A stretch of DNA of 64,000 nt, from contig JANOEH010000047.1 of NCBI GenBank assembly GCA_031413115.1, positions 703-64,702 on the forward strand. The letters are read 5' to 3'. This document shows positions 1-64,000 of the stretch, one piece after another (the stretch's first letter is position 1; each line of letters starts with the position of its first letter). Position numbers and translations under genes: made by a program. The notes beneath the pieces are model-generated. The model was not told the origin of the DNA, searched no databases, and worked only from the letters and a program-made list of their open reading frames with translations. The stretch comes from Candidatus Eiseniibacteriota bacterium (GTDB taxonomy: Bacteria > Eisenbacteria > RBG-16-71-46 > DASYSL01).

Positions 1-933
1 AATGGCTCTTCGGAGGGATTCGGCGTGACGTAGGTGAACCACGTGATCCCGCTCGCGCCGTGGGCGAGCGCCTGAGTTCCCTGGTAGAGCGCCTCCACCG
101 CCGTGACCGCGCGCAGGTCGCCATGGCCCGTCCACTGGAGCACGGCGCCGAACGGACGCCCGGTTGCCTGCGAGACACGCGCCGCCTCGCGCAGCGTGGC
201 GAGGAAGTGTGGGCGCTCGCCGCCCGGGCCGAACGGATACGCATCGAACGTGAACAGCATGAGTTCGCCCGCCCCGATCGCCGCCGTGACCTCGTTTCGC
301 CATCGTGCTGCAGCGTTCGGATTCGCCGCGTCTCTCGGTGCAATCGGGAGGAAGTTCACATACGCCGGATGCCACGGGTCGAGGCGCCGGAGGAGCCGTG
401 CGGCGGGCGCCCACGCGGGCGCGTCGGACGGCTGCGGTTCGTCGGCGAGGAAATACCCCGCGAGGGAGTTCGAGTCCTTGTAGGCCTGCACGATGGCCTC
501 CACGCGAGCCTCCCAGCCGGGACGGGTCGTCTCGTCGGGATGGAGCGAATCGTCGCGCACGAAGACGTACGGGAGGTAGCTCTCCTCCTCCGTCGCGCGC
601 ATGGAGTCGAGCAACGCGAGCCGTGCGACGTTGTCGGATCGGCGGAAGCGGTCTTCGAGCGGCCCCATCGACACGTCGAGCCGGGCCTTCGCGTGCGTGC
701 GCCAGTTCGCGGGCGAGAGATCGTCGGCGCGCGGGCCGACCCAACCGGCGATCCAGAACCCGTTGTTCCCGAGCGGCGAGCGCATCGCGGGGACGGCGGC
801 GAGGTCGGCCTCGACGAACACCGGCACGGCCACCTGCGCCGCCTCGCGCGCCCGCGAGGCCGCAAACGTCGCCAGCAAGGCCGCGACGACCGCGAGCCCG
901 GTGTCGAACAGCCGTCGCGCGGGGCTGCGGCCT

Positions 934-941
<8 letters not shown>
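1..941 (-). CDS. Partial (runs off the window start) exported TIM-barrel glycoside-hydrolase-like protein. Probable GTG start at 941, overlapping the dinB stop by 8 nt.
   Basis: Hand translation of the minus strand gives a continuous protein-like reading frame: VIEGRSPARRLFDTGLAVVAALLATFAAS (signal/TM-like N-terminus) ... GYFLADEPQP ... FTFDAYPFGPGG ... GITWFTYVTPNPSEEP. The xxDEP motif is typical of GH5/GH42-type TIM-barrel hydrolases. It is not in the ORF track because it exits the window. Confidence 0.5.
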
Positions 942-2160
<1,219 letters not shown>

Positions 2161-2445
2161 GGGGCGGCGAGCGTAGCACACGCGTCGCACCGCTGCGGCG
2201 GGGTGGATACAGCTACCTCGCCGCGCCAGCGGCGAGGGGAAGTCCGGTCGGCGCACAGGCGCGCACCGGCATTTCGCACGCGCCCCCGGCAAGGCATGTC
2301 CGGCGTTCAACTTGGAGCATCTGCCCATCGACCCGGCGGGTTCGCAAAGGCCCCCCCGCCTGGCGGCGGGGGAGATAGGCACGCCTCGTGCATTGCTTCG
2401 CCTCGTCTTGAGGCACGCGCATCCCCTGCACGAGAGGAGTCCTCG

Positions 2446-3279
2446 ATGAGTCCGCGCATGCTGTTCGTCAACGTGGTGCTGGGCGTGTCCGTGCTGGCGC
2501 GAATGGGGTCGGCCGAGACCCAGCTACCGTCCGCCGAGAGTGCGGAGCGCCCGGCATTTCTTGCGGTCTCTTCCGAGGTCCCGGGAGCCGCCCTCGCGCT
2601 CGCCGCCGCGCCGATGTTCGCCGTGGGTGGCAGCGACATCGCCACGCTGCAGGTGCGCCGTTACTACAAGACCCCTCCGCCGCCTCCCCCTCCGCTGCGG
2701 GCGTACCAGCCGCGCAACCTGTTCGCCGTCCGTGGCGGATTCTTCGACGCGGACAACGTGTCCGAGGAGTCGTGGATGATGGGGCTGAAGGCCGTCGGAA
2801 ACGTGAGCCCGATGTTCCGCCTGGGCGGGACGGTCGACTGGCAGTGGCGCACCAACAGCACGCGCACCGTGATCTCGACGGGAATCGACGGCGCGGGCAA
2901 CGTCGTGCAGTACAGCCGGACGATCGCCGAGTCCCAGTCGAGCCTGGTGCCGCTCATGGCTGTCGCCGAGTTCGTCCTGCCGTCGCAGGTGGTCCAGCCG
3001 TACGTCGGCGTCGGCGGCGGGTGGGAGTTCATGTACGTCGAGGCGTTCGACTACACGACCGGCTTCGGCTACGCGGCGCATTACGACGGGCCGGGCTGGC
3101 AGCTCTACGGCGGTGCCGACTTCCTGATCGCCCCGAACGTGCGTCTCAATGCCGAGGTATTCCACAACGAGGCGACGGTCGAGAGCAACTTCTACGACCC
3201 GTACTACGGCTACGCCACCGAGCAGCGCATCGACGCCGACGGAACAGGCGGCCGCTTCGGGTTGAGCTTCGCCTTCTGA
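2446..3279 (+). CDS. Outer-membrane beta-barrel protein (porin/OmpA-like), signal peptide, C-terminal Phe
   Basis: MSPRMLFVNVVLGVSVLARMGSAE signal peptide. Alternating aromatic beta-strand pattern. Ends ...RFGLSFAF. RBS gagaggag upstream of ATG 2446. The in-frame upstream part of ORF 601..3279 is antisense to dinB and not protein-like. Confidence 0.75.
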   Translation: MSPRMLFVNVVLGVSVLARMGSAETQLPSAESAERPAFLAVSSEVPGAALALAAAPMFAVGGSDIATLQVRRYYKTPPPPPPPLRAYQPRNLFAVRGGFFDADNVSEESWMMGLKAVGNVSPMFRLGGTVDWQWRTNSTRTVISTGIDGAGNVVQYSRTIAESQSSLVPLMAVAEFVLPSQVVQPYVGVGGGWEFMYVEAFDYTTGFGYAAHYDGPGWQLYGGADFLIAPNVRLNAEVFHNEATVESNFYDPYYGYATEQRIDADGTGGRFGLSFAF

Positions 3280-3312
3280 CCCGGAGCGACGCCGCGAAGG
3301 AAGGCAGCGGGC

Positions 3313-3340
3313 GGGGCGCCTCCGGGCGCCCCTTCTCGTT
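3313..3340 (+). terminator. Rho-independent terminator after the outer-membrane protein gene
   Basis: GGGGCGCC-tccg-GGCGCCCC perfect 8-bp stem followed by ttctcgtt. Confidence 0.6.
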
Positions 3341-3369
3341 GCAGGAACGTCGCTTGGCCGTGGGCCGCT

Positions 3370-3398
3370 TTGCACGATGCACGGTCGCCTGCTATGCT
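3370..3398 (+). promoter_or_regulatory. Candidate sigma-70 promoter for the nitroreductase gene
   Basis: TTGCAC - 17 nt - TATGCT, about 115 nt upstream of GTG 3512. Confidence 0.35.
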
Positions 3399-3511
3399 TT
3401 CTCTGATCTTGAATGCTTCACCCCAACGCGGACGGCGGAGGACGCGGCGGGGGCGACCCCGTTCACCCGCGGGGTCTTTGCTTTTGCGGTCCGCTGCATC
3501 GGGGAGGAATC

Positions 3512-4228
3512 GTGCCGTACACGAAGGAAGAGGAGCAGCGGCGTCGCGCCGAGGTCGAGCCGCCCGTCGAGCGAACGGTCGAGGACGCGGTGCTGTCCTA
3601 TCATCCGGTCCGCACCTTCGAGAAACGCGAGGTGCCCGAGGACAAGCTCCTCAAGATCCTGTCGCTCGCCCAGCGTGCGCCGTCGGAGTGGGGCGTGCAG
3701 CCGTGGCGCTGGCTCATCCTGCGCCAGCGCGACCAGCGCGAGAAGGTGTTCGCCTGCACCACCGGCTCCCCGGCGATCCTGTCGGCCCCGCTCGTGCTCG
3801 TGGCCTGCGCCAACACGCGCGAGTGGATCGAAGCGAAGGACACCTTCAAGGGCCGCGTCGAAGCCGGCCGCATGACGCAGGATGAGTACGACGAGGCCAT
3901 CGCCGAACTCGACCGCCTGTGCGGCGACGAGGACGGTCGCGGCGCCCGCGAGTTCGCGCTGCGCAACACGATGATGGCGCTCACCGCGTTCATGCTCGTC
4001 GCCCAGGGCGAAGGCCTCGCCACCGGCCCGATGGGCGGCTTCGACGAGGCGCGCCTCAAGGCGGCATTCGACCTGCCGGAAGAGTGGGTCGTCGCCGCCG
4101 TCTGCGCGCTCGGCTACCCCGACGAGGAGTTCGATCGCACGCTGCGCAAGCCGCTCGGCGACATCGTGCACTGGGACCGCCACGGCGGCGCCCGGCAGCA
4201 GTCGCAGGAGACCGGCAGCACGACTTAA
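3512..4228 (+). CDS. Nitroreductase-family protein (NAD(P)H:FMN oxidoreductase fold)
   Basis: Nitroreductase-like motifs (SEWGVQPWRW, LALGYPDEE). GTG start preceded by RBS ggggaggaa; the upstream ORF part is Gly/Arg junk. Confidence 0.8.
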   Translation: MPYTKEEEQRRRAEVEPPVERTVEDAVLSYHPVRTFEKREVPEDKLLKILSLAQRAPSEWGVQPWRWLILRQRDQREKVFACTTGSPAILSAPLVLVACANTREWIEAKDTFKGRVEAGRMTQDEYDEAIAELDRLCGDEDGRGAREFALRNTMMALTAFMLVAQGEGLATGPMGGFDEARLKAAFDLPEEWVVAAVCALGYPDEEFDRTLRKPLGDIVHWDRHGGARQQSQETGSTT

Positions 4229-4409
4229 ACTGGCTGCGAGAGCAGCCAGGAGCGAAAGACACGAATGGCTCGGGGCAGTCGCCCCGGGCCATTCGAATCG
4301 AGGCTCCCCGCCTCGAGAGCAGCCCCCGTACCCGCCCCCGGGGGACACATGAGTGAACTTCAACGAAATTGGTCACTCCTCCTCCTCTTGTCGCGACGAA
4401 GCACTCGAC

Positions 4410-4760
4410 GTGACTCCGTCTCTGACGTAGGCTCGACCTGTTCACGATATCGTCGAGACTCCGTTGTTCACGAAGCTCGTCGAGAGGGATCTCGACGATG
4501 ACGAGTACGCCGCACTTCAGGTGGTCCTGGTCGGAAACCCTGAGGCCGGGGTCGTGATTCCCGGGACGGGTGGAGTCCGCAAGCTCCGCTGGGCAGCCCG
4601 TGGAAAGGGCAAGCGCGGCGGAGCGCGCGTGATCTACTTCGTCCGGATGCGCAGCGGGATCATCTGGATGCTCGACATCTACAGGAAGGCAGTTCGCGAG
4701 GACATTTCCGCCAGAGTTCTCCGGCGGATGAGGGAGGAGCTCGAAGATGCCACGTCGTGA
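4410..4760 (+). CDS. higB2: HigB-2-type (RelE/ParE superfamily, Gp49-like) toxin. Start ambiguous: GTG 4353, GTG 4410 or TTG 4464.
   Basis: GTGGVRKLRWAARGKGKRGGARVIYFV...IWMLDIYRK aligns closely with Vibrio HigB-2 (GTGGLRKIRVASKGKGKRGGSRIIYYF). No ATG in frame after the stop at 4350. Confidence 0.8.
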
Positions 4761-5046
4761 ACGAGACATAGGCCGCGAGATCTTGACGGGCATTCGACAG
4801 TTGAAGCGCGGAATCCACGGCCGGATCCTGACTGTCCCGTCGGTCGCAGCGATCCGTGGCAAAACCGGACTGTCGCAGACGGATTTCGCAGCGCGAATCG
4901 GGGTCTCCGTTCGAACGCTTCAGGAATGGGAGCAGGGCCGGCGTGCACCTTCGGGCCCGGCTCGCACACTGCTTTCGATCGCGTACGCCAACCCGGACAT
5001 CCTGCTCGGCGTGACTCCTGGAAGGGCCCGCTCGTCAGGGAGCTGA
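4747..5046 (+). CDS. higA2: HigA-2-type antitoxin, XRE-family helix-turn-helix (HTH)
   Basis: GLSQTDFAARIGVSVRTLQEWEQGRRAPSGPARTLL HTH. ATG overlaps the toxin end by 14 nt, the toxin-first order typical of HigBA. Confidence 0.8.
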   Translation: MPRRERDIGREILTGIRQLKRGIHGRILTVPSVAAIRGKTGLSQTDFAARIGVSVRTLQEWEQGRRAPSGPARTLLSIAYANPDILLGVTPGRARSSGS

Positions 5047-5168
5047 ACTTGCGCCGTGCAGGTTGCCGGGGTGGTCGCATTGACTTGCTCCGGGCCGTCT
5101 CCCCGCGGATCATCAGGGTCGCCACCAGATAGCCCCCGCCGCGACGGTGGCGAGGCCGCTTCGCAGCC

Positions 5169-6152
5169 TCATCCCCCGATCTCCGACATGTTCACCGGCG
5201 CCTCGGGGCCGCTGTAGCCCAGCGCCAGGTGGTGGCTCTCGGGCTTGCGCGTCATCGCATCGACGATGAGGCCGCGCAGGTCGTCGACCGTCGCCCCGGC
5301 CCGCAGCGGGCCGCGCAGGTCGCAGCCCGACTCGCCGAACAGGCACAGCCGCAGCTTGCCGGTCGTGGTCAGGCGCACGCGGTTGCAGGCGCCGCAGAAC
5401 GTGTGCGACAGCGGCGTGATGAAGCCGACCGAGCCGACCGCGCCGGGGTACCTGAACTCCGCGGCGGGGCCGGCCAGCGCGTCGCGCTCGACGGGGATCA
5501 GTGTGCCGACGGCGGCCAGCCGCTCGCGGATGGAGTCGGTCGAGACGTACTGCCCGACCTGGGCGCCCGGGTTCGAGCGCATGGGCATGACCTCGATGAA
5601 GCGGATGGTCCATGGCCGCGTGAACGTCGTACGGGCCATGGCCTCGATCTCGCCGTCGTTGACGCCCTTCATCACCACCATGTTGAGCTTGATCGGGGCG
5701 AGGCCCACTTCCTCCGCGGCGGCGATGCCGTCGAGCACCGCCTCGAGCGAGGAGTTGACCGAGATCGCCTTGAACGTCGCGGGATCGAGCGTGTCGAGCG
5801 AGACGTTGACGCGCTTGAGGCCGGCATCCTTCAGCGCGCGGGCCTTGTCGCGCAGGAGGACGGCGTTGGTGGACAGCGCCAGGTCCTCGACCTCGGCGAA
5901 CGCGGCCAGCCGGGCGACCAGCGACTCGAGGTCGCGGCGGACCAGCGGCTCGCCGCCGGTGAGGCGGAACTTGCGGACGCCGAGCCCGACCATCGCCTCG
6001 GCGATGGTCCCGATCTCCTCGTACGAGAGGATGTCGGCGGGCTGCTCGCCGCCGAGGTAGCCGTTGGGCATGCAGTACCGGCACCGCAGGTTGCAGCGGT
6101 CGGTGACCGAGATGCGGACGTAGCGGATGGAGCGGCCGAACGGGTCGATCAT
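5169..6152 (-). CDS. moaA: GTP 3',8-cyclase (molybdenum cofactor biosynthesis, radical SAM)
   Basis: CNLRCRYCMP radical-SAM cluster. C-terminal CGACNRVRLTTTGKLRLCLF second cluster. Full-length MoaA. Confidence 0.95.
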   Translation of the reverse strand: MIDPFGRSIRYVRISVTDRCNLRCRYCMPNGYLGGEQPADILSYEEIGTIAEAMVGLGVRKFRLTGGEPLVRRDLESLVARLAAFAEVEDLALSTNAVLLRDKARALKDAGLKRVNVSLDTLDPATFKAISVNSSLEAVLDGIAAAEEVGLAPIKLNMVVMKGVNDGEIEAMARTTFTRPWTIRFIEVMPMRSNPGAQVGQYVSTDSIRERLAAVGTLIPVERDALAGPAAEFRYPGAVGSVGFITPLSHTFCGACNRVRLTTTGKLRLCLFGESGCDLRGPLRAGATVDDLRGLIVDAMTRKPESHHLALGYSGPEAPVNMSEIGG

Positions 6153-6262
6153 GATCGGGCAAGGATATCATGTCGGCGCGGTGATCAGCGACCGCGGCCA
6201 AGTCCTGTCTCCATGCGAGCTTGGCCTTGTCGCTGTCCCACCCCTCGTGTAGGTTGCGGCGC

Positions 6263-7480
6263 ATGAGGTCCTTCCGCTTTCTCCAGCTCTCCGATCTTCA
6301 CCTGGGTCGTCCGTTCACGTGGCTTCCGCCCGCGCTCGCCGAAACGCGCCGGTCCGAGCAGCGCGACCTCCTGTGGCGCGCCGTGCAGCGCGCGATCGAC
6401 GACAAGCTCGACGCCGTCCTGATCGTCGGCGACCTGTTCGACGGCGAGATCGTCGATCGCGAAACCGTCGCGCGCGCCATCGAGTGCGTGTCGCAGGACG
6501 GCTGCCCGCCGGTGTTCATCGCGCCCGGCAACCACGACTGCTTCTCGCGCTCCACGTTCTACTACGACAATCGCCGTCTCGTCGCCGCGGGGCAGGCTCC
6601 GTGGCCCGGGCACGTGCACATCTTCGACTCGCCGCGCTTCGCGAGCGCGCCGCTGGCCGGCCGCGACGACATCCTGATCTGGGGCCGCTGCGCCGATCGC
6701 AACGTCGACTCGAGCGAGCGCGTGCTCGCCGAGGATCGGCCCACGCTGCTGCGCGACCGGCTCAACGTGCTCATGCTGCACGGCTCGCAGGACGGGTTCC
6801 TGCCGCCGGGCAAACGCATGACCGCGCCGTTCAACGCCGACGAGCTGCTGGCGTGGGGGGCCGATTATGCCGCGCTGGGCCACTATCACCGGCCGTCCAC
6901 GATCGTCGACGACGACGGCGTGATCCGTGGCAGCTATTCGGGTTCGCCGGTCGCGCTGGCCATCGACGAGACCGGGCCGCGCTACGTGCAGGTCGTCACC
7001 GTCGAGCACGTCGCCGACCACCGGCGCGTCGAGATCACGCCGCTCGAGCTGGATCGCCGCCGCTTGCACCGGCTCGAGGTGCGCGCCGACGGCGTGGGTT
7101 CGCCCGAGGGCCTGGTGCATCGCATCGTCAGCGGGCTCGAGGCGGCGCTCGTCGGCGCCGAGGACTTCGCGTTCGTCACGCTGACCGGCCGCGTGCGCTC
7201 GGGCATCGACGTCAAGGCGCGGGCCGAGGACGTGCCGTTCAAGTGCTTCCACCTGTCGCTCGATGCGGCCGCGCTGCGCCCCGACTACGACCTCGAGGCC
7301 TACCGGCGGCTCGAGCCCAAGACCACCGAGGAGCGCTTCGTGCGCTCGCTGCTGGCCGAGCTCGACGCCGAGCCCGACCCGGCGCGGCGGCGCATCGTCG
7401 AGGCGGCGCTCTATTACGGACTCGACGCGCTGCGCCTGGGTGACGTGGCGCCGCGCTACGAGCACGCGGGGGGCGCATGA
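6263..7480 (+). CDS. SbcD/Mre11-like metallophosphoesterase nuclease (YhaO/SbcF-type)
   Basis: QLSDLHLG, VGDLFDG and PGNHD calcineurin-like phosphoesterase motifs. ATG at 6263; ATGA overlap with the downstream ATPase gene. Confidence 0.85.
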   Translation: MRSFRFLQLSDLHLGRPFTWLPPALAETRRSEQRDLLWRAVQRAIDDKLDAVLIVGDLFDGEIVDRETVARAIECVSQDGCPPVFIAPGNHDCFSRSTFYYDNRRLVAAGQAPWPGHVHIFDSPRFASAPLAGRDDILIWGRCADRNVDSSERVLAEDRPTLLRDRLNVLMLHGSQDGFLPPGKRMTAPFNADELLAWGADYAALGHYHRPSTIVDDDGVIRGSYSGSPVALAIDETGPRYVQVVTVEHVADHRRVEITPLELDRRRLHRLEVRADGVGSPEGLVHRIVSGLEAALVGAEDFAFVTLTGRVRSGIDVKARAEDVPFKCFHLSLDAAALRPDYDLEAYRRLEPKTTEERFVRSLLAELDAEPDPARRRIVEAALYYGLDALRLGDVAPRYEHAGGA

Positions 7481-10446
7481 TCCTTCGTCGGCTCAAGATC
7501 GACGGCTTCGGCGCGCTGAGCGGCGCGTGGACGTTCGAGCCGGGTGCACTGCACCTGGTCGTCGGCGAGAACGAGCGCGGGAAGACCACGCTCGCCGCCG
7601 CCATCGCCGCCGCGCTCTACGGCCTCGAGGCCGACAAGCGCAGCTGGCGCGACCGCGCCACCCCGCTCGAGCAGCATCGCCCGTGGAGCGGCAAGCCGTA
7701 CGCGCTCGAGCTCGAGTTCGAGCTCGCGGGCCGGCGCTACGTGGTCAATCGCCACTTCGGGAACGGCCGCCTCACCGTGCTCCAGGATGGCAAGGACGTG
7801 ACCGAGACGTTCCGCCACGGTTCGGGCGAGTACAAGCTGGGCGAGGAGCTGCTGGGCATGAGCGGCGACCAGTTCGCGCGCAGCGCGCTCTGGCTGCAGC
7901 CCGGCCCCGGCCGGCTCGGCGGCTCCGAGGTGCGGCCCGACGGCACGCTGACGTCGCTGCTCGAGAGCATGGCGTCGTCCGTGCAGGGCGACACCACGGC
8001 GGCCGAGGCGATCGGCGTGCTCGATGACGCGCTCAAGAACTACCGCGGCGTGCAGCAGTCGGGAATGATCGCCAACGAGATCAAGAAACTCGAGATCGCG
8101 CTGGGCACGATCGCGGTCGACCTCAACGCCGCGCAATCCGATCGCGAGGCTCTGGCCACGGACCTGACGCGACTCGCCGAGTTCGAGGATCGCGAGAATG
8201 CGCTCGGCTCACGGCTGCTGGTCGCCCGTCGCGGCGGCGCGGTACGCCGCCTGGGCGAGGTCGAAGCCGCGCTCGAGAAGGACGACGCCGAGCGCGCGCA
8301 GCTCACCGCGTGGCGCGACGAGCTCAAGCGCCTGGCCCCGGCGCGCGCCGTGCCCGACGACGCGCCCGATCGGCTGCAGGCCGCGCAGGCCGAGTTGGGC
8401 GCCGGCCGGCGCACGCTCGAGGAGGTGCGCGCCGAGCGCGAGCGCGACATTTCGGGCCCGCGTCTCGAGATCGAGACGACGCTGGCCACCTACGCCGCGT
8501 TCACCAACGCCGAGGCGCGCCAGATCGAGGAGCTGCATGCCCTCGAAAAGGACCTGGAGCGGGCGCGTCAGCAGGCGCGGAGTTCGGCCGAGAAGCGCGC
8601 CGAGCTCGAGAAGGAGCTCACGGCGCGCGGCGTGCCCGTCGAGCGGGCCGCCGAGCTGTCGGCGCGCTTCGGCCCGCTGACCGCCGAGGATCGCGGGCTG
8701 CTCACGCAGTTCCCCGCGCAGACGCAGCACCTGGTCACCGAGGCCGAGACCTCGCAGCGCGCCGCGCAGGGCGGGCAGGCGATCATCGAGGAGGTGGGCC
8801 GTCAGCGCAGTCGCATGCGCGGCTTCGGCTTCTTCGCCGGCGTCGTCGGGCTGCTCGCGGGGACCGCGGCGGTGTGGCTGGCGCTGGCCGGGCGCTCGAT
8901 CGAGAGCTTCGTCGGCCTGGGCGTCACGCTGCTGGCGCTCGCCGGCGCGACGGTGCTCCTGCTGCGCAGCGCGGCCCACCGCGATGCCGACCGACGGGCG
9001 GCGCTCGACCAGGTGGTCGAGGCACAGCGCCGCGCGGGCGAAGTGCGGCAGCGGCGCAAGGAGCGCGAGGACGCGCTCGCCCGCATGGCCGCGAAGTTCG
9101 ACTTCCCCGACGTGACGACGCTGTTGCGCGATTTTGGCGAGTCGCAGCGGCTGATCGCCGAGGTGCAGCGCTTCGACTGGATCGACCAGGATCGCGCCCG
9201 GGCCGGCGAGGATGGCGCGCGGGTCGAGGCCGAGATGAAGGAGCGCCTGCGCAATGCAGGGCTCGACACCGGCATGCCGCCGCACGAGGCATTCGCGCGC
9301 CTGCACATGGGCATCGGCAGCGTGCTCGAGGCCCGCGCGCGGCGCACCCGGCTCGACGAACTGGAGAACGGCCTGATCGCCCGTGAGAAGGCCGCGCTGA
9401 CGCGCATCGCCGAGGCCCGTGGCGGCATTCGCGCCCTGGCCGGCGCGCTGGGACTGCCCGTGCCCGACGGCGAGGCCACCGACACGCCGGTCGTTGGCGC
9501 GCGCGACGCGGGCGCCGCCGCGGCGCGCGAGAGTCGCGCCTTCGAGGCGCTCGCCGAGGCGGTTGCGACGAAGGCGGTCGAGCGTCGCCGCCTCGACACG
9601 CTCGAGGGCGAGCTCGTGCCCGCGGTCTCCGGGCGCGTGCTCGACGAGGCGACCCGTGGGGCCCTCGAACGCGAGCGCAATGGTCTCGCCGCCGAAGTCG
9701 AGGCCGCCGGCGCGGGAGCCCGCATCGGGCGCAGCCCGGCAGCCCCGATGGCGAGCCCGGGCGAGGCGCCCGGTGATGCCGTCGCGCTCGAGCGCGAACT
9801 CGAAGACGTCCGTCGCAACCTGATCGAGCTGCACGCGCGGGTCGGCGGACGCGAGGGTGCCACGGCCAAGCGTGCCGCCGAGCTGCTGGCGGATCGCGAT
9901 CGCCTGCATGCCGCGCTGGAGCGCGCCCGCGCGTTCAAGGCAGCGGTCGAACTGGCACGCGAACGCTTCCAGACCGTCGCCCGCGAGACGCATGCCCGCT
10001 GGTCCGAGCACCTGGCCGGGCGCGTCGACGAGTTGCTCGCCCGGTTCGGGCTGGCGCACGCCGGGTTCAAGGTCTCGGACAAGCTCGAACTGTCGCTCAC
10101 GCTCGACGGCGACCGGCTGAGCGGGGCGCGCCTCGAGCAGAGCTTGTCGACCGGCGCGCGCGACCAGGTGACGCTGGCGCTGCGCATCGCGATCTGCGAG
10201 TTCCTGGCCCGCGGCGGCGCGAAGTTGCCGCTGTTGCTCGACGATCCGCTCGCCCACGCCGACGACGCCCGGGCCGGGCGCCTGCTGCGGGTTCTGGCCG
10301 AGGCGGCCGCAACGGGGCACCAGGTGATCGTGCTCACCTGCCACCGGGCGACCGTCGACGCCCTGTCTGAGGAGGACCCTGCGTGGTTCGGCCAGGCCGT
10401 GCGGGTGGTCGAGTTCGGGGCCGCCGGGGTGGCTCGGCCGGTCTGA
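7477..10446 (+). CDS. SbcC/Rad50-like ABC-type ATPase (YhaN/SbcE-type) with long coiled coil and a central two-helix hydrophobic hairpin
   Basis: N-terminal Walker A GENERGKTT. C-terminal signature LSTGARDQ, Walker B LLLDDPLAHAD, H-loop VIVLTCH. Coiled-coil-rich middle. FGFFAGVVGLLAGTAAVWLALAG plus FVGLGVTLLALAGATVLLL in place of a zinc hook. Confidence 0.85.
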   Translation: MILRRLKIDGFGALSGAWTFEPGALHLVVGENERGKTTLAAAIAAALYGLEADKRSWRDRATPLEQHRPWSGKPYALELEFELAGRRYVVNRHFGNGRLTVLQDGKDVTETFRHGSGEYKLGEELLGMSGDQFARSALWLQPGPGRLGGSEVRPDGTLTSLLESMASSVQGDTTAAEAIGVLDDALKNYRGVQQSGMIANEIKKLEIALGTIAVDLNAAQSDREALATDLTRLAEFEDRENALGSRLLVARRGGAVRRLGEVEAALEKDDAERAQLTAWRDELKRLAPARAVPDDAPDRLQAAQAELGAGRRTLEEVRAERERDISGPRLEIETTLATYAAFTNAEARQIEELHALEKDLERARQQARSSAEKRAELEKELTARGVPVERAAELSARFGPLTAEDRGLLTQFPAQTQHLVTEAETSQRAAQGGQAIIEEVGRQRSRMRGFGFFAGVVGLLAGTAAVWLALAGRSIESFVGLGVTLLALAGATVLLLRSAAHRDADRRAALDQVVEAQRRAGEVRQRRKEREDALARMAAKFDFPDVTTLLRDFGESQRLIAEVQRFDWIDQDRARAGEDGARVEAEMKERLRNAGLDTGMPPHEAFARLHMGIGSVLEARARRTRLDELENGLIAREKAALTRIAEARGGIRALAGALGLPVPDGEATDTPVVGARDAGAAAARESRAFEALAEAVATKAVERRRLDTLEGELVPAVSGRVLDEATRGALERERNGLAAEVEAAGAGARIGRSPAAPMASPGEAPGDAVALERELEDVRRNLIELHARVGGREGATAKRAAELLADRDRLHAALERARAFKAAVELARERFQTVARETHARWSEHLAGRVDELLARFGLAHAGFKVSDKLELSLTLDGDRLSGARLEQSLSTGARDQVTLALRIAICEFLARGGAKLPLLLDDPLAHADDARAGRLLRVLAEAAATGHQVIVLTCHRATVDALSEEDPAWFGQAVRVVEFGAAGVARPV

Positions 10447-10587
10447 TTCCCCCCGGCGCTCCGCGCTTCGGGATTGACTCCGGACATTGTTCGCCTAGTC
10501 TGACGACGCTCCCGGTGTGTCCCATGGCCGGGGTCGGGCGGCCCGAGTTCTCGGCGCCGCCGATGGACTCACAGAGTGGAGGGATCC

Positions 10588-11145
10588 ATGCGACTTTGCA
10601 GACTACTGTTCATCGTCTCGATCCTCGTACTGGTCGGAGCGGCCTCGGTCGCCCAGGCCCAGGACGAACGGTTCGGGATCGTCGTGCACGGGGGAACCAT
10701 GATTCCGGTTACCCAGGACGACAACGAGGAATCCGGCACGGCGTTCGGCCTTCGCTTCCCGATCAACACCGGGACGATCTTCGGTATCGAGCCGTACATC
10801 TACACGGGCAGCGGCAAGGAGATGACCGCCGACTTCGGGTTCGGCCCGGAGACGCGCGAGGGGATCGACCTGACCTCGTGGGGCGCCAACGTCTCGCTCG
10901 GACGGCTCGTCAAGCCGGGTTTCCACATCGCCCCGTTCGTCGGGATCGGCAACAACACGCTGCACCGGGAGTCGGGTGAAATCTCGAAGATCGGCTACAA
11001 CGGCGGTCTCGAGCTTGGTATCGCCCCCGGCAAGATGATGATCAACCTGCGTGGCGAGATGAACGTCGTCGACATCGGTGAGTCGTCGCGGAAGTGGGGC
11101 CTGATCTCGCTCGGCCTCGGCTACCGCGTCACTCCCAACTTCTAG
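10588..11145 (+). CDS. Small outer-membrane beta-barrel protein (OmpW/OmpA-like, 8-strand type)
   Basis: Signal peptide MRLCRLLFIVSILVLVGAASVAQAQ. Alternating hydrophobic strands. C-terminal ...GYRVTPNF. RBS gtggaggg before ATG 10588. Confidence 0.7.
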   Translation: MRLCRLLFIVSILVLVGAASVAQAQDERFGIVVHGGTMIPVTQDDNEESGTAFGLRFPINTGTIFGIEPYIYTGSGKEMTADFGFGPETREGIDLTSWGANVSLGRLVKPGFHIAPFVGIGNNTLHRESGEISKIGYNGGLELGIAPGKMMINLRGEMNVVDIGESSRKWGLISLGLGYRVTPNF

Positions 11146-11154
11146 GAGGCCGGA

Positions 11155-11733
11155 ATGAAAGCGCTTCGCTTTGCCGCGCTCTTGCTCCCGGTCGCACTTG
11201 CCGGGTGCATTCTCACGACGGGACAGTTCAACATCGACGTCGACCTCGACGATCCGATCACGATCGACAGCGACCAGAGCTACTACGCCGAAGTCGTGGA
11301 CATGAACACCAACGAGGACTACGTCAGCCACAAGGACGATCTCGTCGGGATCGCCGACATCGCCCTGCTCGGTACGGCGGTCAACACCGGGCCGGCGGAC
11401 ATCGACGTGGAGGTCTGGATTTCGCCGGATGCCAGCAAGTACAGTGATGCCGACGACGTGCGCGAGAACGCCTACAAGCTCTGGGGTCCGTTCGGTGTCG
11501 CTGCCGACTCGGAGCGGAAGGTCACCTGGGACGACTCGGCCGCCCTGTTCAATTCGACCGGCAAGTTCGTGCTCCTCGAGGAGCTCAAGGGCGACGGCGT
11601 GTTCACCATGTACGCGCTGCGCACGACGGAGATCCTGGACGCGAAGTCGGTCCCCGTCGCGAAGACCTCCGGTTTCTCCGAGCTCAGCCTGAACGAGGGC
11701 AAGCTCGTGATCACCATCGAGGGCAAGGACTAA
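11155..11733 (+). CDS. Lipoprotein of unknown function (lipobox LAGC)
   Basis: MKALRFAALLLPVALAGC lipoprotein signal. RBS aggagg. 9 nt after the outer-membrane protein stop. Confidence 0.7.
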   Translation: MKALRFAALLLPVALAGCILTTGQFNIDVDLDDPITIDSDQSYYAEVVDMNTNEDYVSHKDDLVGIADIALLGTAVNTGPADIDVEVWISPDASKYSDADDVRENAYKLWGPFGVAADSERKVTWDDSAALFNSTGKFVLLEELKGDGVFTMYALRTTEILDAKSVPVAKTSGFSELSLNEGKLVITIEGKD

Positions 11734-11766
11734 GCCTTCGTCGTCCACGACGCTGACGCAAAGCGA

Positions 11767-11805
11767 AACGCCGGACCAGAACATCGGTCCGGCGTTCTTG
11801 CTTGC
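11767..11805. terminator. Bidirectional rho-independent terminator between convergent genes
   Basis: AACGCCGGACC-agaacat-GGTCCGGCGTT 11-bp perfect stem followed by cttgcttgc. Lies between the lipoprotein stop (11733) and the kinase stop (11833). Confidence 0.6.
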
Positions 11806-11832
11806 GCTGGCACGGGCGGCGCTTCGCGCCGG

Positions 11833-14703
11833 TTATCGGAAGTCGCGCACCAGCACGACGTCGGTCGTGATCGTGCCGGCGCCGAAGGCGAGCGTCATCC
11901 CGCCGTCCACCCAGCGGATCTCGAAGATCTCCTGCCCCTCGAACTGCGTCAGCTGCCGTGCGCCCGACCCGTCGGCGTTCGCCATCCAGATGTTTTCCCC
12001 GGCCCCCACGCGCACGACGATCGCGAGCCGCGCTCCGTCGGGTGACCGCACGTAGTCCGTCAGGCGGCCAGATGCAAACCGGGTCACGGGTGCCGGCGTT
12101 CCGCCGCCAAAGGGCAGGCGCATCAGGTTGGCCGCCGGATCAGAGGTCGATAAGAAGTCGACCCCACGCTCGTCGGGGCTCAGCTGCGCGATCGTCGCGT
12201 CTCCCGGCAGCAGGATGCTGTCGCGCGCGGCGCTTCCATCGAGCGGTTGCAGGCGGAGCATGAAGCGCTGGAGCCCCCGCTCGTCCCGGGTCACACGGCT
12301 AACGAGAGCCTTTGTGCCGTCCTTCGTGTAGTCGGAGATGCCGGCCTCCGGGAGGACGAGTCCTTCCGTCATCGCCGGCATCGCGAGGAAGCGAAGGACA
12401 CGCAGCTCGGTGTAGCGCCCGAACCCGAGCCACCGCCCGTCCCGCGTCGCCCCGCGATGCTGCTCCCCGGAGCCCGTCGTCACCTGCGTCAGCTCGGTGC
12501 CGTCGGGCTTCACCGACCAGACGTGGATGCCATCGGCGCCCAGCCGATCGAAGATGACCCGCCCGCCGGCGGCGACCGGGTTGACCGCGAACGTGCGTCC
12601 GGACGTGAGCCTGCGCGGCTCGCCGCCCGCGACCGGGATCGACCACAGGGGGAGGCCCTCGTCGCGTGGTGCGTGGTACACCAGCGTCGCCGAGTCCGCG
12701 ACGGCCAGGCCCCCCGGCGAGTTCTCGGGGTTCGCGGCCCGCGTGAGTTGTCGCGGTGTACCTCCGGCGACGTCGACGGTCCACAGGTTCGAGAGTCGCG
12801 TCTGGCGGACGCTGGCGAGCGCCTCCTCGCCGCCGGCGGCGCCGATCGCGCGGTACGCCTGGAAGTCGTTCGTCACGCGCTGCACGGCCTTGCCGGGATA
12901 GCCGACGAGGAGCACCTGCGGCGTGCTCATGGTCATGTAGTCCTGGGCACAGATCGCGAATCCGCTGCCGTCGACGAGCCAGCTCAGGTCGAAGATCTGC
13001 GTCCGTGGCAGGCTCACGTGGTCGCGGCGCTTGCCCGTCACCGGATCGAACAGCGCGATCGTGGTCGTCAGGTCGCGCTCGGGCGAGAACAGCGCGGACG
13101 CGATCTGCTTGCCGTCGGGCGACCACGCGGGTGGGCTGGTGGGGAACTCGCCGAACTTCACCTCCGTGACGACCCGCTCCTTCGAGGCGTCGAGGTCGAA
13201 CTCGACCAGGCGGTTCCCGCCCTCCGCGCCCCTGCCGCGCCAGAACAACAGGCGCTTGCCGTCGGGGGCGAAGGTGGCGCGCGAGTCGACGTCGAACACG
13301 CGCTCCTGCGGCGTCCCGCCGAGCGAGGGCACCTGGTAGAGGGCCGAATAGCTCTGCACGTCGCGGCGTCGCTGGCGGAAGAACAGGTAGTTGCCGTCGG
13401 GCGAGAACGACGGCGTGTTGATCTGGTCGGGTGACGGTGGCACCACCTCGACGTCGCTGCCGGTGGCGACCTGCCGGACCCGCAGCGTGATCGCCCCCGC
13501 GGAGCCTGCGAGGTAGGCGAGGTAACGGCCGTCCGCGGAAAGCGCGCAGTCGCGCACGTCGCCCCGGCTCGTCACCGTGGTCATGCGCATGCTCGCGAAC
13601 GCCTCCGGCCGGGCGGTCTTGCCGCCGCGCGACAGCGCCCACCAGGCGCCGCCGGCCAGCGCGAGCACGACCAGCGCGCCGATGCCCAGGAGCACGGGCG
13701 ACGGTCCGCGCTGCTTCGCCGCGGCCAGTCCGACCGCCGAGGCGCCGGCCAGGCTGCCCGAGCTCGCCGAGGCGGACAGCGCGTCGTAGTCGTCGACGAT
13801 CTCGCGCAGCTCGAGCGCCAGGTCCTTCATCGACTGCAGGCGCTGCTCGGGGTTCTTCGCCAGGCAGCGGCGGATGAGGCGACGCAGTTCGGCCGGCACC
13901 TGCGGGTTGATCTCCTCGATCGGCGCCGGCTTCTCGTTGAGGATCCGGTGCATCGTCTCGATGCTGGTCTCGGCCGCGAAGGGGGCACGCCGCGTCGCGG
14001 CCTCGTACAGGATGCAGCCGAACGAGAAGATGTCCGCCCGGTGATCCACGGACTTGCCGGCCACCTGCTCGGGCGCCATGTAGCCGACGGTGCCGACGAT
14101 CACGCCGATGCCGGTCGCGTCCTGCGTCAGCGCCGGACCGCCCGTGGCGCTCGCGTCGGCCGCGCCCGCGCTCCTCTCGGTGAGCTTGGCGAGGCCGAAG
14201 TCGAGCACCTTGGCGAAGCCGTCGTTGGTGACCATGATGTTGCCCGGCTTGAGGTCGCGGTGAACGATCCCCACGCCGTGCGCCTTGGCCAGCCCGTCGG
14301 CGGCCTGGGCCAGCCAGCCGAGCAGCGTGCGCAGGTCGGTGCGATCCTCGTGGATCAGGTTCGACAGCGTCTTGCCGTTGACCAGTTCCATCGAGATGTA
14401 GTGCACGCTCGACGACGGCTCGAGGCCCGGCGAGCGCACCGCGTCTTCCCCGATCTCGTAGATGGTGACGATGTTCGGGTGGCTGAGCGACGAGGCCGAC
14501 TTCGCCTCGAGCCTGAAGCGGCGCACGCGATCCTCGCTGCGCACCAGGTCGGGCGGCAGGATCTTGAGCGCGACGTTCCGCTCCAGGGAGCGATCCTGCG
14601 CCAGGTACACCTCGCCCATGCCGCCGGCGCCGAGTGGGCCGACGATGCGGTAGTGCGAGAGTTCGTCCTCGGAGCGCAGTGTTCTTCCACCCTCGTGCGC
14701 CAT
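11833..14703 (-). CDS. Ser/Thr protein kinase with TM segment and C-terminal TolB-like/WD40-like beta-propeller repeats
   Basis: GAGGMGEVYLAQD, HRDLKPGNIM and DFGLAK kinase motifs. Hydrophobic helix (LLGIGALVVLALAGGAWWAL). Repeated SPDG../FAPDGKRL propeller blades. RBS aggagg before ATG 14703. Confidence 0.9.
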   Translation of the reverse strand: MAHEGGRTLRSEDELSHYRIVGPLGAGGMGEVYLAQDRSLERNVALKILPPDLVRSEDRVRRFRLEAKSASSLSHPNIVTIYEIGEDAVRSPGLEPSSSVHYISMELVNGKTLSNLIHEDRTDLRTLLGWLAQAADGLAKAHGVGIVHRDLKPGNIMVTNDGFAKVLDFGLAKLTERSAGAADASATGGPALTQDATGIGVIVGTVGYMAPEQVAGKSVDHRADIFSFGCILYEAATRRAPFAAETSIETMHRILNEKPAPIEEINPQVPAELRRLIRRCLAKNPEQRLQSMKDLALELREIVDDYDALSASASSGSLAGASAVGLAAAKQRGPSPVLLGIGALVVLALAGGAWWALSRGGKTARPEAFASMRMTTVTSRGDVRDCALSADGRYLAYLAGSAGAITLRVRQVATGSDVEVVPPSPDQINTPSFSPDGNYLFFRQRRRDVQSYSALYQVPSLGGTPQERVFDVDSRATFAPDGKRLLFWRGRGAEGGNRLVEFDLDASKERVVTEVKFGEFPTSPPAWSPDGKQIASALFSPERDLTTTIALFDPVTGKRRDHVSLPRTQIFDLSWLVDGSGFAICAQDYMTMSTPQVLLVGYPGKAVQRVTNDFQAYRAIGAAGGEEALASVRQTRLSNLWTVDVAGGTPRQLTRAANPENSPGGLAVADSATLVYHAPRDEGLPLWSIPVAGGEPRRLTSGRTFAVNPVAAGGRVIFDRLGADGIHVWSVKPDGTELTQVTTGSGEQHRGATRDGRWLGFGRYTELRVLRFLAMPAMTEGLVLPEAGISDYTKDGTKALVSRVTRDERGLQRFMLRLQPLDGSAARDSILLPGDATIAQLSPDERGVDFLSTSDPAANLMRLPFGGGTPAPVTRFASGRLTDYVRSPDGARLAIVVRVGAGENIWMANADGSGARQLTQFEGQEIFEIRWVDGGMTLAFGAGTITTDVVLVRDFR

Positions 14704-14712
14704 GATGTCCTC

Positions 14713-16002
14713 CTAGAAGCCGTTGAGCGGCGAGAGAAAACACTGCGGTCCGGCGAACGCGCGATCGAGCAGCGCCGCGACCCGCGGACTGCCGGTGGCG
14801 AATCCCTGCTCGAGGAGCACGCGCGCGGACACGCCGCCCAGGTACACCTGGGCCAGCCGATCCACGGGCATGGCGATGCGGTCGCGCGCCGAGCGCCCCG
14901 CGACCGCCCTCGCGCCGCGCGTGCCGAACGTCACGTCGAGGCCGCACGCATTGGCGGCCACGACCGGGTCGGCGAGATCGAGCCCGATGCGCCCGCGGAC
15001 CTCGTTGCGCGCCGGCGCCGGGTGGAGCGCGAGCGCGGCCGGCACGTCGACCAGGCGAAGCAGCACCCCGGAGGCGACGTGCCCGGTGGTCTCGAGCAGG
15101 CGGATGGGATCGGCGTGGCCGAGCACGCCGAGCTCGCGCAGGAGCGACACGCCTTCGCCGCGCGGCATGGGCAACAGCATCCAGCGGAATTGGTCGGCGA
15201 GCGCTTCGAGGTAGCCGACGAGTCCGCGGAATGCCGCAGGATCGAGCGCCACCAGCTCGCGCACGTACAGTTGCTGGCGCGGGTACGACGGCTCGGCGGG
15301 GACTTCGTACAGCAGGTAGCCGCGCGGTCGCTTCGTCTTCGGGTCGATGTAGACCGCGCCGTCGCTGGTGCGCTCCCAGACGCGCCGCTCCCACCAGCCC
15401 GGGTGGCGCATGAACGGGCCGACGCGCCCCTTCCGCCAGCGCTCGTACAGCTCCGGCAGGAGCGCCGCGTCCTTCGCCCGATCGAGTGCGCGCGCGTTGC
15501 GCCGCAATGGGGAGGCGGGCAACTGCTCGGGCGCGATACGCAGGTCGTCCACCCACTCGACGGTGCCGTAGCCCATCTTGCGGTAGAACGAGTTGCGGAA
15601 CGCATAGAGCATCGACAGCGCCTCGCCGCGGCGGCGCATCTGGCGGTGGAGGCCGACCATCAGCGCCTCGGCCACGCCGCGGCGGCGGAACGCGGGAAGC
15701 ACCGCCACCGCGGCGATGCCGCGCACCGGCACGTCGACGCCGCCCAGGCTCATGGTGAAACGGTAGCCCGATGCGTGGCCGGCGATCTTCCCGTCGATGC
15801 GGGCGACCAGCGTGTCGTCGGCATCGAGCAGGGGATTGTTCTCGAGGGCGAACACGCGCTGGCGCCACGCAGTCGCGTCGAGCGCGCGGAACGACTGGAA
15901 GCCCGTCTGAGCGAGCGTGTCGGCCTCGTCCTTGCGCATCGGCCGCACGTCGATGTCGGCGTTCTGCAGGAAGCCGCGGGCGGCGCGGTGGGAGCGATCC
16001 AT
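14713..16002 (-). CDS. Eis-like GNAT acetyltransferase (GNAT + sterol-carrier-like C-terminal domain)
   Basis: GNAT core RRRGVAEALMVGLHRQMRRRG. About 430 aa, consistent with the Eis family. ATG at 16002 overlaps the upstream lipoprotein stop (ATGA). The 175-aa Arg-rich N-terminal extension of the track ORF is rejected. Confidence 0.75.
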   Translation of the reverse strand: MDRSHRAARGFLQNADIDVRPMRKDEADTLAQTGFQSFRALDATAWRQRVFALENNPLLDADDTLVARIDGKIAGHASGYRFTMSLGGVDVPVRGIAAVAVLPAFRRRGVAEALMVGLHRQMRRRGEALSMLYAFRNSFYRKMGYGTVEWVDDLRIAPEQLPASPLRRNARALDRAKDAALLPELYERWRKGRVGPFMRHPGWWERRVWERTSDGAVYIDPKTKRPRGYLLYEVPAEPSYPRQQLYVRELVALDPAAFRGLVGYLEALADQFRWMLLPMPRGEGVSLLRELGVLGHADPIRLLETTGHVASGVLLRLVDVPAALALHPAPARNEVRGRIGLDLADPVVAANACGLDVTFGTRGARAVAGRSARDRIAMPVDRLAQVYLGGVSARVLLEQGFATGSPRVAALLDRAFAGPQCFLSPLNGF

Positions 16003-16589
16003 CACAGGGGGGCCTCCAGGGTGGTCTCGTGGACGATACGGCCATCGGGAGCGGCCTGCGTGCCCGAGCCCTCGAAGCGCCGGCCCGAATCGGCGGCGCG
16101 CAGGACCTCGGGCGCTTGGTCGGTTTCGCCGAACGGTGTCGTCAGACGAATCACGTACATTCCCTGCGGAACCGGGCCGGCCAGCGGCACGAGTGGTCCG
16201 CTCATGAATTGCCCCAGCTCGACCGTCGCGCGCGAGGTGGTCATTGCCTCGAGCCCGCGAGGACCGTCGCGCAGCAGGCTCACCGTGATGCGGGTGCCGT
16301 CCGGAAAACGCGTCGAGCCGCCGACGACCAGAGCGCCGTCGGTGGCGCGCACCATGCGCAGCTCGTCGTAGGGTCCCGCCGTGTAGATGGCGACGAACGC
16401 CGCCCCGTCGCGGCTCGTGTCGGGCTTCACCGTCGGCGACGGGGCGGCGACCTCGGGCGGCGAGGGCGAATCGTCGCGCGCGGGCGGACGCTCGCCGCAG
16501 CCAGCGGCCGCGAAGGCGACGGCGCATGCGAGGAGAGCGCAGGCGGCGGCGGACCTGCGACGGTACGTACGGCGGAAGGTGGGCGACAT
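16002..16589 (-). CDS. Lipoprotein of unknown function (lipobox AAGC), first gene of the lipoprotein-GNAT-kinase operon
   Basis: MSPTFRRTYRRRSAAACALLACAVAFAAAGC lipoprotein signal. Confidence 0.6.
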   Translation of the reverse strand: MSPTFRRTYRRRSAAACALLACAVAFAAAGCGERPPARDDSPSPPEVAAPSPTVKPDTSRDGAAFVAIYTAGPYDELRMVRATDGALVVGGSTRFPDGTRITVSLLRDGPRGLEAMTTSRATVELGQFMSGPLVPLAGPVPQGMYVIRLTTPFGETDQAPEVLRAADSGRRFEGSGTQAAPDGRIVHETTLEAPL

Positions 16590-16663
16590 GGGCCGGGACT
16601 CTAGCAGACGGCGCGCCCGGTCCCTATAGCCCGCACCCGTCCGGGTCCCTATACTCCGGTCCC

Positions 16664-17494
16664 ATGGCCACTTTCTCGAACTCGCGATTGAATGCCTACG
16701 AGAACTGCCCGCTCCAGTACCGCATGCGCTATGTCGACAAGGTGGAGGTTCCGCGCCGCGAGAGCATCGAGGCGTTCCTCGGCAAGCGCGTGCACGAGGC
16801 GCTCGAGTTTCTCTACAAGAGCATCGGGCAGGCCTACCGGCCCACGCTGTCCGAGGTGATCGCCCACTTTCGGGAGGCGTGGGACCGCGAGTGGACCGAC
16901 GCGATCCACATCGTGCGCAGCGGCGAGACCGTCGCGGGGTACAAGGCGATCGCCGAGCGATGCATCACGCTCTACTACCGGCGACACGAGCCGTTCGAGC
17001 GCGGGCGCACCATCGACGTCGAGATGCTGGTCAGCTATCCGCTCGACCTTGAGCGCGACCTCCACTTGCAGGGCTACATCGACCGTCTCGTCGACCTGGG
17101 CGGGGGCAACTACGAGATTCACGACTACAAGACCGGGCGTCGCCTGCCCAGCCAGGCCGACGTCGATCGCGACCGCCAGCTCGCGCTGTACCAGATGGGC
17201 GTGACGCAGCGCTTTCCCGACGTGCGCTCGGTCAAGCTCGTCTGGCACTACCTGGCGCACGACAAGAAACTCGAGTCCGAGCGCACGCCCGAGAAGCTGC
17301 GGGCGCTGCGCGAGGAAGTGATCTCGCTGATCGAGACGATCGAGCGCGCGACCGCTGCCGGAAACCTGCCACCGAAGGTCACGCCGCTGTGTTCCTGGTG
17401 CGAGTACAAGCCGGTGTGCCCGGCGTGGAATCCCGGCGCGCACGCGGCATTGAAGGCGGGGAACGGGTTCAGCGACGCAGACGGCGGTCGATGA
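16664..17494 (+). CDS. PD-(D/E)XK nuclease-superfamily protein (RecB/Cas4-like) with C-terminal Cys cluster
   Basis: ENCPLQYRMRY..., DYKTG and C-terminal CSWCEYKPVCP pattern typical of Cas4/AddB-type nuclease domains. ATG at 16664; upstream ORF part is Arg/Gly junk. Confidence 0.75.
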   Translation: MATFSNSRLNAYENCPLQYRMRYVDKVEVPRRESIEAFLGKRVHEALEFLYKSIGQAYRPTLSEVIAHFREAWDREWTDAIHIVRSGETVAGYKAIAERCITLYYRRHEPFERGRTIDVEMLVSYPLDLERDLHLQGYIDRLVDLGGGNYEIHDYKTGRRLPSQADVDRDRQLALYQMGVTQRFPDVRSVKLVWHYLAHDKKLESERTPEKLRALREEVISLIETIERATAAGNLPPKVTPLCSWCEYKPVCPAWNPGAHAALKAGNGFSDADGGR

Positions 17495-18503
17495 ACTCGA
17501 GGGTCTCGAGCGCCAGGACGAGGCCCATGGCGAGCAGGAAGAGCACCAGCAGCACGGCCTGGCGCGGCAGCACCGAGATCACGTAGGCCGTGATCCCCAG
17601 GTAGGCGCAAACGTAGTAGAGCAGCACGACCGATTGCTTGTGCGACAGCCCGAGGCGCAGCAGGCGATGGTGCAGGTGGTCCTGGTCGGCCTTGAAGATG
17701 TGCCCGCCGCGGCCCAGGCGGCGCAGGAAGGCCATCGTCGAATCGAGCAGCGGCAGTCCCATCGCCACGATCGGCAGGAGCAGCGTGATCGCCGCGGTGC
17801 CCTTGTCGTTCTCGAGCAGCGCGAGCGCGGCCATCATGACGCCGAGGAACTGGCTCCCGGTGTCGCCCAGGAACACCCTTGCCGGCGGGAAGTTCGAGCG
17901 CAGGAAGCCCAGTGTCGCGCCGCCGAGGATGGCGCCGATCCACACGACCGACGATCCCGGGTCGCCGAACGCGACGGCGCACAACGTCGCCACGGAGATG
18001 GTGACTACGCCGGCGGCAAGGCCATCGAGGCCGTCGATCAGGTTGATCGCGTTGGCGATCGCCAGCGTCCATACGATGTCGACGGCCAGGCCCCAGCCTT
18101 GCAGGTCGAGCGATCCGCCCGTGAACGGGTTCGACAGCTTGTCGACGCCGAAGCCGAATGCGTGCAGCGTCCACCCGCAAGCCGCCTGCACGATCAGCTT
18201 GGCCCATGCCGGCAGCCGCCAGCGATCGTCCGCCCAGCCCAGCGCCAGCGCCATCGCGCCGACCAGCGTGAGCCCGAGCACGACCTGCGGCGTTGGCGCG
18301 CCGGGCAGCAGCGTGGAGGCCCACAGCACCGCGAAGAACGCGGCGGCGACCGCGAACCCGCCGCCGGTCGGCATCGCAGCGACGTGCACCTTGCGCTCAC
18401 CCGGGTGATCGACGAAGCCCAGGCGCCGCGCCACGGTGATCCACAGGGGCGTGAGCAGGAGCGCGAGCCCGCTCGCGGCAAGGGCGAGCAGCAGCGGGAT
18501 CAC
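17469..18503 (-). CDS. GT4-family polyprenyl-phosphate sugar-1-phosphate transferase (WecA/MraY-like)
   Basis: Multi-TM. NAINLIDGLDGLAAG and FLGDTGSQFLG MraY/WecA motifs. GTG start 18503 overlaps the upstream GT2 stop (GTGA). Confidence 0.85.
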   Translation of the reverse strand: MIPLLLALAASGLALLLTPLWITVARRLGFVDHPGERKVHVAAMPTGGGFAVAAAFFAVLWASTLLPGAPTPQVVLGLTLVGAMALALGWADDRWRLPAWAKLIVQAACGWTLHAFGFGVDKLSNPFTGGSLDLQGWGLAVDIVWTLAIANAINLIDGLDGLAAGVVTISVATLCAVAFGDPGSSVVWIGAILGGATLGFLRSNFPPARVFLGDTGSQFLGVMMAALALLENDKGTAAITLLLPIVAMGLPLLDSTMAFLRRLGRGGHIFKADQDHLHHRLLRLGLSHKQSVVLLYYVCAYLGITAYVISVLPRQAVLLVLFLLAMGLVLALETLEFIDRRLRR

Positions 18504-19381
18504 GCGCGCCCCTTGAGCAGTTGGAGCACGATCTGCAGGAGCGCACGGGCGACGATGCCGGCGTCGGTGAGCAGCGTCCACGGCCACGGACCGGGGTGAT
18601 ACTTGCGGAAGTAGTGGCGCATGCCCATGTGCCGGCGCCAGATCAACCACGCGGGGATGGCGCCCTTCGAGGCGCCGATCGCGTGCGTGCACACGGCGGC
18701 CGGCAGGTAGAGGACCTGGTACCCCGCGAAATGCATGCGGCGGCACCAGTCGACATCTTCGTTGAATAGGAAGAACGCCTCGTCCATGGGCCCGACCCGG
18801 TCGACCACGTCGCGACGCGTGACCAGGCAAGCCCCCGAGATCCAGTCCACCGCGCGTGTCGAGGCGTGATCGAAGTCGAGCATGAGGTAGGCGCGGCTCC
18901 AGGGGTTCGCGGGCCAGAGGCGGGTGAGCAGCGAGTAGCGGTTGAACAATCCCGTCCAGTGTGTCGGGAAGCGGCGGCAGGAGAGCTGCACGCTGCCATC
19001 GGGATCGAGGATCTTCGGCCCGACCGCCCCGGTCGAGGAGTCGGTGTCGAGCCGGGCGACCAGCTTCGCGAACGCCCCGGCTGCCACCTCGGTGTCGGGG
19101 TTGAGCAGGGCCAGGCAGCGGCCCCGTGCCTCGGCCAGGCCGCGGTTGATGCCCCGGGCAAAGCCGACGTTCTCCGCATTGGCGAAGACCCGGACCCCCG
19201 GATGCGTGGCCCGGATCTCTTCGGCCATGCCGTCCCCGGAGGCATTGTCGACCACCAGGATCTCGGAGGTGAGCCCGGACAGGGCGGGGGGGAGGGAGGC
19301 GAGACAGGCTCGGATCGCATCGGGCGCCCGGTAATAGACCAGAATCACGCTGAGATCCGTGGCTCCCCCCTTGAAATCCAA
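18500..19381 (-). CDS. Family-2 glycosyltransferase. Start TTG 19381 or, more likely, GTG 19348 (VILVYY...) with RBS aagggggga.
   Basis: VILVYYRAP...VVDNASGDG...ALLNPD...FFLFNEDVDWCRR, GT2 (GT-A fold) DxD-type motifs. Confidence 0.85.
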   Translation of the reverse strand: MDFKGGATDLSVILVYYRAPDAIRACLASLPPALSGLTSEILVVDNASGDGMAEEIRATHPGVRVFANAENVGFARGINRGLAEARGRCLALLNPDTEVAAGAFAKLVARLDTDSSTGAVGPKILDPDGSVQLSCRRFPTHWTGLFNRYSLLTRLWPANPWSRAYLMLDFDHASTRAVDWISGACLVTRRDVVDRVGPMDEAFFLFNEDVDWCRRMHFAGYQVLYLPAAVCTHAIGASKGAIPAWLIWRRHMGMRHYFRKYHPGPWPWTLLTDAGIVARALLQIVLQLLKGRA

Positions 19382-19502
19382 CGACTTTTGCCCGCAACCG
19401 GCCGAACGAGCCCGACGAGCATACCACAGGACGGGGGATCTCCCGGCCGAAGGCTTCCGGCTAACTGTTTGTCAGGAATGAATCTAACTGGACCCCGCCG
19501 GC

Positions 19503-19531
19503 TTGACGACCCCGCTCGGTCCCCGTATCCT
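19503..19531 (+). promoter_or_regulatory. Candidate sigma-70 promoter upstream of erpA
   Basis: TTGACG - 17 nt - TATCCT, about 105 nt upstream of ATG 19637. Confidence 0.35.
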
Positions 19532-19636
19532 TTCCCTGTCGCCACACCCCGCCCGCGCGCCCGGCGCTTCGTGCGTCGCCCGGCCGTCGGGGGGATCACG
19601 CGAGCCCGCGGGTTCGCAGAATGAAGGAGAAGCTCG

Positions 19637-19957
19637 ATGGTCATGCTCACCCCGACCGCCGCGGTCAAACTGAAGGACATCCTCGTGGCCGAGGGCGCCG
19701 TCGACAAGGGCCTGCGCATTCGCGTCGTGCCCGGCGGCTGCTCGGGCTACTCGTACGACATGGTGTTCGACGATGCCGCCGAAGGCGACAACGTGTTCGA
19801 GCACGAGGGCGTGAAGCTGCTGGTCGACGCTGACAGCCTGCCGCTGCTCAACGGCGCCGAGATCGACTTCGAGGAACAGCTCGGGAGCGAGGGATTCAAG
19901 ATCAAGAATCCGAATGCCAGCAGCGGCTGCGGCTGCGGCAAGTCGTTCCAGAGCTAG
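19637..19957 (+). CDS. erpA: A-type iron-sulfur cluster carrier/insertion protein (ErpA/IscA/HesB family)
   Basis: GGCSGYSY...C-terminal CGCGKSF triad Cys pattern. RBS gaaggag. Confidence 0.9.
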   Translation: MVMLTPTAAVKLKDILVAEGAVDKGLRIRVVPGGCSGYSYDMVFDDAAEGDNVFEHEGVKLLVDADSLPLLNGAEIDFEEQLGSEGFKIKNPNASSGCGCGKSFQS

Positions 19958-20095
19958 GCGCCGCCTGAACCGGGTTCCGCGCCGCCCCGTGGGGCAACCG
20001 GCAGCGTTTTCATTTCCGTTCCGAATCACGCACCGGCCCGCCACCTGGGCGGGCTGTTGCGTTTCGGCCCATCGGCCCTCCGCAACCGGATCCCC

Positions 20096-21802
20096 ATGAC
20101 GCCTCGATCGACCCATCGTACCCGTCCCCGGTTCACCTGGCCCGCACCGGCGCCACGAACCGCCTTCACGCTTCTGGCCTTCGTCGTGGCGGCCCTCGCG
20201 TTTCTAGCCATGTCGTGGCTTGGAACAATGCCTTCGGCCGCTCACGCGGCCGTGCTGGTCTCCGCCATCCCCGGTGCCCACTACGCCGGGAACGCCGCCG
20301 CGCAGGTCGAGATCACCCGCGCGCGCAGCCGCCTGCGGCTCAACAACCTGCCCGGGGCGATCGAGGCCGCCGAGGCGGCCGTGGGAAAGGATTCACTCTC
20401 GGCCGAGGCGTGGGACCTGCGCGGCACGCTCCAGTTGCGCAGCGAGAATCACCGAGGCGCACACCAGTCGTTCCGCCGTGCGGCCGTGCTGGCCCCCGAC
20501 CAGGCGGTGCTATGGAACCGGCTCGCTCAGGTGTCAATCCTTCACCTCGGCTACGAGGAAGAGGCGCTGCAGGCGATCGACTACACGCTCGCGGCCGACT
20601 CGCTGTACGCGACCGCGTGGTACACGACCGCGCTCTATCGCTGGACGCGAGCCGAACTCGACGCCGCAGAGCGAGCCATCCTGCGCGCGCGCAGCCTGGA
20701 GACGGACGAGAGCCGCTCGGTGGTCTGGTACTCGACGTGGGTCGGGCTGAACCTCGCCCGCGGGCGCTACGCCGAAGCTGCGAGCGCGCTGTCGGTGCAC
20801 CTGTACTCGGCGCCCGGGGACCTCTCGGCACGACAGCACTACGCCCACGCGTTGCGTGGCCTCGGCCGGCAGGACCAGGCGAAGGCGCAGTTCGGACTCC
20901 TGCTCGAGACGGCCGGGCGGCAGCCGGTATGGCTCGTCGAGTCGGGCCTCGTCCTGCGGGCCGAGGGCAAGCGCGACTCGGCGCGCATGGTGTTCGCGCG
21001 GGCGGTGAACGTGGACTCGGCGTCGTTCGACGCCGGCTACAACCTGGCGCTCGAGAGCGCGGCGCTCGGGGACACGGCCGGCGCATGGCGCGAACTGCGG
21101 CGCTTGCGCGGCATCGACGTGGGCAACTTCCTCGTCCCGCTCTTCGCCAGCCGGCTGGCCCGCGCCGCCGGGGACTCCGCGCGCGCGCGGCTCGCCTTCG
21201 ACGAGGCGCGTCGCCTGCATCCGGCGCTCGGCCTGGCCACCGCCGCCGAGGCCGGCGCCTCGGCGCCCATCCCGGGCTGGGCGTCTCCCGACCTCGCCGA
21301 AGGTGAACGCCTGATGGAGGCTGGCGAGTTCACGCTGGCCGGTGATCGCTTCACCATGGCGGCGGAAGATCCGGTGCGGCGTGCCGCAGCGCTCTACTGG
21401 TTGACGCGCGCGGCGCGCATGACCGGCGCGGCCCGCGGCCTGCCCGTGATCTCGGCCCAGGCCGGCGCCGAGGCGTCGCGCGGCGACCCGGTGCTGTTGC
21501 GCGTGCTCGCCGAGGCGCAGTGGGGGGCCGGTGACGCCGCTCGCGCCGCTCCGAACCTGCGCACCGTGCGCCGCGTGGCGCCCACCGACGTCGTCGCCGC
21601 CGCGCTCCTGTCCGACGTGCTGCTGGGCTCGGGCGAGCCCGCTGCAGCTCGCGCCGTGTGGAACGAGGTCGCGCAGGAGCCGACGCGTTCGTTACGCATC
21701 GAGTCGGCGCGCGCCGCCGCCTTCGTCGCCACCAACGACGCCGGAGCGGCGATCGCCCGACAGCGCGCCGCTGCCGTCGACTACCTGGCCCCCGGCCACT
21801 GA
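20096..21802 (+). CDS. Membrane-anchored TPR-repeat protein
   Basis: N-terminal TM/signal FTLLAFVVAALAFLAMSWLG followed by multiple TPR-like helical repeats. Start at ATG 20096. Confidence 0.7.
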   Translation: MTPRSTHRTRPRFTWPAPAPRTAFTLLAFVVAALAFLAMSWLGTMPSAAHAAVLVSAIPGAHYAGNAAAQVEITRARSRLRLNNLPGAIEAAEAAVGKDSLSAEAWDLRGTLQLRSENHRGAHQSFRRAAVLAPDQAVLWNRLAQVSILHLGYEEEALQAIDYTLAADSLYATAWYTTALYRWTRAELDAAERAILRARSLETDESRSVVWYSTWVGLNLARGRYAEAASALSVHLYSAPGDLSARQHYAHALRGLGRQDQAKAQFGLLLETAGRQPVWLVESGLVLRAEGKRDSARMVFARAVNVDSASFDAGYNLALESAALGDTAGAWRELRRLRGIDVGNFLVPLFASRLARAAGDSARARLAFDEARRLHPALGLATAAEAGASAPIPGWASPDLAEGERLMEAGEFTLAGDRFTMAAEDPVRRAAALYWLTRAARMTGAARGLPVISAQAGAEASRGDPVLLRVLAEAQWGAGDAARAAPNLRTVRRVAPTDVVAAALLSDVLLGSGEPAAARAVWNEVAQEPTRSLRIESARAAAFVATNDAGAAIARQRAAAVDYLAPGH

Positions 21803-21813
21803 CGTCCCCCGCG

Positions 21814-22701
21814 ATGAACCTCGTGTGGACGTCGCTCCTCGGGACCGTGAAAGGCATCTTCGAGGACGATTGCCACGGCATTGCCACGCAGATCGCCTAC
21901 CACTGGATCTACGCGCTGTTTCCCGGGCTGTTCGTCATGGTCGCGCTGGTGACCGCTGTCGGCGCCAACCCGAACTCGCTGTCCGTGCTCGGCATGCTGG
22001 TCGAGCGCGCCACGCCCGGCGAGACGCGCTCGTTGGTCGAGGCCACGCTGGTGGCCATGCGCGAGGCGATCGCGCATGGCACGGCCCCGGTGCTGGGGCT
22101 GGGCCTCGTGGGAGTTCTCTGGGTGGCATCGAACGGTTTCGATGTGATCATGGGCGGCCTCAACCGGGCGTATCGCGTGACCGAGTTCCGTCCCTTCTGG
22201 TATCGCCGGCTGCTCGCCATCGTGCTCGTCGTGGCCGTGGGCTTCGGCCTGATCACCGCGTTCGAGATCCTGCTCGTCGGCTCGCAGCTGGTGAAGACGT
22301 GGATCGCCACGTGGCCCGAGCCGCCGCAGCTCTCGGGCCTGTACGGCTGGGCGCGCTGGCCGGCCTATTTCCTCCTCGCCGCCATCGTCGGCTACGCCCT
22401 GTACGCAGTCGCCCCGGCGCTGCCACGCGTCGACTGGCGCTGGACCGCGCCGGGGGCGGTGATGTTCGGCCTGGCCTGGGTGGCGATCGGCTACGGGTTC
22501 GATCGCTACCTGTCGCTCTACGGCAAGATCGACAAGCTGTACGGCATCCTCGGCGCCTTCCTCGTGCTCATGACCTGGCTCTACCTGACCGCCTTCGCGT
22601 TCATGGTCGGCGGCGAGCTGAATGGCCAGATTCGATGGCGCTTTCTCGAGCGAATCAGCCCGCGGCCTGCCGACCTGAGATCGTCATCTCCGCGATCTTG
22701 A
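21814..22701 (+). CDS. YihY/BrkB-family inner-membrane protein
   Basis: Six predicted TM helices. YihY hallmark LFPGLFVM...GFDVIMGGLNRAY...GGELN. ATG 21814; upstream track ORF part is Arg-rich junk. Confidence 0.85.
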   Translation: MNLVWTSLLGTVKGIFEDDCHGIATQIAYHWIYALFPGLFVMVALVTAVGANPNSLSVLGMLVERATPGETRSLVEATLVAMREAIAHGTAPVLGLGLVGVLWVASNGFDVIMGGLNRAYRVTEFRPFWYRRLLAIVLVVAVGFGLITAFEILLVGSQLVKTWIATWPEPPQLSGLYGWARWPAYFLLAAIVGYALYAVAPALPRVDWRWTAPGAVMFGLAWVAIGYGFDRYLSLYGKIDKLYGILGAFLVLMTWLYLTAFAFMVGGELNGQIRWRFLERISPRPADLRSSSPRS

Positions 22702-24034
22702 GCGTCGGCGAGTTCACGTTGCCGTTGTACTTGAGGTCGTTGCCGACCATCACCACGCTCTTCAGCATGTCGAGCGTGGTGCTCGCCACCGTGATCTCGG
22801 CGACCGGGAAGGCAACCTTGCCCTTCTCGATCCAGAAGCCCGCGGCCTGGTACGAGTAGGCGCCGGTTGTCTGGTTGTAGCCGAACGCGCCGGAGTCCAC
22901 CATCCAGAATCCGTGGTCGACCGAGGCGAAGATCTGCTCGACCGTGGAGGCGCCGTTGGGGATGTACAGGTTGCGCGGACCGATGCCCGGCGCGTTCTGG
23001 TAGCCGCGCACGGCGTTGCCCGTCGACTTCGCGCCGGCCCGGCGGCCCCAGTACGCGTTGTAGGCGAACATCTTCATCACGCCCTTGTCGATGAGCAGGT
23101 TCTTCCGCGTCGCGCCGCCCTCGCCGTCGAACGGCGCGGTGCCCGTGCCGCCCGGCAGGATGCCGTCGTCGATGAGCGTGACCAGGTCCGACGCGATCGG
23201 CTTGCCCATCATCTCGGTCAGGTACGACACCTTCTTGAACGCCTGCTCGCCCGAGAACGCGTTGAACAGGTTCTGGATCCAGTTGCCCGCGATGTCGGGG
23301 TGGAGGATGACGGGCACCTTCTGCGTCGGCACGCCGCGCGCGCCGATCTTGTCGATCGCGCGCTTGCCGGCCTCCTTGCCGATCGCCTCGGGCGTGCTCA
23401 GCGCGTCGAGGTGCGACTGGAACTCGCCGTAGCCGCCCGATTGCTGCTTGTCTCCATCGTCGGCGAGCGGATTGATGAAGCCGCCGATCCCCGTGTTGCG
23501 GTAGGTCAGGCTCTTCCCGGCCGAGCTCGCGTACCAGGTCTCGCCGATGCCGCTCTGCAGCGAGCAGCCGTCGGTGCGCTTGATGCGCGGGTCGTAGGCC
23601 AGCGCGGCCTTCTCGACGCCGCGCGCCCAGTCGATTTTCTGCTCGGCGGTGAGCGCCGCGACCGCGGGATCGTAGGTCTTGAGCCCGGCCGCGTCGGCCG
23701 CCATCGCCGGCGGCGTCGACGGAAGGCCCGCCGCCTCGTCGGCCTGCGCCTTCTTCGCCAGCTCGACGGCGCGCGTGGCGATGTCCTTGAGCGCGCTCTC
23801 GCGGAAGTCGCTGGTGTAGACCAGCGCGGTGCGCTTGTCGACGAACACGCGCAGGCCCAGGCCGCGGGTCTGCGCCTGCTTCAGGTTCTCGACTTCGCCC
23901 TGCAGCACGTCGACCCGGAACTGCGCGCCGGATTCGACCAGGGTGTCGGCCTCCTTCGCGCCCGCCTTGAGGGCGAAGCCGACGGCGGACTCCGCCGCCT
24001 TCTGGAGCGTCAGGTTCGTGTCGGCGCTAGGCAC
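22655..24034 (-). CDS. pmbA: PmbA/TldE metalloprotease-modulator family protein (GTG start, no signal peptide)
   Basis: TldD/PmbA-family fold. Ends ...MTISGRQAAG. Start overlaps the tldD end by 8 nt. Confidence 0.9.
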   Translation of the reverse strand: MPSADTNLTLQKAAESAVGFALKAGAKEADTLVESGAQFRVDVLQGEVENLKQAQTRGLGLRVFVDKRTALVYTSDFRESALKDIATRAVELAKKAQADEAAGLPSTPPAMAADAAGLKTYDPAVAALTAEQKIDWARGVEKAALAYDPRIKRTDGCSLQSGIGETWYASSAGKSLTYRNTGIGGFINPLADDGDKQQSGGYGEFQSHLDALSTPEAIGKEAGKRAIDKIGARGVPTQKVPVILHPDIAGNWIQNLFNAFSGEQAFKKVSYLTEMMGKPIASDLVTLIDDGILPGGTGTAPFDGEGGATRKNLLIDKGVMKMFAYNAYWGRRAGAKSTGNAVRGYQNAPGIGPRNLYIPNGASTVEQIFASVDHGFWMVDSGAFGYNQTTGAYSYQAAGFWIEKGKVAFPVAEITVASTTLDMLKSVVMVGNDLKYNGNVNSPTLKIAEMTISGRQAAG

Positions 24035-25610
24035 GGGTGCCTCCCACGGTCATCTCGGAGAACAGGACGGTGGGCTGTCCCACGCCGACGGGCTTGAACT
24101 GCCCGTCCTTGCCGCAGGAGCCCGTCTTCGTGTCGATCGACAGGTTGTCGCCCAGGCCCTCGACGCGCAGCATCGCGTCGGCGGCGTTGCCGGTGAGCGT
24201 CGCGCCCTTGACCGCCGACGTGATCTTCCCGTCCTCGATCAGGTACGCCTCGGAGACGACGAAGCTGAACATGCCGTCGGCCGGGTTGACTGATCCGCCG
24301 CCCAGGTTCTTGCAATAGAGGCCGTTCTTGACCGAGGCGATCAGGTCGGCGGGCTTCGATGTCCCGCCCGCGATGTACGTGTTGGTCATGCGCGGGATGG
24401 GGAAGTCCCGGTAGCTGTTGCGTCGCCCGTTGCCCGTGCTCGTGTTGCCGGTCAGGTCGGCGTTGAGGCGATCCCACAGGTAGCCCTTGAGGACACCCTT
24501 CTCGACCACGTGCGACTTCTGCGACGGCGTGCCCTCGTCGTCCACCTTGAACGAGCCGCGCGCGTTGGGCACGGTCGAGTCGTCGTAGATGTCGACGATG
24601 TCCGAGCATACCTTCTGGTTGAGCTGCTTCTCGCGGATCGACGTCTTCTTGCGGATGCCGTCACCCTCGAGCGAGTGGCCGAAACACTCGTGCACCAGCA
24701 CGCCGCCCCAGCCGTGGTTGATGACGACCGGGTAGCTGCCCGCCTTCGCGTCGACCGCGGTCAGCAGCGCGATCGCTGTGTCGGCCGCCTCGTGCGCGGT
24801 CTCCTCGGGCGTGCGCACCTTTTCGAAGTAGTCGACCTCGACCGCGCCTCCGGCCATGGCGATGCCGCCCTGGCGATTCGCCCCGTCGATCGCCGTGGGC
24901 ACCACTGCGAGGCGCGAGATGAACTGGCGATCCTCGGCCCATACGCCGTCGGAGTTGGCGACCAGGATCGCCTTCGACGTGTCGGCCATGATGACCTGCA
25001 CCTGCTTGATGCGCGGGTCGCGCGCGCGCGCCGCCTCGTTGCCGCGACGACACAGGTCGATCTTCTCGCCTTCGCTCGCGGTCAGCGGCGCGGGGCGGAC
25101 CAGCGCGAACGGCGCCTTCGCCTTCGTCGCCGCGAACGCCTTCGGCGCGCCCGCGGTCTTGCCCGTGGCGATGGCGGCCGCGACGCGCGCGGCTTCGCGC
25201 AGGCCTTCCATGCCGAACTCGTCGGCGTAGGCGTAGCCGACGGCGTCGCCGTCGATGACGCGCACACCCACGCCCGAGAGCACGCCGTACTGCGCCTGGC
25301 GCAGTTCGTTCTCGTCGAGCACGAAGTTGGTGTTGATCGTGTACTCGCCGTAGATCTCGGCGAATGGGGCGCCCTTCGACAGCGCCAGCTTGAGCAGTTC
25401 GGCGACCTGGTCCGGGGACAGGAACCGCGTCACCGGCGGCAACTCGGCCTGGGCGGCCTGGGCGAGCACCGGCGCCCAGGTGTCGAGCGCGAGGCGGGAC
25501 ACCGCAACCCCCGCGCCGACCGCCAGGCTGCCGCGCATGAAGTCGCGGCGGGAGATCGAACAGGCCCCGAGGGCGGGCCAGCGATGTTGGAACGAACCGT
25601 GAACGTGCAT
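24027..25610 (-). CDS. tldD: TldD metalloprotease with N-terminal twin-arginine (Tat) signal peptide
   Basis: HECFGHSLEGD (HExxxH) and GQPTVLFSEMTVGG C-terminus match TldD. N-terminus MHVHGSFQHRWPALGACSISRRDFMRGSLAVGAGVAVSRLA carries an SRRxFhR Tat motif. Start at ATG 25610. Confidence 0.9.
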   Translation of the reverse strand: MHVHGSFQHRWPALGACSISRRDFMRGSLAVGAGVAVSRLALDTWAPVLAQAAQAELPPVTRFLSPDQVAELLKLALSKGAPFAEIYGEYTINTNFVLDENELRQAQYGVLSGVGVRVIDGDAVGYAYADEFGMEGLREAARVAAAIATGKTAGAPKAFAATKAKAPFALVRPAPLTASEGEKIDLCRRGNEAARARDPRIKQVQVIMADTSKAILVANSDGVWAEDRQFISRLAVVPTAIDGANRQGGIAMAGGAVEVDYFEKVRTPEETAHEAADTAIALLTAVDAKAGSYPVVINHGWGGVLVHECFGHSLEGDGIRKKTSIREKQLNQKVCSDIVDIYDDSTVPNARGSFKVDDEGTPSQKSHVVEKGVLKGYLWDRLNADLTGNTSTGNGRRNSYRDFPIPRMTNTYIAGGTSKPADLIASVKNGLYCKNLGGGSVNPADGMFSFVVSEAYLIEDGKITSAVKGATLTGNAADAMLRVEGLGDNLSIDTKTGSCGKDGQFKPVGVGQPTVLFSEMTVGGTRA

Positions 25611-25786
25611 GAGCGCTCCATGGCGGCGTGTGGCGCCGGGGTGGATCGACGTGGAACGGAGCGGCGGGGAGAGCCCGCTGTCGCGCCAAGAAACGTCGCA
25701 CCATGCGCTTGTCGGCGCAAGCCCGACGCGTGGGGTGCCCGTCAGGGATGCGTCAAGGACCGGTCTGGCGGCGCCGGGGCCGCCGG

Positions 25787-25815
25787 CCTTGAGCGCCCCC
25801 GTGGCCTCGGCTAGA
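25787..25815 (+). promoter_or_regulatory. Candidate sigma-70 promoter for arginase
   Basis: TTGAGC - 17 nt - TAGACT, about 58 nt upstream of ATG 25873. Confidence 0.3.
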
Positions 25816-25872
25816 CTGCGAGGGACCGGCGGCTCGCATCCGTCCCCCTTCTCTCCGTCCGAGGTTTTTCCC

Positions 25873-26814
25873 ATGGCGACGACTTCCCCTCCTCCCGGGC
25901 TCACCCAGAAGCGAGTTCGCCTCATCGGCGCACCGATGGACCTGGGCGCCGGCCGCCGCGGCGTCGACATGGGGCCGTCGGCCCTGCGCGTCGCGGGGCT
26001 CGGATCGCGCCTGCGCGAACTCGGCATCGCCGTCGAGGACTTCGGCGACGTGCGGGTCAAGCACCCCGAACAGCAGGAGCCGGGCGACTCGAAGCTCAAG
26101 TACAAGGGCCCGATCCTCGACACCTGCACCGAGCTGGCGATCGCCGTCGAGCAAGCGCTCGACGACGGCTGCGTGCCTGCGGTCCTGGGCGGCGACCACT
26201 CGGTCGCGATCGGCTCGACCGCCGGCCTGGGCTCGCACCTGCGCAAGAAGAACCAGCGCATGGGCCTCATCTGGTTCGACGCCCACGGGGACATGAATAC
26301 GCCGGAGACGTCCCCCTCGGGGAACATCCACGGCATGGCGCTGGCAATCGCCCTGGGGCTCGGCGATGCCGACCTCACCGGCATCGGCGGCTTCCGTCCC
26401 AAGGTCGATCCGTCGAACGCCGTGCTGGTCGGCCCGCGCTCGATCGACGACGCCGAGCGCCGGATCATCCAGCAAGCGGGCGTTCAGGTGTTCACCATGC
26501 GCGAGATCGACGAGCGGGGTATGCGCGCGGTGATGGAGGACGCGATGAAGGTCGCGCTGAACGGCGCAGCCGGGCTGCACGTCTCCTTCGACATGGACTG
26601 CATCGATCCGTCGTTCGCGCCCGGGACGGGCACGACGGTGCCGGGCGGGATCACCTACCGCGAGGCGCACCTGGCGATGGAGATGGTCGCCGACTCGCAG
26701 ACGCTGATGGCAATCGACCTGATGGAAGTGAACCCGGTGCTCGACGAGCACAACCAGACCGCGACGCTGGCCGTCGAGCTGTTTCTCTCGGCGATGGGCA
26801 AGCGCATCATGTAG
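25873..26814 (+). CDS. rocF: Arginase
   Basis: [25 protein letters not shown] (compare Bacillus arginase [24 protein letters not shown]), GGDHS, [9 protein letters not shown] and SFDMDCIDP binuclear-Mn motifs. Confidence 0.9.
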   Translation: [313 protein letters not shown]

Positions 26815-27002
26815 TCGTCGTCCTTCGCCGCCGGAGTCCCTTGGCCACCGCGCCGATCGTCGATGCTCCGACGGTCGGCGTCGTTGCATCGACGGTGGCG
26901 CCGGCCCGCCCGCAGCGCGGTCGGGCGTGCCCACCCCGGAAGTTGCGGCGTTTGGCCGGGTTCACGCCGGGTCGGGTCCGGCCGCAGCCCGGCCCCTCCG
27001 GC

Positions 27003-27017
27003 GGCACGGCGCTTGCT
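27003..27017 (+). promoter_or_regulatory. Sigma-54 (RpoN) -24/-12 promoter
   Basis: cGGCACG-gcgc-TTGCt matches TGGCACG-N4-TTGCW (GG-N10-GC exact spacing). It sits 46 nt upstream of the first small-protein ATG (27064) in the 250-bp gap after rocF. A GAF-sigma-54 activator is encoded 1.2 kb away. Confidence 0.55.
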
Positions 27018-27063
27018 GTTCGACGGGCACAGCCCCCGCTGGTCCGCCCCTGCGGAGAGCGCG

Positions 27064-27384
27064 ATGCATCTTCTCGCTCGCTTCGTCATCGCGACGTCCG
27101 TCGTGTTCGTCCTGCTCGGTTTCTGTTCCGCACCCGCCCGCGCCCAGGCCATCCCGGTGTGGCTGCCGGGGCTTTCCGTCAAGTTCATCGTGCGCACCAT
27201 GGAGCTCGGGGACCTGCTGAATGAGGCGATCGCCGATCGTCTCCGTCGCCGCCCGCTGTTCTACCCGCAGCCCGTCCTGCCGTCGCCGCCGGTGATCCTT
27301 CCCGTGATCGATCCCGCGACCGAGCCGGCTCCACTCCGCGCACCCGGTTCGCATCCGTCGCTGGAAGCGGTGCTCGTCCCGTGA
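27064..27384 (+). CDS. Small secreted protein P1 (signal peptide + amphipathic region + Pro-rich tail), paralog family member
   Basis: MHLLARFVIATSVVFVLLGFCSAPARAQA signal. ...VKFIVRTMELGDLLNEAIADRL...PQPVLPSPPVILPVIDPATEPAP. RBS ggagag. Confidence 0.55.
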   Translation: MHLLARFVIATSVVFVLLGFCSAPARAQAIPVWLPGLSVKFIVRTMELGDLLNEAIADRLRRRPLFYPQPVLPSPPVILPVIDPATEPAPLRAPGSHPSLEAVLVP

Positions 27385-27839
27385 TCGCGCGCCTTCCGGC
27401 AGCGGCCGCGCTGCTCGCCGCGCTGGCTCTCCTCCTCGCATCGTCGGCGTCCGCCGGTCCGCTGCGGAAGGCGCTGCGCTTCGCCATCCGGCACGCCACC
27501 CGCTGCGTCGAGGCCCGCCGGACGATCGAAACCGTGCGCGAGTGGAAGGACCGCTTGCGCGCTTCGATGCCCGCTCCCGTGCGCCCCCCGAACTCCGCCC
27601 CCGGGGACCAGGCCGATGAACTTCCCCACCCTGCGACGCTTCCGCCCGTGCGCCCTCGCTCTCGGGTTGCTCGTCGCTCTCGCCCAGCCCATCCTCGTCA
27701 CCACTCCGGTTCACGCGGCGACCGCACCGACGGTCACCGACGGGGGCGTTGTCAAGGCGCTGCGCGTCGCCTGGGGCCGCTACGGCCCGATCATCATCAC
27801 GCTGGCCTGGGACGTCGTGACGGACCTGTTCGCGGGTGA
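27381..27839 (+). CDS. Small secreted protein P2 (paralog). GTG start overlapping the P1 stop (GTGA). True 3' end uncertain: the frame stays open into P3 and may end earlier.
   Basis: MIARLPAAAALLAALALLLASSASAGP signal. LRKALRFAIRHATRCVEARRTIETVREWKDRL. Pro-rich MPAPVRPPNSAPGD. The later Arg/His-rich part looks non-coding. Confidence 0.35.
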   Translation: MIARLPAAAALLAALALLLASSASAGPLRKALRFAIRHATRCVEARRTIETVREWKDRLRASMPAPVRPPNSAPGDQADELPHPATLPPVRPRSRVARRSRPAHPRHHSGSRGDRTDGHRRGRCQGAARRLGPLRPDHHHAGLGRRDGPVRG

Positions 27840-27897
27840 CTCGCAGCCACCGCCGCCGACCGACCCGCCGCTGCCGGATCCGGACTTCGCGCCCTGA
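27616..27897 (+). CDS. Small secreted protein P3 (paralog)
   Basis: MNFPTLRRFRPCALALGLLVALAQPILVTTPVHA signal. VVKALRVAWGRYGPIIITLAWDVVTDLFAGDSQPPPPTDPPLPDP is clearly homologous to P4. Confidence 0.55.
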   Translation: MNFPTLRRFRPCALALGLLVALAQPILVTTPVHAATAPTVTDGGVVKALRVAWGRYGPIIITLAWDVVTDLFAGDSQPPPPTDPPLPDPDFAP

Positions 27898-27941
27898 CCC
27901 CCGCATGCGTCCCCTTCAATCGCCCCCGCGGGAGATCGACC

Positions 27942-28202
27942 ATGCTTCGTCCGTTTCGCCCGCTGCTGCTCGTGAGCACCCTGGTCCTCGCCGTTCCTGC
28001 GCTCGTTCCGGTCCGGGCCATGGCCGCGGCCAACCAACCGCAGGCCGACCTGGGCATTCCGCGGCCGGTCATGCGCTACCTCAAGGCCAACTGGCAGATG
28101 ATCTACATCGCGTTCGACGAGCTGATCGACGATCTCACCGGGTGCGACTGCCCGCCGCCGCCGCCCGTGCCGAATCCGGCTCTGTCCCCTGGGGTGGGCT
28201 AG
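27942..28202 (+). CDS. Small secreted protein P4 (paralog)
   Basis: MLRPFRPLLLVSTLVLAVPALVPVRA signal. VMRYLKANWQMIYIAFDELIDDLTGCDCPPPPPVPNP. RBS gggag. Stop shares a CTAG with the convergent activator stop. Confidence 0.55.
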   Translation: MLRPFRPLLLVSTLVLAVPALVPVRAMAAANQPQADLGIPRPVMRYLKANWQMIYIAFDELIDDLTGCDCPPPPPVPNPALSPGVG

Positions 28203-30277
28203 GAGTTCGGTGTGTCGATGGACCAGTCGCCGCGCCGATGGGCGTCGACGACCGCGTCGAGGTGGGGCAAGTAGGGGGCGGGCAGCTTGGGCAGGCGCGC
28301 CCGCGCCCGGTCTCGCGCGTCCTGGTCTGACGTCGCGTCGCGCGTGATCTCGCTCACGAACTCGAGGTAGCCCTCGAGTCGTGAGCGGGCGCGGTCCTCG
28401 AGATCGGGCATGAGGGCGATCGTCCGCGCGGCCCGCTTCGTGTCGAAGCCGGCGGCCGAAAGCGCCTTGAAGCACTCGCCCTGAAAGTAGTACGTCAGGC
28501 TCGAACGATCGGCCACGGGTGCGGCCGAGCGGCCGGCGGGGGACTTTCGAAGCCGCGCGAGGCTGCGCTCGGCCTGGCTCAGGTTGAAGTCGCAACGGCG
28601 CAACTGGTCGAGCACCCAGGCGCCTGTCGTCTCGACATCGCGCTTGAGCCCACGGCCGCCACCGTCCTCGCCGAAGGCGCGACCCACACCCTCGTCGTCG
28701 TCCCCGCCGTTGTCGTAACCCGGATGCGGCTGGGCCACGCGGCCACCGGTTGCCGGGCCGGTCGCGGTGGCATCGCCCAGGCCGCCCGCCTGCTGGAGCA
28801 AGTTTTCGAGGTCGACGAGCGTGGCCGCGCGACCCTGTGTGCGCAGGACAAGCGCGGTCAGCAGGTTGCGCAGCTCGCGGATATTGCCCGGAAACTCGTA
28901 CTCCTCGAGGCGGCGGAGCACGGCGGTGGCCAGGCGCGCCGGCGGCGCGCCCAGGTCGTCGGCGAGCCGGTCGAGCACGTGCTCGACGAGAATCGGGATG
29001 TCGCCGCGACGCTCGCGCAGCGCCGGCAGGCGCAGCCCGAAGACATTGAGGCGGTAGTACAGGTCTTCGCGGAAGCGCGCGCCCTTCACCTCCGAGAGCA
29101 GGTCACGGTTGGTCGCGGCGACGACTCGCACGTCGACCTGGATCGCCCGCTCGTCGCCGACGCGGCGGAAGCGGCCCTCCTGCAGCACGCGCAGCAGGCG
29201 CGTCTGCGCGCCCGATGGCAGCTCGCCGATCTCGTCGAGGAACAGCGTACCGCCATTGGCCAGCTCGAAGGCGCCGCGGCGATCGCGCGTCGCGCCGGTG
29301 AAGGCGCCGCGCACGTGGCCGAACAGCTCGCTCTCGATCAGCTCGCGCGGGATCGCGCCGCAATCCACCGTCTCGAACGGCCGGTCGGCGCGCGGCGACA
29401 GCGCATGGATGGCGCGGGCCGCCAGCTCCTTGCCCGTACCGGTCTCGCCGAGCACGAGCACCGGGCAGCGCGCTGGCGCGACCATCGCGATCTCGCGGAA
29501 GGCGCGCTCGAACGAAGGGCTGTTGCCGATGATCTCCTGCAGGATGGGAAATCGTCGCCGCAGTTCGACCAGGGAGAGCCGGCCCAGGTGGGCGGAGGCT
29601 CCCGCGTCGGGCTCGAGCGCGCCGGGCGCCTCGGTCGGCTCGACCGGGCCGTCGCCGGCCGCGCCGGGGTGCTGCGTCACCTGGTGATAGATGAGGTTCT
29701 CGAGGGCCTGCGTGCACAGTTGGGCGGCGGTGGCGAGCAGCTCGAGTTCGTCGTCGCCGTAGTTCTCGCCGAGCAGGCGCGGGCCCCACACCGCGAGGCC
29801 GTAGAACCCGCCGCGGCCGACAAGGGGGACGATCGCCTGCGCATCGAGGCGCGCCAGCCATTCGCCGTTGCGCCGGACGAAGTCCCGGCAGCGATCGCTC
29901 TCGGGCCCGGGCTTGAGCGAGACGCCGCTGCGGGCCTCGGCACTCTCGAGGAACACGAGGTCCTCGGGACTGAGCACGGGACGGATGTCCTGCACGATCC
30001 CTTCCTGGTAGCCGTAGTGCCGCCACAGGCGAAGCCGGCCGCGATCGGCTTCCCAGCGCAGCCCCGCGGCGGAGGCCGCCCCGACACCCGCCACGCACGA
30101 CAGCAGGAACTGCCCGACGGCCTGTCCTGGGTCGCCGGCGGAGAGCAGGCCGCGGGCGATTTCGAGGAGGGCGGTCAGTTCGAAGTTCTGGCGTTCGAGC
30201 GCTTCGTGGGTATGGCGTCCGTCGGCGCCGCGGCGGAGCGGACGGTCGGGCATGGACGCGTCTGGGGGACGGCTCAT
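28199..30277 (-). CDS. Sigma-54-dependent enhancer-binding protein (EBP): N-terminal GAF domain, AAA+ sigma-54 activation domain, Fis-like HTH and an extra ~130-aa C-terminal extension
   Basis: GETGTGKE Walker A, GAFTGA sigma-54 contact motif, FLDEIGELP, VRVVAATNRDL. HTH LSQAERSLARLRK, then an unusual long tail. Confidence 0.9.
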   Translation of the reverse strand: MSRPPDASMPDRPLRRGADGRHTHEALERQNFELTALLEIARGLLSAGDPGQAVGQFLLSCVAGVGAASAAGLRWEADRGRLRLWRHYGYQEGIVQDIRPVLSPEDLVFLESAEARSGVSLKPGPESDRCRDFVRRNGEWLARLDAQAIVPLVGRGGFYGLAVWGPRLLGENYGDDELELLATAAQLCTQALENLIYHQVTQHPGAAGDGPVEPTEAPGALEPDAGASAHLGRLSLVELRRRFPILQEIIGNSPSFERAFREIAMVAPARCPVLVLGETGTGKELAARAIHALSPRADRPFETVDCGAIPRELIESELFGHVRGAFTGATRDRRGAFELANGGTLFLDEIGELPSGAQTRLLRVLQEGRFRRVGDERAIQVDVRVVAATNRDLLSEVKGARFREDLYYRLNVFGLRLPALRERRGDIPILVEHVLDRLADDLGAPPARLATAVLRRLEEYEFPGNIRELRNLLTALVLRTQGRAATLVDLENLLQQAGGLGDATATGPATGGRVAQPHPGYDNGGDDDEGVGRAFGEDGGGRGLKRDVETTGAWVLDQLRRCDFNLSQAERSLARLRKSPAGRSAAPVADRSSLTYYFQGECFKALSAAGFDTKRAARTIALMPDLEDRARSRLEGYLEFVSEITRDATSDQDARDRARARLPKLPAPYLPHLDAVVDAHRRGDWSIDTPNS

Positions 30278-30334
30278 GGGGTCGAGCCTAGCACGGGCCG
30301 TCGGTCTCGGCTATCTTCGCGCCGGAGGATCGCC

Positions 30335-30991
30335 ATGCGCACATTGTCCACTTCCATGTTCGCCTGCGCTGCCGCGATGCTGCTGGCCGGCTGCGCAAGG
30401 GAGCCCGCCACCCCGTCCGGCCCCGTTGCCCCGGCCCGTCCCGAGGCCGCCCAGGCCGCGACCGTCGCCATGTGGCGCACCCAGTTCGACGGGCATAGGG
30501 CCCAGTGGGAGGCGGTCTTCGCCGGGCCCGACTCGCCGCTGCCCGAAGCCGCGCGGGCCGCGTTCCCCGGCCTGCGGTTCTATCCCTACGACGAGTCGTG
30601 GCGCTTCGTCGGGGACCTCGAGCGCCTGCATCCGCCACGCTTCATCGCGGTCCCGGCGACGAAGGGGCGGACGCAGTCGTACCTCGACTACGGTCGCTTT
30701 CCGCTCGAGCGCAACGGTGTCGTGGCCACGCTCGAGGTGCACCGCCCGGTCGACCACCCGGACCAGTTCTTCATCGCCTTCTTCGATTCCACGAACCACG
30801 GCGAGACCTACGAGGGTGGCCGCTACGTGCACCTCGACTCGGTCGACACGCACCGGTTCGTCCTCGATTTCAACCAGGCCTACGCCCCGTACTGCGCGTT
30901 CGACTCCTCGTGGATCTGCCCGCTGCCGCCGCGGGGGAACGCGTTGCCGTTCGCGGTGCGCGCGGGCATGATGGCGATGGGGAAGAAGTGA
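30335..30991 (+). CDS. DUF1684-family lipoprotein
   Basis: MRTLSTSMFACAAAMLLAGC lipobox. FYPYDESWRF...FIAFFDSTNHGETYEGGRYVHLD...YAPYCAFDSSWICPLPP matches DUF1684. RBS ggagga. Confidence 0.75.
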   Translation: MRTLSTSMFACAAAMLLAGCAREPATPSGPVAPARPEAAQAATVAMWRTQFDGHRAQWEAVFAGPDSPLPEAARAAFPGLRFYPYDESWRFVGDLERLHPPRFIAVPATKGRTQSYLDYGRFPLERNGVVATLEVHRPVDHPDQFFIAFFDSTNHGETYEGGRYVHLDSVDTHRFVLDFNQAYAPYCAFDSSWICPLPPRGNALPFAVRAGMMAMGKK

Positions 30992-31470
30992 CGCTCCACG
31001 CCCTGCTCGCCGCCGTTCTCGCCGCCGCGCCCTCCTCTTCGCCCGCGACGGGCGCGGACCTCGCGCGCCTCTCGTGGCTCGCCGGCTGCTGGAGTCGCAC
31101 CAGCCCGCGGCGCATCGTCGAGGAACAGTGGATGGCGCCCGCTGCCGGGCTGATGCTCGGCTCGGGCCGCACGCGCAACGTGGCCGATGGCGCGCTCGTC
31201 GAGTTCGAGCAGGTGCGCATCGAGACGCGCGGCGACACGCTCGTGTTCGTGGCCAGGCCGTCGCGCCAACCCGAGGCCGAGTTCACGGCGATCGCGGTCA
31301 CCGACTCGTTGGTCGTCTTCGAGAACCTCGCGCACGACTATCCCCAGCGCGTCGGGTATCGCCTGGTGCACGTCGATTCGCTCGCCGCGTTCATCGACGG
31401 CACCGTCGACGGCAAGCCGCGCACGGTCGAGTTTCCCTACCGGCGCGTGTCCTGTGCGAACCCGCGATGA
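30988..31470 (+). CDS. Hypothetical exported protein (GTG start overlapping the upstream stop)
   Basis: VTLHALLAAVLAAAPSSSPATGADLARLSWLAGCWS...EEQWMAPAAG...LVVFENLAHDYPQRVGYRL. GTGA coupling. The upstream part of the track ORF is junk. Confidence 0.55.
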   Translation: MTLHALLAAVLAAAPSSSPATGADLARLSWLAGCWSRTSPRRIVEEQWMAPAAGLMLGSGRTRNVADGALVEFEQVRIETRGDTLVFVARPSRQPEAEFTAIAVTDSLVVFENLAHDYPQRVGYRLVHVDSLAAFIDGTVDGKPRTVEFPYRRVSCANPR

Positions 31471-31874
31471 GCGACGAGACCCGCCGCAACTTCGGCAGCG
31501 GGGGGCCGTGGGAGGAACTCTACGGCTACGCCCGCGCCGTGCGCATCGGCCGGCACGTGCACGTCGCGGGTACGACCGCGGCGCGGCCCGACGGCGGCGT
31601 CGAGGGAGGCGCCGACCCGGCCGCGCAGACGCGCGCGGTGTTCGACCGCATCGAGGCCGCGCTGGCGCAGGCCGGCGCTCGCATGGCCGACGTCGTGCGC
31701 ACCCGCATGTACGTCGTCCCCGGCGTCGACACCGACGCGGTCGGTCGAGTTCATGGCGAGCGCTTCGCCATGATCCGGCCCACTTCGACCCTCGTCGTCG
31801 TCCACGCGCTCGTGCGCGCCGACCTGCTCGTGGAGGTCGAGGTCGAGGCCATCCTTCCCGTGAAAGACTCGTGA
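31467..31874 (+). CDS. ridA: RidA/YjgF/TdcF-family enamine/imine deaminase
   Basis: GPWEELYGYARAVRIGRHVHVAGTTA...RTRMYVV...TLVVVHAL. ATGA overlap with the upstream gene. Confidence 0.8.
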   Translation: MSDETRRNFGSGGPWEELYGYARAVRIGRHVHVAGTTAARPDGGVEGGADPAAQTRAVFDRIEAALAQAGARMADVVRTRMYVVPGVDTDAVGRVHGERFAMIRPTSTLVVVHALVRADLLVEVEVEAILPVKDS

Positions 31875-32500
31875 GCGATCCTCTCGTCTCGCCCACCCTC
31901 GTCGACGCGACGCAGCGTTACGGGGCGGCGGCGGCGGCGGCACGAACGCTCGTAAGCGAGACGAGCGACGAAGCGTTCCATCGAGCGCCGCCCGGCGGGG
32001 GCTGGTCGGTGGCCGAGTGCCTCGAACACCTCGTCGTCTCCGGTGGAAAGATGGCGGCCAGGCTCGAGGACGCCGCAGAGGTCGCCCGTGCCGACGAGCG
32101 CCTCGCCGATCCGGTCGCTGCGCGCGCGCCGGTGCGGCTGGGTTGGTTTGCACGGCTGTTCATCGTCGGCACCGGTCCGGGCGAGGCGGGACGGGGCGCG
32201 CCGATGAAGATCCGCGCACGGCTGCCCTTCGAGCCGGGCGACCCGCGCGCACGGGGTCGCGGTCGCGAGGGGATTCTCGCCGACTTTCTCTCGCTGCAGG
32301 AACGCCTGGTCGCCGATGCCCGCGCCGCCGACGGGCTCGACCTGGCAGGCGTGATGGTCGCCTCCGTGCTCGCAGGCTGGATCCGCATCCCGCTCGGCGG
32401 CTGGTTTCTCGCCATCGCCGGCCACCAGGAACGTCACCTCAAGCAGGCCCGTCGCGCGCAGACGGCGGTCGTGGCCCTGCTGCAGGGAGCCACCCCTTGA
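31871..32500 (+). CDS. DinB/YfiT-like (DinB_2 four-helix bundle) protein
   Basis: WSVAECLEHLVVSG...GHQERHLKQARRA, the His triad pattern of DinB_2. GTGA overlap. Confidence 0.65.
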   Translation: MSDPLVSPTLVDATQRYGAAAAAARTLVSETSDEAFHRAPPGGGWSVAECLEHLVVSGGKMAARLEDAAEVARADERLADPVAARAPVRLGWFARLFIVGTGPGEAGRGAPMKIRARLPFEPGDPRARGRGREGILADFLSLQERLVADARAADGLDLAGVMVASVLAGWIRIPLGGWFLAIAGHQERHLKQARRAQTAVVALLQGATP

Positions 32501-33069
32501 CCGATGCCAACCCTGCATCCACGCAGCAACTTGGCGATCACATGCTGGCCGACGCCATCGCCCGCTTTCGCGAGCTGAAGTCGCTCGGCGACAAGGCGGT
32601 GGCGCAAGTCGACGACGCGGGTTACTTCGCGTGCAGCGACGACGCGGCGAATGCGATCGCGCACGTGGTCAAGCACGTCGCCGGCAACCTGCGCTCGCGC
32701 TGGCGCGACTTCCGGATCACCGACGGCGAGAAGCCCGATCGCGACCGCGACTCCGAGTTCGAGCTCGCACCGGACGACACGCGTACGGCCCTCACCGCGC
32801 GCTGGGAGGAGGGCTGGGCGATCCTCTTCGTCGAGCTCGGCGCGCTCGGCGGGTGCGACCTGATGCAGACGGTCACCATTCGCCACGAACCGCACACGAT
32901 TGTGCAGTGCATCCATCGCCAGCTCGGGCACTACGGCTACCACGTGGGGCAGATCGTGTCACTGGCCCGCGCGGCACGCGGGCCGGAGTGGAGCTCGCTG
33001 TCGATTCCAAGGCGCAAATCGAACGCGTTCAACGCGAGCATGAAGGACAAGTTCACCGAACGAACCTGA
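32497..33069 (+). CDS. DUF1572-like (DinB-related) protein. Start TTG 32497 overlapping the upstream stop, or ATG 32542.
   Basis: MLADAIARFRELKSLGDKAVAQVDDAGYF...HVVKHVAGNLRSRW...HYGYHVGQIV. Confidence 0.55.
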   Translation: MTDANPASTQQLGDHMLADAIARFRELKSLGDKAVAQVDDAGYFACSDDAANAIAHVVKHVAGNLRSRWRDFRITDGEKPDRDRDSEFELAPDDTRTALTARWEEGWAILFVELGALGGCDLMQTVTIRHEPHTIVQCIHRQLGHYGYHVGQIVSLARAARGPEWSSLSIPRRKSNAFNASMKDKFTERT

Positions 33070-33112
33070 TCGGACACGCTTGCCGGGTTCCTACCCTGCC
33101 GATCGAGGCGGT

Positions 33113-33206
33113 GTCTTCCTCTTCGCGCGGGGGCGACCGCAGGCGAGCCGCGCGCAGTGCGGCGACCCGAGGACGCCTCACCTCGCCCCCGCGTGAAGAG
33201 GAAGAC
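33113..33206. repeat. Long inverted repeat (21-bp arms, 1 mismatch, 52-nt loop) between convergent genes; possible bidirectional terminator
   Basis: gtcttcctcttcgcgcggggg (33113-33133) versus cccccgcgtgaagaggaagac (33186-33206). Confidence 0.5.
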
Positions 33207-33217
33207 GTCGCCTCGGG

Positions 33218-35071
33218 CTAGCCGATCGTGTGGATGAGGATCTCGTCGCCGGGCAGGAGCTTGTGCAGGCCCTTGAGGACCGAGCCGCGCAGCATGTGGA
33301 CGAGCTTCGAGCGCTGGCTCACGCCCACCATCACCGAGACCACGCGTAGTCGACGGGCCGAGTCGGCGATCGACTCGGCGGCGTTGTTCGACAGGCGCCA
33401 GATCGGGATCGGGGTCAGGCCGGCGTCGCGGATCTGGTCGGCCGCGTCCTCGAGGGCGAGCAGCAACTCGCGCTCCGGCTGCAGCTGGTCGCCCGAGAAC
33501 AATCCGGGCCACTCGGTGACGCCGAGCACGAAGATCGCCGTGTCGCCGTGGCCACGGGCACGGAAGATCGCCTCGTCGATCAGCTTCGGATTGGCATCGC
33601 GCAGGGCGATGAGCGTGCGCGACGGCTCGATCGCGGCCGCCTCCACCGCGGTCTCGATCGAGACCACTTCGCGACTGCGCCGCTCGACGATGTCCTCGGC
33701 GCGCTCGATCTGGCGCCCGGCCTCGGTGGCGATCCACGGGACCCGGTTGAGTGCGCGCACCGCCCAGTCCTTGCGGATGGCGAGCGCGAACAGGCACCCC
33801 AGCGCGACCACCCCGCCGCCGAACAGCGTGGCCTGCCACTTCTCGATGATGTTGACGCCCCACGCGGTCGCCACCATGAGCGTCGTCACGATGCCGATCC
33901 AGAACGTGACGCCACGTTGTTTCTCGCGCCAGCGCAGCACGTCGACACCGGCCGACGTGAAGGTGAAGGCGCCGAGCAAGCCGAACGAGTAGAGGTGCCC
34001 GAGCATCTCGAGCTCGCCCTTCGTCGCGTGAACGATGAGAAAGGTGATGATGGTGAAGAAGAGGATCCCGATGTGCGGCGTGCCGAACGTGCGGTTGCGA
34101 CGGGCCAGCACCTTGGGCAGGTAGTCGCCGCGCGACAGGGCAAGGAACACGTGGTAGCCACCGATCAGGGCCGTGTTGGCGGCGAACAGCAGCAGCGCCG
34201 ACGCCGCGAGCACGACGCTCCAGGCCAGCGCCGGGCCGCCGTACTGGCGCCCCAGCTCGGAGATGAAGAACTCCTTCGACGCGACCTTGACCGGCTCGGA
34301 CAGGCCCGCGATCGACAACAGCGTGAGCGTGGGTGAGGTCAGCGTCATGGTGACGATGACGAGCAGCATCGCGTACAGCGCGGTCCGCTTGATCGGCAAC
34401 TTCATCGCGGGGGAGAGCTGGCTGATTCTCTCGAGTCCCGAGAACGCGAGCCACGCCCCGGCGAAACCCACCAGCGCCGAGCGCGGCGGAAGCGTCGGCA
34501 GGGACCGCATCTGGTCCCACGCGAAGGTCCACTGCTCGGGCGTGAGTTGCACGGCGACGGTGACGACGACGATGAGGTTGACCACGACCGCGGCGACCGC
34601 CATCCACAAGGCGACGATGGCGCTTTCGCGAATGCCGATGATGTTGATGATGCCGAGAATGAGGAGGCCGATCCCGGCCATGAGCTCGATGTGGTTCTGG
34701 AACCACGGCATCACCGAGCCGATGTACTGGAAGGCGCTCACCGAGGAGATCGCGGCGGTGAGGAAGTAATCGACGATGATCAGCATGCCGCCGATGGCGC
34801 CCACGAACGGTGAGAACGCCTTGGTGGCGACCGTGACGACGCCGCCACCCTCGGGGTTGCGCCACGATACTTCGATGTACTTGGAGGCGAGGAGAACGAA
34901 GCCGATGGTCGTCAGGGCGACGAAGACCGGGGCGAGGTTGCCGACCTCGCCGAACAGGATGCCCGGCACGTAGTAGACGCTCGTGCCGATGTCGCAGAAA
35001 ACGACCGCCCAGGCGAGGATCCAGCCCAGTTGCTTCAGGTCGTGCTCACCGGTCCTGGCTGGGGAAGTCAC
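33218..35071 (-). CDS. APC-family amino-acid permease fused to a C-terminal universal-stress-protein (UspA-like) domain
   Basis: About 12 TM helices with an APC-type N-terminal motif (CDIGTSVYYVPG). C-terminal ...IFVLGVTEWPGLFSGD...VVSVMVGVSQRSKLVHMLRGSV is a Usp domain. GTG start 35071. Confidence 0.85.
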   Translation of the reverse strand: MTSPARTGEHDLKQLGWILAWAVVFCDIGTSVYYVPGILFGEVGNLAPVFVALTTIGFVLLASKYIEVSWRNPEGGGVVTVATKAFSPFVGAIGGMLIIVDYFLTAAISSVSAFQYIGSVMPWFQNHIELMAGIGLLILGIINIIGIRESAIVALWMAVAAVVVNLIVVVTVAVQLTPEQWTFAWDQMRSLPTLPPRSALVGFAGAWLAFSGLERISQLSPAMKLPIKRTALYAMLLVIVTMTLTSPTLTLLSIAGLSEPVKVASKEFFISELGRQYGGPALAWSVVLAASALLLFAANTALIGGYHVFLALSRGDYLPKVLARRNRTFGTPHIGILFFTIITFLIVHATKGELEMLGHLYSFGLLGAFTFTSAGVDVLRWREKQRGVTFWIGIVTTLMVATAWGVNIIEKWQATLFGGGVVALGCLFALAIRKDWAVRALNRVPWIATEAGRQIERAEDIVERRSREVVSIETAVEAAAIEPSRTLIALRDANPKLIDEAIFRARGHGDTAIFVLGVTEWPGLFSGDQLQPERELLLALEDAADQIRDAGLTPIPIWRLSNNAAESIADSARRLRVVSVMVGVSQRSKLVHMLRGSVLKGLHKLLPGDEILIHTIG

Positions 35072-35327
35072 GCGCGCCGCGTCTCCGGGCTCGATCGCAG
35101 GCGGAACCGGGGCCGGTCCTCGCGGGTGCGGCGATCGCAGGCGGCACCGTACCACAGCCCCGCCACGGCTTGCGACCGGACCGCACCCGAGGGTATGTTC
35201 CTTGGACCTCGGTTTCGGCCCGCGCGCGGCGGGCCGCCCGTCGTCACCCCGGCCCTCCGAGGATCGCTTGCAGCCCAATTCCACCCGCCAACTGGCCGCC
35301 GAGACGCATGCTCTTGACCGCGATCTG

Positions 35328-35900
35328 ATGAATCGCGTGCGCGCGCGGGATCCGGAGGCGCTGCGGGCGCTCTACGATCGCCATGCGAGCCTTGTCCACG
35401 GATTGGGCCTGCGCGTCCTGCGCGATGCCACCGAGGCGGAGGACCTGGTGCAGGACGTGTTCCTGCACCTGTGGCGCCGGGCCGAGATGTTCGACGGCGA
35501 GCGCGGGGTGTTCACCGGCTGGCTCGTATCCCTGGCCCGCAATCGTGCGATCGACCGGCTGCGAGCGCGGCGCACGCGCGAGCGCAAGGGGGACGAGTTC
35601 GAGGCCGAGCAGGCGGCCCCGCCCACGGCAGGACCATCCGATCCCGATGCGACGACGTATGCCAACGAGCTGCGCGGCGCGGTCGTGCGCGCACTCGGCA
35701 CCCTGCCCGACCAGCAGCGCGCCGCGCTGGAGCTGGCCTACTTCGGCGGGCTGTCGCACAGCGAGATCGCGGAACGACTCGATGCGCCCCTGGGGACGGT
35801 GAAGACCCGCGTTCGCCAGGGAATGCTGCGCCTGCGCGAGCTGCTCGGGGAGTTCGTGGACGCGGGGCTCGCGTCCGGAACGGAGGATGGACGCCGGTGA
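35328..35900 (+). CDS. ECF-type sigma-70 family RNA polymerase sigma factor (sigma-K-like)
   Basis: Region 2 EDLVQDVFLHLWRRAEMFDGERGVFTGWLVSLARNRAID. Region 4 ELAYFGGLSHSEIAERLDAPLGTVKTRVRQGMLRL. Confidence 0.85.
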   Translation: MNRVRARDPEALRALYDRHASLVHGLGLRVLRDATEAEDLVQDVFLHLWRRAEMFDGERGVFTGWLVSLARNRAIDRLRARRTRERKGDEFEAEQAAPPTAGPSDPDATTYANELRGAVVRALGTLPDQQRAALELAYFGGLSHSEIAERLDAPLGTVKTRVRQGMLRLRELLGEFVDAGLASGTEDGRR

Positions 35901-36805
35901 ACGACGATCGCTTCATGGAACAGGCACCCGACTACGCGCTGGGCCTGCTCGAGGCCGAGGAGCTCGAGGCGTTCGAACGTCACCTCGCTGCCGGATGCGC
36001 GCAGTGCGAGCAGGAGCTGGCATCGATGGACGCCGTCGGCGACGCGCTGGCGTACTCGGCGCCGGCATTGGCACCGCCCACCGCGTTGTGCGATCGCGTG
36101 CTCGCCGCCATCGCGACCGACCTCGAACACGAGCGCGCCGGGGCCGACGCGCTGGCCGCCGAGGCCGCCGCCGTTCCCGCGGGTCAGCCGCTGTACCGCG
36201 GCCAGCCGACCGCCACGCCCACCTACGAGCCCTCGCCGGCCGAGTGGCCGCCCCGCGTTCCCGTGGTCGCGGTGCGGTCGATTCCGTGGTGGGTGCGGGT
36301 CGGTCCGCCGCTCGCGTTCGCGGCCACTCTGGCGACCGTTCTCGTGGGTGCCTGGGCCTATCGCCTCGATCGGCAGCTCACGCTGGTGCGCGGCGACCTC
36401 GAACGCGTGCAGTCCGAGAACCAGGCGCTCGCCCGCATCCTCGACGTCGTGCAGTCGGATCGCCTGCGTGTCGTCGCGCTCGGCGGCCTCGAGGGAGCGC
36501 CGCAGGCGCACGGTCGCGTGCTGTGGTCCCCCGAGAAGAAGCAGGCCGTACTCTACGTGTTCGAGCTGCCGCGCCCGCCGGCGGGCAAGGAATACCAGTT
36601 GTGGGTGATCGACGGGCAGACGCCGCGGAGCGAGGGTGTCTTCGCCGTCGGTGCCGACGGCCGCGCCACCCACGTGCTGCCCGAGCCGCCCGCCGCCGCC
36701 GGCGCGTCCGCGTTTGCCATCACGATCGAGCCCGCGGGCGGCATGCGGCAACCGACCGGCGCCATCCTCCTGCTCGGCTCGGAGGGCGCCGTCATCGACG
36801 GATGA
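35897..36805 (+). CDS. Zinc-binding anti-sigma factor (ZAS) of the RskA type: ZAS motif, TM helix and RskA-like C-terminal domain
   Basis: FERHLAAGCAQCEQE (H-x3-C-x2-C). TM helix LAFAATLATVLVGAWAY. C-terminal YQLWVIDGQTPRSEGVF...AFAITIEPAGG RskA-like. GTGA overlap with the sigma gene. Confidence 0.8.
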   Translation: MNDDRFMEQAPDYALGLLEAEELEAFERHLAAGCAQCEQELASMDAVGDALAYSAPALAPPTALCDRVLAAIATDLEHERAGADALAAEAAAVPAGQPLYRGQPTATPTYEPSPAEWPPRVPVVAVRSIPWWVRVGPPLAFAATLATVLVGAWAYRLDRQLTLVRGDLERVQSENQALARILDVVQSDRLRVVALGGLEGAPQAHGRVLWSPEKKQAVLYVFELPRPPAGKEYQLWVIDGQTPRSEGVFAVGADGRATHVLPEPPAAAGASAFAITIEPAGGMRQPTGAILLLGSEGAVIDG

Positions 36806-37242
36806 GCCCGTTCGTCGAGACGCGCGACGGGTTCACCCTGACGACCGATCGCGCTCGCCTGCCGATCGAGGAGATCCATCGCTGGCTCGCCGAGGAATCG
36901 TACTGGGCGCGCGGCATCCCGCTCGACATCTGCCGCCGCTCGATCGAGCACGCCCTGCCGTTCGTGATCTACGAGGGGGACACGCTGGTCGCGTTCGCCC
37001 GTGTGATCAGCGACTTCGCGACGGTGGCCTACCTCGGGGACGTCTTCGTCAAAGAGCCGTGGCGCGGTCGCGGGCTGTCGAAGTGGCTGGTCGAGGCGAT
37101 CCATCGCCACCCCGACTTGCAGGGGCTGCGCCGCTGGATCCTGCTCACCCGCGATGCGCACGCCCTCTACGCGCAGTCGGGGTGGACCGCGCTCGAGGAT
37201 CCGCCGCGCTGGATGGAGCTGCGTCCGAATCACAAGTATTGA
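36802..37242 (+). CDS. GNAT-family N-acetyltransferase
   Basis: VFVKEPWRGRGLSKWLVEAIHRH acetyl-CoA-binding motif. ATGA overlap. Confidence 0.8.
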   Translation: MSPFVETRDGFTLTTDRARLPIEEIHRWLAEESYWARGIPLDICRRSIEHALPFVIYEGDTLVAFARVISDFATVAYLGDVFVKEPWRGRGLSKWLVEAIHRHPDLQGLRRWILLTRDAHALYAQSGWTALEDPPRWMELRPNHKY

Positions 37243-37265
37243 ATCCCCCAACGCGGGAGGTTCAC

Positions 37266-38246
37266 GTGAAGCGCACGCCACGGACACTCGGGATGATCCT
37301 GCTCGGGGCCGTCGTCTGCACGGCAGGCGCCGGCGTGACTCCGGCGCGCGCGTTCGACGGCGAGTTGCTCGACACGGTCCGCGTGATCCTTCCGGACAGC
37401 GTGATCACGCGGCTGGAGCAATCGCTGCCCGCCATGCGCACGATCGTCGCCACCGTCGACGTGTGGAAGATCACCTATCGCAGCGACAGTCTGCGGGTGA
37501 AGGGCTACCTCGCGGTCCCGAACTCGGGCGGCAGGCTGCCATGCGTGATCGACAACCGCGGGGGCAACCGCGACTACTCGCAGTGGACCGACGCGCGGGC
37601 GGTCTCGCGCCTGGGTCGGATCGCGGCGTGGGGTTACGTCGTCGTGGCCAGCCAGTATCGCGGAGTCGACGGCGGCGAGGGCGTCGAAGAGTTCGGCGGC
37701 CGGGACATCAACGACGTCCTGAACCTGATCTCGCTGCTGGCGACGCACCCGCGCGCCGACACGACGCGCATCGGGATGTGCGGCTGGAGTCGCGGCGGCA
37801 TGATGACGTACCTCGCGCTGGCGCGGACCGACCGCATCCGGGCTGCGATCATCGGGGCGGGCATGGCCGACCTGTCCGACATGATCCAGCGTCGTCCCGA
37901 GATGGAGACCGAGGTCGTCGCCCAGCTCGTCCCCGGCTTCGCCACGCGGCGCGACGAGGCGCTGGCGGAGCGCTCGGCGGTCCGCTGGCCCGAACGACTC
38001 GCCCCGGCGACGCCGATCCTGCTCCTGCATGGCAGCGCCGACTGGCGCGTCGACCCGGGCCAGGCCCTGACGATGACGGCCAGGCTTTATGCGCTTCGGC
38101 GGCCGGTCCGCCTCGTGTTCTTCGAGGGTGGCGATCACGGCCTGACCGAGTTCCAGGCGGAAGTCGACCGGCTGACGCACGACTGGCTCGAGCGCTACGT
38201 GCGCGACCGCACGCCCTGGCCGTCCCTGGAACCGCACGGGCGGTAG
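37266..38246 (+). CDS. Secreted alpha/beta-hydrolase (prolyl-oligopeptidase S9 / dienelactone-hydrolase type)
   Basis: Signal peptide MILLGAVVCTAGAGVTPARA. GWSRGG nucleophile elbow (GxSxG). LLLHGSADWRVD and GGDHGL catalytic Asp/His context. GTG start with RBS gggagg. Confidence 0.8.
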   Translation: MKRTPRTLGMILLGAVVCTAGAGVTPARAFDGELLDTVRVILPDSVITRLEQSLPAMRTIVATVDVWKITYRSDSLRVKGYLAVPNSGGRLPCVIDNRGGNRDYSQWTDARAVSRLGRIAAWGYVVVASQYRGVDGGEGVEEFGGRDINDVLNLISLLATHPRADTTRIGMCGWSRGGMMTYLALARTDRIRAAIIGAGMADLSDMIQRRPEMETEVVAQLVPGFATRRDEALAERSAVRWPERLAPATPILLLHGSADWRVDPGQALTMTARLYALRRPVRLVFFEGGDHGLTEFQAEVDRLTHDWLERYVRDRTPWPSLEPHGR

Positions 38247-38266
38247 GATTCGCAGCTACGCCCGCT

Positions 38267-39001
38267 TCAGGACGGCTGGCCGAGGATCCGGTCCACCGCC
38301 TCGGTGAGCGATCGCGCGCGAACCACGCCCTCGCGCTCGAGGTTCGGGTAGAGCCCGTGCGGGTCGAGCAGCACGGCGTTCATTCCGGCGCGGCGCGCGC
38401 CCAGCGCGTCGGCGGTCGGGTTGTCGCCGACGTGCCACGCATCGGCCGCGTCGACGTCGAGCAGGCCGAGCGCGTACTCGAAGATACGGGGATCGGGCTT
38501 GGCGCGGTGGATCGCGGTCGAGGCGGTGCAGGCGCGGAAGAATCGGCGCAGGCCCTTGTTCTCGAGGATCGCCTCCAGCGTGTCGTCCCAGTTCGAGATC
38601 ACGCCCAGCACGATTCCGCGCTCGGCCAGGCGGGTGAGCGCGGCCGGCGCGTCGGGCACGACCACCAGCGGGTCGCCGCTGAAGTGCCCGGCGCTCACCG
38701 TGGTGACGAAGCGATCGACCGCCGCGTCGTCGAGCCCGAGCGCCTCGCCGACGCGCTGGTAGCGGTCGATCCACCACGCGGCGTTGTCCTTCACCTCGTG
38801 AAAGGGCGGGCGCTTCACCGGCAGCGTGGCGCCCGACTCCTCGACCGCCCGACGCACGTCGGCGATGGTCCGCGTCGCATCGAGCGGAACAAGCGCCGTG
38901 TAGAGCGCACTGTCGAGCATCGCGCTGGTGTCGAGCAGCGTGTCGCCGACGTCGAAGAAAACGGCGCGCGGCAAGGGTCGTGCGGGGCGAGCGGGGTCCA
39001 T
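38267..39001 (-). CDS. HAD-superfamily hydrolase
   Basis: FFDVGDTLLD motif I, VISNWDD motif II, HVGDNPTADALGARRAGM motifs III/IV. Confidence 0.85.
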   Translation of the reverse strand: MDPARPARPLPRAVFFDVGDTLLDTSAMLDSALYTALVPLDATRTIADVRRAVEESGATLPVKRPPFHEVKDNAAWWIDRYQRVGEALGLDDAAVDRFVTTVSAGHFSGDPLVVVPDAPAALTRLAERGIVLGVISNWDDTLEAILENKGLRRFFRACTASTAIHRAKPDPRIFEYALGLLDVDAADAWHVGDNPTADALGARRAGMNAVLLDPHGLYPNLEREGVVRARSLTEAVDRILGQPS

Positions 39002-39064
39002 GAGCCTCGTCCGGAGGAGTGGGGCGTGCTACGCTTCCGGCACCATGCTCGCACGAACGATTCG

Positions 39065-39667
39065 ATGAAGGAAGGAGCGCTTTCCCCCGACGGTGTCGCG
39101 CGCGCCGCCGCGCATCTCGATGCGGCGCTGCGTGCGCTCGGTGTGCCACCCGAGGGACCGCACCTGGCCGGTACGCCGGAGCGGGTCGCGCACCTGTGGA
39201 CGCAGCTCTTCTCCGGGCTCGACCCCGCGCATGCACCCGACCTGGGAGCGTTTCCCAACCCGTCGCCGGGCGCCGGCATGGTGCTCGCCGCCGATCTCCC
39301 GTTCCATTCGATGTGCGCCCATCACCTGTTGCCGTTCTTCGGTCGCGCCCACGTGGCCTACTTGCCGGGCGCGTCGATCGTCGGGCTGGGTGTTCTGCCG
39401 CGGCTGATCGACCATCACGCGCGGCGCCCCACGCTGCAGGAGGACCTGGCGGCCGGCGTCGCCGACACGCTGGAACGCGCCGTCGCGCCGCGCGGAGTCG
39501 CGGTGCTCCTGGTCGGACGCCACCTGTGCATGGAGATGCGCGGCGCCCGCCGGCGCGCGCGCGTGGAGACGGCGACGTGGCGCGGCGCTTTCGTTGACGA
39601 TCCCGCATTGCGGGCCGAGTTTCTCGATGCCGCACGCGGGCCGGCGCGGGCAAGGAGACCACGATGA
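39065..39667 (+). CDS. folE: GTP cyclohydrolase I
   Basis: FHSMCAHHLLPFFGRAHVAYLP and HLCMEMRG active-site motifs. Confidence 0.9.
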   Translation: MKEGALSPDGVARAAAHLDAALRALGVPPEGPHLAGTPERVAHLWTQLFSGLDPAHAPDLGAFPNPSPGAGMVLAADLPFHSMCAHHLLPFFGRAHVAYLPGASIVGLGVLPRLIDHHARRPTLQEDLAAGVADTLERAVAPRGVAVLLVGRHLCMEMRGARRRARVETATWRGAFVDDPALRAEFLDAARGPARARRPR

Positions 39668-40626
39668 GCGCAAACCTGACTTCCGTCCGCCGGAGCGAGG
39701 GCCGCTGGTCCGTGGGCACGCGCCCCGACGGCTCCGCGCTCGAGCTGCCGTACATCCGCTGGGAGGGCGGTCCCGGCGCCCATCTCTACATCGGGGTCAC
39801 GATCCACGGCGACGAGGTGACCGGCCAGGCGAGCCTGTGGCGTGTCGGCGCGTGGCTCGAGCAGAGTGTGCTCCACGGCACCGTCACTGCCGTTCCCGTG
39901 CAGAATCCCGAAGGCTTCAACTACAACGTGCGCGGCATGCACGGGCGCACCGTCGATCCCAACCGCGTGTACCCCGGCGACTCGAAGGGCGAGACGATGG
40001 AACGCGTCACCGCACGCATCACCGCCGCCGCGCTCGAGGCCGATGCCGCGATCGACGTACACACCGCCGGCTGGGCGATGCCCTACATCCTGCTCGATCC
40101 CGTCGCCGACGCCGAGCTTGCGGCGCGCACGCGCGCTCTCGCGCGAGCCACCGGCATCACGCTGGTCGACGAGTTCGCCAGCGAGGACTACGAGAAGGAG
40201 GGCCTCGCTGCATCGCTTCCGCCGGCCATGCTGGCCGCGGGCAAGCCGGCGTTCACGCTCGAGCTGGGCGGCCACGGTCACATCGAGTGGACGCAGGTCG
40301 AGGCGGGCGCGGTGGCGCTGCGCAACGTCATCCGCCACCTCGCCATCGTGCGCGACGAAAGCGAGGGTGTGCAGGATGTCCCCGCGTTCGAGGACGAAGG
40401 CCGCCGCCGCACCGACTTCTTCTGTGATCACGGCGGCCTGATCGAGTTCGTCGTCCGCCCCGGCGACCGCGTCGAGCGGGGAAGGCGCGTGGCGCGAATC
40501 CGCAGCGTGTACGGCCGCGTCATCGAGGAGATCCTCGCGCCGCACACGGGCATCGTCCTCGCGCTGGCGCCGACGAGCGCCGTGTGGAGCGGCGCCTACC
40601 TCGGGGAGATCGCGGCGGAGGACTGA
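39664..40626 (+). CDS. Succinylglutamate desuccinylase/aspartoacylase (AstE/AspA) family zinc hydrolase
   Basis: GVTIHGDEVTG ... DVHTAG ... ELGGHG Zn-ligand pattern. ATGA overlap with folE. Confidence 0.85.
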   Translation: MSANLTSVRRSEGRWSVGTRPDGSALELPYIRWEGGPGAHLYIGVTIHGDEVTGQASLWRVGAWLEQSVLHGTVTAVPVQNPEGFNYNVRGMHGRTVDPNRVYPGDSKGETMERVTARITAAALEADAAIDVHTAGWAMPYILLDPVADAELAARTRALARATGITLVDEFASEDYEKEGLAASLPPAMLAAGKPAFTLELGGHGHIEWTQVEAGAVALRNVIRHLAIVRDESEGVQDVPAFEDEGRRRTDFFCDHGGLIEFVVRPGDRVERGRRVARIRSVYGRVIEEILAPHTGIVLALAPTSAVWSGAYLGEIAAED

Positions 40627-40811
40627 CGGCCGGAGATCGGCGCGACAGCCAGCGCACCTCGGCGAACCCGGCAGGCCGGTTGTCGACGATCATGAAGCGA
40701 TTCGTCAGGGCATCGGCGGCCTCGTCAATTCTGTTGTCGAATCGCATCGCCCCCGTGCGAGAGTTTCCGGCGCCATGCAACCCTTGCCCCCCATTCCGTC
40801 ACAGACGGGTC

Positions 40812-41384
40812 ATGCAACCGGACCGTGATCCCGCCGACCTCGCCGATCGCACCCTGATCGACGCCTACCTTGCGTCGCGTTCGGAAGCGGCATTCCTGTG
40901 CCTCTACGACCGTCACGCCGACGGGATGTACCGCTTCGCGGCGCGTCTCGCGGGTCACGGTGGCACCGAGCCGGCGGAGATCGTGCAGGAGGCGTGGCTG
41001 CGCGCGCTCGAACGCCTGCCGCAGTTTCGCGGCGGGTCGAGCCTGCGCACGTGGCTGTGCGGGATCGTGCTCAACCGCTGGCGTGAGGTGCGCCGTGGCG
41101 AGGCGCGCGACCATCGCCTGATGCTGATCGGGGGCACGGACGCGTTGCGTCCGGCGCCGCCGGCGCCGCCGGCGCGGGAGCACGCGCTTGTGCTCGAGCG
41201 CGCCCTGGCGACCCTGCCCGCGGGGTACCGCGAGGTCCTGCTGCTGCACGACGTCGAGGGATACACGCACGAGGAAATCGCGCGCCAGTTCGACATCGTG
41301 GAGGGCACGTCGAAGAGCCAGCTCCACCGCGCGCGACGCGCGCTGCGGGAGGCGCTGGGCGCACGGGAGGGAGAACGGGCATGA
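40812..41384 (+). CDS. ECF sigma factor (second)
   Basis: IVQEAWLRALERLPQFRG...RTWLCGIVLNRW (region 2). VLLLHDVEGYTHEEIARQFDIVEGTSKSQLHRARRAL (region 4). Confidence 0.85.
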   Translation: MQPDRDPADLADRTLIDAYLASRSEAAFLCLYDRHADGMYRFAARLAGHGGTEPAEIVQEAWLRALERLPQFRGGSSLRTWLCGIVLNRWREVRRGEARDHRLMLIGGTDALRPAPPAPPAREHALVLERALATLPAGYREVLLLHDVEGYTHEEIARQFDIVEGTSKSQLHRARRALREALGAREGERA

Positions 41385-42022
41385 CGGACGAACGGGGACC
41401 CGAGGATGCGGGCGACGAGCCCGCCGAACTCGCGGACTGGGGCGCCGGCTGGACCGCGCCTCCGGGCTTGCGCGCACACACACTCGAAGGGGCGCGAAGG
41501 CGCGGCCTGGTGAAAGGACGGATGATGAACAATCGGGGATGGTGGATGGGTGCCGCGCTGGCGGCGGGAGTGGCGTTTGTTGCCGGAGTCGGGATCGGCA
41601 CGCAGCGGGCGACGTCCGGAACGGAGATCCCGGTGGACACGCTGCCTGCGACGAGAGCCGCGAGCGTCGAGGAAGCAGCCAGCCCGCGCTACGCGCTCTT
41701 CCTGTTCGAGGACGCGGCGTACCAGGCGCCGGCCGCGAATGCGATGATGGAGCGCGTAAAGGAGTACGGCGGCTGGGCCGGGGATCTCGCCGCGTCCGGG
41801 CGCTTCGTCACCGCGGAGAAACTGGCCGACGACGGCTCGTTCGTGCGTCTGGAGAACGGCACGCTGAAGGCGCGCGGGCCCTTGAAGGACGCCGCCCGCG
41901 GCGCGCTGACCGGATACTTCGTGGTCGGCGCGAGCAGCCTCGAGGAGGCGATGGATATCGCTCGCACCTGCCCGCACCTCAAGTACGGCGGCAGCGTCGA
42001 GGTGCGCGCGATCGAGTCGTAG
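41381..42022 (+). CDS. Membrane anti-sigma factor fused to a C-terminal YciI-like (DGPF) domain
   Basis: ATGA overlap with the sigma gene. TM helix WWMGAALAAGVAFVAGVGIG. C-terminal YALFLFEDAAY...MERVKEYGGW...GYFVVGASSLEEAMDIARTCPHLKYGGSVEVRAIE matches YciI-like. Confidence 0.7.
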   Translation: MTDERGPEDAGDEPAELADWGAGWTAPPGLRAHTLEGARRRGLVKGRMMNNRGWWMGAALAAGVAFVAGVGIGTQRATSGTEIPVDTLPATRAASVEEAASPRYALFLFEDAAYQAPAANAMMERVKEYGGWAGDLAASGRFVTAEKLADDGSFVRLENGTLKARGPLKDAARGALTGYFVVGASSLEEAMDIARTCPHLKYGGSVEVRAIES

Positions 42023-42089
42023 CCCGCGACTGCCGTGAGTGTGCTAGCGTGCCCGCCGACGGCTCCCTCGCCGCCCGGTGGGCACGCAC

Positions 42090-43559
42090 ATGCGCATCCT
42101 GTTCTGGTTCCGCAAGGACCTTCGGCTCGACGACAATTCCGGCCTCGCCGCTGCCGCGCGCGACGCGGGCGGCAATGTCGTGCCGTTCTATGCCAGCGAG
42201 CCCGCCATCCTCACGGGGCCGGACATCGCGCCGATCCGTGTCAGGTTCGTGCTCGACTCCCTGGCCGACCTCTCCGCGGCCTGCGCGCGCGCAGGCTCCC
42301 GCCTCGCTCTCGGGCACGGCGACGCGACGCGCACCGTGCTTGCCAGTGCCCGCGCCTGCGGCGCGGATGCGGTCTACTGGAACGACGAATATGAGCCCGC
42401 ATTGCGCGCGCGCGACGACGCGGTCGAAGCGACGCTGCGTGCCGCCGGCCTGCGCGTCGAGCGCTTCCACGATCGCTTGCTCGTCCCGCCCGATGCGGTG
42501 TGCACCAGGGCCGAAACGCCCTTCACCGTGTACACGCCGTATCGCCGCGCCTGCGAGGCGTTGCCCGTGCCGCTGCCGTTGCCGCTGCCGGTAGTGACGC
42601 GCCTCGCCCCGCACGACCTGCCCACGCCACCGCTGGCAACGCTCACGCAGCTCGGATTCGTCGCACCACCGCGCGCGGCGATCGAGGCGTGGCCCGGAGG
42701 AGCGACCGCCTCGGCTCGGCGCCTCGATGCATTTCTCGAGCACGCGCTTGCGCGCTATCTGGGCGAGCGCGATTTTCCGGCGGCGGCGGCGCACTCGCGG
42801 CTCTCGGCGGACCTCAAGTTCGGGACGATCGGCGTGCGTCGCGCCGCGCATGCGGCTCTCGCCGCAGCGGATGGCGGCCGTGGGGGACCGGCGCTGCGGT
42901 CCTCGGTCGACAAGTTCGTGGCCGAGCTGCGCTGGCGCGACTTCTACGCGCAGGTGATGTATCACCACCCGCACGCCGCGGCGGGCGCATTCCGCCGTGA
43001 GTACGACGCGATCCGCTGGGCGGGCGCCGACGGGTGGTTCGAGGCGTGGAAGGCGGGCCGCACCGGCTACCCGATCGTCGACGCCGCGATGCGCGAGCTG
43101 TCGGCGACCGGCTTCATGCACAATCGCGCGCGCATGATCGTCGCGTCCTTCCTGACCAAGGACCTGCTGACCGACTGGCGGCGTGGCGAGCGCTGGTTCA
43201 TGCAGAACCTGGTCGACGGCGACCTGGCGAACAACAACGGTGGATGGCAGTGGGCTGCCGGAACGGGCACGGACGCGCAGCCGTACTTCCGCATCTTCAA
43301 CCCCGTGCTGCAGGGCGCGCGCTTCGATCCCGACGGTGTGTACGTGAAGCGCTGGGTGCCGGAACTGGCTGAAGTGCCGACCGAGCTCGTGCACGCGCCG
43401 TGGGAGGTCGGGACGAAGCGGCGACGCGGACAGGAGCCCGGACTCTTCGCGGGTCTGCGGTTGCCCGCCGGCTATCCCGAGCGCGTCGTCGTCCACGAGC
43501 AGATGCGTGAGCGCGCGCTGGCGATGTACCTCGCGGCGCGCGCGTCGAACGACTACTGA
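42090..43559 (+). CDS. phr: Deoxyribodipyrimidine photolyase / cryptochrome-family protein
   Basis: ILFWFRKDLRLDDN N-terminus. C-terminal FAD-binding region WRDFY, TGYPIVDAAMREL, GFMHNRARMIVASFL, NNGGWQWAAGTGTDAQPYFRIFNP. Confidence 0.9.
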   Translation: MRILFWFRKDLRLDDNSGLAAAARDAGGNVVPFYASEPAILTGPDIAPIRVRFVLDSLADLSAACARAGSRLALGHGDATRTVLASARACGADAVYWNDEYEPALRARDDAVEATLRAAGLRVERFHDRLLVPPDAVCTRAETPFTVYTPYRRACEALPVPLPLPLPVVTRLAPHDLPTPPLATLTQLGFVAPPRAAIEAWPGGATASARRLDAFLEHALARYLGERDFPAAAAHSRLSADLKFGTIGVRRAAHAALAAADGGRGGPALRSSVDKFVAELRWRDFYAQVMYHHPHAAAGAFRREYDAIRWAGADGWFEAWKAGRTGYPIVDAAMRELSATGFMHNRARMIVASFLTKDLLTDWRRGERWFMQNLVDGDLANNNGGWQWAAGTGTDAQPYFRIFNPVLQGARFDPDGVYVKRWVPELAEVPTELVHAPWEVGTKRRRGQEPGLFAGLRLPAGYPERVVVHEQMRERALAMYLAARASNDY

Positions 43560-43840
43560 TTCCGGCCGCGACCCACGCGGCGGCCCGGACGCTCCGACCA
43601 CAGCGTCTTGCTGCCGATCGTCGTGCTCCCGCCCGGGTTCGCGATCAGCGTCGGCGGCTGGACTCCGTCGTCGGGTGGCATCGGCACATCGATCGGCATG
43701 ACCATCGCGGACGTCTCGAGCGTGGGGGAGACCGCGAGGGCAGCCGGTCCCATCGGATTTTCGGTGCCGCAGCCGCTGAGGCCGGCGACGAGCAGGGTGA
43801 GCATGGTGATGCGGACGGTGTTCTTCAGGGCAACGGACAT
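43553..43840 (-). CDS. Small lipoprotein A (paralog of lipoprotein B)
   Basis: MSVALKNTVRITMLTLLVAGLSGCGTENPMGPAALAVSPTLETSAM... lipobox LSGC. C-terminal tail low-complexity, so the end is uncertain. Confidence 0.45.
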   Translation of the reverse strand: MSVALKNTVRITMLTLLVAGLSGCGTENPMGPAALAVSPTLETSAMVMPIDVPMPPDDGVQPPTLIANPGGSTTIGSKTLWSERPGRRVGRGRNQ

Positions 43841-44133
43841 GGGTTGGGACCCTCCGGGAGGTCGCTCCACGCGAACCTCCTGCCGCTGTTCCAATGCAAC
43901 CGGCGTGCCCGGTCGCCGAAAGTGTCGTCGCCGGGCGCGTGACGGCCAAAGCGGGCGATGTGCACGGCGATTCGCACGCGGATTCGCAGGCTGCGTCGTT
44001 ACGGGGCTCCGGTGTGCGACCGGGCGGGGGAATCCCGCGCGACACGCTGAGGAATCCCACCCACGTTTGCGTCGAAACGGAAACCGCCCCGGGGACGGAA
44101 TCCCCGGGGCGGCACCTCGTGGTGGAACGGGGA

Positions 44134-44421
44134 TCACTCCCCGTTTGCTCGTGGCTTCTTCGGCTTCTTCGGCTTCTTCGGTTTTCGAACCCTGGGACTC
44201 ACCGTCGCTCCGCCATCGGAGCCAAGGCTTCCTCCATCGGGACCCCGGACGACCTCGCTGTAGAGGATGTCTTTCCGCGCGACCTCCATCGTCCTGCCGA
44301 CTCCGCTCGCCTCGGTCACAAGCGACGGGGCCACCGGGTTCTCGGCGCCGCAGCCACTGAGGCACGTGACGGCGAAACCGAGCAGGGCGGTGGCAGCCGT
44401 GATTCGTGATCGAAGCAACAT
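44134..44421 (-). CDS. Small lipoprotein B with C-terminal (KPK)n tail
   Basis: MLLRSRITAATALLGFAVTCLSGCGAENPVAPSLVTEASGVGRTM... RBS aaggaggg. Ends KPKKPKKPKKPRANGE. Confidence 0.5.
   Translation of the reverse strand: MLLRSRITAATALLGFAVTCLSGCGAENPVAPSLVTEASGVGRTMEVARKDILYSEVVRGPDGGSLGSDGGATVSPRVRKPKKPKKPKKPRANGE
44155..44181. repeat. Perfect 9-bp x3 tandem repeat (cttcttcgg) encoding the KPKKPKKPK tail of lipoprotein B
   Basis: cttcttcgg cttcttcgg cttcttcgg at 44155-44181. Confidence 0.8.
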
Positions 44422-44696
44422 CGAGTTCCCTCCTTCGGTGGCGAAGCTCGCCGCCGGGCGCGGGAGGCTTCGCCCCTTCACTCCAGCAACCCGCATCCCG
44501 GCGCGAATGTCCCATGAAATCAACACATTCGAGGTGGGGGACGACGGGCGAAGCGCATGGCAGCGTGCCCGTCGCAGCGCCGATCGAGGGCCCTGGCGAC
44601 CTCCCCGGGGGGCCCGGAACGGACCTGGAAGCTGTGCTATCCTCCGGCCCGTCCATGCATTGCGCCCCAGGAGCCCGACCCGATCCGAGGTTTCCA

Positions 44697-45952
44697 TGCC
44701 GTTTCTCACCGATCAGAATCGCGAGTGGCAGGCCCGTGCCCGCGACGTGGCCGAGAAGGTCGTCCGCCCGCTGGCCCGCAAGTACGACGAGCTCCAGGAG
44801 TACCCCTGGGAGATCAAGGATGCGCTGGCCGAGGGCGGCTTCTTCGGGGTGTGGATCCCCAAGGAGTACGGCGGGGCGGGGGGCACGGTGCTCGACCTGT
44901 GCCTCGTCATCGAGCAGCTCTCGCGCGCCTGCGGCGGCGTCGGCGTCATGTACTGCGTCAATGCGCTCGGTTCGTTCCCCATGCTCGTCGGTGGCACCGA
45001 GGAGCAGAAGAAGACGTGGCTGCCAAAGATCGCCTCGTGCGAGAAGCTGATTGCCTTCTGCCTCTCCGAGAAGTTCGCCGGCTCCGACGCGCAGGGCATG
45101 CGCCTGGCAGCAACGCCCGCACCGGGCGGCGGCTGGGTGCTCAACGGCGAGAAGAAGTGGACGACGAACGGCGGCGCCGCCGATCTCTACACCGTTTTCG
45201 CGGTGAGCGATCCGATGTCGAAGTCGCGGCGCATCTCGGCGTTCATCGTCGAGAAGGGGACGCCCGGCTTCTCGATCGGCAAGGTCGAGGACAAGATGGG
45301 CATCCGCTGCGTACCCGTCGTCGAGACCGTGTTCAAGGACGTGAAGGTGGGGGAGGCGCAGCTGCTGGGCGGGCAGCCCGGCTTCGGCTTCCACCATGCG
45401 ATGGGCACGCTCGACCTGGCGCGCCCGGGCGTGGCCGCGCAGGGCCTGGGCCTGGCCGCCGGCGCGCTCGAGTTCGCGCAGGTCTACGCCGCCAAGCGCA
45501 ACCAGTTCGGCACCTCGATCAACTCGTTCCAGATGATCCAGCAGCTGCTGGCCGATATGGCGACGCAGGTCGAGGCCGCGCGCCAGCTCGTCTACGCCGG
45601 CGCCACGTCGCTCGACAAGAAGCTGCCGAGCGCGAACAAGATGGCGGCCATGGCCAAGCTCTACGCCACCGACACCGCGATGAAGGTGACGACCGACGCG
45701 GTGCAGATCTTCGGCGGCTACGGTTACATGCGCGACTATCCGATCGAGAAGTACATGCGCGACGCGAAGATTACCCAGATCTACGAGGGTACGAACCAGG
45801 TCCAGCGGCTGGTCGTGGCGCGCAACCTGATCAAGGAGACCGCCGCGCTGTCGCAGTTGCTCGACGCGTACATCCCGAAGGAAGTGCAGGTCGGATACAA
45901 CGACCCGGCGACGCTGGCGGCGCAGAAGGCCGAGGCGCCGGCCACCTCGTGA
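44697..45952 (+). CDS. Acyl-CoA dehydrogenase
   Basis: Acyl-CoA-dehydrogenase-family motifs (for example GGYGYMRDYPIEKYMRDAKITQIYEGTNQVQRL). ATG 44697. Confidence 0.9.
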
Positions 45953-46434
45953 CCCGCGCCGTCGCGATCACGCCCGCCACGCGGGCCGACGCGCCGCGCA
46001 TCCACGCGCTCATGCACGGGCTCGCGGTCTACGAGAAGATCGAGCACGAGATGGTCTCCACGGTCGCCGACCTCGAGCGCGCGCTGTTCGGCGAGCGCCC
46101 GCTCGCCGAGGCGCTCGTCGGTTCGCTCGACGGGCTGGTCGTCGGCTTCGCGCTGTTCTATCCCACCTATTCGACGTTCTCCGGCAAGCCCGGCCTGTGG
46201 CTCGAGGACCTGTTCGTCGTGCCCGAGGCGCGCGGCGCCGGCGTGGGCAAGGCGCTGCTCGCTGCGCTGGCCGCGCTCGCGGTCGCCCGCGACTGCGGAT
46301 CCGTACAGTGGGAAGTGCTCGACTGGAACGCGCCGGCGATCGGCTTCTACGAATCGCTGGGGGCGGAGTCGCTGTCCGAGTGGACGACGAACAAGCTGGT
46401 GGGGGACGCGCTGGCGCGGCTTGCCGGGAGCTAG
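45949..46434 (+). CDS. GNAT-family N-acetyltransferase
   Basis: LFVVPEARGAGVGKALLAAL acetyl-CoA motif. GTGA overlap with the acyl-CoA dehydrogenase stop. Confidence 0.8.
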   Translation: MTRAVAITPATRADAPRIHALMHGLAVYEKIEHEMVSTVADLERALFGERPLAEALVGSLDGLVVGFALFYPTYSTFSGKPGLWLEDLFVVPEARGAGVGKALLAALAALAVARDCGSVQWEVLDWNAPAIGFYESLGAESLSEWTTNKLVGDALARLAGS

Positions 46435-46883
46435 GTTGAAGACTCGCCGCCTTCGAGGACGCTGACGTCTGCGCGGTCTTGCGGCCTGTCGGCCGCCCGC
46501 TTGTTGCGGATGAGATCCTCGCGCCCGAGGATCGGCACGAGAACTCCCTCGACTTCGACTTCGATTCGTCTCGTCCAGGCCTCCTCGAACTCGACCCCGG
46601 AAATGCTGGTCAGGAGGTCGATGCGGTGAGGAGGCACGCCGAGCTGGACGACTTCGCCAGGGCGCTGAAACGCGCCGGCTTCGAGTGCGAACATCGGAGC
46701 ACCGAATCGGCGCAACGCTTCGAGGATGCGGGCTTCGTTCTCGGCTGTCGGTCGCACCCAGAGGTCGAGGTCTCCAGTCGCGCGCGGTCGGGCATGAACG
46801 GCGAACGCATGCGCACCGACGAGGAGATACTCAACTCCCGTGGCGGAGAACTCGGACAACATCTCGACGAAGTCGCGATTCAT
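46431..46883 (-). CDS. Minimal nucleotidyltransferase-fold protein (MNT/AbiEii-like)
   Basis: YLLVGAHAFAVHARPRATGDLDLWV (G-S/A...DxD NTase motif). About 150 aa. Confidence 0.65.
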   Translation of the reverse strand: MNRDFVEMLSEFSATGVEYLLVGAHAFAVHARPRATGDLDLWVRPTAENEARILEALRRFGAPMFALEAGAFQRPGEVVQLGVPPHRIDLLTSISGVEFEEAWTRRIEVEVEGVLVPILGREDLIRNKRAADRPQDRADVSVLEGGESST

Positions 46884-47031
46884 CCGCGCGCTCTCCCTTG
46901 AACAGCCACGCCTGGACGGTCAGCGTCCACACCATGGCCAGCCGTTCCTCGGCCGTCGTGCCCTCGAGCCCGGACTCCAGGCCCTGATCTTCGAGCCTGG
47001 ATTTGTGGACCGGATAGTTGGTGCGCTCCAT
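46831..47031 (-). CDS. Small ORF overlapping the nucleotidyltransferase start; possible partner or antitoxin (speculative)
   Basis: 66 aa: MERTNYPVHKSRLEDQGLESGLEGTTAEERLAMVWTLTVQAWLFKG... Overlaps the downstream nucleotidyltransferase gene by 32-53 nt in another frame. Confidence 0.35.
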   Translation of the reverse strand: MERTNYPVHKSRLEDQGLESGLEGTTAEERLAMVWTLTVQAWLFKGERADESRLRRDVVRVLRHGS

Positions 47032-47085
47032 GGCTGCCCTCCGGCTCCTATTTTACTCCGAATCCGTTCCCGGGGACAGCATCGG

Positions 47086-47691
47086 TCACGCCCGCAGGCG
47101 CAGGCGGATCGCTTCCTTCGACGGCACCGTGACGCGCGCGCTCGCCGAGCCGAGCCGTGGATTCCACGCCCGAATCACGTACTGGCCACGGGGAAGGTGC
47201 GCCAGCAGGAACGAGCCGTCGCGCGCGGTGTTCGTGTTCCAGCGCTCGTCCGCAACCACGACGTAGAGGACTTCCGCGGGGTGCAGCTCGCAGAACACCT
47301 CGTACTCGCCAGGATGGGCGAACGAGGCGCGGCGGACCTGCCCCGGGCGATAGCGGCCCAGGTCGAAGCGGCCCTTCGGTGCGAGGCAGAATGCGTTGTG
47401 GTAGACGCGGTCGGCGTTGGCGAACTCGATGATCATGCCGGCCTGGACGGCGAGCACGCGCGGCTCGAAGCGACCGCCCTGCTGGGTCACGTGGGCGGTG
47501 TCGGTCGGCGCCCTCGATGCACGCTCCTTGACCGGCCACGCCTGGACGACGGTGTCGGGCGACGGCGGGTGGACCCTTCCGGCGACCGAGCCCCTGGTGG
47601 CGCAGCCGCCGAGCAACGTGCCGACGAGCGCGATCAGCGCCGCGGTCGAACGCAGGCGCCCCGGTCCTGGAATGCTCCGAATCGAGTCCAT
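47086..47691 (-). CDS. Lipoprotein with cupredoxin-like/beta-sandwich domain
   Basis: LIALVGTLLGGC lipobox. IEFANADRVYHNAF...YEVFCELHP has possible Cu-ligand His/Cys spacing. Function uncertain. Confidence 0.55.
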   Translation of the reverse strand: MDSIRSIPGPGRLRSTAALIALVGTLLGGCATRGSVAGRVHPPSPDTVVQAWPVKERASRAPTDTAHVTQQGGRFEPRVLAVQAGMIIEFANADRVYHNAFCLAPKGRFDLGRYRPGQVRRASFAHPGEYEVFCELHPAEVLYVVVADERWNTNTARDGSFLLAHLPRGQYVIRAWNPRLGSASARVTVPSKEAIRLRLRA

Positions 47692-47764
47692 TCGATCCCC
47701 TCCCCCGGAGGTATCGGCACGTTCGGGGGAGGGGTCCAGCGGGAACTCATGGCCGGATCGGGCG

Positions 47765-48980
47765 CTACTCCTTCGCCCAGCGCAGGAGCTCCGGCAGGTT
47801 GATCTCCTTGCCGTACATGAGCATGCCCACCCGGATCGCCGTGCCCGCGAGGATGCGCATGAAGTGGGTCGCCGCGATCAGCAGCAAGAGCGCGCCCATC
47901 CACTCCCACGTCGGCGCGGCCTTGAGGGCGATGCGCGCCGGCATGAGCATCGGCGCGAAGAAGGGGATCCACGACAGGACGACCGCGAGCATCGATTCGG
48001 GTTTCTCGAGGATCGTCTCGATGAAGATGAACGGGATGACCGGGATGAAGTAGAAGTACGCTTGCACGCGCGACGTCGACTGCATGTCCTTGATCGTCGC
48101 CAGGATCGTCGCGAACATCGACACGTAGAACGCGAACCCGAAGAAGAGGAACAGCAGGTAGGCCGCGATCGACGCCGGGCTCACCGCCGGCGGCAGCTGC
48201 CACGAGGAGAACACCGCGAACAGCAGGGCCGAACCGCCCCAGATGACGGCCATCAGCATGCCGATGCCGACGAAGGCGATGAGCTTCCCGTCCATCCACG
48301 CCTGCGGTCGGATCGCCGAGACGATGACCTCGGTGACGCGTGCCTGCTTCTCGCCGGTGATGCCCACCGCCAGGTACGCCGCCGTGGCGTAGATCGTGAT
48401 CAGCAACAGGATCACCAGCGCCAGCGCCGCGATCATGTCGCCCTTCGAGGTCTTCGCCTCGGGGCGCGTCAGTGTCTCGGCGATGGGGACCCGCGCGTCG
48501 ATCGCGGTGAGTCCGGCCGCATCGACACCCGCGGCGCGCCCCCGCTCGAGGCGCGCCAGCTCGGTGAGCGGCTCGCGCACGGTGCGCACCCAGCCGGGCC
48601 GCGAGCGCTTGGTCAGCACCCGGATCGAGTCGCCCGTAGCGAAGCCGGTGGGTACGAGGACGGCGCCGTCGTAGGTCTTCGCCTCGATCGCGGCCGTGAG
48701 CGCCGCGGGTTCGGCCTCAGCACCGGCGACGACCGTCCACTGCACGGTCTTCAGCGTGTCGAGCGCCGGCAGCTTCACGCCGATGCCGGGTGCGCCCGAG
48801 GAGAACGCGAGCTTTACCGGCTCGTTTGCCGCGCGGTTCGCGATCCAGCCCGCGCCGAACGACAGGCCGACCGACAGGAGCGGCATGAGCACGAGCGAGA
48901 CGAGGAAGTCGCCGCGGCGCACGACGCGCAGGAACTCGAAGCGGGCGACGGGCCACCACTCGGGACGGTTCACGCGGGCG

Positions 48981-48997
<17 letters not shown>
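47765..48997 (-). CDS. ABC-2-family transporter permease
   Basis: N-terminal TM helix, large extracytoplasmic loop, then five C-terminal TM helices (ABC-2 topology). Confidence 0.85.
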
Positions 48998-49981
<984 letters not shown>

Positions 49982-49985
<4 letters not shown>

Positions 49986-50296
49986 GAAGAGAATTCTCCC
50001 GTGAGGTACAGGACGGCAAGGCCGAGCAGGATGGACGCGATGGCGACGATGAGCGCCCAACGCTGCCGCGTCCGCATGGCTTCGTAGCGTACGGGATTCA
50101 CGAAGTACGAGCCCGCCTCGGTGCGCACGACCAGCCCGGAGGTAACGGCGGCTTCCAACCCCCGGCGTTCGGGACCGTTCCTCGGCTCGTAGGGGCGCGC
50201 CGACCACTGCGAGGTTGCGCCGTCGCGGAACAGCTGCCCCGCCACGCGGCACTTGCGTGCCTCGGACGACGAGCCGGCGACGACCACGACGGCCAT
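49982..50296 (-). CDS. Small protein with C-terminal TM helix (putative, ATGA-coupled to the ABC ATPase)
   Basis: ...VNPVRYEAMRTRQRWALIVAIASILLGLAVLYL. Atypical N-terminal composition. Confidence 0.35.
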
Positions 50297-50299
50297 GGC

Positions 50300-50605
50300 C
50301 TAGCGCTCCTGCACGACGACGATGCCGCCGGAGAGCTTGGTCTCGTGCCCGGCGCTGTCGAGGAACGCGATGATGCCGGTGCGCGAGGTCTCGATGTAGG
50401 TCTTGGCGTTCCAGCGTCCCATCAGCCCCCCGTGGAGGTCGTACAGCGAGATCGTGCGATTCAGCCCCTCGGTGCCGGACTCCCAGTGCTTGCCGGCCTT
50501 GTCGAGGCGCTGGCAGCCGGAGAGGACAGCTGCCGCGATGGCGATCGCGACAATGAGGAGGACGCCGATGCCCTGCAAGGGGTTCTTCAATCCGCAGCCG
50601 CTCAT
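50300..50605 (-). CDS. Small membrane-anchored/lipoprotein-like protein
   Basis: [31 protein letters not shown]... RBS ggagg. ATGA coupling with the upstream Arc gene. Confidence 0.5.
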
Positions 50606-50808
50606 GATTCCTCCGTCGATGGATCTTCGGGGTTCGTGACTTCGGCCCGCCGCACCGTGCGGCCGGTGTCCTTCAACGCCTGCGCGAGCAGGTACTCGAT
50701 CTGTCCGTTCACCGAGCGTAGCTCGTCGGCCGCCCACTTCTCCAGGGCGCCATAGAGTTCGGGCGGCACGCGCAGCAGGAACGACTTGCGCGCGGCCATC
50801 TCACCCAC
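50602..50808 (-). CDS. Arc/MetJ-type ribbon-helix-helix DNA-binding protein
   Basis: [33 protein letters not shown] matches the Arc-family ribbon-helix-helix fold. Confidence 0.65.
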
Positions 50809-51678
50809 CTACTGGTGCAGGGTGCCGGCGTTGATCACCGGGCTCACCGAGTGATCGCCGCACAAGACGACGAGAAGGTTCGACACCATCGCGGCCTTCT
50901 TCTCCTCGTCGAGCTGGACGATGTTCTTCGACGACAGGCGCTCCAGGGCCATCTCAACCATGCCCACGGCGCCCTCGACGATCCGCGTGCGGGCCGCGAC
51001 GACCGCGCCGGCCTGCTGGCGGCGCAGCATGGCGCTGGCGATCTCGGGGCCGTACGCCAGGTGCGACAGGCGCGACTCGAGGATCTCGACGCCGGCCTTG
51101 TCGAGGCGCACCTGCAGCTCGGTGCGCAGCGCCTCGGAGATGTGGTCCATGTTGCCGCGCAGCGAGACGGTCTCGTCGTCGTGCGCGTCGTACGTGTACT
51201 GGCTCGCCAGGTGGCGGACGGCGGTCTCGCTCTGGACGGCGACGAACTGCTCGTAGGTGTCGACGTCGAACACGGCCTGCGCCGAGTCGCGCACGCGCCA
51301 GACGACCACGGCCGCGATCTCGACCGGGTTGCCGTCCTTGTCGTTGACCTTGAGCTTCTCGCCGTTGAGCGAGCGCACGCGCAGCGAGAGCTTCTTCTTG
51401 CTGGCGATCGGGTTGGTCCACCACCAGCCGTCGTCGTGCACCGAGCCCACGTACTTGCCGAGCAGGATGATGACCTCGGCCTGGTTCGGCTGGACGGTGA
51501 AGAAGCCGTTGAGCGAGACGCTGGCGACGGTGACGAGGAGTGCGACCGCCGCGATGCGGAATCCGATGGGTCCGGCAACCGGACTGGCGATCACGAACCA
51601 GGTCAGGGCGAGCATGGCGAGGACGATCAGGAGCCCGACCATTCCGGGCAGCGGGTGAGCCTTCGTTTCACGGGTCAT
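50809..51678 (-). CDS. SPFH/band-7 (stomatin/flotillin-like) membrane protein
   Basis: Two N-terminal TM helices. SPFH core [10 protein letters not shown]...[10 protein letters not shown]...[26 protein letters not shown] aaggagg before ATG 51678. Confidence 0.85.
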
Positions 51679-51700
51679 GAGATGCGGTTCCTCCTTTCGG

Positions 51701-51859
51701 TGATTCCATTGTAATATCATATTGGAATCATCGTCCAGAAAAATCGGTGACTTGAGAGAATAATTTCGGAAGAAAACCAGGTTGCCCGCCAGCCTCCGGC
51801 GGGCCGGCAACGGGCCCTGACAACAACTTGGCTTGTAATAGACCGGTCGTCTAGTAGAC
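51701..51859. promoter_or_regulatory. Divergent promoter/operator region with palindromes (candidate TetR operators)
   Basis: 30-bp imperfect palindrome TGATTCCAttgtaatatcatatTGGAATCA (51701-51730) in an AT-rich patch. GACCGGTC and GTCTAgTAGAC palindromes at 51841-51859. GCCCGCC-N7-GGCGGGC hairpin at 51784-51804. Confidence 0.5.
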
Positions 51860-51868
51860 TGCACCTCC

Positions 51869-52549
51869 ATGAACGAACCCGTCGACGCCCCACTCCACGT
51901 CACCCCCGCCACCCGCAAGGGCGAGGAGACCCGCGAGCGGATCCTGGCCGTGGCCCGCGATCTGATCCACCAGCACGGGTTCAAGCAGACCGGCCTGGCG
52001 GACATCCTGGCGGCGAGCCGGGTGCCCAAGGGCTCGTTCTACTTCTACTTCCGCAGCAAGGAAGAGCTCGCGACGGAGTTGCTCCGCCAGCACCGGGTCA
52101 CCTATCGCGAGGCGATGGAACGCGACGTCTTTCCACCGGGCGGCGAGACGATCCCGCAGCTCGTGGCGTTCTTCCGCGGCTCGGCGCAGCGGCAGGCGGA
52201 CGCCGGCTGCAAGTCGGGATGCCTGCTCGGCAATCTGGCTGCCGAGATCGGCGACCTCCACGAGGACCTGAGACGCGAGGTCGTCGCCAGCTTCCTCGAG
52301 ATGCGCCAGGCCTTGACCTGTGTCCTCGCGCGCGGGCAGGCCCGCGGCGAACTGAAGACCGACTTCGCGCCGGATCAGGCGGCGGAGTTCCTGATGTCGG
52401 TGATGGAGGGATCGATCCTTCTCGCCAAGGTGCGGCGCGAACCGGCGGCCTTTGCCGCAGTCGAGTTCTCGCTGGCCCGTTACCTGGAGACGTTGCGCAA
52501 CCCGGCGCCGCCGCATTCGGCCGGCCCCACGAACGGAGGGATCGCATGA
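51869..52549 (+). CDS. TetR/AcrR-family transcriptional regulator
   Basis: TRERILAVARDLIHQHGFKQTGLADILAASRVPKGSFYFYFRSKEEL TetR N-terminal HTH. Confidence 0.9.
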   Translation: MNEPVDAPLHVTPATRKGEETRERILAVARDLIHQHGFKQTGLADILAASRVPKGSFYFYFRSKEELATELLRQHRVTYREAMERDVFPPGGETIPQLVAFFRGSAQRQADAGCKSGCLLGNLAAEIGDLHEDLRREVVASFLEMRQALTCVLARGQARGELKTDFAPDQAAEFLMSVMEGSILLAKVRREPAAFAAVEFSLARYLETLRNPAPPHSAGPTNGGIA

Positions 52550-53262
52550 TCGCGACCACGTTGCGGATCGAGACCGACGAACAGCTCGTCGAGCGTGCGC
52601 AGGCCGGCGAATCGGCCGCGTTCGACGAACTGGCGCGGCGCTACACGAACATCGTCTACCGGATCCTGTACAAGATCCTGCGTCACGACGAGGACACGCA
52701 GGACGCGCTGCAGGACACGTTCGTCAGCGCGTACCGCGCGATGCCGCGCTTCCGCAAGGACGCCAGGTTCTCGACCTGGATCTATCGCATCGCCACCAAC
52801 GCGGCGCTGATGAAGGCGCGCGCGCGGAAGACGAACCTCGTCTCGCTGGATCATCCGACGGATGACGACGACGCGCGTCACGCGTGGGACCTGCCCGACC
52901 GGAAGGCGACGCCGGACCAGGACATCCTGTCCGACGAGACGCGCCGGGTGATGGAAGCGGCGATCCAGGCGCTGCCGGCCGAGCAGCGGGCCGCGTTCGT
53001 GCTGCACGACATGCAGGAACTGTCGAGCGCGCAGACCGCCGAGGCGATGGGAATCACGGTGTCCGCCGTGAACTCGCGCCTGCACCGTGCGCGCGTGTTC
53101 CTGCGCGACCGCATCGGCCGCTACGTGCGCGAGCCGGAGCCGGCGACGTGGCGCAAGCTGGATCCCGCGACGGCGGCGAAGGCCGCGCGCCTCACGCGCG
53201 TGGTCGATCGCACGGAACGCGCCGCCGAAGCGATCCGCGAGGCGCGACGCACGGCGGCCTGA
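52546..53262 (+). CDS. ECF sigma factor (third) with ~60-aa C-terminal extension, ATGA-coupled to the TetR gene
   Basis: ALQDTFVSAYRAMPRFRKDARFSTWIYRIATNAAL (region 2). AFVLHDMQELSSAQTAEAMGITVSAVNSRLHRARVFL (region 4). Extra tail ...EPEPATWRKLDPATAAKAARLTRVVDRTERAAEAIREARRTAA. Confidence 0.8.
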   Translation: MIATTLRIETDEQLVERAQAGESAAFDELARRYTNIVYRILYKILRHDEDTQDALQDTFVSAYRAMPRFRKDARFSTWIYRIATNAALMKARARKTNLVSLDHPTDDDDARHAWDLPDRKATPDQDILSDETRRVMEAAIQALPAEQRAAFVLHDMQELSSAQTAEAMGITVSAVNSRLHRARVFLRDRIGRYVREPEPATWRKLDPATAAKAARLTRVVDRTERAAEAIREARRTAA

Positions 53263-53341
53263 CCACCGGCGGATTCCGCACACACGACACCCTGAAGCCC
53301 CGGCGCGCCGCGCGCAACGGGGCTTCTGCTATGTTCCGGCA

Positions 53342-53995
53342 ATGCGCATTCCCGTCTATCTCGAAGTCGGCGCCCGGGGCGCGACCCGCGCCTGGGTACT
53401 GACGCTGCCCGGCGTGGCGGTCGATGCAGCTTCGCCGGAGGCGGCGCTCTTGGCCGTGCCTACGACCGTCGCTGCCGAGATTGCGCTCCTCGCACAGGGC
53501 GGACATCCGTGGGCTCACGCCCAAGAGCATCTCGAGTTTGTCGAGACCGAACGCGTCGACACCAATGTCGGACTCGAGGAAGGCTCGGCCCGCGCGCTCT
53601 TCAAGTGGGACCTGCGGCCGACCAAGCCGGAGGACGTCGCTGCTGCGCTCGCGCGCATCGAGATCGCCCGCCGCGCGATCGAGGCCGCCGTCGCCGGGAC
53701 GCCCGACGCGACGGTCGTCGAGTCCCCGGTCGGATCGCGCCTGATCGCGCTGTCGGGATCGATGCTGTGGCTCCTGTCGCGCCTCGGCTCCAAGCCGACG
53801 GGCACGCTGCCGCAGGAGCCGTTGCCGCGCTTCGTCGGCGCCGAGCAGATCGCGATCGACCGACTGAACAACCTGCTGCCCGGCGACCTCGAGCGGCACG
53901 CGGTGTTCCTCGGGGAACCATGGACGACCCGGAAGGTGCTGCGGCGGCTCGCCTGCCTGGTGCGTGCGGAGTCGCTCGCGACGGTTGCGCCATGA
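53342..53995 (+). CDS. Hypothetical protein
   Basis: Coherent ORF with non-biased composition. ATG 53342. ATGA-coupled to the downstream oxidoreductase. No recognisable motif. Confidence 0.5.
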   Translation: MRIPVYLEVGARGATRAWVLTLPGVAVDAASPEAALLAVPTTVAAEIALLAQGGHPWAHAQEHLEFVETERVDTNVGLEEGSARALFKWDLRPTKPEDVAAALARIEIARRAIEAAVAGTPDATVVESPVGSRLIALSGSMLWLLSRLGSKPTGTLPQEPLPRFVGAEQIAIDRLNNLLPGDLERHAVFLGEPWTTRKVLRRLACLVRAESLATVAP

Positions 53996-55242
53996 ACGTC
54001 GTGCATCCGGTGATCGTCGTGGGCGCCGGAGCGGCCGGGCTGATGGCTGCCATCGCCGCCGCGAAGCACGGTGCGCGCGTCATCCTGCTCGAGGGCACGA
54101 CTCACGTCGGAACGAAGATCCTCATGTCCGGCGGCACGCGCTGCAACGTCACCCACGACGTGATCACGCCCGCCGACTACCACGGCGGCTCGCGCAACGT
54201 CGTGGCGCGGCTATTGCGCGAGTTCTCGCACCTCGACACGCTGCGCTTCTTCGAGGACGAGCTGCACGTGCCGCTCAAGCGCGAGGACACGGGCAAGCTG
54301 TTCCCGGTCTCCGACGACGCACAGCAGGTGGTCGACGCGCTGGTGGCGCACTTGACCGAGCTGGGCGGCTCGATCTGGACGGGTCGCAAGGTCACCTCGA
54401 TCGAGCGCCTGGCCGACGGCACGTATCGCCTCGTCACCGACGTCGCGCCCATCCATGCGCACGCCGTGATCGTCACGACCGGCGGGCTGTCGTTCCCGCG
54501 CACCGGTTCCGACGGCACCGGCTACGGGCTCGTCCAATCGCTCGGCCACACGCTCACGCGCACCTCGCCCGCGCTCACGCCGCTCGTGGCGTACAGCGGT
54601 GGCATGCACGAGCGCCTGCGCGGCGTCACGCTGCCCGTGGCGTTGACGGTGCTCACGGGCGCGAACCGCAAGCGCTTCTGGCAGGGCGCAGGCTCGTTCC
54701 TGTTCACGCACTTCGGCTACAGCGGACCCGTCGCGCTGGATGCGAGCCGTCACTTTGCGCGCGAGTCGTGGGACGGACCGGTCGCCGTGATCGCCAACTT
54801 TCTCCCCGAGGTCACGAGCGAGGCGTTCGAACGCGAGCTCATGCTCGCCATCGAACACGAGCCGCGCCGCACGCTGCCTGCGCTCCTGCGCGGTCGCATT
54901 CCCGAAAGCCTCGTCGGCGAGTTGCTGGCGCTCGTCGAGATCGAGCCGGAGCGCCCGCTGTCGCGGATCTCGCGCGACGAACGCCGCGCGATCGTCGCGG
55001 CGGTGACCGCAAACGAGCTGCCCGTGCTCGAGGTGATGGGCTATCGCAAGGCCGAGGTCACCGCCGGCGGCGTGCCCGTCTCGGAAGTGGACCCCCGCAC
55101 GCTCGGATCCCGCCTCTCGCCGGGGCTCTATCTGGCGGGAGAGATCCTCGACGTCGACGGGCGATTGGGCGTTTACACCTTCCAGTGGGCCTGGTCGACG
55201 GGGTGGGTGGCGGGAAGGGGGGTGGCCCGAGGAGACGTTTGA
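53992..55242 (+). CDS. HI0933/BaiN-like FAD-dependent oxidoreductase (aminoacetone-oxidase-family flavoprotein)
   Basis: VIVVGAGAAGLMAAIAAAKHGARVILLEG Rossmann motif. ...GGTRCNVTH...YLAGEILDVDGRLGVYTFQWAWSTGWVAG C-terminus. Confidence 0.85.
   Translation: MNVVHPVIVVGAGAAGLMAAIAAAKHGARVILLEGTTHVGTKILMSGGTRCNVTHDVITPADYHGGSRNVVARLLREFSHLDTLRFFEDELHVPLKREDTGKLFPVSDDAQQVVDALVAHLTELGGSIWTGRKVTSIERLADGTYRLVTDVAPIHAHAVIVTTGGLSFPRTGSDGTGYGLVQSLGHTLTRTSPALTPLVAYSGGMHERLRGVTLPVALTVLTGANRKRFWQGAGSFLFTHFGYSGPVALDASRHFARESWDGPVAVIANFLPEVTSEAFERELMLAIEHEPRRTLPALLRGRIPESLVGELLALVEIEPERPLSRISRDERRAIVAAVTANELPVLEVMGYRKAEVTAGGVPVSEVDPRTLGSRLSPGLYLAGEILDVDGRLGVYTFQWAWSTGWVAGRGVARGDV
55175..55232. repeat. Copy A of a ~58-bp direct repeat (genuine 3' end of the oxidoreductase gene)
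   Basis: acaccttccagtgggcctggtcgacggggtgggtggcgggaagggggg... about 45/48 identical to 57815-57873. Confidence 0.8.
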
Positions 55243-55338
55243 GTGAGCGGGTCAAACGTATGGGCGGTTCTTCCACCAGCTGGTCTACGAAGCGCTGCGT
55301 CTCGAAGGTGCCGAGCTACACCAGGAATCGCGTCCACC

Positions 55339-57654
55339 TCACCCGTCGAGTCCCATCTTCTTCAGGAACGCGCCCCACCGCGGATCGCCGTGAAGAGAGC
55401 GGTAGACCGGCGCCGTCTTTATTTCGGCGAGACCACCATCGCGTTGAACGTAGGCTCTTTCAAGCCACTCAAACGCGGCGTCCGCTTCTCCGCGCGCTGC
55501 GTGCACCTCTGCAATCTGACAGGCAAAATCTCCCGCGTACTTGTCCTTCAGTTGACCAAGTGCCGCGTCGGACTCCACTCGGTGACCCAGGGCGTAGTGC
55601 ACGATTGCCAGTGCCCAGAGGCGAGCACTTTCAAGCGACTCCCGTAGTGCCTCGGCGACAGCCTCCTCGCTCTTCATCCGCGCGATCAGGGTCACTGAGA
55701 GGAGCGCGCGCGTCCAAACCCTCTGAGGAGCGAGCTCGAGAGACTTGCCGTACGCAGCCTCCGCCTCTGTGAAGCGATCTGCGGCGTGGAGAGCCAATCC
55801 GAGGTTGTGATAGTTCGCGACACTCAGCGGGTCCTGCTCGATTGCCCTGCGATGGAGCGTAATCGCATCCTCGAGACGGCCCAGGTTGGCGGCCAGGCCT
55901 CCCGCCGAGCGAAGCGCTATCGCATTGCCGGGTGACAGCTGCTGTGCGCGCGTGAACGATACTTCTGCACCCCGAAAATCCCAGTCGTAACTCATCTGGA
56001 CCATTCCCATTTGCGAGTGTCCCTCAGCGAGATCGGGCTCGAGTTGGAGGGCTCGGAGCGCTGCCTCTCTGGCATGGGCAACGCCTTCTGCCAAGGGCGC
56101 CCACCCCACATTTACTTCCTGTATGTAGGCCCGGCTCAGCTCCGCCCAGGCAAGCGCGAACTCCGGTTCGAGCTCCAGCGCGTGTTTCAGGTACTCGATT
56201 CCCTTCGCCAGGTCCTCGCGATCGAGCCGGTCGATGAGATACCGCGCCTGAAGGAAGAGCCGGTGCGCCTCGGGGTGGGTCCCGCGCCCCCTCGCCGCCT
56301 TGGCTACCTCCGCCTTGGCCCACCCGCTCGCCTCGGAATCGGCGGCTTCGCCGAGCAGCGTGGTGCGCAGCTCCTTCACCACCGAGTGCGCGATGTCGTC
56401 CTGCACCGCAAAGATATCCTCCAGGGTGCGGTCGTAAATCTCCGACCACAGCTGTGAGCTCGAGGCGACACTCACCAGCTGTACCGAAATGCGCACTCGG
56501 TTCCCGGCTTTGCGAACGCTGCCTTCGAGCACCGTCGCGACGTCGAGCGCCTTCCCCACTTCGGCGATCGTCGTGTCCTTGCCCTTGAAGTGGAACGATG
56601 ACGTTCGCGCCGTGACGCGTAGGCCCTTGATCTTGGCGAGGGTGTTGAGCAGCTCGTCGGCGAGGCCGTCGGAGAAGTACTCGTCGTCGGCGCTCGCGCT
56701 GCGGTTGACGAACGGCAGTACCGCGATCGAGGCGATCTTGTCCGACTTCTGGCGCGGCGCCGACTCGCCGCGCTCGAGCGTTCGCCGCACCGACCGCAGC
56801 TCGTTCAACACGTCCTGCGCAGTCTGGAAGCGCTCGCGCGGACTCTTCTCAAGGCAGCGCTCGACGATGTGCACCAGCTCACCTGGGAGGTCCGCGCGCA
56901 GGCTCCTGAGCGACGGCGGGCTGTCCCGGAGAATCGCCGAGCCGATGTCGACGCTGCTCTGCCCGGTGAACGGTCGCGTCCCCCCGGCCAGTTCGTAGAT
57001 CACGATTCCGAGCGAGAAGAGATCGGTGCGCGCGTCCACGAGTTCACCTCGGATCTGCTCGGGCGCCATGTAGGGCATCGTGCCCACGACCTGCCCGACC
57101 TCCGAGAGGGGTGCCGCCAGCGTCGCCGCTTGAGTGGCGTTCACGTCGGATCGGGTCTGCGCCAACTTGGCCAGCCCGAAGTCCAGCACCTTGACGCGTC
57201 CCTCGCGCGTCACCATCACGTTCGCCGGCTTCAGGTCGCGGTGCACCACTCCCTTCTCGTGCGCCGCCACCAGGGCGTCGGCCAGCGACATTCCGAGGTC
57301 GAGGATCTGGGCGAGCGGCAACCCGCCGGGAGTGACGAGGTCGGCGAGGCTCCGCCCTTCGACCAGCTCCATGGTGAGGAAGCGGATGCCGCCGTCTTCC
57401 TCGACGGAGTGGAGGACCACGATGTTCGGGTGGTTGAGGCCGGCCACGGTCGTCGCTTCGCGCTCGAGGCGCGCGAGGCGGTCGGGGGACGACGTCACGT
57501 CGGCGGGCAGGACCTTGATCGCGATGTCGCGCTTGAGGCGCGGGTCGCGGGCAAGGTAGACCTCTCCCATGCCCCCTGCGCCGAGGGGGGCGAGGATCTC
57601 GTAGGGGCCGAGGCGGGATCCGAGAGTCAGTGGCATCGAGGGAATGTACCCCAT
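55339..57654 (-). CDS. Ser/Thr protein kinase with TolB-N-like linker domain and C-terminal TPR repeats
   Basis: GAGGMGEVYLARD, HRDLKPANVMV and DFGLAK. Mid-region FVNRSASADDEYFSDGLADEL, typical of kinase/cyclase-TPR fusions. Multiple TPR repeats. Paralogous kinase domain to the one at 11833-14703. Confidence 0.9.
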   Translation of the reverse strand: MGYIPSMPLTLGSRLGPYEILAPLGAGGMGEVYLARDPRLKRDIAIKVLPADVTSSPDRLARLEREATTVAGLNHPNIVVLHSVEEDGGIRFLTMELVEGRSLADLVTPGGLPLAQILDLGMSLADALVAAHEKGVVHRDLKPANVMVTREGRVKVLDFGLAKLAQTRSDVNATQAATLAAPLSEVGQVVGTMPYMAPEQIRGELVDARTDLFSLGIVIYELAGGTRPFTGQSSVDIGSAILRDSPPSLRSLRADLPGELVHIVERCLEKSPRERFQTAQDVLNELRSVRRTLERGESAPRQKSDKIASIAVLPFVNRSASADDEYFSDGLADELLNTLAKIKGLRVTARTSSFHFKGKDTTIAEVGKALDVATVLEGSVRKAGNRVRISVQLVSVASSSQLWSEIYDRTLEDIFAVQDDIAHSVVKELRTTLLGEAADSEASGWAKAEVAKAARGRGTHPEAHRLFLQARYLIDRLDREDLAKGIEYLKHALELEPEFALAWAELSRAYIQEVNVGWAPLAEGVAHAREAALRALQLEPDLAEGHSQMGMVQMSYDWDFRGAEVSFTRAQQLSPGNAIALRSAGGLAANLGRLEDAITLHRRAIEQDPLSVANYHNLGLALHAADRFTEAEAAYGKSLELAPQRVWTRALLSVTLIARMKSEEAVAEALRESLESARLWALAIVHYALGHRVESDAALGQLKDKYAGDFACQIAEVHAARGEADAAFEWLERAYVQRDGGLAEIKTAPVYRSLHGDPRWGAFLKKMGLDG

Positions 57655-57810
57655 CGTGCGTCGCTGGTCCGGACTGTGTCAGTTTTGTGCTAGAACCATC
57701 CGCCAGCGAGGGAGACTACGCGTCACCATCGGACTCCACGTCCTCGGGCAACGTATTCTGTAGCGCGCTCTGTGGCGTCGATCGTGTCCAATGGTTCCTC
57801 CCCGATGCTC

Positions 57811-57873
57811 CTGTACAACTTCCAGTGGGCGTGGTCGACGGGGTGGGTTGCGGGACGGGGGGCCGCGACGTAG
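57811..57873 (+). pseudogene. Copy B of the direct repeat: a remnant 3'-end fragment of the FAD-oxidoreductase gene (encodes LYNFQWAWSTGWVAGRGAAT*)
   Basis: ctgtacaacttccagtgggcgtggtcgacggggtgggttgcgggacgggggg... in frame to a TAG stop. Near-identical to the true gene end at 55175-55242 but with no upstream coding context. Confidence 0.5.
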
Positions 57874-57995
57874 GCTTCCCCCCTCGGTGGTCGTCGTGCC
57901 CGGCTGCGGGCCGATCGGCCTCCCGGTCCGCCGGATGGTCTCGCCCTGTTCGCCCGGCTCACCCCGATCGTAGGAGAGCTACGGGAGGTTCGCGC

Positions 57996-60395
57996 ATGAT
58001 CTCGAGTCGGTTCATTCTTGGGATGGCTCTGGCGCTGGTGCTGGGGTCCTCGGACGCCGCAGTCGCCCAGGTCGTCGACACGAACTTCTGGGTGACGAAC
58101 GGCATCGTCGATGCCGTCGCTGAGTCCGAGGGAACGGTCTACATCGGCGGGCAGTTCACCCGGGTCGGACCTGCCACCGGCTCCTTCGTCGGGATCGACG
58201 AGACGACGGGCAGCGTGCTGGGGCCGGTGCCCATGGTGGCGGGGGTCGTCTCGGCGGTGGCCCCGGACGGGGGCGGGGGCTGGTACATAGGAGGGAACTT
58301 CTGGGCGGTGCAGGGTGAGCCGCGCCAGGGCCTGGCTCACCTCGACGCCGCAGGCGATCTGACCGCCTGGGACCCTCAGGTCCGCAACCTCCGGGCGCTT
58401 GCCGTCGACAACGGGACCGTCTACGTGGGTGGTTACTTCAACACGATCGCCGGCCAGCAGCGGCTTCGCCTGGCCGCGATCGACGGCACGACCGGAGCGT
58501 TGCTCGCCTGGAATCCCGGCGCAGACGGGACCGTCAATGAGCTGGTCGTGTCCGGGGGCACGGTCTACGCGGCTGGCGACTTCACGCATGTCGGGGGCGA
58601 GCCGCGATCGCGATTGGCCGCGATCGACGCCGCCACGGGATCCGTCACGGGTTGGAATCCGGATCCCGATCACGGGGTCACCGCCATGGTCCCGGGCGGG
58701 GGAGTGCTCTTCGTGAGCGGCAGCTTCTTCAACATTGGCGGCCAGCCGCGGAGCCATATCGCCGCGCTCGATCTGACGACCGGAATGGCGACGAGCTGGA
58801 ATCCATTCGCCAGTAGCGTTGTCAACGCGCTTGCGCTTCGGGGTGGAACGGTCTACGCGGGCGGGGTCTTCACCTCGATCGGCGGCCAGCCGCGACCTCG
58901 CGTCGCCGCACTCGATGCCGCGACGGGGGCCGCCACGAGTTGGATCCCGGACGGCCCGAACAGTCATGTCCAGGCCCTGGCGGTGACCGATCAGGCCGTT
59001 TACGTCGGTGGAGTCTTCAGTAGTGTCGGCGGTCAGCCGCGGAACTTCCTCGCGGCGCTCGATTCGGAAACGGGAGCCGTCACGGCCTTCGATCCGAACC
59101 CGAACGAACCCGTGAGCGTCCTCGCGGCGAACGAAACCGCCCTCTTCGCCGCCGGCGGTTTCACGAGTTTAGGCGGTGTGGCCCGCACCGGTCTCGCCGC
59201 TCTCGACGTCGCGACCGGCACGGCAACGAACTGGAACCCGACCGTGGGTGCGGCGTTCGCGCTCGCCGTCGCGGGAGGTACGGTGTACGCAGGTGGGGAC
59301 CCCGGGATTTCCGCGATCGAGTCGGCGCCGGGGGCGGCCAAGATCTGGAGCATCCCCGATGGCCAGGTGCTCGATCTGTGCGTGAATGCGGGCACGCTCT
59401 ACGCAGCCGGCATCTTCCAGACGATCGGTGGAGAGACGCGTAACGGCCTCGCGGCGCTCGACGCCAAGACCGGCTCGGTCACGAATTGGGCTCCGAATCC
59501 GGGCTTGGGGTCCTTCGGCACCCCGGTCGTCTACAGTCTCGCCGTCGACGCGAACGTGGTCTACGCAGGCGGCGAGTTCTCGAGCATCGGCGGCCAGCCG
59601 CGCAACGGCATTGCCGCGCTCGATGCCGTGACGGGATTGGCCACGGCCTGGAATCCGGGTCCGGCCTTCGGCGGAGTCTCCGCATTCGCGACACAGGAGG
59701 ACCGGGTCCTCGCCGCCGGAGACTTCTTCGAGATCGGCGGCCAGAAGCGGCATCATCTCGCCGCGCTGGATGCGACGACGGCTTTGCCCACGAGTTGGAA
59801 TCCCGACCTGTTCTGGAGCCCCACCAGCCTGGTGATCGATGAAGGCACGGTGTTCGTCGGCGGCTACATCGACAGCGTCGGGGGCGAGCCGTGCAGCCAC
59901 CTCGCCGCGATCGACGGCGCGAGCGGTGAGCCGCTGAACTGGTTCCCCGAGTTGATGGGTGGACTCCCGAATGTCCCGTCAAACGTCCAGGCGATCGCCG
60001 TGGACGCGAGCCGGGTCTACGTGGGGGGCGAGTTCCGGTCGGTTGGAGTCGCGCCCAACGCCGGCTTCGCCGCGATCTTCAAGCCGGCGACGGTCGGCGT
60101 CGGCGACCCCGCACTCGGGGGTCCCCTCCGGCTCATCGCGTCTCCCAATCCGTTCACCAGCGCCTCAGAGCTGCGCTTCACGCTCCAGCAGTCGTCCGAG
60201 GTGAGGCTGGGCATCTACGATGTGAGCGGGCGACTGGTGCGCGCGCTCGACCAGGGGCAGCTGGCTCCCGGGCCGCATCACTTCGCCTGGGACGGCCGGG
60301 ACCGGGGCGACACCGAGATCCGGCCGGGGATCTATTTCGTGAAGCTGACGGCGGGCACGAGGCGGGAGACGGCGAAGATCGTGAAGCTCCGGTAG
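57996..60395 (+). CDS. Large secreted repeat protein (about 14 degenerate ~45-aa beta-propeller-type repeats) with T9SS C-terminal sorting domain
   Basis: Signal peptide MISSRFILGMALALVLGSSDAAVAQ. Repeated GGxFxxIGGQPRxxLAALDAxTGxxTxWNP units. C-terminus ASPNPFTSASELRFTLQQSSEVRLGIYDVSGRLVRAL...GIYFVKLTAG...KIVKLR matches the Por-secretion-tail (T9SS C-terminal domain) pattern. RBS gggagg. Confidence 0.85.
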   Translation: MISSRFILGMALALVLGSSDAAVAQVVDTNFWVTNGIVDAVAESEGTVYIGGQFTRVGPATGSFVGIDETTGSVLGPVPMVAGVVSAVAPDGGGGWYIGGNFWAVQGEPRQGLAHLDAAGDLTAWDPQVRNLRALAVDNGTVYVGGYFNTIAGQQRLRLAAIDGTTGALLAWNPGADGTVNELVVSGGTVYAAGDFTHVGGEPRSRLAAIDAATGSVTGWNPDPDHGVTAMVPGGGVLFVSGSFFNIGGQPRSHIAALDLTTGMATSWNPFASSVVNALALRGGTVYAGGVFTSIGGQPRPRVAALDAATGAATSWIPDGPNSHVQALAVTDQAVYVGGVFSSVGGQPRNFLAALDSETGAVTAFDPNPNEPVSVLAANETALFAAGGFTSLGGVARTGLAALDVATGTATNWNPTVGAAFALAVAGGTVYAGGDPGISAIESAPGAAKIWSIPDGQVLDLCVNAGTLYAAGIFQTIGGETRNGLAALDAKTGSVTNWAPNPGLGSFGTPVVYSLAVDANVVYAGGEFSSIGGQPRNGIAALDAVTGLATAWNPGPAFGGVSAFATQEDRVLAAGDFFEIGGQKRHHLAALDATTALPTSWNPDLFWSPTSLVIDEGTVFVGGYIDSVGGEPCSHLAAIDGASGEPLNWFPELMGGLPNVPSNVQAIAVDASRVYVGGEFRSVGVAPNAGFAAIFKPATVGVGDPALGGPLRLIASPNPFTSASELRFTLQQSSEVRLGIYDVSGRLVRALDQGQLAPGPHHFAWDGRDRGDTEIRPGIYFVKLTAGTRRETAKIVKLR

Positions 60396-60560
60396 CCTGG
60401 GACCCCATTCGCCGCAGGCGCTGGCCGCGGCCGGTCGACGGGAGATCTGGCCGGCAGATCCGCCGCTCGGGCGGAGGCGGCAGAGCTCAACCCAACCCCT
60501 TGACATGCCTTGTAGAGCTATGTATAGTCCTTCAATGCATAGAACCCTGAGCCACCCCCG

Positions 60561-60941
60561 ATGAGCATCAGCAAGGATCTGGTCGCAGCGTCGTCCACCC
60601 CTCTGGTTCTGGCCATCCTGGCCGAGGGGGACAGCTACGGCTACGCCATCCTCAAGCGGGTGCGTGAGTTGTCGGGAGGCGAGCTGAACTGGACGGACGG
60701 GATGCTCTACCCGGTGCTCCATCGCCTCGAGCGCTCCGGTCTCATCGTGGCCCGCTGGGATCAGGCCGAGTCGGGTCGGCGGCGCAAGTACTACCGGGTG
60801 ACGGAGGCCGGTCGCGGGCAGCTGGCCGAAGAGCGGCGCCAGTGGCGCGCAGTTGACGAGGCGCTCGAGAAGATCTGGATGGCCGTCGCCGCGTCCGCAG
60901 GCACCGACGGAAGTCCGACTCCCTTCCCGCAGGGAGCCTGA
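60561..60941 (+). CDS. PadR-family transcriptional regulator
   Basis: LVLAILAEGDSYGYAILKRVRELSGGELNWTDGMLYPVLHRLERSGLI PadR winged HTH. Confidence 0.9.
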   Translation: MSISKDLVAASSTPLVLAILAEGDSYGYAILKRVRELSGGELNWTDGMLYPVLHRLERSGLIVARWDQAESGRRRKYYRVTEAGRGQLAEERRQWRAVDEALEKIWMAVAASAGTDGSPTPFPQGA

Positions 60942-60944
60942 GCC

Positions 60945-62366
60945 ATGGATCGGGACTCATCGGACGCCGCGGCCGGGGACTCCGCCGAGAAGCAGATCGA
61001 CCAGTGGCGGGCGTACCTCTGCGGGAGCCGTGCGGTCACGGGCCGGGACGCGGCCGAGTTGGAAGACCACCTTCGTGAGCAGATGGCTTCGCTGGCCGAG
61101 CAGGGCCTCTCCCAGGACGAGGCGTTCCTCGTGGCCGTCAAGCGGATGGGCGCCATCGACGCCCTGACGCGAGAGTTCGCCCGGGAGCACTCGGATCGTC
61201 TGTGGAAGCAGCTCGTTCTTCCGGGCGACGCGTGGGAAGGAAGCTCCGCGGGGGCCGTCGCCCACGGGTCTCGGACGATGTGGGTCGCGCTCGCCCTGGC
61301 GGTTGCAGCGGGCGCGGCGATCAAGCTCCCGGCCCTCTTCGGGATCACGTTTCCGATGGAGGACGCCGCGGCCTCGCCGGACGAGATGTTCTACGCGCGG
61401 AATCTCGCCTTCTTCACGCTTCCCTTCATCGCCGCCTACTTCGCGTGGGAGCGGCCTCTACCCCGCTGGAACGTGGCCGCGCTGGCCATTGCATTCGTCG
61501 CTGCGGCCGGCGTCGTGAACGCCTTTCCCGTCGCACCCGCTTCGAACTCCGACACCGTCATCCTGACCATGCTCCACCTGCCCATCGTGCTGTGGCTCGC
61601 CGTGGGCGTGGCCTACGTCGGCGGCCGGTGGAGGGGAAACGAGCGGCGGATGGACTTCATCCGTTTCACCGGGGAGCTGTTCATCTACTTCGTCCTCATC
61701 GCGTTGGGCGGGGGCGTGCTCATCGGCCTGACCCTCGCCCTCTTCCACGCCATCGGCGTCGACGTGGAGCCCTACGTGGGACGCTGGATCGTGCCCTGCG
61801 GATTCGCCGGCGCCACGGTCGTCGCCACGTGGCTCGTGGAGGCGAAGCAGAGCGTCATCGAGAACATGGCGCCCGTCCTGACCCGGATCTTCGCGCCGCT
61901 CTTCGCCCTGTTGCTTCTCGCCTTCCTCGCGACGATGGTGGGGACGGGACGAGGGATCGACGTGGGGCGGGAGATCCTCATCATCTTCGACTTGCTGCTG
62001 GTCGTGGTGTTCGCGTTGCTCCTCTACTCGTTCTCGGCCCGCGATCCCGAGGCGCCTCCGGGCCTTCTCGACTGGATCCAGCTCACGCTGGTCGTGACCG
62101 CCCTCATCGTCGATGTCCTGGCGCTGTGGGCCATCGGGACACGGATCTCGGAATTCGGGTTCACGCCCAACCGAATCGCGGCCCTGGGAGAAAACGTGGT
62201 GTTGCTCGTGAACCTGGCCGGCTCCGCCTTCCTCTACGTCGGCTTTCTGCGGGGCAGGGGTGCCTTCTCGCGCCTGTGGGACTGGCAGATGTCCTATCTC
62301 TACGCTCTCGCTGCCTGGGCGGCGATCGTCGCGTTCCTCTTTCCGCCGCTGTTCGGATTCCGCTAG
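60945..62366 (+). CDS. PadR-associated polytopic membrane protein (permease-prefix domain + DUF4153-like)
   Basis: N-terminal soluble IDQWRAYL...LEDHLREQMASLAEQGLSQDEAFLVAVKRMG, then about 10 TM helices. 3 nt after the PadR stop. Confidence 0.75.
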   Translation: MDRDSSDAAAGDSAEKQIDQWRAYLCGSRAVTGRDAAELEDHLREQMASLAEQGLSQDEAFLVAVKRMGAIDALTREFAREHSDRLWKQLVLPGDAWEGSSAGAVAHGSRTMWVALALAVAAGAAIKLPALFGITFPMEDAAASPDEMFYARNLAFFTLPFIAAYFAWERPLPRWNVAALAIAFVAAAGVVNAFPVAPASNSDTVILTMLHLPIVLWLAVGVAYVGGRWRGNERRMDFIRFTGELFIYFVLIALGGGVLIGLTLALFHAIGVDVEPYVGRWIVPCGFAGATVVATWLVEAKQSVIENMAPVLTRIFAPLFALLLLAFLATMVGTGRGIDVGREILIIFDLLLVVVFALLLYSFSARDPEAPPGLLDWIQLTLVVTALIVDVLALWAIGTRISEFGFTPNRIAALGENVVLLVNLAGSAFLYVGFLRGRGAFSRLWDWQMSYLYALAAWAAIVAFLFPPLFGFR

Positions 62367-62392
62367 ATCACTCGCGCCCAGGGGGAAGCTCG

Positions 62393-62857
62393 ATGGCTCA
62401 CGCACGAGATCCGGAGGTGAATCGCATCATCGAGTCCCTGGGGCTCGCCCCTCATCCGGAGGGAGGGTATTACCGGGAGACGTTTCGTGCTTCGTCGGCC
62501 GCGATCTACTTCCTTCTGCCGAAAGGGGAGCTCTCCGCGTTTCACCGGCTCCGCGCATCCGACGAGATCTGGCATCACTGCGTCGGGGATCCCATCGAAC
62601 TCGACACGATCGATCCGGACGGCGTGCATCGGGTCACGATTCTCGGTTCCGACCTCGAACGGGGCGAGCGGCCACAGGCGATCGTTCCGGCCGGGACCCT
62701 GCAGGCGGCGGCCGTGCGCGGACACCGGTTCGCGCTGTGCGGCTGCACGGTCACTCCGGCATTCGACTTTGCCGACTTCGAGATGCCGACCCGTGACGAG
62801 TTACTGGCGGCGTTTCCTCGCCACGGGGCGGTGATCCGGCAGCGGACGAGGCTCTAG
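62393..62857 (+). CDS. Cupin-fold protein (DUF985-like)
   Basis: HPEGGYYRETF...HRLRASDEIWHH...FALCGCTVTPAFDFADFE matches DUF985/cupin_5. Upstream track ORF part is junk. Confidence 0.75.
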   Translation: MAHARDPEVNRIIESLGLAPHPEGGYYRETFRASSAAIYFLLPKGELSAFHRLRASDEIWHHCVGDPIELDTIDPDGVHRVTILGSDLERGERPQAIVPAGTLQAAAVRGHRFALCGCTVTPAFDFADFEMPTRDELLAAFPRHGAVIRQRTRL

Positions 62858-62867
62858 GGGGCCAGCG

Positions 62868-64000
62868 TCACTGCTCCGGGCCTCCGAGCACGACGACGCG
62901 CCGCACGATCGCACGGTCGCCGCGGCTGAGTCGCGCGAGGTAGATCCCGGGCGCCAGCGTGTCCGTTTCCCCGACGCGCACGGCGTGCGAACCGGCACCG
63001 CTCACCTCACGCGACCACACCCGACGTCCCGCCGCGTTGACGAGCTCCAGTCGGGCCTGCGCCGCATCGGGCAGCGAGAAACGCAGCACGACCGAGCGAT
63101 CGAGCGAGGGGTTCGGCGCGATCGGCGCAAGCGCGAACGCCAGGGCAGGGTCCCCGGGCGCTGCGACCGTCTGCTGGGGATCGAGGGACGCGGGCACGCT
63201 GACGTTACCGCTCGTGTCCGCGGCGACGATCGCGTAGTACCCGCCCGCAGGACCGACATCCGTGTAGCCCGTGTCGGGCGAGGCGTGGACGAGATTCGCG
63301 GGAACGAGTGCGGGTGCCGCCGCGTCGCGATACAACCGGAACTCGTCCAGGTCCAGGGCGGGGCTCACACCCCAATGGAGCGCGGTGGCGCCCGCCTCGT
63401 AGGCCGCGGTAAACGGGCTGGGTACCGGCGGCGCCAGGTCGTCCACCGAGAAGCCGAAGTTCTGGGTCGAGATCGCAAATCCGCCCTGCACCACCGTCAA
63501 CGCATGGACGTAGTACTCCTTGATCCCGTTGAGGCTGGCCGTCGCATTGCCGCCCGTCGCAATCTCGACTTCGGTCGAGGCCGCGTTCGCCGGCACAGTC
63601 GCGACGAGCACGCCGAGGGGGGGATCGACCCGGACGACCCGATACTCGCTCAGCACGCCGCCCGCGGTCGTCGGCTCCGCGGAGCTGCGCGTGAACGAGA
63701 TCGTCGCCGCGCCGCCTTCGTCGCCCTCCACGTCCGCGATCGCAACGATTTCGGGCGGGGATGCGAACTTCTGCACGCGCGCATTGAGGAACTCGGTCAC
63801 GTAGACGTTGCCGGCCGGGTCGGTCGCCATCATCTGCGGGGCGCCAAGCTGGCGCATGGCATCCCCGGCTTCACCCCATTCCTTCACGTAGCCGCCCATC
63901 GGGGTGAATTGCTGCACGCGTCCGTTGCTGTCGCACACGTAGACGAATCCGGCCGCGTCGCACACCACGTCGGTGGGATTGTTGAACTGCGCCGGGTTGG
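62868..64000 (-). CDS. Partial (N-terminus beyond the window end) secreted NHL-repeat protein with T9SS-type C-terminal sorting domain
   Basis: The reading frame continues upstream of the internal GTG (…NPAQFNNPTDVVCDAAGFVYVCDSNGRVQQF is NHL-like). C-terminus NPSLDRSVVLRFSLPDAAQARLELVNAAGRRVWS...GIYLARLSRGDRAIVRRVVVL matches the T9SS C-terminal domain. Confidence 0.75.
   Translation of the reverse strand, partial: NPAQFNNPTDVVCDAAGFVYVCDSNGRVQQFTPMGGYVKEWGEAGDAMRQLGAPQMMATDPAGNVYVTEFLNARVQKFASPPEIVAIADVEGDEGGAATISFTRSSAEPTTAGGVLSEYRVVRVDPPLGVLVATVPANAASTEVEIATGGNATASLNGIKEYYVHALTVVQGGFAISTQNFGFSVDDLAPPVPSPFTAAYEAGATALHWGVSPALDLDEFRLYRDAAAPALVPANLVHASPDTGYTDVGPAGGYYAIVAADTSGNVSVPASLDPQQTVAAPGDPALAFALAPIAPNPSLDRSVVLRFSLPDAAQARLELVNAAGRRVWSREVSGAGSHAVRVGETDTLAPGIYLARLSRGDRAIVRRVVVLGGPEQ

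What the first reader, a model, noticed from the sequence alone, without database searches (positions are those of the whole stretch)
6263..10446. SbcD/SbcC-like nuclease pair of the YhaO/YhaN (SbcF/SbcE) type with a membrane hairpin instead of a zinc hook
A 405-aa Mre11/SbcD-like phosphoesterase (DxH, GD and GNHD motifs) is ATGA-coupled to a 989-aa Rad50/SbcC-like ATPase. In that ATPase the coiled-coil apex is replaced by two strongly hydrophobic helices (FGFFAGVVGLLAGTAAVWLALAG / FVGLGVTLLALAGATVLLLRSAA), suggesting a membrane-tethered SMC-like nuclease. Such pairs act in double-strand-break repair (Bacillus SbcEF). Related ATPase-nuclease pairs also recur in anti-phage defence systems. A Cas4-like PD-(D/E)XK nuclease is encoded 6 kb downstream (16664-17494).
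Basis: partly seen in the sequence, partly recalled or inferred. Interest (0 to 1): 0.5.

Follow-up and report, generated by a model that had tools for sequence, protein, structure and literature searches.

The report
Membrane-anchored Mre11–Rad50-like nuclease pair (SbcEF)
Two overlapping genes encode a DNA-end nuclease and its long-armed ATPase partner, and the tip of the ATPase arm is a membrane-spanning hairpin instead of the usual zinc hook; this is a genuine but ordinary member of the little-studied YhaO/YhaN (SbcF/SbcE) family, which proves far more widespread than the literature says.

Summary
Window 6263-7480 encodes a 405-aa Mre11/SbcD-fold phosphoesterase with all catalytic motifs. 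It overlaps by ATGA the gene at 7477-10446 for a 989-aa Rad50/SMC-like ATPase. That ATPase has no CxxC anywhere. At its midpoint (aa 449-500) are two uncharged helices joined by a 4-residue turn and flanked by Arg-rich segments. In the AlphaFold model this hairpin is the apex of the helical arm.

Profile-profile comparison with Bacillota YhaN proteins, including an Oceanobacillus yhaO-yhaN-yhaM locus, gives probability 100%, E 1e-60, colinear end to end with the hairpins aligned. The pair therefore belongs to the YhaO/YhaN (SbcF/SbcE) family, and the hairpin is the "unique central domain" described in 2009. It occurs in essentially all relatives examined, across more than 10 phyla and one archaeon.

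Only the nuclease and ATPase are linked across 83 loci. The Cas4-like gene is not a partner, the context is housekeeping, and no plasmid or phage copies were found, so a defence role is unsupported.

Most likely it is a membrane-tethered DNA-end-processing complex. This is a new member of a known kind, of moderate interest because the membrane anchoring is under-appreciated.

The parts
6263..7480 (+). sbcF/yhaO-like gene: 405-aa Mre11/SbcD-fold phosphoesterase. Nuclease core aa 1-240, capping-like beta domain aa 242-340, C-terminal helix-loop-helix aa 355-392.
   Evidence: Metallophos PF00149, E 1e-14. Weak SbcD/Mre11 NCBIfam hits, all far below cutoff. Catalytic motifs I-V conserved. AF2 pLDDT 87, pTM 0.82. 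All top-50 Foldseek PDB hits are Mre11/SbcD, best 6s6v_B at 1.7e-13. 27% identity over 281 aa to Oceanobacillus YhaO, E 1e-15.
7477..10446 (+). sbcE/yhaN-like gene: 989-aa Rad50/SMC-like ABC ATPase, translationally coupled to the nuclease gene by an ATGA overlap.
   Evidence: AAA_23 plus AAA_27 above the Pfam cutoffs. Rad50 head matches in PDB, 5f3w at 7.6e-9. AF2 pLDDT 79.9. Foldseek returns Smc5/6, Rad50, condensin, MukB and JetC. hhalign versus Bacillota YhaN: 100%, E 1.2e-60.
7564..7587 (+). Walker A / P-loop, GENERGKT (aa 30-37).
   Evidence: N32, E33, G35 and K36 are invariant in 22 homologues.
8068..8820 (+). Ascending helical arm (aa 198-448).
   Evidence: Long helices in the AF2 model. 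Ala/Glu/Arg/Leu-rich. A crude heptad spectral test was inconclusive, z 1.4.
8821..8892 (+). Predicted transmembrane helix 1, GFGFFAGVVGLLAGTAAVWLALAG (aa 449-472). It is preceded by the Arg-rich segment RQRSRMR.
   Evidence: KD19 2.08 and no charged residue. Low hydrophobic moment, 0.42. Summed Hessa energy -0.2 kcal/mol. G458 and A469 are at least 90% conserved.
8893..8904 (+). Four-residue turn RSIE (aa 473-476), the predicted periplasmic face.
   Evidence: AF2 places the helix break at aa 471-473. In homologues the turn is 0-6 residues, so there is no extracytoplasmic domain.
8905..8976 (+). Predicted transmembrane helix 2, SFVGLGVTLLALAGATVLLL (uncharged run aa 477-496; the part extends to aa 500 with RSAA). 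It is followed by the charged segment HRDADRR.
   Evidence: KD19 2.36. Summed Hessa energy -1.5 kcal/mol, the minimum of the protein. AF2 helix 474-500.
8977..10047 (+). Descending helical arm (aa 501-857), with two low-confidence, probably disordered insertions at aa 658-674 and 744-767.
   Evidence: AF2 secondary structure and pLDDT.
10144..10167 (+). ABC signature motif, LSTGARDQ (aa 890-897).
   Evidence: S891, G893 and Q897 are invariant and D896 is at least 90% conserved. The same LSxGxxDQ motif occurs in Bacillota YhaN.
10228..10245 (+). Walker B, PLLLDD (aa 918-923). It ends in Asp-Asp rather than the canonical Asp-Glu. D-loop D929 and H-loop H956 follow.
   Evidence: D922 and D929 are invariant; D923 and H956 are at least 90% conserved. 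The Bacillota alignment likewise has DD, at D926 and D927.

Best explanation
This is a two-gene operon for a member of the YhaO/YhaN (SbcF/SbcE) family, a paralogue of the Mre11-Rad50 / SbcCD DNA-end-processing machine.

Shown here:
- The nuclease has an intact Mre11-type di-metal active site, a capping-like domain and a C-terminal helix-loop-helix of the kind Mre11 uses to grip the base of the Rad50 arm.
- The ATPase has a complete ABC head split between its N- and C-termini, two long helical arms, and two uncharged about 20-24-residue helices with a 4-residue turn at the reversal point, in place of a CxxC zinc hook.

Inferred:
- The hairpin inserts into the cytoplasmic membrane with both ends inside (Arg-rich flanks) and only a tiny periplasmic turn.
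- The heads and nuclease would then hang up to about 35 nm into the cytoplasm on a membrane-tethered stalk.
- The Gly/Ala-rich hairpins of two protomers pack in the bilayer, giving the apex dimerisation that the zinc hook gives in Rad50/SbcC.
- ATP-driven head engagement then clamps and cuts DNA ends or hairpins as in SbcCD, but only on DNA lying near the membrane.
- By analogy with Bacillus subtilis SbcEF (PMC2811018), the physiological role is constitutive, presynaptic processing of double-strand breaks and of DNA entering at the envelope.
For: Identity:
- Pfam AAA_27 and AAA_23 are hit above cutoff.
- hhalign of the window clade against Bacillota YhaN gives 100%, E 1.2e-60, 837 columns, hairpin aligned to hairpin.
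- The Bacillota reference locus is authenticated by a downstream YhaM equivalog, 513 bits against a cutoff of 460.
- JGI names one homologue 'uncharacterized protein YhaN'.

Nuclease:
- Motifs are invariant or nearly so.
- The AF2 model is confident.
- All top-50 fold hits are Mre11/SbcD.

ATPase:
- Motifs are conserved.
- The AF2 model shows a head plus long helices.
- Fold hits are SMC/Rad50.

Hairpin:
- KD peaks are 2.08 and 2.36, and there is no CxxC.
- These are the only insertion-competent windows in the protein.
- The hydrophobic moment is low.
- Outer flanks are net positive and the turn is 0-6 residues across the family.
- The hairpin is present in 49/50 homologues, about 65/80 genome loci, and 114/120 full-length 50%-identity representatives at relative position 0.49 +/- 0.01.
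- Across distant taxa the sequence is not conserved but the hydrophobicity is.

Operon:
- A 4-nt overlap with an upstream Metallophos gene is seen in every context examined.
- Only these two genes recur across 83 loci.

Function by analogy (PMC2811018):
- The SbcE central domain is hydrophobic and insoluble and lacks CxxC.
- An sbcE mutant is sensitive to DSBs and MMC and transforms 20-fold less well.
- SbcE and SbcF localise to the competence pole.
Against: - Membrane insertion is predicted from hydropathy only. No dedicated TM predictor was available, and no experiment exists for any family member in the literature I could search.
- In B. subtilis, SbcE-YFP foci were described as lying on the nucleoid and moving between poles. 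That fits a membrane protein only if the foci are at the nucleoid periphery.
- The coiled-coil nature of the arms rests on the AF2 model and fold matches. My heptad spectral test was not significant.
- Walker B is Asp-Asp, not Asp-Glu, so ATPase kinetics may differ from Rad50.
- Similarity to Bacillus YhaN at the pairwise level is confined to the heads: 23% over 242 aligned columns.
- Function is transferred across phyla from a single genetic study.
- I could not check whether this genome also has a canonical SbcCD.
Confidence: 0.75

Rival explanations
1. Anti-phage or anti-plasmid defence module. A membrane-tethered ATPase-nuclease pair patrols the inner face of the membrane and destroys linear DNA ends as foreign DNA is injected or transferred.
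For: - Membrane anchoring would place the nuclease where foreign DNA enters (inference).
- The head domain gives weak PADLOC hits to mad3 (1.5e-12), LmuB (2.6e-11) and GajA.
- A RelE/XRE toxin-antitoxin pair lies 1.2 kb upstream and a PD-(D/E)XK nuclease 6 kb downstream.
- B. subtilis SbcE and SbcF gather at the DNA-uptake pole.
Against: - The PADLOC hits are generic ABC-head matches of low score. The nuclease has no meaningful hit.
- Neighbourhoods are housekeeping and differ between lineages.
- No third gene is linked, and the PD-(D/E)XK gene is not among the neighbour families that recur.
- There are no copies on 72,556 plasmids or 50,697 phage records.
- The family looks like a stable chromosomal gene, described as present in all Gram-positive genomes analysed.
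- Loss of sbcE lowers transformation 20-fold rather than raising it, the opposite of a barrier to incoming DNA.
Confidence: 0.12
2. The hydrophobic hairpin is not membrane-inserted. It is a soluble dimerisation 'hinge', a four-helix bundle buried between two protomers, so the complex is cytoplasmic like SbcCD.
For: - The 2009 study treated it as a 'central domain' and saw foci on the nucleoid.
- Gly/Ala-rich helices (38% G+A+S) can pack tightly in soluble bundles.
Against: - There are 43-54 consecutive residues with essentially no charge, a mean hydropathy around 2 and a very low amphipathic moment. A soluble bundle needs polar outer faces.
- The sequence is unconserved across phyla while hydrophobicity, length (about 2 x 20-24 residues) and positive flanks are kept. 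That is the signature of a lipid-facing anchor.
- The isolated domain and the full-length protein are completely insoluble in E. coli.
Confidence: 0.08
3. An ordinary canonical SbcCD (Mre11-Rad50) pair with a zinc hook, mis-read by the first stage.
For: JGI annotates several homologues as 'DNA repair exonuclease SbcCD' subunits. Weak NCBIfam SbcC, SbcD and Rad50 hits exist.
Against: - There is no CxxC in the protein, and only 1 of 120 representatives has any central CxxC.
- NCBIfam scores are far below cutoff: SbcC 21 vs 478 bits, SbcD 58 vs 450 bits.
- The protein aligns end to end with YhaN instead.
Confidence: 0.02

Closest known systems
Bacillus subtilis SbcE (YhaN) / SbcF (YhaO), Krishnamurthy et al. 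2009/2010, PMC2811018. Corresponds to Pfam AAA_27 (PF13514); the COG is COG4717 from my own knowledge.
   Same: - Same two-gene order, nuclease then ATPase.
- Similar sizes: 405 + 989 aa here, 407 + 981 aa in Oceanobacillus.
- Same head motifs (GxNExGK[ST], LSxGxxDQ, DD Walker B).
- No CxxC.
- A hydrophobic central hairpin at the same relative position.
- Profile-profile E 1.2e-60, colinear.
   Different: - Only 23-33% identity, confined to the heads at the pairwise level.
- No yhaM downstream.
- No proline in the central segment.
- The host is a diderm candidate phylum (Eisenbacteria-like) rather than a Gram-positive. The literature describes the family as Gram-positive or Firmicutes-specific.
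- Function is untested here.
E. coli SbcCD and archaeal/eukaryotic Mre11-Rad50
   Same: - Mre11-fold nuclease with capping domain and C-terminal helix-loop-helix.
- ABC ATPase head split by a long antiparallel helical arm.
- Adjacent, co-oriented genes.
   Different: - The apex is a membrane hairpin instead of a CxxC zinc hook.
- Walker B is DD, not DE.
- Sequence scores are far below the family cutoffs.
- The gene order is nuclease first, whereas E. coli is sbcD-sbcC as well but many Mre11-Rad50 operons vary. This last point is from my own knowledge and was not tested.
SMC-like ATPases of defence systems (Lamassu LmuB, Gabija GajA, MADS mad3, Wadjet JetC)
   Same: ABC/SMC-type head with helical insertions. 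Weak HMM and fold similarity.
   Different: No cognate partner genes, no defence-island context, no mobile-element copies, and a membrane hairpin that those proteins are not known to have.

Membership tests
YhaN/SbcE - YhaO/SbcF family | N-terminal YhaN-type P-loop domain (Pfam AAA_27, PF13514) above the gathering score | tested here: met
   31.9 bits against a cutoff of 22; AAA_23 36.8 against 27.
YhaN/SbcE - YhaO/SbcF family | Full-length homology to an authenticated yhaN (one lying in a yhaO-yhaN-yhaM locus) | tested here: met
   hhalign of A1 against A3 (first sequence Oceanobacillus L045): 100%, E 1.2e-60, 837 columns, 1-965 against 1-886. L045 has a YhaM equivalog downstream at 513 bits. 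Pairwise BLAST aligns the heads only.
YhaN/SbcE - YhaO/SbcF family | Hydrophobic 'unique central domain' between the two arms, with no CxxC | tested here: met
   aa 449-500, KD 2.08 and 2.36, no CxxC. The same feature is seen in L045 at aa 468-503. Described in PMC2811018.
YhaN/SbcE - YhaO/SbcF family | SbcD/Mre11-like nuclease gene immediately upstream in the same operon | tested here: met
   ATGA overlap. The same arrangement occurs in all contexts examined.
YhaN/SbcE - YhaO/SbcF family | Highly conserved proline within the central domain (reported for Gram-positive homologues) | tested here: not met
   There is no proline between aa 444 and 505 of the window protein. I could not see the paper's supplementary figure, so its exact position is unknown. 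This is probably a lineage-specific detail.
YhaN/SbcE - YhaO/SbcF family | Role in DSB repair and transformation; physical SbcE-SbcF interaction | not testable with these tools
   Genetic and yeast two-hybrid data exist only for B. subtilis.
Canonical SbcCD / Mre11-Rad50 | Mre11 phosphoesterase motifs I-V and the Mre11 fold with capping domain | tested here: met
Canonical SbcCD / Mre11-Rad50 | CxxC zinc hook at the coiled-coil apex | tested here: not met
   No CxxC; the only Cys are C907 and C955.
Canonical SbcCD / Mre11-Rad50 | NCBIfam SbcC/SbcD/Rad50/Mre11 models at or above the curated cutoff | tested here: not met
   SbcD 58.4 against 450 bits; sbcc 21.4 against 478.5; Rad50 41 against 700.
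Known anti-phage systems with SMC-like ATPases (Lamassu, Gabija, MADS, Pbe/Dnd) | Strong match to the system's HMMs plus the cognate partner genes nearby | tested here: not met
   Only weak head-domain hits (best is mad3, 45.8 bits), and the nuclease has no hit better than E 0.0055. The neighbours are DinB, nitroreductase, MoaA, an OMP, a kinase and a GNAT.

The most novel reading that the evidence does not exclude
The YhaN/SbcE family is a phylogenetically broad class of Mre11-Rad50-like machines in which a bilayer-embedded helical hairpin replaces the zinc hook as the apex closure. It has more than 3,000 clusters at 50% identity, spans at least 10 bacterial phyla and includes at least one archaeon. 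The membrane itself would then close the SMC ring, and the complex would be dedicated to DNA ends that arise or arrive at the cell envelope: DNA uptake, conjugative or phage entry, or septum-trapped or membrane-attached chromosome regions. This would be a spatially specialised branch of end processing that has been overlooked since the 2009 description missed the transmembrane nature of the 'central domain'.
Probability: 0.35. Interest if true: 0.65.

Novelty: new member of a known kind. Interest (0 to 1): 0.4.

Why it matters
For this window alone, the result is a correct functional annotation of two genes that pipelines label 'AAA family ATPase' and 'metallophosphoesterase' or mis-label 'SbcCD'.

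More broadly, the survey done here shows three things.
- The SbcEF family is not Gram-positive-specific, as the literature states. It occurs in Eisenbacteria, Planctomycetota, Dormiibacterota, Eremiobacterota, Chloroflexota, Actinomycetota, Verrucomicrobiota, Bacteroidota and an Archaeoglobaceae.
- Its enigmatic 'central domain' behaves in every respect like a two-helix membrane anchor.
- The cassette is strictly two genes.

A membrane-tethered Mre11-Rad50 paralogue would explain the insolubility and polar localisation reported for B. subtilis SbcE. It also gives a testable model for how SMC-like arms can be closed by something other than a hook or hinge.

Tried and rejected
- Canonical SbcCD with a zinc hook: rejected (no CxxC; NCBIfam far below cutoffs).
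- Defence-system membership: PADLOC gave only weak head hits. tblastn against plasmids and phages found nothing.
- Cas4-like PD-(D/E)XK gene as a third component: it is syntenic in a 56%-identical relative. It is absent from the contexts of more distant relatives and is not among the neighbour families that recur across 83 loci, so it was rejected.
- Two small downstream genes (OMP beta-barrel-like 10576-11145; unknown 11155-11733) as operon members: conserved only in close relatives, not beyond.
- Second SbcC/SbcD-like pair in the window: none. The rest of the genome could not be searched.
- Heptad periodicity test of the arms: inconclusive, z about 1.2-1.4.
- Promoter and terminator consensus scan of 5900-11900: nothing. 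Rfam on 1-20000: nothing.
- Protein comparison on two alignments failed internally. hhalign -glob gave a degenerate alignment and the default realign crashed. It worked with -norealign.
- Exact look-up of the window protein in the assembly index: not on record.
- Literature searches for membrane-anchored Rad50/SMC-like nucleases, Rv1277/Rv1278, PF13514 and SbcEF found no description of the transmembrane hairpin.

Full report
**Observation**

The ORF listing and direct translation confirm the two genes. One runs from ATG 6263 to TGA 7480 and encodes 405 aa. The other runs from ATG 7477 to 10446 and encodes 989 aa. They overlap as ATGA. The genome has about 70% G+C. GC3 frame analysis marks both as genuine coding regions with GC3 0.92-0.93. 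In a 97%-identical relative (GCA_031431875.1), independent gene calling yields the same 405 + 989 aa overlapping pair.

The quoted hydrophobic segments are at aa 449-472 and 475-500 of the ATPase. Their Kyte-Doolittle 19-residue peaks are 2.08 and 2.36. The protein contains only two cysteines (C907, C955) and no CxxC.

**The nuclease**

- Pfam Metallophos is hit at E 1e-14.
- NCBIfam SbcD and Mre11 models match weakly and far below their cutoffs.
- PDB sequence search finds E. coli SbcD, 4lty at 1.3e-9.
- In an alignment of 20 homologues down to 42% identity, all Mre11 catalytic motifs are invariant or nearly so: D11/H13, G56-D57, G89-N90-H91-D92, H173, G206-H207-x-H209. A C-terminal segment at aa 339-399 is also strongly conserved.
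- The AlphaFold model is confident (pLDDT 87, pTM 0.82). It shows the phosphoesterase core, a beta-rich capping-like domain at aa 242-340 and a terminal helix-loop-helix at aa 355-392.
- All top-50 Foldseek hits in the PDB are Mre11/SbcD, the best being the E. coli SbcCD head complex 6s6v at 1.7e-13.

**The ATPase**

- Pfam AAA_23 and AAA_27 are hit above their gathering scores.
- Rad50 head structures are the only significant PDB sequence matches.
- The head motifs are conserved in 22 homologues: Walker A (N32-E33-G35-K36), Q-loop Q141, signature S891-G893-D896-Q897, Walker B D922-D923, D-loop D929 and H-loop H956.
- Walker B ends in Asp-Asp, not Asp-Glu. This is a family trait, also seen in Bacillota members.
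- The AlphaFold model (pLDDT 79.9) has an alpha/beta head built from both termini and long helices. Helix 403-470, a break at 471-473, and helix 474-500 running on into 503-540 make the hydrophobic hairpin the turning point of the arm.
- Foldseek returns Smc5/6, Rad50, condensin, MukB and JetC, that is, the SMC/Rad50 class.
- My simple heptad-periodicity test on the arms was not significant. 'Coiled coil' therefore rests on the model and the fold matches.

**Is the hairpin a membrane anchor?**

- Both helices are free of charged residues and have a low amphipathic moment, 0.4 against 0.65-1.0 for arm segments.
- On the Hessa scale (values recalled from the 2005 paper) they are the only windows of the protein with a summed insertion energy below +1 kcal/mol. 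TM2 is -1.5 and TM1 is -0.2, against a protein median of +20.6.
- The flanks are Arg-rich (RQRSRMR before, RSAAHRDADRR after) and the turn is four residues.
- Across the family the pattern is the same: two uncharged runs of 20-27 residues or one of 43-54, a turn of 0-6 residues and net-positive outer flanks.
- Between phyla the sequence itself is not conserved. That is what is expected of a lipid-facing anchor and not of a soluble hydrophobic core.
- The hairpins are rich in small residues: 38% G+A+S, with a median of six small-xxx-small motifs. G458 and A469 are at least 90% conserved in the window's clade. This is compatible with tight helix packing, including dimerisation in the bilayer. 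That last step is inference.

**Family membership**

The hairpin is a hallmark of the family, not a peculiarity of this protein.

- 49 of 50 word-index homologues have it, including 630-770-aa versions from Oscillospiraceae and other Bacillota.
- About 65 of 80 loci recovered from GTDB species genomes have it.
- 114 of 120 full-length representatives from the exhaustive HMM search have it, at relative position 0.49 +/- 0.01. The other six still have a strong central hydrophobic peak, and only one has any central CxxC.
- The family is large: 3,220 representatives at 50% identity score E <= 1e-30.
- One recovered locus, Oceanobacillus manasiensis L045, carries a 407-aa phosphoesterase and a 981-aa ATPase with a hairpin at aa 468-503. 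A bona fide YhaM follows two genes downstream (NCBIfam equivalog 513 bits, cutoff 460). This is the yhaO-yhaN-yhaM arrangement described for B. subtilis.
- Pairwise BLAST between the window proteins and L045 aligns only the ATPase heads (23% over 242 aligned columns, E 3e-15; 33% over 63 aa) and the nuclease core (27% over 281 aa, E 1e-15).
- A profile-profile comparison of the window clade with five Bacillota YhaN-type proteins is colinear from end to end: probability 100%, E 1.2e-60, 837 columns. It places hairpin on hairpin.

I therefore file the pair as a member of the YhaO/YhaN (SbcF/SbcE) family.

**What the literature knows**

The only functional study I could find is Krishnamurthy et al. 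(PMC2811018). It reports the following.
- SbcE has a 'unique central domain' whose first half is hydrophobic. It lacks CxxC, and it is completely insoluble when expressed in E. coli.
- The mutant is sensitive to endonuclease-induced DSBs and to MMC and transforms about 20-fold less well, with synthetic defects with recN and sbcC.
- SbcE and SbcF gather at the ComK-dependent DNA-uptake pole.
- SbcE interacts with YhaO in yeast two-hybrid.
- The word 'transmembrane' never occurs in the paper.

Later papers merely list SbcEF as a poorly characterised, Firmicutes-specific DSB factor. Searches for membrane-anchored Rad50- or SMC-like nucleases, Rv1277/Rv1278 and PF13514 found nothing relevant. From my own knowledge, and unverified here, UniProt and SubtiWiki list YhaN as a predicted multi-pass membrane protein. 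The hairpin is thus visible in databases but unexplored in the literature.

**Context and the defence idea**

The neighbours in the window are as follows.
- DinB/Pol IV at 934-2382 (-)
- a nitroreductase at 3413-4228
- a RelE/XRE toxin-antitoxin pair at 4464-5046
- MoaA at 5169-6152 (-)
- the nuclease-ATPase pair itself
- an OMP beta-barrel-like protein at 10576-11145
- an unknown protein at 11155-11733
- a Ser/Thr kinase with PD40 repeats at 11833-14703 (-)
- an Eis-like GNAT
- a PD-(D/E)XK protein at 16526-17494

This order is kept in relatives of 56-97% identity. It is lost in relatives of about 33% identity and in Bacillota, where only the upstream phosphoesterase with its 4-nt overlap persists. 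Clustering all neighbouring ORFs of 85 loci shows that only the nuclease and the ATPase recur (83 loci), so the PD-(D/E)XK gene is not linked.

PADLOC gives only weak head-domain matches. No relative is found in 72,556 plasmids or 50,697 phage records. The B. subtilis mutant also transforms worse, not better. A defence function is therefore unsupported, though not excluded.

**Mechanism proposed**

Shown: an intact Mre11-type nuclease with an arm-binding helix-loop-helix, and an intact ABC head on a long helical arm whose apex is a two-helix uncharged hairpin.

Inferred:
- The hairpin is inserted in the inner membrane with an in-out-in topology.
- Two hairpins associate in the bilayer and substitute for the zinc-hook dimer.
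- The heads and nuclease reach up to about 37 nm into the cytoplasm (251 residues x 0.1485 nm).
- ATP-dependent head engagement clamps DNA ends for Mre11-type cutting as in SbcCD.
- The substrate pool is restricted to DNA near the envelope.

The organism is probably a member of Candidatus Eisenbacteria/Eiseniibacteriota. It is a diderm, judged from the OMP gene.

**Verdict**

The feature is a new member of a known, under-studied family. Its membrane hairpin is real by every sequence criterion available and is the family's hallmark. Interest is moderate: ordinary for this locus, but the family-wide picture assembled here makes a concrete, testable hypothesis. That picture consists of a broad distribution, a strict two-gene cassette and a membrane anchor in place of a hook.

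Noticed in passing
window 4464-4760 (+) and 4747-5046 (+): A small overlapping gene pair with a weaker GC3 signal than its neighbours. One is a RelE-like toxin (PF06296, 25.5 bits, just under the cutoff of 27). The other is an XRE/HTH_3 antitoxin (E 3e-10). It is a probable type II toxin-antitoxin module inserted between the nitroreductase and moaA genes. The RelE-like gene is also present in the 97% relative (L086).
   Followed up: partly
window 16526-17494 (+), probable start 16664: PD-(D/E)XK nuclease (PDDEXK_1, E 8e-37). Its Cas4 match is below the Pfam cutoff. It is syntenic in a 56%-identical relative (L001 11590-12420) but is not linked to the SbcEF pair across the family.
   Followed up: yes
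L050 (Legionella londiniensis), L055 (Pseudorhodoferax), L084 (Aquabacterium), L061 (Prosthecobacter), L070, L048: A subgroup of about 885-910-aa relatives, also preceded by a phosphoesterase gene, lacks both the hydrophobic hairpin and a CxxC. At the midpoint, L050, L055 and L084 share a motif like GELL...(I/L)xITPGG(Q/E)(D/E). This suggests a third, soluble kind of arm apex.
   Followed up: no
L022 (Archaeoglobaceae MAG) 4877-8802: An archaeal genome carries the same cassette: a 375-aa nuclease and a 933-aa ATPase with a 4-nt overlap and a central hairpin at aa 434-477. The family therefore crosses the bacteria-archaea divide.
   Followed up: no
L029, L037, L046, L067-L069, L076, L081 (Planctomycetota): Planctomycete versions are much longer (about 1,150-1,300 aa). 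Their hairpin sits at relative position about 0.41, so the arms are asymmetric. Their upstream nuclease is often too divergent to be found with the window nuclease as the query.
   Followed up: no
window 10228-10245 (ATPase aa 918-923): Walker B ends in Asp-Asp rather than Asp-Glu throughout the family (D922 invariant and D923 at least 90% conserved here; D926/D927 in Bacillota). The usual catalytic glutamate of ABC/Rad50 ATPases is thus replaced, which may mean slow or differently regulated ATP hydrolysis.
   Followed up: partly
window 10576-11145 (+) and 11155-11733 (+): Two small same-strand genes lie just downstream of the ATPase: an OMP beta-barrel-like protein of 189 aa and an unknown protein of 192 aa. 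They are conserved with the pair in relatives of 56-97% identity but not beyond. They show that the host is a diderm.
   Followed up: partly
window 934-2382 (-) and 11833-14703 (-): A DinB/Pol IV translesion polymerase (IMS, E 2e-50) lies 4 kb upstream. A 956-aa Ser/Thr kinase with PD40 beta-propeller repeats lies 1.4 kb downstream. Neither is linked to the pair in distant relatives.
   Followed up: no

What the first reader, a model, noticed from the sequence alone, without database searches (positions are those of the whole stretch)
26990..30277. Sigma-54 promoter driving a tandem array of four paralogous small secreted Pro-rich proteins, with a convergent GAF-sigma-54 activator
A near-consensus RpoN -24/-12 element (cGGCACG-gcgc-TTGCt, 27003-27017) sits 46 nt upstream of P1, the first of four consecutive small ORFs P1-P4 (27064-28202). 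Each ORF has a Sec signal peptide, a short amphipathic segment and a Pro-rich tail (PSPPVILPVIDP / PAPVRPPNSAP / SQPPPPTDPPLPDP / CDCPPPPPVPNP). P3 and P4 are clearly homologous (…ALRVAWGRYGPIIITLAWDVVTDLFAGD / …YLKANWQMIYIAFDELIDDLTGCD). P1 and P2 share the same pattern. P1/P2 are GTGA-coupled, and P2 overlaps P3 out of frame. Immediately convergent, with stop codons sharing a CTAG, is a sigma-54 enhancer-binding protein. It has a GAF sensor domain and an unusual ~130-aa extension after the Fis-type HTH. No function is recognisable for the small proteins. A locally expanded, sigma-54-controlled exported mini-protein family may be an undescribed module (signalling peptides, envelope or effector proteins?).
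Basis: partly seen in the sequence, partly recalled or inferred. Interest (0 to 1): 0.7.

Follow-up and report, generated by a model that had tools for sequence, protein, structure and literature searches.

The report
Sigma-54 operon of small exported proteins
In an uncultured soil bacterium (Candidatus Eisenbacteria), a conserved sigma-54 promoter with a likely activator-binding site drives four tiny exported proteins of unknown function next to their probable activator: a real, tidy, undescribed module whose control logic is classical.

Summary
A -24/-12 sigma-54 element (27002-27017) sits 46 nt upstream of four small genes, P1-P4, which end tail-to-tail against a sigma-54 enhancer-binding protein (EBP).

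**Comparative support.**
- The window comes from a Candidatus Eisenbacteria genome.
- Eight related loci with a complete upstream region keep the same layout: arginase, promoter, 3-4 small genes, convergent EBP.
- The GGCA-N7-TTGC core survives in intergenic DNA that otherwise barely aligns.
- New here: two dyads, CGTCG-N6-CGACG, exactly 21 bp apart, lie 73-139 bp upstream of the promoter in all eight loci. They are a strong candidate for the activator-binding site.

**The small genes are real.** They show codon bias and purifying selection. Each encodes a Sec-type signal peptide, one helix and a Pro-rich tail.

- Only P3 and P4 are demonstrably paralogous. P1 and P2 are separate families with the same architecture.
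- The long P2/P3 overlap is specific to this lineage.
- The GAF domain is a sub-threshold Pfam match.

**Verdict.** No family has a known relative or function. The families are tiny (about 12-17 clusters among billions of proteins). Regulation is well supported and classical; function is open, and I favour an envelope role. Moderate interest.

The parts
26858..26873 (.). Dyad 1 of the candidate upstream activating sequence (CGTCGATGCTCCGACG). Its centre is 137 bp upstream of the -24 GG.
   Evidence: Only 3 exact CGTCG-N6-CGACG sites occur in the 64 kb window, and two of them are here. A tandem pair with the same 21-bp spacing is found in the same position in L005, L034, L035, L002, L003, L006 and L042. 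In L002 the second dyad has 2 mismatches, read by eye from the sequence.
26879..26894 (.). Dyad 2 of the candidate upstream activating sequence (CGTCGTTGCATCGACG). It lies 21 bp, centre to centre, from dyad 1 and 116 bp upstream of the -24 GG.
   Evidence: The half-sites are invariant across lineages while the N6 spacers differ.
27002..27017 (+). Sigma-54 (RpoN) -24/-12 promoter element CGGCACGGCGCTTGCT. The predicted transcription start is near 27027-27028.
   Evidence: Orthologous elements lie 45-75 nt upstream of the first small gene: L005 CGGCATGGCGCTTGCT, L034 CGGCACGCCCCTTGCA, L035 CGGCACGCGGGTTGCA, L002 TGGCACCCGGCTTGCG, L003 TGGCACTCTCCTTGCT, L006 TGGCACCGTCCTTGCC, L042 CGGCACACCCCTTGCA.
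27064..27384 (+). P1, 106 aa. It has a signal peptide (cleavage near ARA|Q), a conserved segment VPxWLPGLSVKLLVRxIEFxDLVREEIRERLxRRP, and a Pro-rich tail.
   Evidence: GC3 is 0.81. dN/dS against L005 is 0.19. Only 17 relatives of 101-106 aa were found, none named. A GGAG lies 8 nt before the ATG.
27381..27839 (+). P2, with a GTG start overlapping the P1 stop. It has a signal peptide and a basic amphipathic helix (mature net charge +8). Only about the first 78 codons (to roughly 27615) look constrained; the rest overlaps P3 out of frame.
   Evidence: GC3 is 0.89 up to the P3 start and 0.53 in the overlap. dN/dS is 0.46-0.86. P2 is 95-98 aa in L034, L035 and L042. No P2-like gene was found among the three small genes of L003 and L006. 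The 152-aa product is not on record in the source annotation.
27616..27897 (+). P3, 93 aa. It has a signal peptide, the segment VTDGGxxKALRVAWGRYGPIIITLAWDVVTDLF, and a Pro-rich tail ending in a conserved DPD[FY]xP.
   Evidence: GC3 is 0.88. dN/dS is 0.25. Orthologues occur in L001, L005, L034, L035, L039, L041 and L042. The P4-family HMM hits it at E 1.1e-7.
27942..28202 (+). P4, 86 aa. It has a signal peptide, a helix ...NWxMLYIAFDELIDDLTG, a C-x-C motif, and a Pro-rich tail.
   Evidence: GC3 is 0.86. dN/dS is 0.15. It has 13 relatives in the 5.8-billion-sequence database and 12 clusters among 1.84 billion representatives. The AlphaFold2 model shows a signal-peptide helix at residues 5-20, a mature helix at 41-66 with pLDDT about 80, and a disordered tail.
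28199..30277 (-). Sigma-54 enhancer-binding protein, 692 aa. Domains: GAF-like N-terminal domain (residues about 56-193, nt 29699-30112); AAA+ sigma-54 interaction domain (residues 249-415, nt 29033-29533) with GAFTGA at residues 324-329; AAA lid (residues 421-497); a Gly/Asp-rich linker; and an all-helical C-terminal domain (residues about 543-692, nt 28202-28651) with a Fis-like part.

Best explanation
This is one regulatory module, specific to a clade of Candidatus Eisenbacteria.

**Regulation.** The convergent EBP binds as dimers to two dyads (CGTCG-N6-CGACG, two helical turns apart) about 115-140 bp upstream. When its N-terminal GAF-like sensor is triggered by an unknown intracellular signal, its AAA+ domain (GAFTGA loop) remodels sigma-54 RNA polymerase held at the -24/-12 element (27002-27017). 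Transcription then starts near 27028.

**Product.** The transcript is one polycistronic mRNA carrying P1-P2-P3-P4. Coupling is by overlapping or closely spaced reading frames, and no terminator lies between the genes. Each product is exported by Sec and cleaved by signal peptidase I. This leaves 55-80-residue mini-proteins made of one helix and a flexible polyproline-type tail.

**Function.** I consider it most likely that they act in the periplasm or cell envelope, possibly as a mixed assembly of basic P2 with acidic P3 and P4. This would be an inducible envelope module, analogous in logic to the sigma-54-controlled psp and zraP systems.

**Feedback.** P4 and the EBP end within 0-30 nt of each other with no terminator. 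Induced transcription probably runs antisense into the EBP gene and could damp EBP expression.

**What is shown and what is inferred.** Shown: the sequence elements, their conservation, and the reality and architecture of the genes. Inferred: that this EBP binds the dyads, export and cleavage, envelope function, hetero-assembly, and antisense feedback.
For: **Promoter**
- It is a near-consensus site. The GG/GC spacing and the GGCA...TTGC core are kept in 8 loci whose intergenic DNA is otherwise only 59% identical per column and partly unalignable.
- Sites with at most 2 mismatches occur only 6 times in 128 kb of window strand.

**Candidate activator site**
- Two of the three exact dyads in the window lie here.
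- Pairs with exactly 21-bp spacing recur in all 8 loci, with invariant half-sites and variable spacers.
- No other pair 21 bp apart is present among the 31 one-mismatch sites in the window.
- In L035 a separate GC-rich hairpin followed by T residues lies downstream of the dyads, so the dyads are not simply the arginase terminator.

**EBP**
- The AAA+ domain and GAFTGA are present. The predicted C-terminal domain contains a Fis-like fold.
- An EBP with this same rare C-terminal domain is adjacent and convergent in every locus long enough to show it.

**Small genes**
- Codon bias, dN/dS of 0.15-0.25 for P1, P3 and P4, and signal-peptide features kept across orthologues at 35-95% identity all support real, exported proteins.
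- The model shows a helix plus a disordered tail. Charges are complementary.

**Operon and feedback**
- No terminator-like site was found from 26800 to 30600.
- Gaps between the P4 and EBP stops are -4 to 30 nt.
Against: - There are no expression data. The transcription start, sigma-54 dependence and EBP binding are all untested.
- rpoN is not in the window, and the rest of the genome was not searched.
- The whole neighbourhood (TldD/PmbA, arginase, DUF1684, DUF6265, RidA, DinB) is syntenic in this clade. Adjacency of the EBP could therefore reflect shared ancestry rather than function.
- All loci come from one clade, with EBP identity of 78-99%. The number of independent lineages is small, about 3-4.
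- Signal peptides were judged by eye, not by a predictor.
- Nothing ties the mini-proteins to an envelope role. No homology to PspA, ZraP, Spy or any other family was found.
Confidence: 0.62

Rival explanations
1. **Precursor-peptide system.** The conserved helix, which ends in an acidic D-E-x-x-D-D-x-x-G-(G/C) motif, would be a recognition or leader element. The variable Pro-rich tails (with C-x-C in P4) would be cut off after Sec export and act as signalling or antagonistic peptides. The conserved neighbouring TAT-exported TldD/PmbA peptidases might do the cutting.
For: - Tandem small genes with a conserved front and a more variable tail: in the P4 family, mean column conservation is 0.73 for the helix and 0.61 for the tail.
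- Evolution is fast relative to the regulator. P4 is 59-63% identical where the EBP is 96% identical, and dN/dS is 4-10 times that of the EBP.
- Gly, Gly-Gly or Gly-Cys follows the acidic helix end in many members.
- A TAT-signal TldD lies at 24030-25598 and is conserved in L034 and L035.
- The resemblance to double-glycine leaders is recalled from memory, not tested.
Against: - No C39-peptidase ABC exporter, modifying enzyme or immunity gene appears in the conserved +/-6 kb.
- Double-glycine precursors normally lack Sec signal peptides.
- Sec export alone would leave the peptides in the periplasm of a presumably two-membrane cell.
- The tails are acidic or neutral, unlike known Pro-rich antimicrobial peptides.
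- A conserved structured part with a variable disordered tail is equally expected for any helix-plus-linker protein.
- The TldD genes are divergently oriented and separated from the array by arginase.
Confidence: 0.1
2. **Different regulator.** The array is sigma-54-dependent, but a different EBP serves it. The adjacent EBP would regulate another target, such as arginine or nitrogen metabolism, or the DUF1684-DUF6265-RidA-DinB genes. Its position would be inherited synteny only.
For: - The whole region is syntenic across the clade, so linkage alone is weak evidence.
- EBPs can act on distant targets (established knowledge).
- A second near-consensus sigma-54 site in the window (43910..43895, -) has no dyads nearby. 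The genome therefore probably has more than one EBP circuit.
Against: - No -24/-12 match with at most 2 mismatches lies upstream of arginase or of the DUF1684 side. The only nearby candidate, at 31075, is inside coding sequence.
- This is the only EBP in the 64 kb window.
- The dyad pair next to the promoter and the rare EBP C-terminal domain show the same restricted distribution.
- The tight convergent junction is kept in all lineages.
Confidence: 0.13
3. **Chance motif.** The -24/-12 match would be a chance GC-rich motif, and the small genes would be transcribed by read-through from arginase or from an unrecognised housekeeping promoter.
For: - In a 70% GC window, a one-mismatch match to TGGCAC-N5-TTGCW is expected about once by chance: 0.99 expected, 2 found.
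- No strong terminator follows arginase in the window itself.
Against: - The element recurs at the same place in eight loci, while its N5 spacer and its flanks vary.
- No sigma-70-like promoter was found in 26500-30600.
- L035 has a terminator-like hairpin between arginase and the promoter.
Confidence: 0.05

Closest known systems
Classical bacterial enhancer-binding-protein / sigma-54 circuits of the NtrC/NifA/FhlA type, with a GAF sensor, an AAA+ domain with GAFTGA, and a Fis-type helix-turn-helix that binds tandem dyads about 100-150 bp upstream of a -24/-12 promoter
   Same: The overall domain order is the same. The AAA+ sigma-54 interaction domain and GAFTGA are present. The promoter has GG-N10-GC geometry. 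Tandem dyad sites lie two helical turns apart at the usual distance upstream. The regulator is encoded next to its presumed target.
   Different: The DNA-binding region does not match Pfam HTH_8. It is embedded in a roughly 150-residue all-helical domain found in only about 11 database proteins. The sensor domain is only a sub-threshold GAF match. The regulator is convergent and abuts the end of the target operon. The cargo has no known function.
Phage-shock (pspF / pspABCDE) and zraP / zraSR envelope-stress systems of Enterobacteria
   Same: In both, a sigma-54 promoter controlled by an adjacent EBP drives small envelope or periplasmic proteins (PspB, PspC, PspD; ZraP has a signal peptide and helices). 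This is the closest analogy for how the module may work.
   Different: P1-P4 have no sequence relationship to PspA, PspB, PspC or ZraP/Spy/CpxP; no Pfam or NCBIfam match was found. PspF lacks a sensor domain and ZraR is a response regulator, whereas this EBP has a GAF-like N-terminus. The gene arrangement is convergent rather than divergent. The Pro-rich tails have no counterpart.
Bacillus subtilis RocR / SigL control of arginine catabolism (rocABC, rocDEF including the arginase rocF)
   Same: An arginase gene and a sigma-54 activator are neighbours. Upstream activating sequences in that system can lie at gene ends. This comparison comes from memory of the literature.
   Different: Here arginase lies upstream of the sigma-54 promoter, not downstream, and no -24/-12 element precedes it. 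The genes under the promoter are small exported proteins, not catabolic enzymes. The sensor is GAF-like, not PAS.
Double-glycine-leader bacteriocin or RiPP precursor arrays
   Same: Both have tandem small genes, a conserved front part ending in an acidic helix followed by Gly-Gly or Gly-Cys, and a more variable C-terminal part.
   Different: The proteins here carry Sec signal peptides. No dedicated exporter, peptidase, modification or immunity genes lie nearby. The tails are Pro-rich and acidic.

Membership tests
Sigma-54 (RpoN) dependent promoter | GG and GC doublets 10 nt apart, matching TGGCAC-N5-TTGCW | tested here: met
   CGGCACGGCGCTTGCT at 27002-27017 has 1 mismatch to the consensus.
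Sigma-54 (RpoN) dependent promoter | Positioned shortly upstream of a gene and conserved in orthologous loci | tested here: met
   The element ends 46 nt before P1. Equivalent elements lie 45-75 nt upstream of the first small gene in L002, L003, L005, L006, L034, L035 and L042.
Sigma-54 (RpoN) dependent promoter | rpoN present in the genome, and a transcript start that depends on sigma-54 | not testable with these tools
   No RpoN-box ORF occurs in the window or the fetched loci. The rest of the genome and expression data are not available. The presence of a GAFTGA-bearing EBP implies sigma-54 only indirectly.
Bacterial enhancer-binding protein (NtrC/NifA family) | AAA+ sigma-54 interaction domain (PF00158) with a GAFTGA loop | tested here: met
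   PF00158 matches at E 2.2e-69 over residues 249-415. GAFTGA is at residues 324-329.
Bacterial enhancer-binding protein (NtrC/NifA family) | C-terminal Fis-type helix-turn-helix (Pfam HTH_8) | tested here: inconclusive
Bacterial enhancer-binding protein (NtrC/NifA family) | N-terminal GAF sensor domain | tested here: inconclusive
   GAF_2 matches at E 0.002 with 18.8 bits, below the gathering score of 28.6, but covers nearly the full profile. No PDB sequence match was found.
Bacterial enhancer-binding protein (NtrC/NifA family) | Dyad-symmetric upstream activating sites bound by the EBP | tested here: inconclusive
   A conserved tandem CGTCG-N6-CGACG pair is present. Binding by this EBP was not tested.
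Psp system / ZraP-Spy-CpxP periplasmic stress proteins | Homology to PspA/IM30, PspB, PspC, or the LTXXQ/ZraP family | tested here: not met
   P1-P4 have no Pfam or NCBIfam match at E up to 1.
Phage spanins (Rz / Rz1) | A Pro-rich outer-membrane lipoprotein with a lipobox Cys, a partner with an N-terminal membrane anchor, and a lysis-cassette context | tested here: not met
   No conserved lipobox is present; the P1 Cys is absent in L034. No PHROGs match was found. The neighbours are chromosomal housekeeping genes.
Type IV pilin under PilR / sigma-54 | A short basic leader ending in Gly, followed by F/M-T-L-I-E and a hydrophobic helix | tested here: not met
   The P1-P4 N-termini are ordinary Sec-type signal peptides with A-x-A sites and no G|FTLIE motif (sequences).
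Double-glycine-leader peptide precursors | No Sec signal peptide, and a C39-peptidase ABC exporter or modification genes in the cluster | tested here: not met
   Sec-type signal peptides are present. The conserved neighbourhood contains no such genes.

The most novel reading that the evidence does not exclude
The array would be a new kind of peptide system that is controlled by sigma-54 and exported by Sec. The conserved helix, with its acidic end followed by Gly-Gly or Gly-Cys, would serve as a recognition element for periplasmic processing. The adjacent TAT-exported TldD/PmbA peptidases might carry out that processing. The fast-evolving Pro-rich tails (C-x-C in P4, DPD[FY]xP at the end of P3) would be released as signalling or antagonistic peptides in an uncultured phylum. 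Convergent transcription into the activator gene would act as a built-in off-switch.
Probability: 0.08. Interest if true: 0.8.

Novelty: new variant of a known kind. Interest (0 to 1): 0.42.

Why it matters
**What is new.** The finding adds three unannotated small-protein families (P1, P2 and P3/P4). It also adds a new C-terminal domain of a sigma-54 activator. Together they form a complete, compact cis-regulatory unit (tandem dyads, -24/-12 element, operon, regulator) in Candidatus Eisenbacteria, a phylum with no cultured member and no experimental genetics.

**Why it is useful.** The unit is under 3.5 kb and all its parts are defined. It can be rebuilt in a sigma-54 host to test the promoter, the binding site and the sensor. 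This would give a first handle on sigma-54 regulation in this phylum.

**If the mini-proteins form an envelope assembly or are processed to peptides,** they would add a new class of small exported proteins, a group that annotation pipelines largely miss.

**Limits.** The regulatory logic itself is textbook, and the families are confined to one clade. The general impact is moderate.

Tried and rejected
**Annotation searches, all empty**
- P1-P4 against Pfam, NCBIfam, PHROGs and PADLOC: nothing.
- P1 and P4 profiles against PDB sequences: only noise, E at least 0.3.
- Rfam over the whole window: nothing.

**Direct homology tests**
- BLASTP of P3 against P4 (E 1.8) and of P1 against P2 (E 0.013, confined to the Pro-rich part) was not convincing. 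Profile methods were needed.
- Those profile methods support only P3/P4 plus the B-type gene, and more weakly the C- and A-type genes, of other lineages.

**A second recurring sigma-54-like motif**
- TGGCTCGCCGGCTGCT occurs at window 31075, L002 2977, L004 4077, L005 5203 and L034 9284. It looked like a promoter on the other side of the EBP.
- It lies in coding sequence and encodes the conserved S-W-L-A-G-C-W of the DUF6265 protein. Rejected.

**Dyads as the arginase terminator**
- This is unlikely. The half-site sequences are invariant rather than covarying.
- L035 has a separate hairpin followed by a T-run downstream of the dyads.

**Families considered and failed**
- Spanins, type IV pilins, the psp and zraP families, and double-glycine precursors each fail a defining feature (see the membership table).

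**Arginase under the same promoter (RocR-like)**
- No -24/-12 element lies upstream of arginase.

**Searches that gave little**
- The metagenome scan with the P4 profile gave only two more loci.
- The afdb50 fold library was unavailable.
- Foldseek against the PDB found no match to the whole EBP C-terminal domain.
- Literature searches for Eisenbacteria with sigma-54, or for sigma-54 with small secreted proline-rich proteins, returned nothing.
- The first exact look-up of the EBP failed; the same sequence without the stop codon was found.

Full report
**What is in the sequence**

The window is 70% G+C. Between the arginase gene (25876-26814, Pfam Arginase E 4e-77) and a convergent 692-aa gene lie four small plus-strand ORFs:
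- P1, 27064-27384
- P2, 27381-27839
- P3, 27616-27897
- P4, 27942-28202

P1 and P2 overlap as GTGA. P2 runs 224 nt into P3 in another frame. The P4 and EBP stop codons share CTAG at 28199-28202.

CGGCACGGCGCTTGCT lies at 27002-27017 and ends 46 nt before the P1 ATG. GGCACG-N4-TTGC occurs twice in the window against 0.23 expected. On its own this is suggestive, not decisive. With one mismatch allowed, about one match to TGGCAC-N5-TTGCW is expected by chance.

**Are the small ORFs genes?**

Yes, for P1, P3 and P4.
- Third-position G+C is 0.81-0.88, like the EBP at 0.89 and arginase at 0.92. The long ORFs on the opposite strand show no such bias.
- Against the closest relative (L005, EBP 99% identical), dN/dS is 0.19 for P1, 0.25 for P3 and 0.15 for P4. 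The EBP gives 0.04.
- The source assembly called P1, P3, P4 and the EBP as genes, all unnamed.

P2 is weaker.
- Codon bias holds only up to the P3 start (0.89, then 0.53), and dN/dS is 0.46-0.86.
- In L034, L035 and L042, P2 is 95-98 aa and stops at or just before the P3 start. The long overlap is therefore a frame change specific to the window lineage.
- The three-gene arrays of L003 and L006 contain no P2-like gene.

**Architecture of the products**

- Each product has a basic n-region, a hydrophobic core of 12-16 residues and an A-x-A-type site: ARA|Q in P1, ASA|G in P2, VHA|A in P3, AMA|A in P4. These features persist in orthologues that are only 35-60% identical.
- Signal peptides were assigned by inspection. 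No predictor was available.
- The AlphaFold2 model of P4, built from a 13-sequence alignment, shows the signal-peptide helix, one mature helix at residues 41-66 (pLDDT about 80) and a disordered tail.
- The tails are 23-30% Pro. Mature P2 is basic (+8), while P3 (-4) and P4 (-3) are acidic.

**Are the four paralogous?**

Only in part.
- Pairwise BLASTP is not significant.
- A profile of 21 P4-family proteins finds the P3 ORF at E 1e-7 and nothing else among 734 window ORFs. The P1 and P2 profiles find only themselves.
- hhalign on the mature parts, each value for a single comparison, gives P4-B 1e-5, A-B 2e-4, P3-P4 1e-3 and B-C 1e-3. A, B and C are the first, second and third small genes of L003 and L006. 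P1 and P2 against the other small-protein families are not significant.
- Database members bridge the P3 and P4 groups. P0032 matches the P4 profile and ends in the P3-like DDPDYTP. P0035 is B-type.
- So P3 and P4 are paralogues. P1 and P2 are separate families that share the design of signal peptide, helix and Pro-rich tail.

**Distribution**

- The EBP search placed the window in Candidatus Eisenbacteria (Eiseniibacteriota) metagenome-assembled genomes. L005 is 99% identical, L001 96%, and L002, L003, L004 and L006 are 78-82%.
- The small families are very small. P4 has 13 proteins in a 5.8-billion-sequence database and 12 clusters in an exhaustive HMM search of 1.84 billion representatives. 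P1 has 17 proteins. None is named.
- Every locus long enough to judge has the same order: TldD/PmbA, arginase, 3-4 small genes, convergent EBP, DUF1684, DUF6265, RidA, DinB.
- The small proteins evolve much faster than the regulator. P3 and P4 are 59-63% identical where the EBP is 96% identical.

**The promoter is conserved**

A -24/-12 element lies 45-75 nt upstream of the first small gene in every locus with a complete upstream region:

| Locus | Element |
|---|---|
| window | CGGCACGGCGCTTGCT |
| L005 | CGGCATGGCGCTTGCT |
| L034 | CGGCACGCCCCTTGCA |
| L035 | CGGCACGCGGGTTGCA |
| L042 | CGGCACACCCCTTGCA |
| L002 | TGGCACCCGGCTTGCG |
| L003 | TGGCACTCTCCTTGCT |
| L006 | TGGCACCGTCCTTGCC |

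- GGCA and TTGC and their spacing are fixed, while the spacer between them varies. The surrounding intergenic DNA aligns poorly, at 59% mean column identity with large gaps.
- Sites with at most two mismatches occur 6 times in 128 kb of window strand. A hit on the correct strand of a 250-nt spacer therefore has a chance of about 0.01 per independent lineage (my calculation).
- No sigma-70-like promoter was found in the region.

**A candidate activator-binding site (new)**

- Only three exact copies of the palindrome CGTCG-N6-CGACG occur in the window (1.5 expected). Two of them lie 21 bp apart at 26858-26873 and 26879-26894, which is 137 and 116 bp upstream of the -24 GG.
- The same tandem pair, always exactly 21 bp centre to centre, is present in L005, L034 and L042 (exact matches) and in L035, L003 and L006 (at most one mismatch per site). 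In L002 one site is exact and the second has two mismatches, read by eye. The pairs lie 73-139 bp upstream of the promoter.
- The half-sites are invariant while the six-base spacers differ. This is the pattern expected for a protein-binding dyad rather than an RNA hairpin.
- L035 has a separate terminator-like hairpin after the dyads.
- Among the 31 one-mismatch sites in the window, no other pair is 21 bp apart.
- That the adjacent EBP binds here is an inference from position and co-distribution.

**The regulator**

- Residues 249-415 are a sigma-54 interaction domain (E 2e-69) with GAFTGA at 324-329, followed by the AAA lid.
- The N-terminal domain gives only a sub-threshold GAF_2 match, though it covers nearly the whole profile. 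It has no PDB sequence relative. It is extremely conserved among orthologues, with 90% mean column identity.
- After a Gly/Asp-rich linker, residues about 543-692 match nothing in Pfam or in PDB sequences. Only 11 database relatives were found.
- The AlphaFold2 model of this region (mean pLDDT 78, core above 90) is eight helices.
- Foldseek finds no whole-domain match, only a weak local match to 2m8g.
- A Fis-like DNA-binding element is therefore plausible. It sits inside, or is followed by, a helical extension of roughly 90-115 residues that is specific to this lineage.

**Mechanism proposed**

- The EBP binds the tandem dyads and senses an unknown signal through the GAF-like domain. It then activates sigma-54 polymerase at 27002-27017.
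- P1-P4 are transcribed as one message. The reading frames are coupled or separated by at most 44 nt, and no terminator lies between them.
- The products are exported by Sec and act in the envelope.
- The operon and the EBP gene end within -4 to 30 nt of each other in all lineages, with no terminator. Induced transcription should therefore run antisense into the EBP gene, which offers a possible negative feedback.
- The regulatory steps are well supported by comparative evidence but not demonstrated. Export is inferred from sequence. The envelope role, the hetero-assembly and the feedback are hypotheses.

**Comparison with known systems**

- In control logic this is a standard EBP / sigma-54 circuit.
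- In theme, with an adjacent EBP driving small envelope proteins, it resembles the psp and zraP systems, but no homology supports membership.
- Spanins, type IV pilins, double-glycine precursors and RocR-type arginase control were considered. Each fails a defining feature (see the membership table).
- The precursor-peptide reading stays open at low probability. It draws on the acidic helix end followed by Gly-Gly or Gly-Cys, the variable tails, the fast evolution and the neighbouring TAT-exported TldD/PmbA.

**Verdict**

The feature is real and clearly defined. It belongs to one clade of an uncultured phylum and has a classical control design. Its novelty lies in the orphan cargo families, the unusual EBP C-terminal domain and the newly recognised dyad pair. 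Interest is moderate, at 0.42.

Noticed in passing
window 43910-43895 (-), with ORFs at 43840-43553 (-) and 44421-44134 (-): This is the only other GGCACG-N4-TTGC site in the window (GGGCACGCCGGTTGCA). It lies about 55 nt upstream of a 95-aa ORF with a lipoprotein signal (…LLVAGLSGC…). A second similar small lipoprotein ORF, with a KPKKPKKPKKP tail, lies just upstream. Neither ORF has a Pfam match. No CGTCG-N6-CGACG dyads are nearby. Both near-consensus sigma-54 sites in the window therefore precede small exported proteins.
   Followed up: partly
window 24030-25598 (-), and upstream genes in L034 and L035: TldD/PmbA-family metallopeptidase genes, one with a TAT signal (PF10518, E 1e-5), are conserved immediately upstream of arginase in all long loci. 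A link to processing of the small proteins is conceivable but untested.
   Followed up: partly
window 31075-31090 (+); L002 2977, L004 4077, L005 5203, L034 9284: The recurring sigma-54-like motif TGGCTCGCCGGCTGCT on the far side of the EBP lies in coding sequence, where it encodes S-W-L-A-G-C-W of the DUF6265 protein. Its conservation comes from the protein, not from a promoter. The L034 gene call for this protein starts too late.
   Followed up: yes
window 27560-27620, compared with L034 5620-5675: The 3' end of P2 is in a different frame in different lineages. Its stop overlaps the P3 ATG in L034 and L042, whereas the window and L005 have a 152-aa read-through. The P2 tail tolerates frameshifts and seems barely constrained.
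   Followed up: partly
L034 6311-8388 (-): In this metagenome contig the EBP orthologue is called as two overlapping ORFs of 309 and 397 aa. This points to a frameshift, either an assembly error or a pseudogene.
   Followed up: no
L002 8373-8750 (-); L003 and L006 arrays; L037: Copy number and content of the array vary. L003 and L006 have three genes (A, B, C). The third ORF of L002 lacks a Pro-rich tail and has poor codon bias. L037 carries three more divergent members in a row.
   Followed up: partly
window 29543-30277 (-), EBP residues 1-245: The sensor domain of the EBP is almost invariant across orthologues (81-97% identity, 90% mean column identity). The proteins it presumably controls are 35-63% identical over the same distances.
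   Followed up: no
window 16311-16326: This is the third exact CGTCG-N6-CGACG dyad in the window (CGTCGAGCCGCCGACG). It is single rather than paired, and its context was not examined.
   Followed up: no

What the first reader, a model, noticed from the sequence alone, without database searches (positions are those of the whole stretch)
55175..57873. A ~58-bp direct repeat of the FAD-oxidoreductase 3' end brackets a TPR-Ser/Thr-kinase gene: an insertion or rearrangement scar
The last ~58 bp of the HI0933-like oxidoreductase gene (55175-55232; …YTFQWAWSTGWVAGRG) recur almost identically at 57815-57873, about 45/48 nt over the core. The second copy is still in frame to a stop (LYNFQWAWSTGWVAGRGAAT*) but has no upstream gene. 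Exactly the interval between the copies holds one oppositely oriented gene (55339-57654), a Ser/Thr kinase with TolB-N-like and TPR domains. It is a paralog of the kinase at 11833-14703. This geometry is what an insertion into the oxidoreductase gene's 3' end would leave, whether by att-like site-specific integration or illegitimate recombination with target duplication. No integrase or transposase accompanies it.
Basis: seen in the sequence. Interest (0 to 1): 0.6.

Follow-up and report, generated by a model that had tools for sequence, protein, structure and literature searches.

The report
Integrase-less island at a flavoprotein-gene attachment site
The repeat is real: it marks the two ends of a small mobile-element remnant carrying one kinase gene, inserted at the tail of a flavoprotein gene that a family of integrases targets across Candidatus Eisenbacteria. 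This is a known kind of event at a previously unreported site.

Summary
Confirmed. Window 55174-55222 and 57814-57862 match at 45/49 nt, and no other copy exists in the 64 kb. They bracket only the TPR Ser/Thr kinase gene.

Across 16 distinct related loci (oxidoreductase at least 60% identical), 10 carry one to two extra "orphan" copies of the last ~50 nt of the HI0933-like oxidoreductase gene. All intact orphans start at the same codon pair (TAC AAC). The cargo between copies differs from locus to locus.

In insertion-bearing loci the in-gene copy is the more aberrant one. The orphan therefore looks like the displaced native gene end, and the in-gene end like a substitute brought by the element.

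A tyrosine integrase with an excisionase-like gene sits directly against this gene end in all six genomic contexts examined. A seventh locus (L051) shows arm-core-arm contiguous with the integrase and no oxidoreductase body.

The 155 nt upstream of the window's second copy is the conserved P arm of that attachment site.

[quoted passage not shown] It may have arrived by integration followed by gene loss, or by homologous import; this is unresolved.

It is a new member of a known kind, of moderate interest.

The parts
53992..55242 (+). Target gene: HI0933-like (YhiN family) FAD oxidoreductase, 416 aa. Its start overlaps the stop of the upstream gene (ATGA).
   Evidence: Pfam HI0933_like E 1.6e-73 over residues 6-409. 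The sequence is 98% identical to the protein of a Candidatus Eisenbacteria MAG.
55174..55222 (+). Repeat copy 1, the attL core. It sits inside the gene and encodes YT FQWAWSTGWVAG RG. It is the element-borne substitute for the native gene end.
   Evidence: Its nhmmer score against the family consensus (46.3) is lower than that of copy 2 (50.2). Its GVYT replaces GG[YF]N, which is found in 99 of 100 homologues.
55223..55338 (+). Left end of the insert: substitute tail codons VARGDV and the stop (to 55242), an inverted repeat at 55236-55259, and a spacer. It lacks the arm motif that lies next to the integrase in complete elements.
   Evidence: Sequence. The motif search finds one copy in the window, at 57675 only. 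There is no similarity to the P' arms of L012, L020 or L051.
55339..57654 (-). Cargo: Ser/Thr protein kinase with C-terminal TPR repeats, 771 aa as the longest ORF. The real start is probably the ATG at 57636.
   Evidence: Pfam Pkinase E 6e-47 plus TPR families. Homologous kinases follow a repeat copy in L001 (56% aa identity) and L018 (48%). L018 begins MPLSPGTRLGTYEIV.
57658..57813 (+). P arm of the attachment site, a conserved non-coding module of about 155 nt. It contains the arm-type motif TGTGTCAGTTTTGTGCTAG at 57675-57693. On the minus strand it holds a frameshifted relic of the integrase's C-terminal tail and its conserved stop.
   Evidence: nhmmer E 1.9e-38. The same module lies directly upstream of orphan copies in L003, L009/L011 and L040, and in L051 it is contiguous with the core and the integrase. 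Rfam gives no hit and no stable fold is predicted (z +1.9).
57814..57873 (+). Repeat copy 2, the attR core (57814-57862), plus the native tail AAT and stop. This is the displaced original 3' end of the oxidoreductase gene.
   Evidence: It has the canonical YN FQWAWSTGWVAG and starts at the same TAC AAC as the orphans in other loci.
57996..60395 (+). Probable original downstream neighbour: a secreted repeat protein with DUF5122 propeller repeats, an FlgD_ig domain and a Por_Secre_tail.
   Evidence: Pfam. In L004 a homologue (39% over residues 22-797) directly follows an uninterrupted oxidoreductase gene.

Best explanation
The region 55174-57873 is an integrated mobile-element remnant of 2.64 kb. 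It consists of attL, one cargo gene and attR, and it occupies the attachment site of a family of tyrosine-integrase elements. These elements target the last ~50 nt of the HI0933-like oxidoreductase gene in Candidatus Eisenbacteria and relatives.

Inferred mechanism: the integrase exchanges strands at the left edge of the core (TACAAC TTCCA). The gene body becomes joined to an element-borne replacement for the last 16-25 codons (copy 1, attL), so the gene stays open. The native last codons and stop are pushed downstream (copy 2, attR). They lie directly behind the element's ~155-nt P arm.

Complete elements carry integrase and excisionase-like genes next to attL, together with replication or transfer genes. 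The window's element has none of these, nor the integrase-proximal arm. It is therefore a decayed, non-autonomous derivative, similar to a CIME.

Shown here: the repeat, its fixed boundary, the conserved arm, and the link between the integrase and this target. Inferred: the position of strand exchange, and the route by which the window acquired its cassette.
For: 1. Recurrence. Of 16 distinct loci with an oxidoreductase at least 60% identical and enough downstream sequence, 10 carry one or two orphan copies. These are the window, L001, L002, L015/L040, L018 (decayed), L023/L035, L036, L045, L046 and L047. Three more (L012, L033, L050) have the integrase directly adjacent.

2. Site specificity. 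All intact orphans begin at TAC AAC, or a one-base variant, and are unrelated upstream of it.

3. Diverse cargo. It includes a kinase, an Xre/RES toxin-antitoxin pair, a wHTH regulator, TetR with DUF418, an ADH, a copper P-type ATPase island and an AT-rich DUF4145/GGDEF block.

4. Substitute end. The in-gene copy scores below the orphan: L001 30.7 vs 53.1, L023 36.7 vs 49.8, L036 41.5 vs 55.2, window 46.3 vs 50.2. The wHTH cassette family carries its own FQ(L/F)AWSTGWIAG end in L036, L046 and L047. The window's GVYT is unique among 100 homologues.

5. Integrase. A Phage_integrase protein (E 1e-16) and an HTH_17 protein converge on the gene end in L012, L020 and L033. Homologues 65-89% identical do the same in L048, L049 and L050, next to primase or relaxase-type genes.

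6. Attachment site. L051 has P arm, core, P' arm and integrase contiguous, with no oxidoreductase body, and the arm motif is present on both arms. The window's 57658-57812 is that P arm.

7. L004 shows the oxidoreductase directly followed by a homologue of the window's downstream gene.
Against: No integrase of this lineage is present in the 64-kb window. The attL side lacks the P'-arm motif, so the cassette may never have moved in its present form.

No empty site from the same strain is available.

The window and its 94%-identical relative L002 are at least 97% identical across the gene. Identity drops to about 85% from 55100 onward, which is 75 nt upstream of the core. That pattern points to a homologous crossover inside the gene in at least one of the two lineages.

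The far ends (attR) of the complete elements were not captured.

L051 cannot distinguish a free attP from an internal junction in a tandem array.

Nothing here is experimental.
Confidence: 0.8

Rival explanations
1. The structure is the same, but the route differs. The window's lineage received an already integrase-less cassette from a related strain by homologous recombination. One crossover fell inside the oxidoreductase gene and the other in the 49-nt core or beyond it. No integrase acted in this lineage.
For: Identity to L002 falls from at least 97% to about 85% starting 75 nt upstream of the core. Integrase-less cassettes carry only the P arm. L036 and L025 are 99% identical downstream of the core but only 90% identical in the gene body.
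Against: This route does not explain how the duplicated core and P arm arose in the first place; it only moves an existing element. A 49-nt right-hand homology arm is short for RecA-mediated exchange. It also cannot be told whether the window or L002 is the recombinant.
Confidence: 0.3
2. The repeat is a target-site duplication, or the result of illegitimate recombination, from a transposon-type insertion. One example would be a Tn7-like element, some of which are known to use yhiN as an attachment site.
For: The literature lists yhiN among Tn7-like attachment sites. The arm motif begins with TGTG, as many transposon ends do.
Against: The insert has no transposase genes. Tn7-type insertion produces 5-bp duplications downstream of the gene (established knowledge), not a 49-nt copy of coding sequence. 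In several loci the two copies differ far too much to be duplicates of one target (L001, L023). A tyrosine integrase accounts for the site.
Confidence: 0.03
3. An integron-like cassette array in which the repeat acts as an attC-type site.
For: The arrays consist of small, promoter-poor cassettes of one or two genes, including toxin-antitoxin pairs, separated by a repeated ~50-nt site and lacking their own recombinase.
Against: No IntI-type integrase lies next to the array. The upstream genes are TetR, an ECF sigma factor and a protein with no Pfam match. The repeat is coding sequence, is not palindromic, and does not fold better than shuffled sequence (z +1.9). A classical integrase/excisionase element with long arms uses the site.
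Confidence: 0.03
4. Copy 2 is the last relic of a second, degraded oxidoreductase paralogue, or the C-terminus of some other gene.
For: It keeps the reading frame and the family motif, and ends in a stop.
Against: No further oxidoreductase similarity exists upstream, and an in-frame stop lies 40 codons upstream. The boundary falls at the same codon in more than ten loci. In five loci the boundary is preceded by the same non-coding arm in differing frames.
Confidence: 0.02

Closest known systems
[quoted passage not shown] 2004 and Bellanger et al. 2011, as summarised in PMC5704250)
   Same: A tyrosine-integrase element targets the 3' end of a protein-coding gene and restores that end. Derivatives without an integrase remain flanked by att sites. 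Tandem arrays build up at the one site.
   Different: The target gene (HI0933-like/YhiN family), the phylum (uncultured Candidatus Eisenbacteria) and the integrase lineage (about 28% identical to phage D3-type integrases) all differ. The window's cassette has lost the integrase-proximal arm, so cis-mobilisation is doubtful. None of this has been tested experimentally.
Genomic islands integrated in tandem at the ssrA (tmRNA) gene of Dehalococcoides (PMC3146451, listed)
   Same: Repeated copies of a gene's 3' end separate successive islands with different cargo.
   Different: That target is an RNA gene, and the description rests on my own knowledge plus the abstract only. Here the repeat is protein-coding and the substitute end changes the protein's sequence.
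Tn7-like transposons that use yhiN as their attachment site (papers listed)
   Same: The same gene family serves as a landing pad, presumably because its 3' end is highly conserved.
   Different: The mechanism is entirely different: a TnsD-directed DDE transposase with a 5-bp duplication downstream of the gene. No such genes or structures are present here.
Chromosomal integron cassette arrays
   Same: Arrays of small, variable cassettes separated by a recurring recombination site, with toxin-antitoxin cargo.
   Different: No IntI, no attI and no hairpin-forming attC. The repeat is a fragment of the target gene.

Membership tests
Tyrosine-integrase integrative element inserted in the 3' end of a gene | The insert is flanked by direct repeats of the target gene's 3' end (attL and attR) | tested here: met
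   45/49 nt at 55174-55222 and 57814-57862, with 0.00 matches expected by chance.
Tyrosine-integrase integrative element inserted in the 3' end of a gene | The junction falls at the same position in independent insertions | tested here: met
   Orphans in L001, L002, L003, L009, L023, L030, L031, L036, L040, L045, L046 and L047 all start at TAC AAC or a one-base variant.
Tyrosine-integrase integrative element inserted in the 3' end of a gene | The element encodes a tyrosine recombinase next to an att site | tested here: not met
   Not met in the window: the insert holds only the kinase, and tblastn with the integrase finds nothing in the 64 kb. It is met in related loci L012, L020, L033, L048, L049, L050 and L051.
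Tyrosine-integrase integrative element inserted in the 3' end of a gene | Conserved arm region with repeated binding-type motifs beside the core | tested here: met
   The 155-nt module at 57658-57812 is shared with L003, L011, L040 and L051 (E 1e-20 to 1e-42). The motif TGTGYCNG-N3-TGTGCYNG occurs on both arms in L051.
Tyrosine-integrase integrative element inserted in the 3' end of a gene | Both unoccupied and occupied sites exist | tested here: inconclusive
   L004 has the gene followed directly by a homologue of the window's downstream gene, but its oxidoreductase is only 66% identical. No empty site from the same strain was found.
Tyrosine-integrase integrative element inserted in the 3' end of a gene | Excision to a circular form, or recombination activity | not testable with these tools
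   L051 shows P-core-P' contiguity, but this could equally be an internal junction in an array.
CIME (cis-mobilizable element; definition in PMC5704250) | [quoted passage not shown] | tested here: met
   The only cargo gene is a Pkinase/TPR protein.
CIME (cis-mobilizable element; definition in PMC5704250) | Retains functional attL and attR | tested here: inconclusive
   attR has both the core and a full P arm. attL has the core but not the P'-arm motif.
Integron cassette array | IntI integrase with an adjacent attI, and hairpin-forming attC sites | tested here: not met
   The upstream genes are TetR, an ECF sigma factor and a hypothetical protein. The repeat region folds no better than shuffles.
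Tn7-like element at yhiN | TnsA/B/C plus a TnsD/TniQ target selector, and a 5-bp duplication downstream of the gene | tested here: not met
   The insert contains no such genes, and the duplicated segment is 49 nt of coding sequence.

The most novel reading that the evidence does not exclude
The integrase-less cassettes may be more than debris. They could be an actively exchanged pool that co-resident integrase elements mobilise in trans or in cis, making the oxidoreductase gene end a functional analogue of an integron platform in this phylum. A second point: the integrase ORF runs antisense through the core and normally ends at a conserved stop inside the P arm. Integration therefore swaps its last ~30-45 residues, which could act as a built-in switch between the integrated and excised states.
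Probability: 0.15. Interest if true: 0.6.

Novelty: new member of a known kind. Interest (0 to 1): 0.38.

Why it matters
It identifies a gene-end integration hotspot and its integrase lineage in an uncultured phylum. The literature searches made here found nothing on integrases in this phylum. The site explains why contigs break and gene content varies just downstream of this conserved gene. It also gives a ready marker, the 49-nt core plus the 155-nt arm, for finding accessory and defence cargo in metagenomes. One such cargo is the DarTG/PLD/MZB block in L051. For the window itself, it shows that the kinase gene is horizontally acquired cargo. It also shows that the host flavoprotein now carries a foreign C-terminus that alters two otherwise invariant residues.

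Tried and rejected
- Exact-protein look-ups for the window's oxidoreductase and kinase found nothing. Two earlier look-ups failed because my start coordinate was off by two bases.
- No tRNA or tmRNA lies near the site in the window, L001 or L002. A tRNA-like stretch after L002 copy 3 was not called.
- The core pattern has no match in viral contigs.
- Rfam gave no hit for 55000-58100.
- The module is not a stable structure (z +1.9). A conserved GAACCAT/ATGGTTC inverted repeat with one compensatory change was not pursued.
- No protein in the insert regions of L003, L030, L035, L040 or L046 matched an integrase family.
- I tested whether the module is a nucleotide-level remnant of the integrase catalytic C-terminus. 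Only the 19-nt motif aligns.
- I dropped the idea that the window's motif is a P'/P hybrid left by a motif-to-motif deletion, because the flank similarity was too weak.
- The far att sites of the complete elements in L048-L050 were not found within 10 kb.
- L025 was first read as the empty site for L036. It more likely carries the integrase element itself, since its tail is of the integrase-element type.
Full report
**1. The observation**

The window has a 49-nt direct repeat at 55174-55222 and 57814-57862, with 45 identical positions. A 29-nt core pattern, allowing three mismatches, finds only these two sites in the 64 kb, against 0.00 expected by chance.

Copy 1 is the end of a full-length HI0933-like FAD oxidoreductase gene at 53992-55242 (Pfam E 1.6e-73). 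Copy 2 is in the same frame and ends in a stop at 57873. An in-frame stop lies 40 codons upstream of it, and there is no oxidoreductase similarity before it. Three of the four differences between the copies are synonymous.

The interval holds one gene, 55339-57654 on the minus strand, with Pkinase and TPR domains. Its GC content is 62-67% against about 70% outside. It shares only the kinase domain with the kinase at 11833-14703 (42% over 285 aa).

**2. Origin of the window**

The window is 94% identical over 5.2 kb to a Candidatus Eisenbacteria MAG contig (L002), and 86-88% identical to another (L001).

**3. The same pattern recurs in related genomes**

Both relatives also carry extra copies of the gene end, but around different genes.
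- L002 has a 95-aa wHTH gene, then TetR plus DUF418, each followed by an orphan copy.
- L001 has an Xre/MbcA-type antitoxin plus a RES toxin, then an orphan, then a kinase homologue.

A metagenome scan with the core pattern, and contexts of oxidoreductase homologues, added many more loci. I searched all of them with a six-frame fuzzy match and an nhmmer profile.

Among 16 distinct loci whose oxidoreductase is at least 60% identical to the window's and that have enough downstream sequence:
- 10 have one or two orphans: the window, L001, L002, L015/L040, L018 (decayed), L023/L035, L036, L045, L046 and L047.
- 3 have an integrase directly adjacent: L012, L033 and L050.
- 3 have neither: L004, L034 and L043.

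Several further contigs hold orphans with no oxidoreductase body in range. One of them, L003, has an orphan behind more than 11 kb of a copper P-type ATPase island.

Other cargo includes an ADH, CAP/BNR proteins, an abhydrolase with an AAA_16-GerE regulator, and an AT-rich block with DUF4145 and GGDEF genes.

**4. The boundary is fixed**

Every intact orphan starts at TAC AAC, the YN of GGYN-FQWAWSTGWVAG, or at a one-base variant of it. Upstream of that point the orphans are unrelated to the gene. This is the signature of site-specific recombination, not of illegitimate joining.

**5. Which copy is native**

In insertion-bearing loci the in-gene copy fits the family profile worse than the orphan:

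| Locus | In-gene copy (bits) | Orphan (bits) |
|---|---|---|
| L001 | 30.7 | 53.1 |
| L023 | 36.7 | 49.8 |
| L036 | 41.5 | 55.2 |
| window | 46.3 | 50.2 |

A wHTH cassette family is recognisable by the palindrome GAGGTCATATGACCTC. It sits first in the array in L002, L036, L046 and L047. In three of these it comes with its own distinctive gene end, FQ(L/F)AWSTGWIAG.

The window's in-gene end reads GVYT where 99 of 100 homologues have GG[YF]N.

The orphan is therefore the displaced native end, and the in-gene end is a substitute supplied by the element. The repeat is not a target-site duplication.

**6. The recombinase**

About 110 nt downstream of intact genes in L012 and L020, a motif from the window's copy-2 flank reappears. 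It lies inside the 3' end of a minus-strand ORF containing GHKTESVYRRYAIVSEADL. That ORF matches Phage_integrase (E 1.1e-16) and phrog_1. Its upstream neighbour is an HTH_17 excisionase-like protein.

L033 has a 65%-identical pair in the same position. L023 has an integrase fragment beyond its orphan.

I looked up four homologues from the protein database. Three converge on, and mostly overlap, an HI0933-like gene end:
- L048, on a 3.6-Mb contig, with a Prim-Pol/AAA_25 gene.
- L049, with a D5_N primase.
- L050, with TrwB-like and Replic_Relax genes.

So six of six genomic contexts of this integrase lineage abut this gene. The closest phage integrases (phage D3 type) are about 28% identical.

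**7. The attachment site**

The fourth homologue, L051, has the excisionase-like gene and the integrase. These are followed by the antisense core, a 135-nt match to the module found upstream of the window's copy 2 (E 2.4e-20), and then DarT/Macro/DarT, PLDc_2 and MZB genes. There is no oxidoreductase body. This is a contiguous P arm-core-P' arm arrangement. It is either a free attP or an internal array junction, which has the same structure.

The motif TGTGTCNGTTTTGTGCNNG lies on both arms in the same orientation. It consists of two TGTGYCNG units 11 nt apart.

The window's 57658-57812 matches this P arm. So do the sequences directly upstream of orphans in L003, L009/L011 and L040 (E 1e-38 to 1e-42). 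L002 copy 3, L031 and L045 share its core-proximal part. The frames differ between loci, so the conservation is at the DNA level.

On the minus strand the integrase ORF of L051 runs through the core and ends at a stop codon that is conserved in all the modules. The window keeps this stop, with a frameshift before it.

**8. Interpretation of the window**

- Copy 1 is attL, and copy 2 with its arm is attR.
- The kinase is cargo.
- The DUF5122 repeat-protein gene at 57996 is the probable original neighbour. In L004 a homologue directly follows an uninterrupted oxidoreductase gene.
- No integrase of this lineage is in the window, and the attL side lacks the P' motif. The element is thus a decayed, non-autonomous derivative.
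- Related kinase cassettes exist in L001 and L018. In L018 the module and core have decayed while the native tail is still recognisable. That insertion is therefore older and separate, whereas the window's orphan is pristine.

**9. Route of acquisition**

This remains open. The window and L002 are at least 97% identical through the gene. Identity drops to about 85% from 55100, which is 75 nt before the core. L036 and L025 are 99% identical downstream of the core but only 90% identical in the gene.

Homologous exchange with a crossover inside the gene therefore also moves these arrays between strains. It may be how the window obtained an already integrase-less cassette.

**10. Comparison with known systems**

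The closest described case is the ICESt1/ICESt3 family with its CIMEs at the 3' end of fda, and the deletion-plus-accretion model (PMC5704250). Tandem islands at ssrA in Dehalococcoides are similar.

yhiN is known as a Tn7-like attachment site, but nothing here fits that mechanism. Integron features are also absent.

Searches found no paper that pairs Eisenbacteria with an integrase, and none of the top-listed results concerned HI0933 as an integrase target. I therefore rate this a new member of a known kind.

**11. Limits**

All evidence is comparative sequence analysis of metagenome contigs. The position of strand exchange, any activity of the integrase, and mobility of the integrase-less cassettes are all inferred.

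Noticed in passing
window 55165-55179: The substitute gene end changes GGYN to GVYT. Among the 100 oxidoreductase homologues with a recognisable motif, 99 have GG[YF]N and only this protein differs. The host enzyme may be impaired by the insertion.
   Followed up: partly
L012 2337-3698 (-); L051 1320-2642; window 57694-57813 (-): The integrase ORF reads antisense through the att core. In the P-core-P' arrangement it ends at a stop conserved inside the P arm (...EGTDEDR*). In the integrated state it instead runs on into the antisense strand of the oxidoreductase gene. Its last ~30-45 residues therefore depend on integration state.
   Followed up: partly
L051 2775-8919: The cargo next to the att site is a defence-type block: DarT, a Macro-domain (DarG-like) protein, a second DarT, PLDc_2 and an MZB-domain protein.
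   Followed up: no
L002 11279-11748; L036 204-757; L046 11239-12239; L047 6206-7190: A small wHTH cassette family (0.6-1.05 kb) has the perfect palindrome GAGGTCATATGACCTC upstream of the regulator gene. It is always first in the array. In L046 and L047 it also carries a 170-183 aa protein with no Pfam match.
   Followed up: partly
window 53327-53995: A 222-aa protein with no Pfam match is coupled to the oxidoreductase by an ATGA overlap. It is conserved upstream of the gene (42-99% identity) in 10 of the related loci, and in most of them it lies immediately upstream. Its function is unknown.
   Followed up: no
window 57634-57654: The kinase's longest ORF probably overcalls the start. L018's homologue begins MPLSPGTRLG, which corresponds to the ATG at 57636. 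The sequence before it resembles the leader of an unrelated cargo gene in L040.
   Followed up: no
L043, L044, L046, L047 (between the ECF sigma gene and the 222-aa gene); window 51650-51875: The region upstream of the oxidoreductase is also variable between lineages, with different genes inserted after the TetR/ECF-sigma pair: LiaF/His_kinase/LytTR, PpoB2/DUF899/PQQ, a kinase, or DinB/AHSA1/HTH. Window-L002 identity dips to about 70% at 51650-51875.
   Followed up: no
window 55236-55259: An inverted repeat, ACGTTTGA-N8-TCAAACGT, overlaps the oxidoreductase stop codon at the start of the insert. It has no T-run.
   Followed up: no
L028 7901-8005: This is a different kind of orphan. A fragment of 35 or more codons from the distant GGFN...AAVSA* type of oxidoreductase gene has no gene body in the 7.9 kb upstream. 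It appears to be a truncation, not an att-bounded copy.
   Followed up: no
L004 316-1267; L046 14073-14889: IS630/DDE_3 transposase fragments lie a few kb downstream of the oxidoreductase in two loci. This shows further mobile-element traffic in the same neighbourhood.
   Followed up: no
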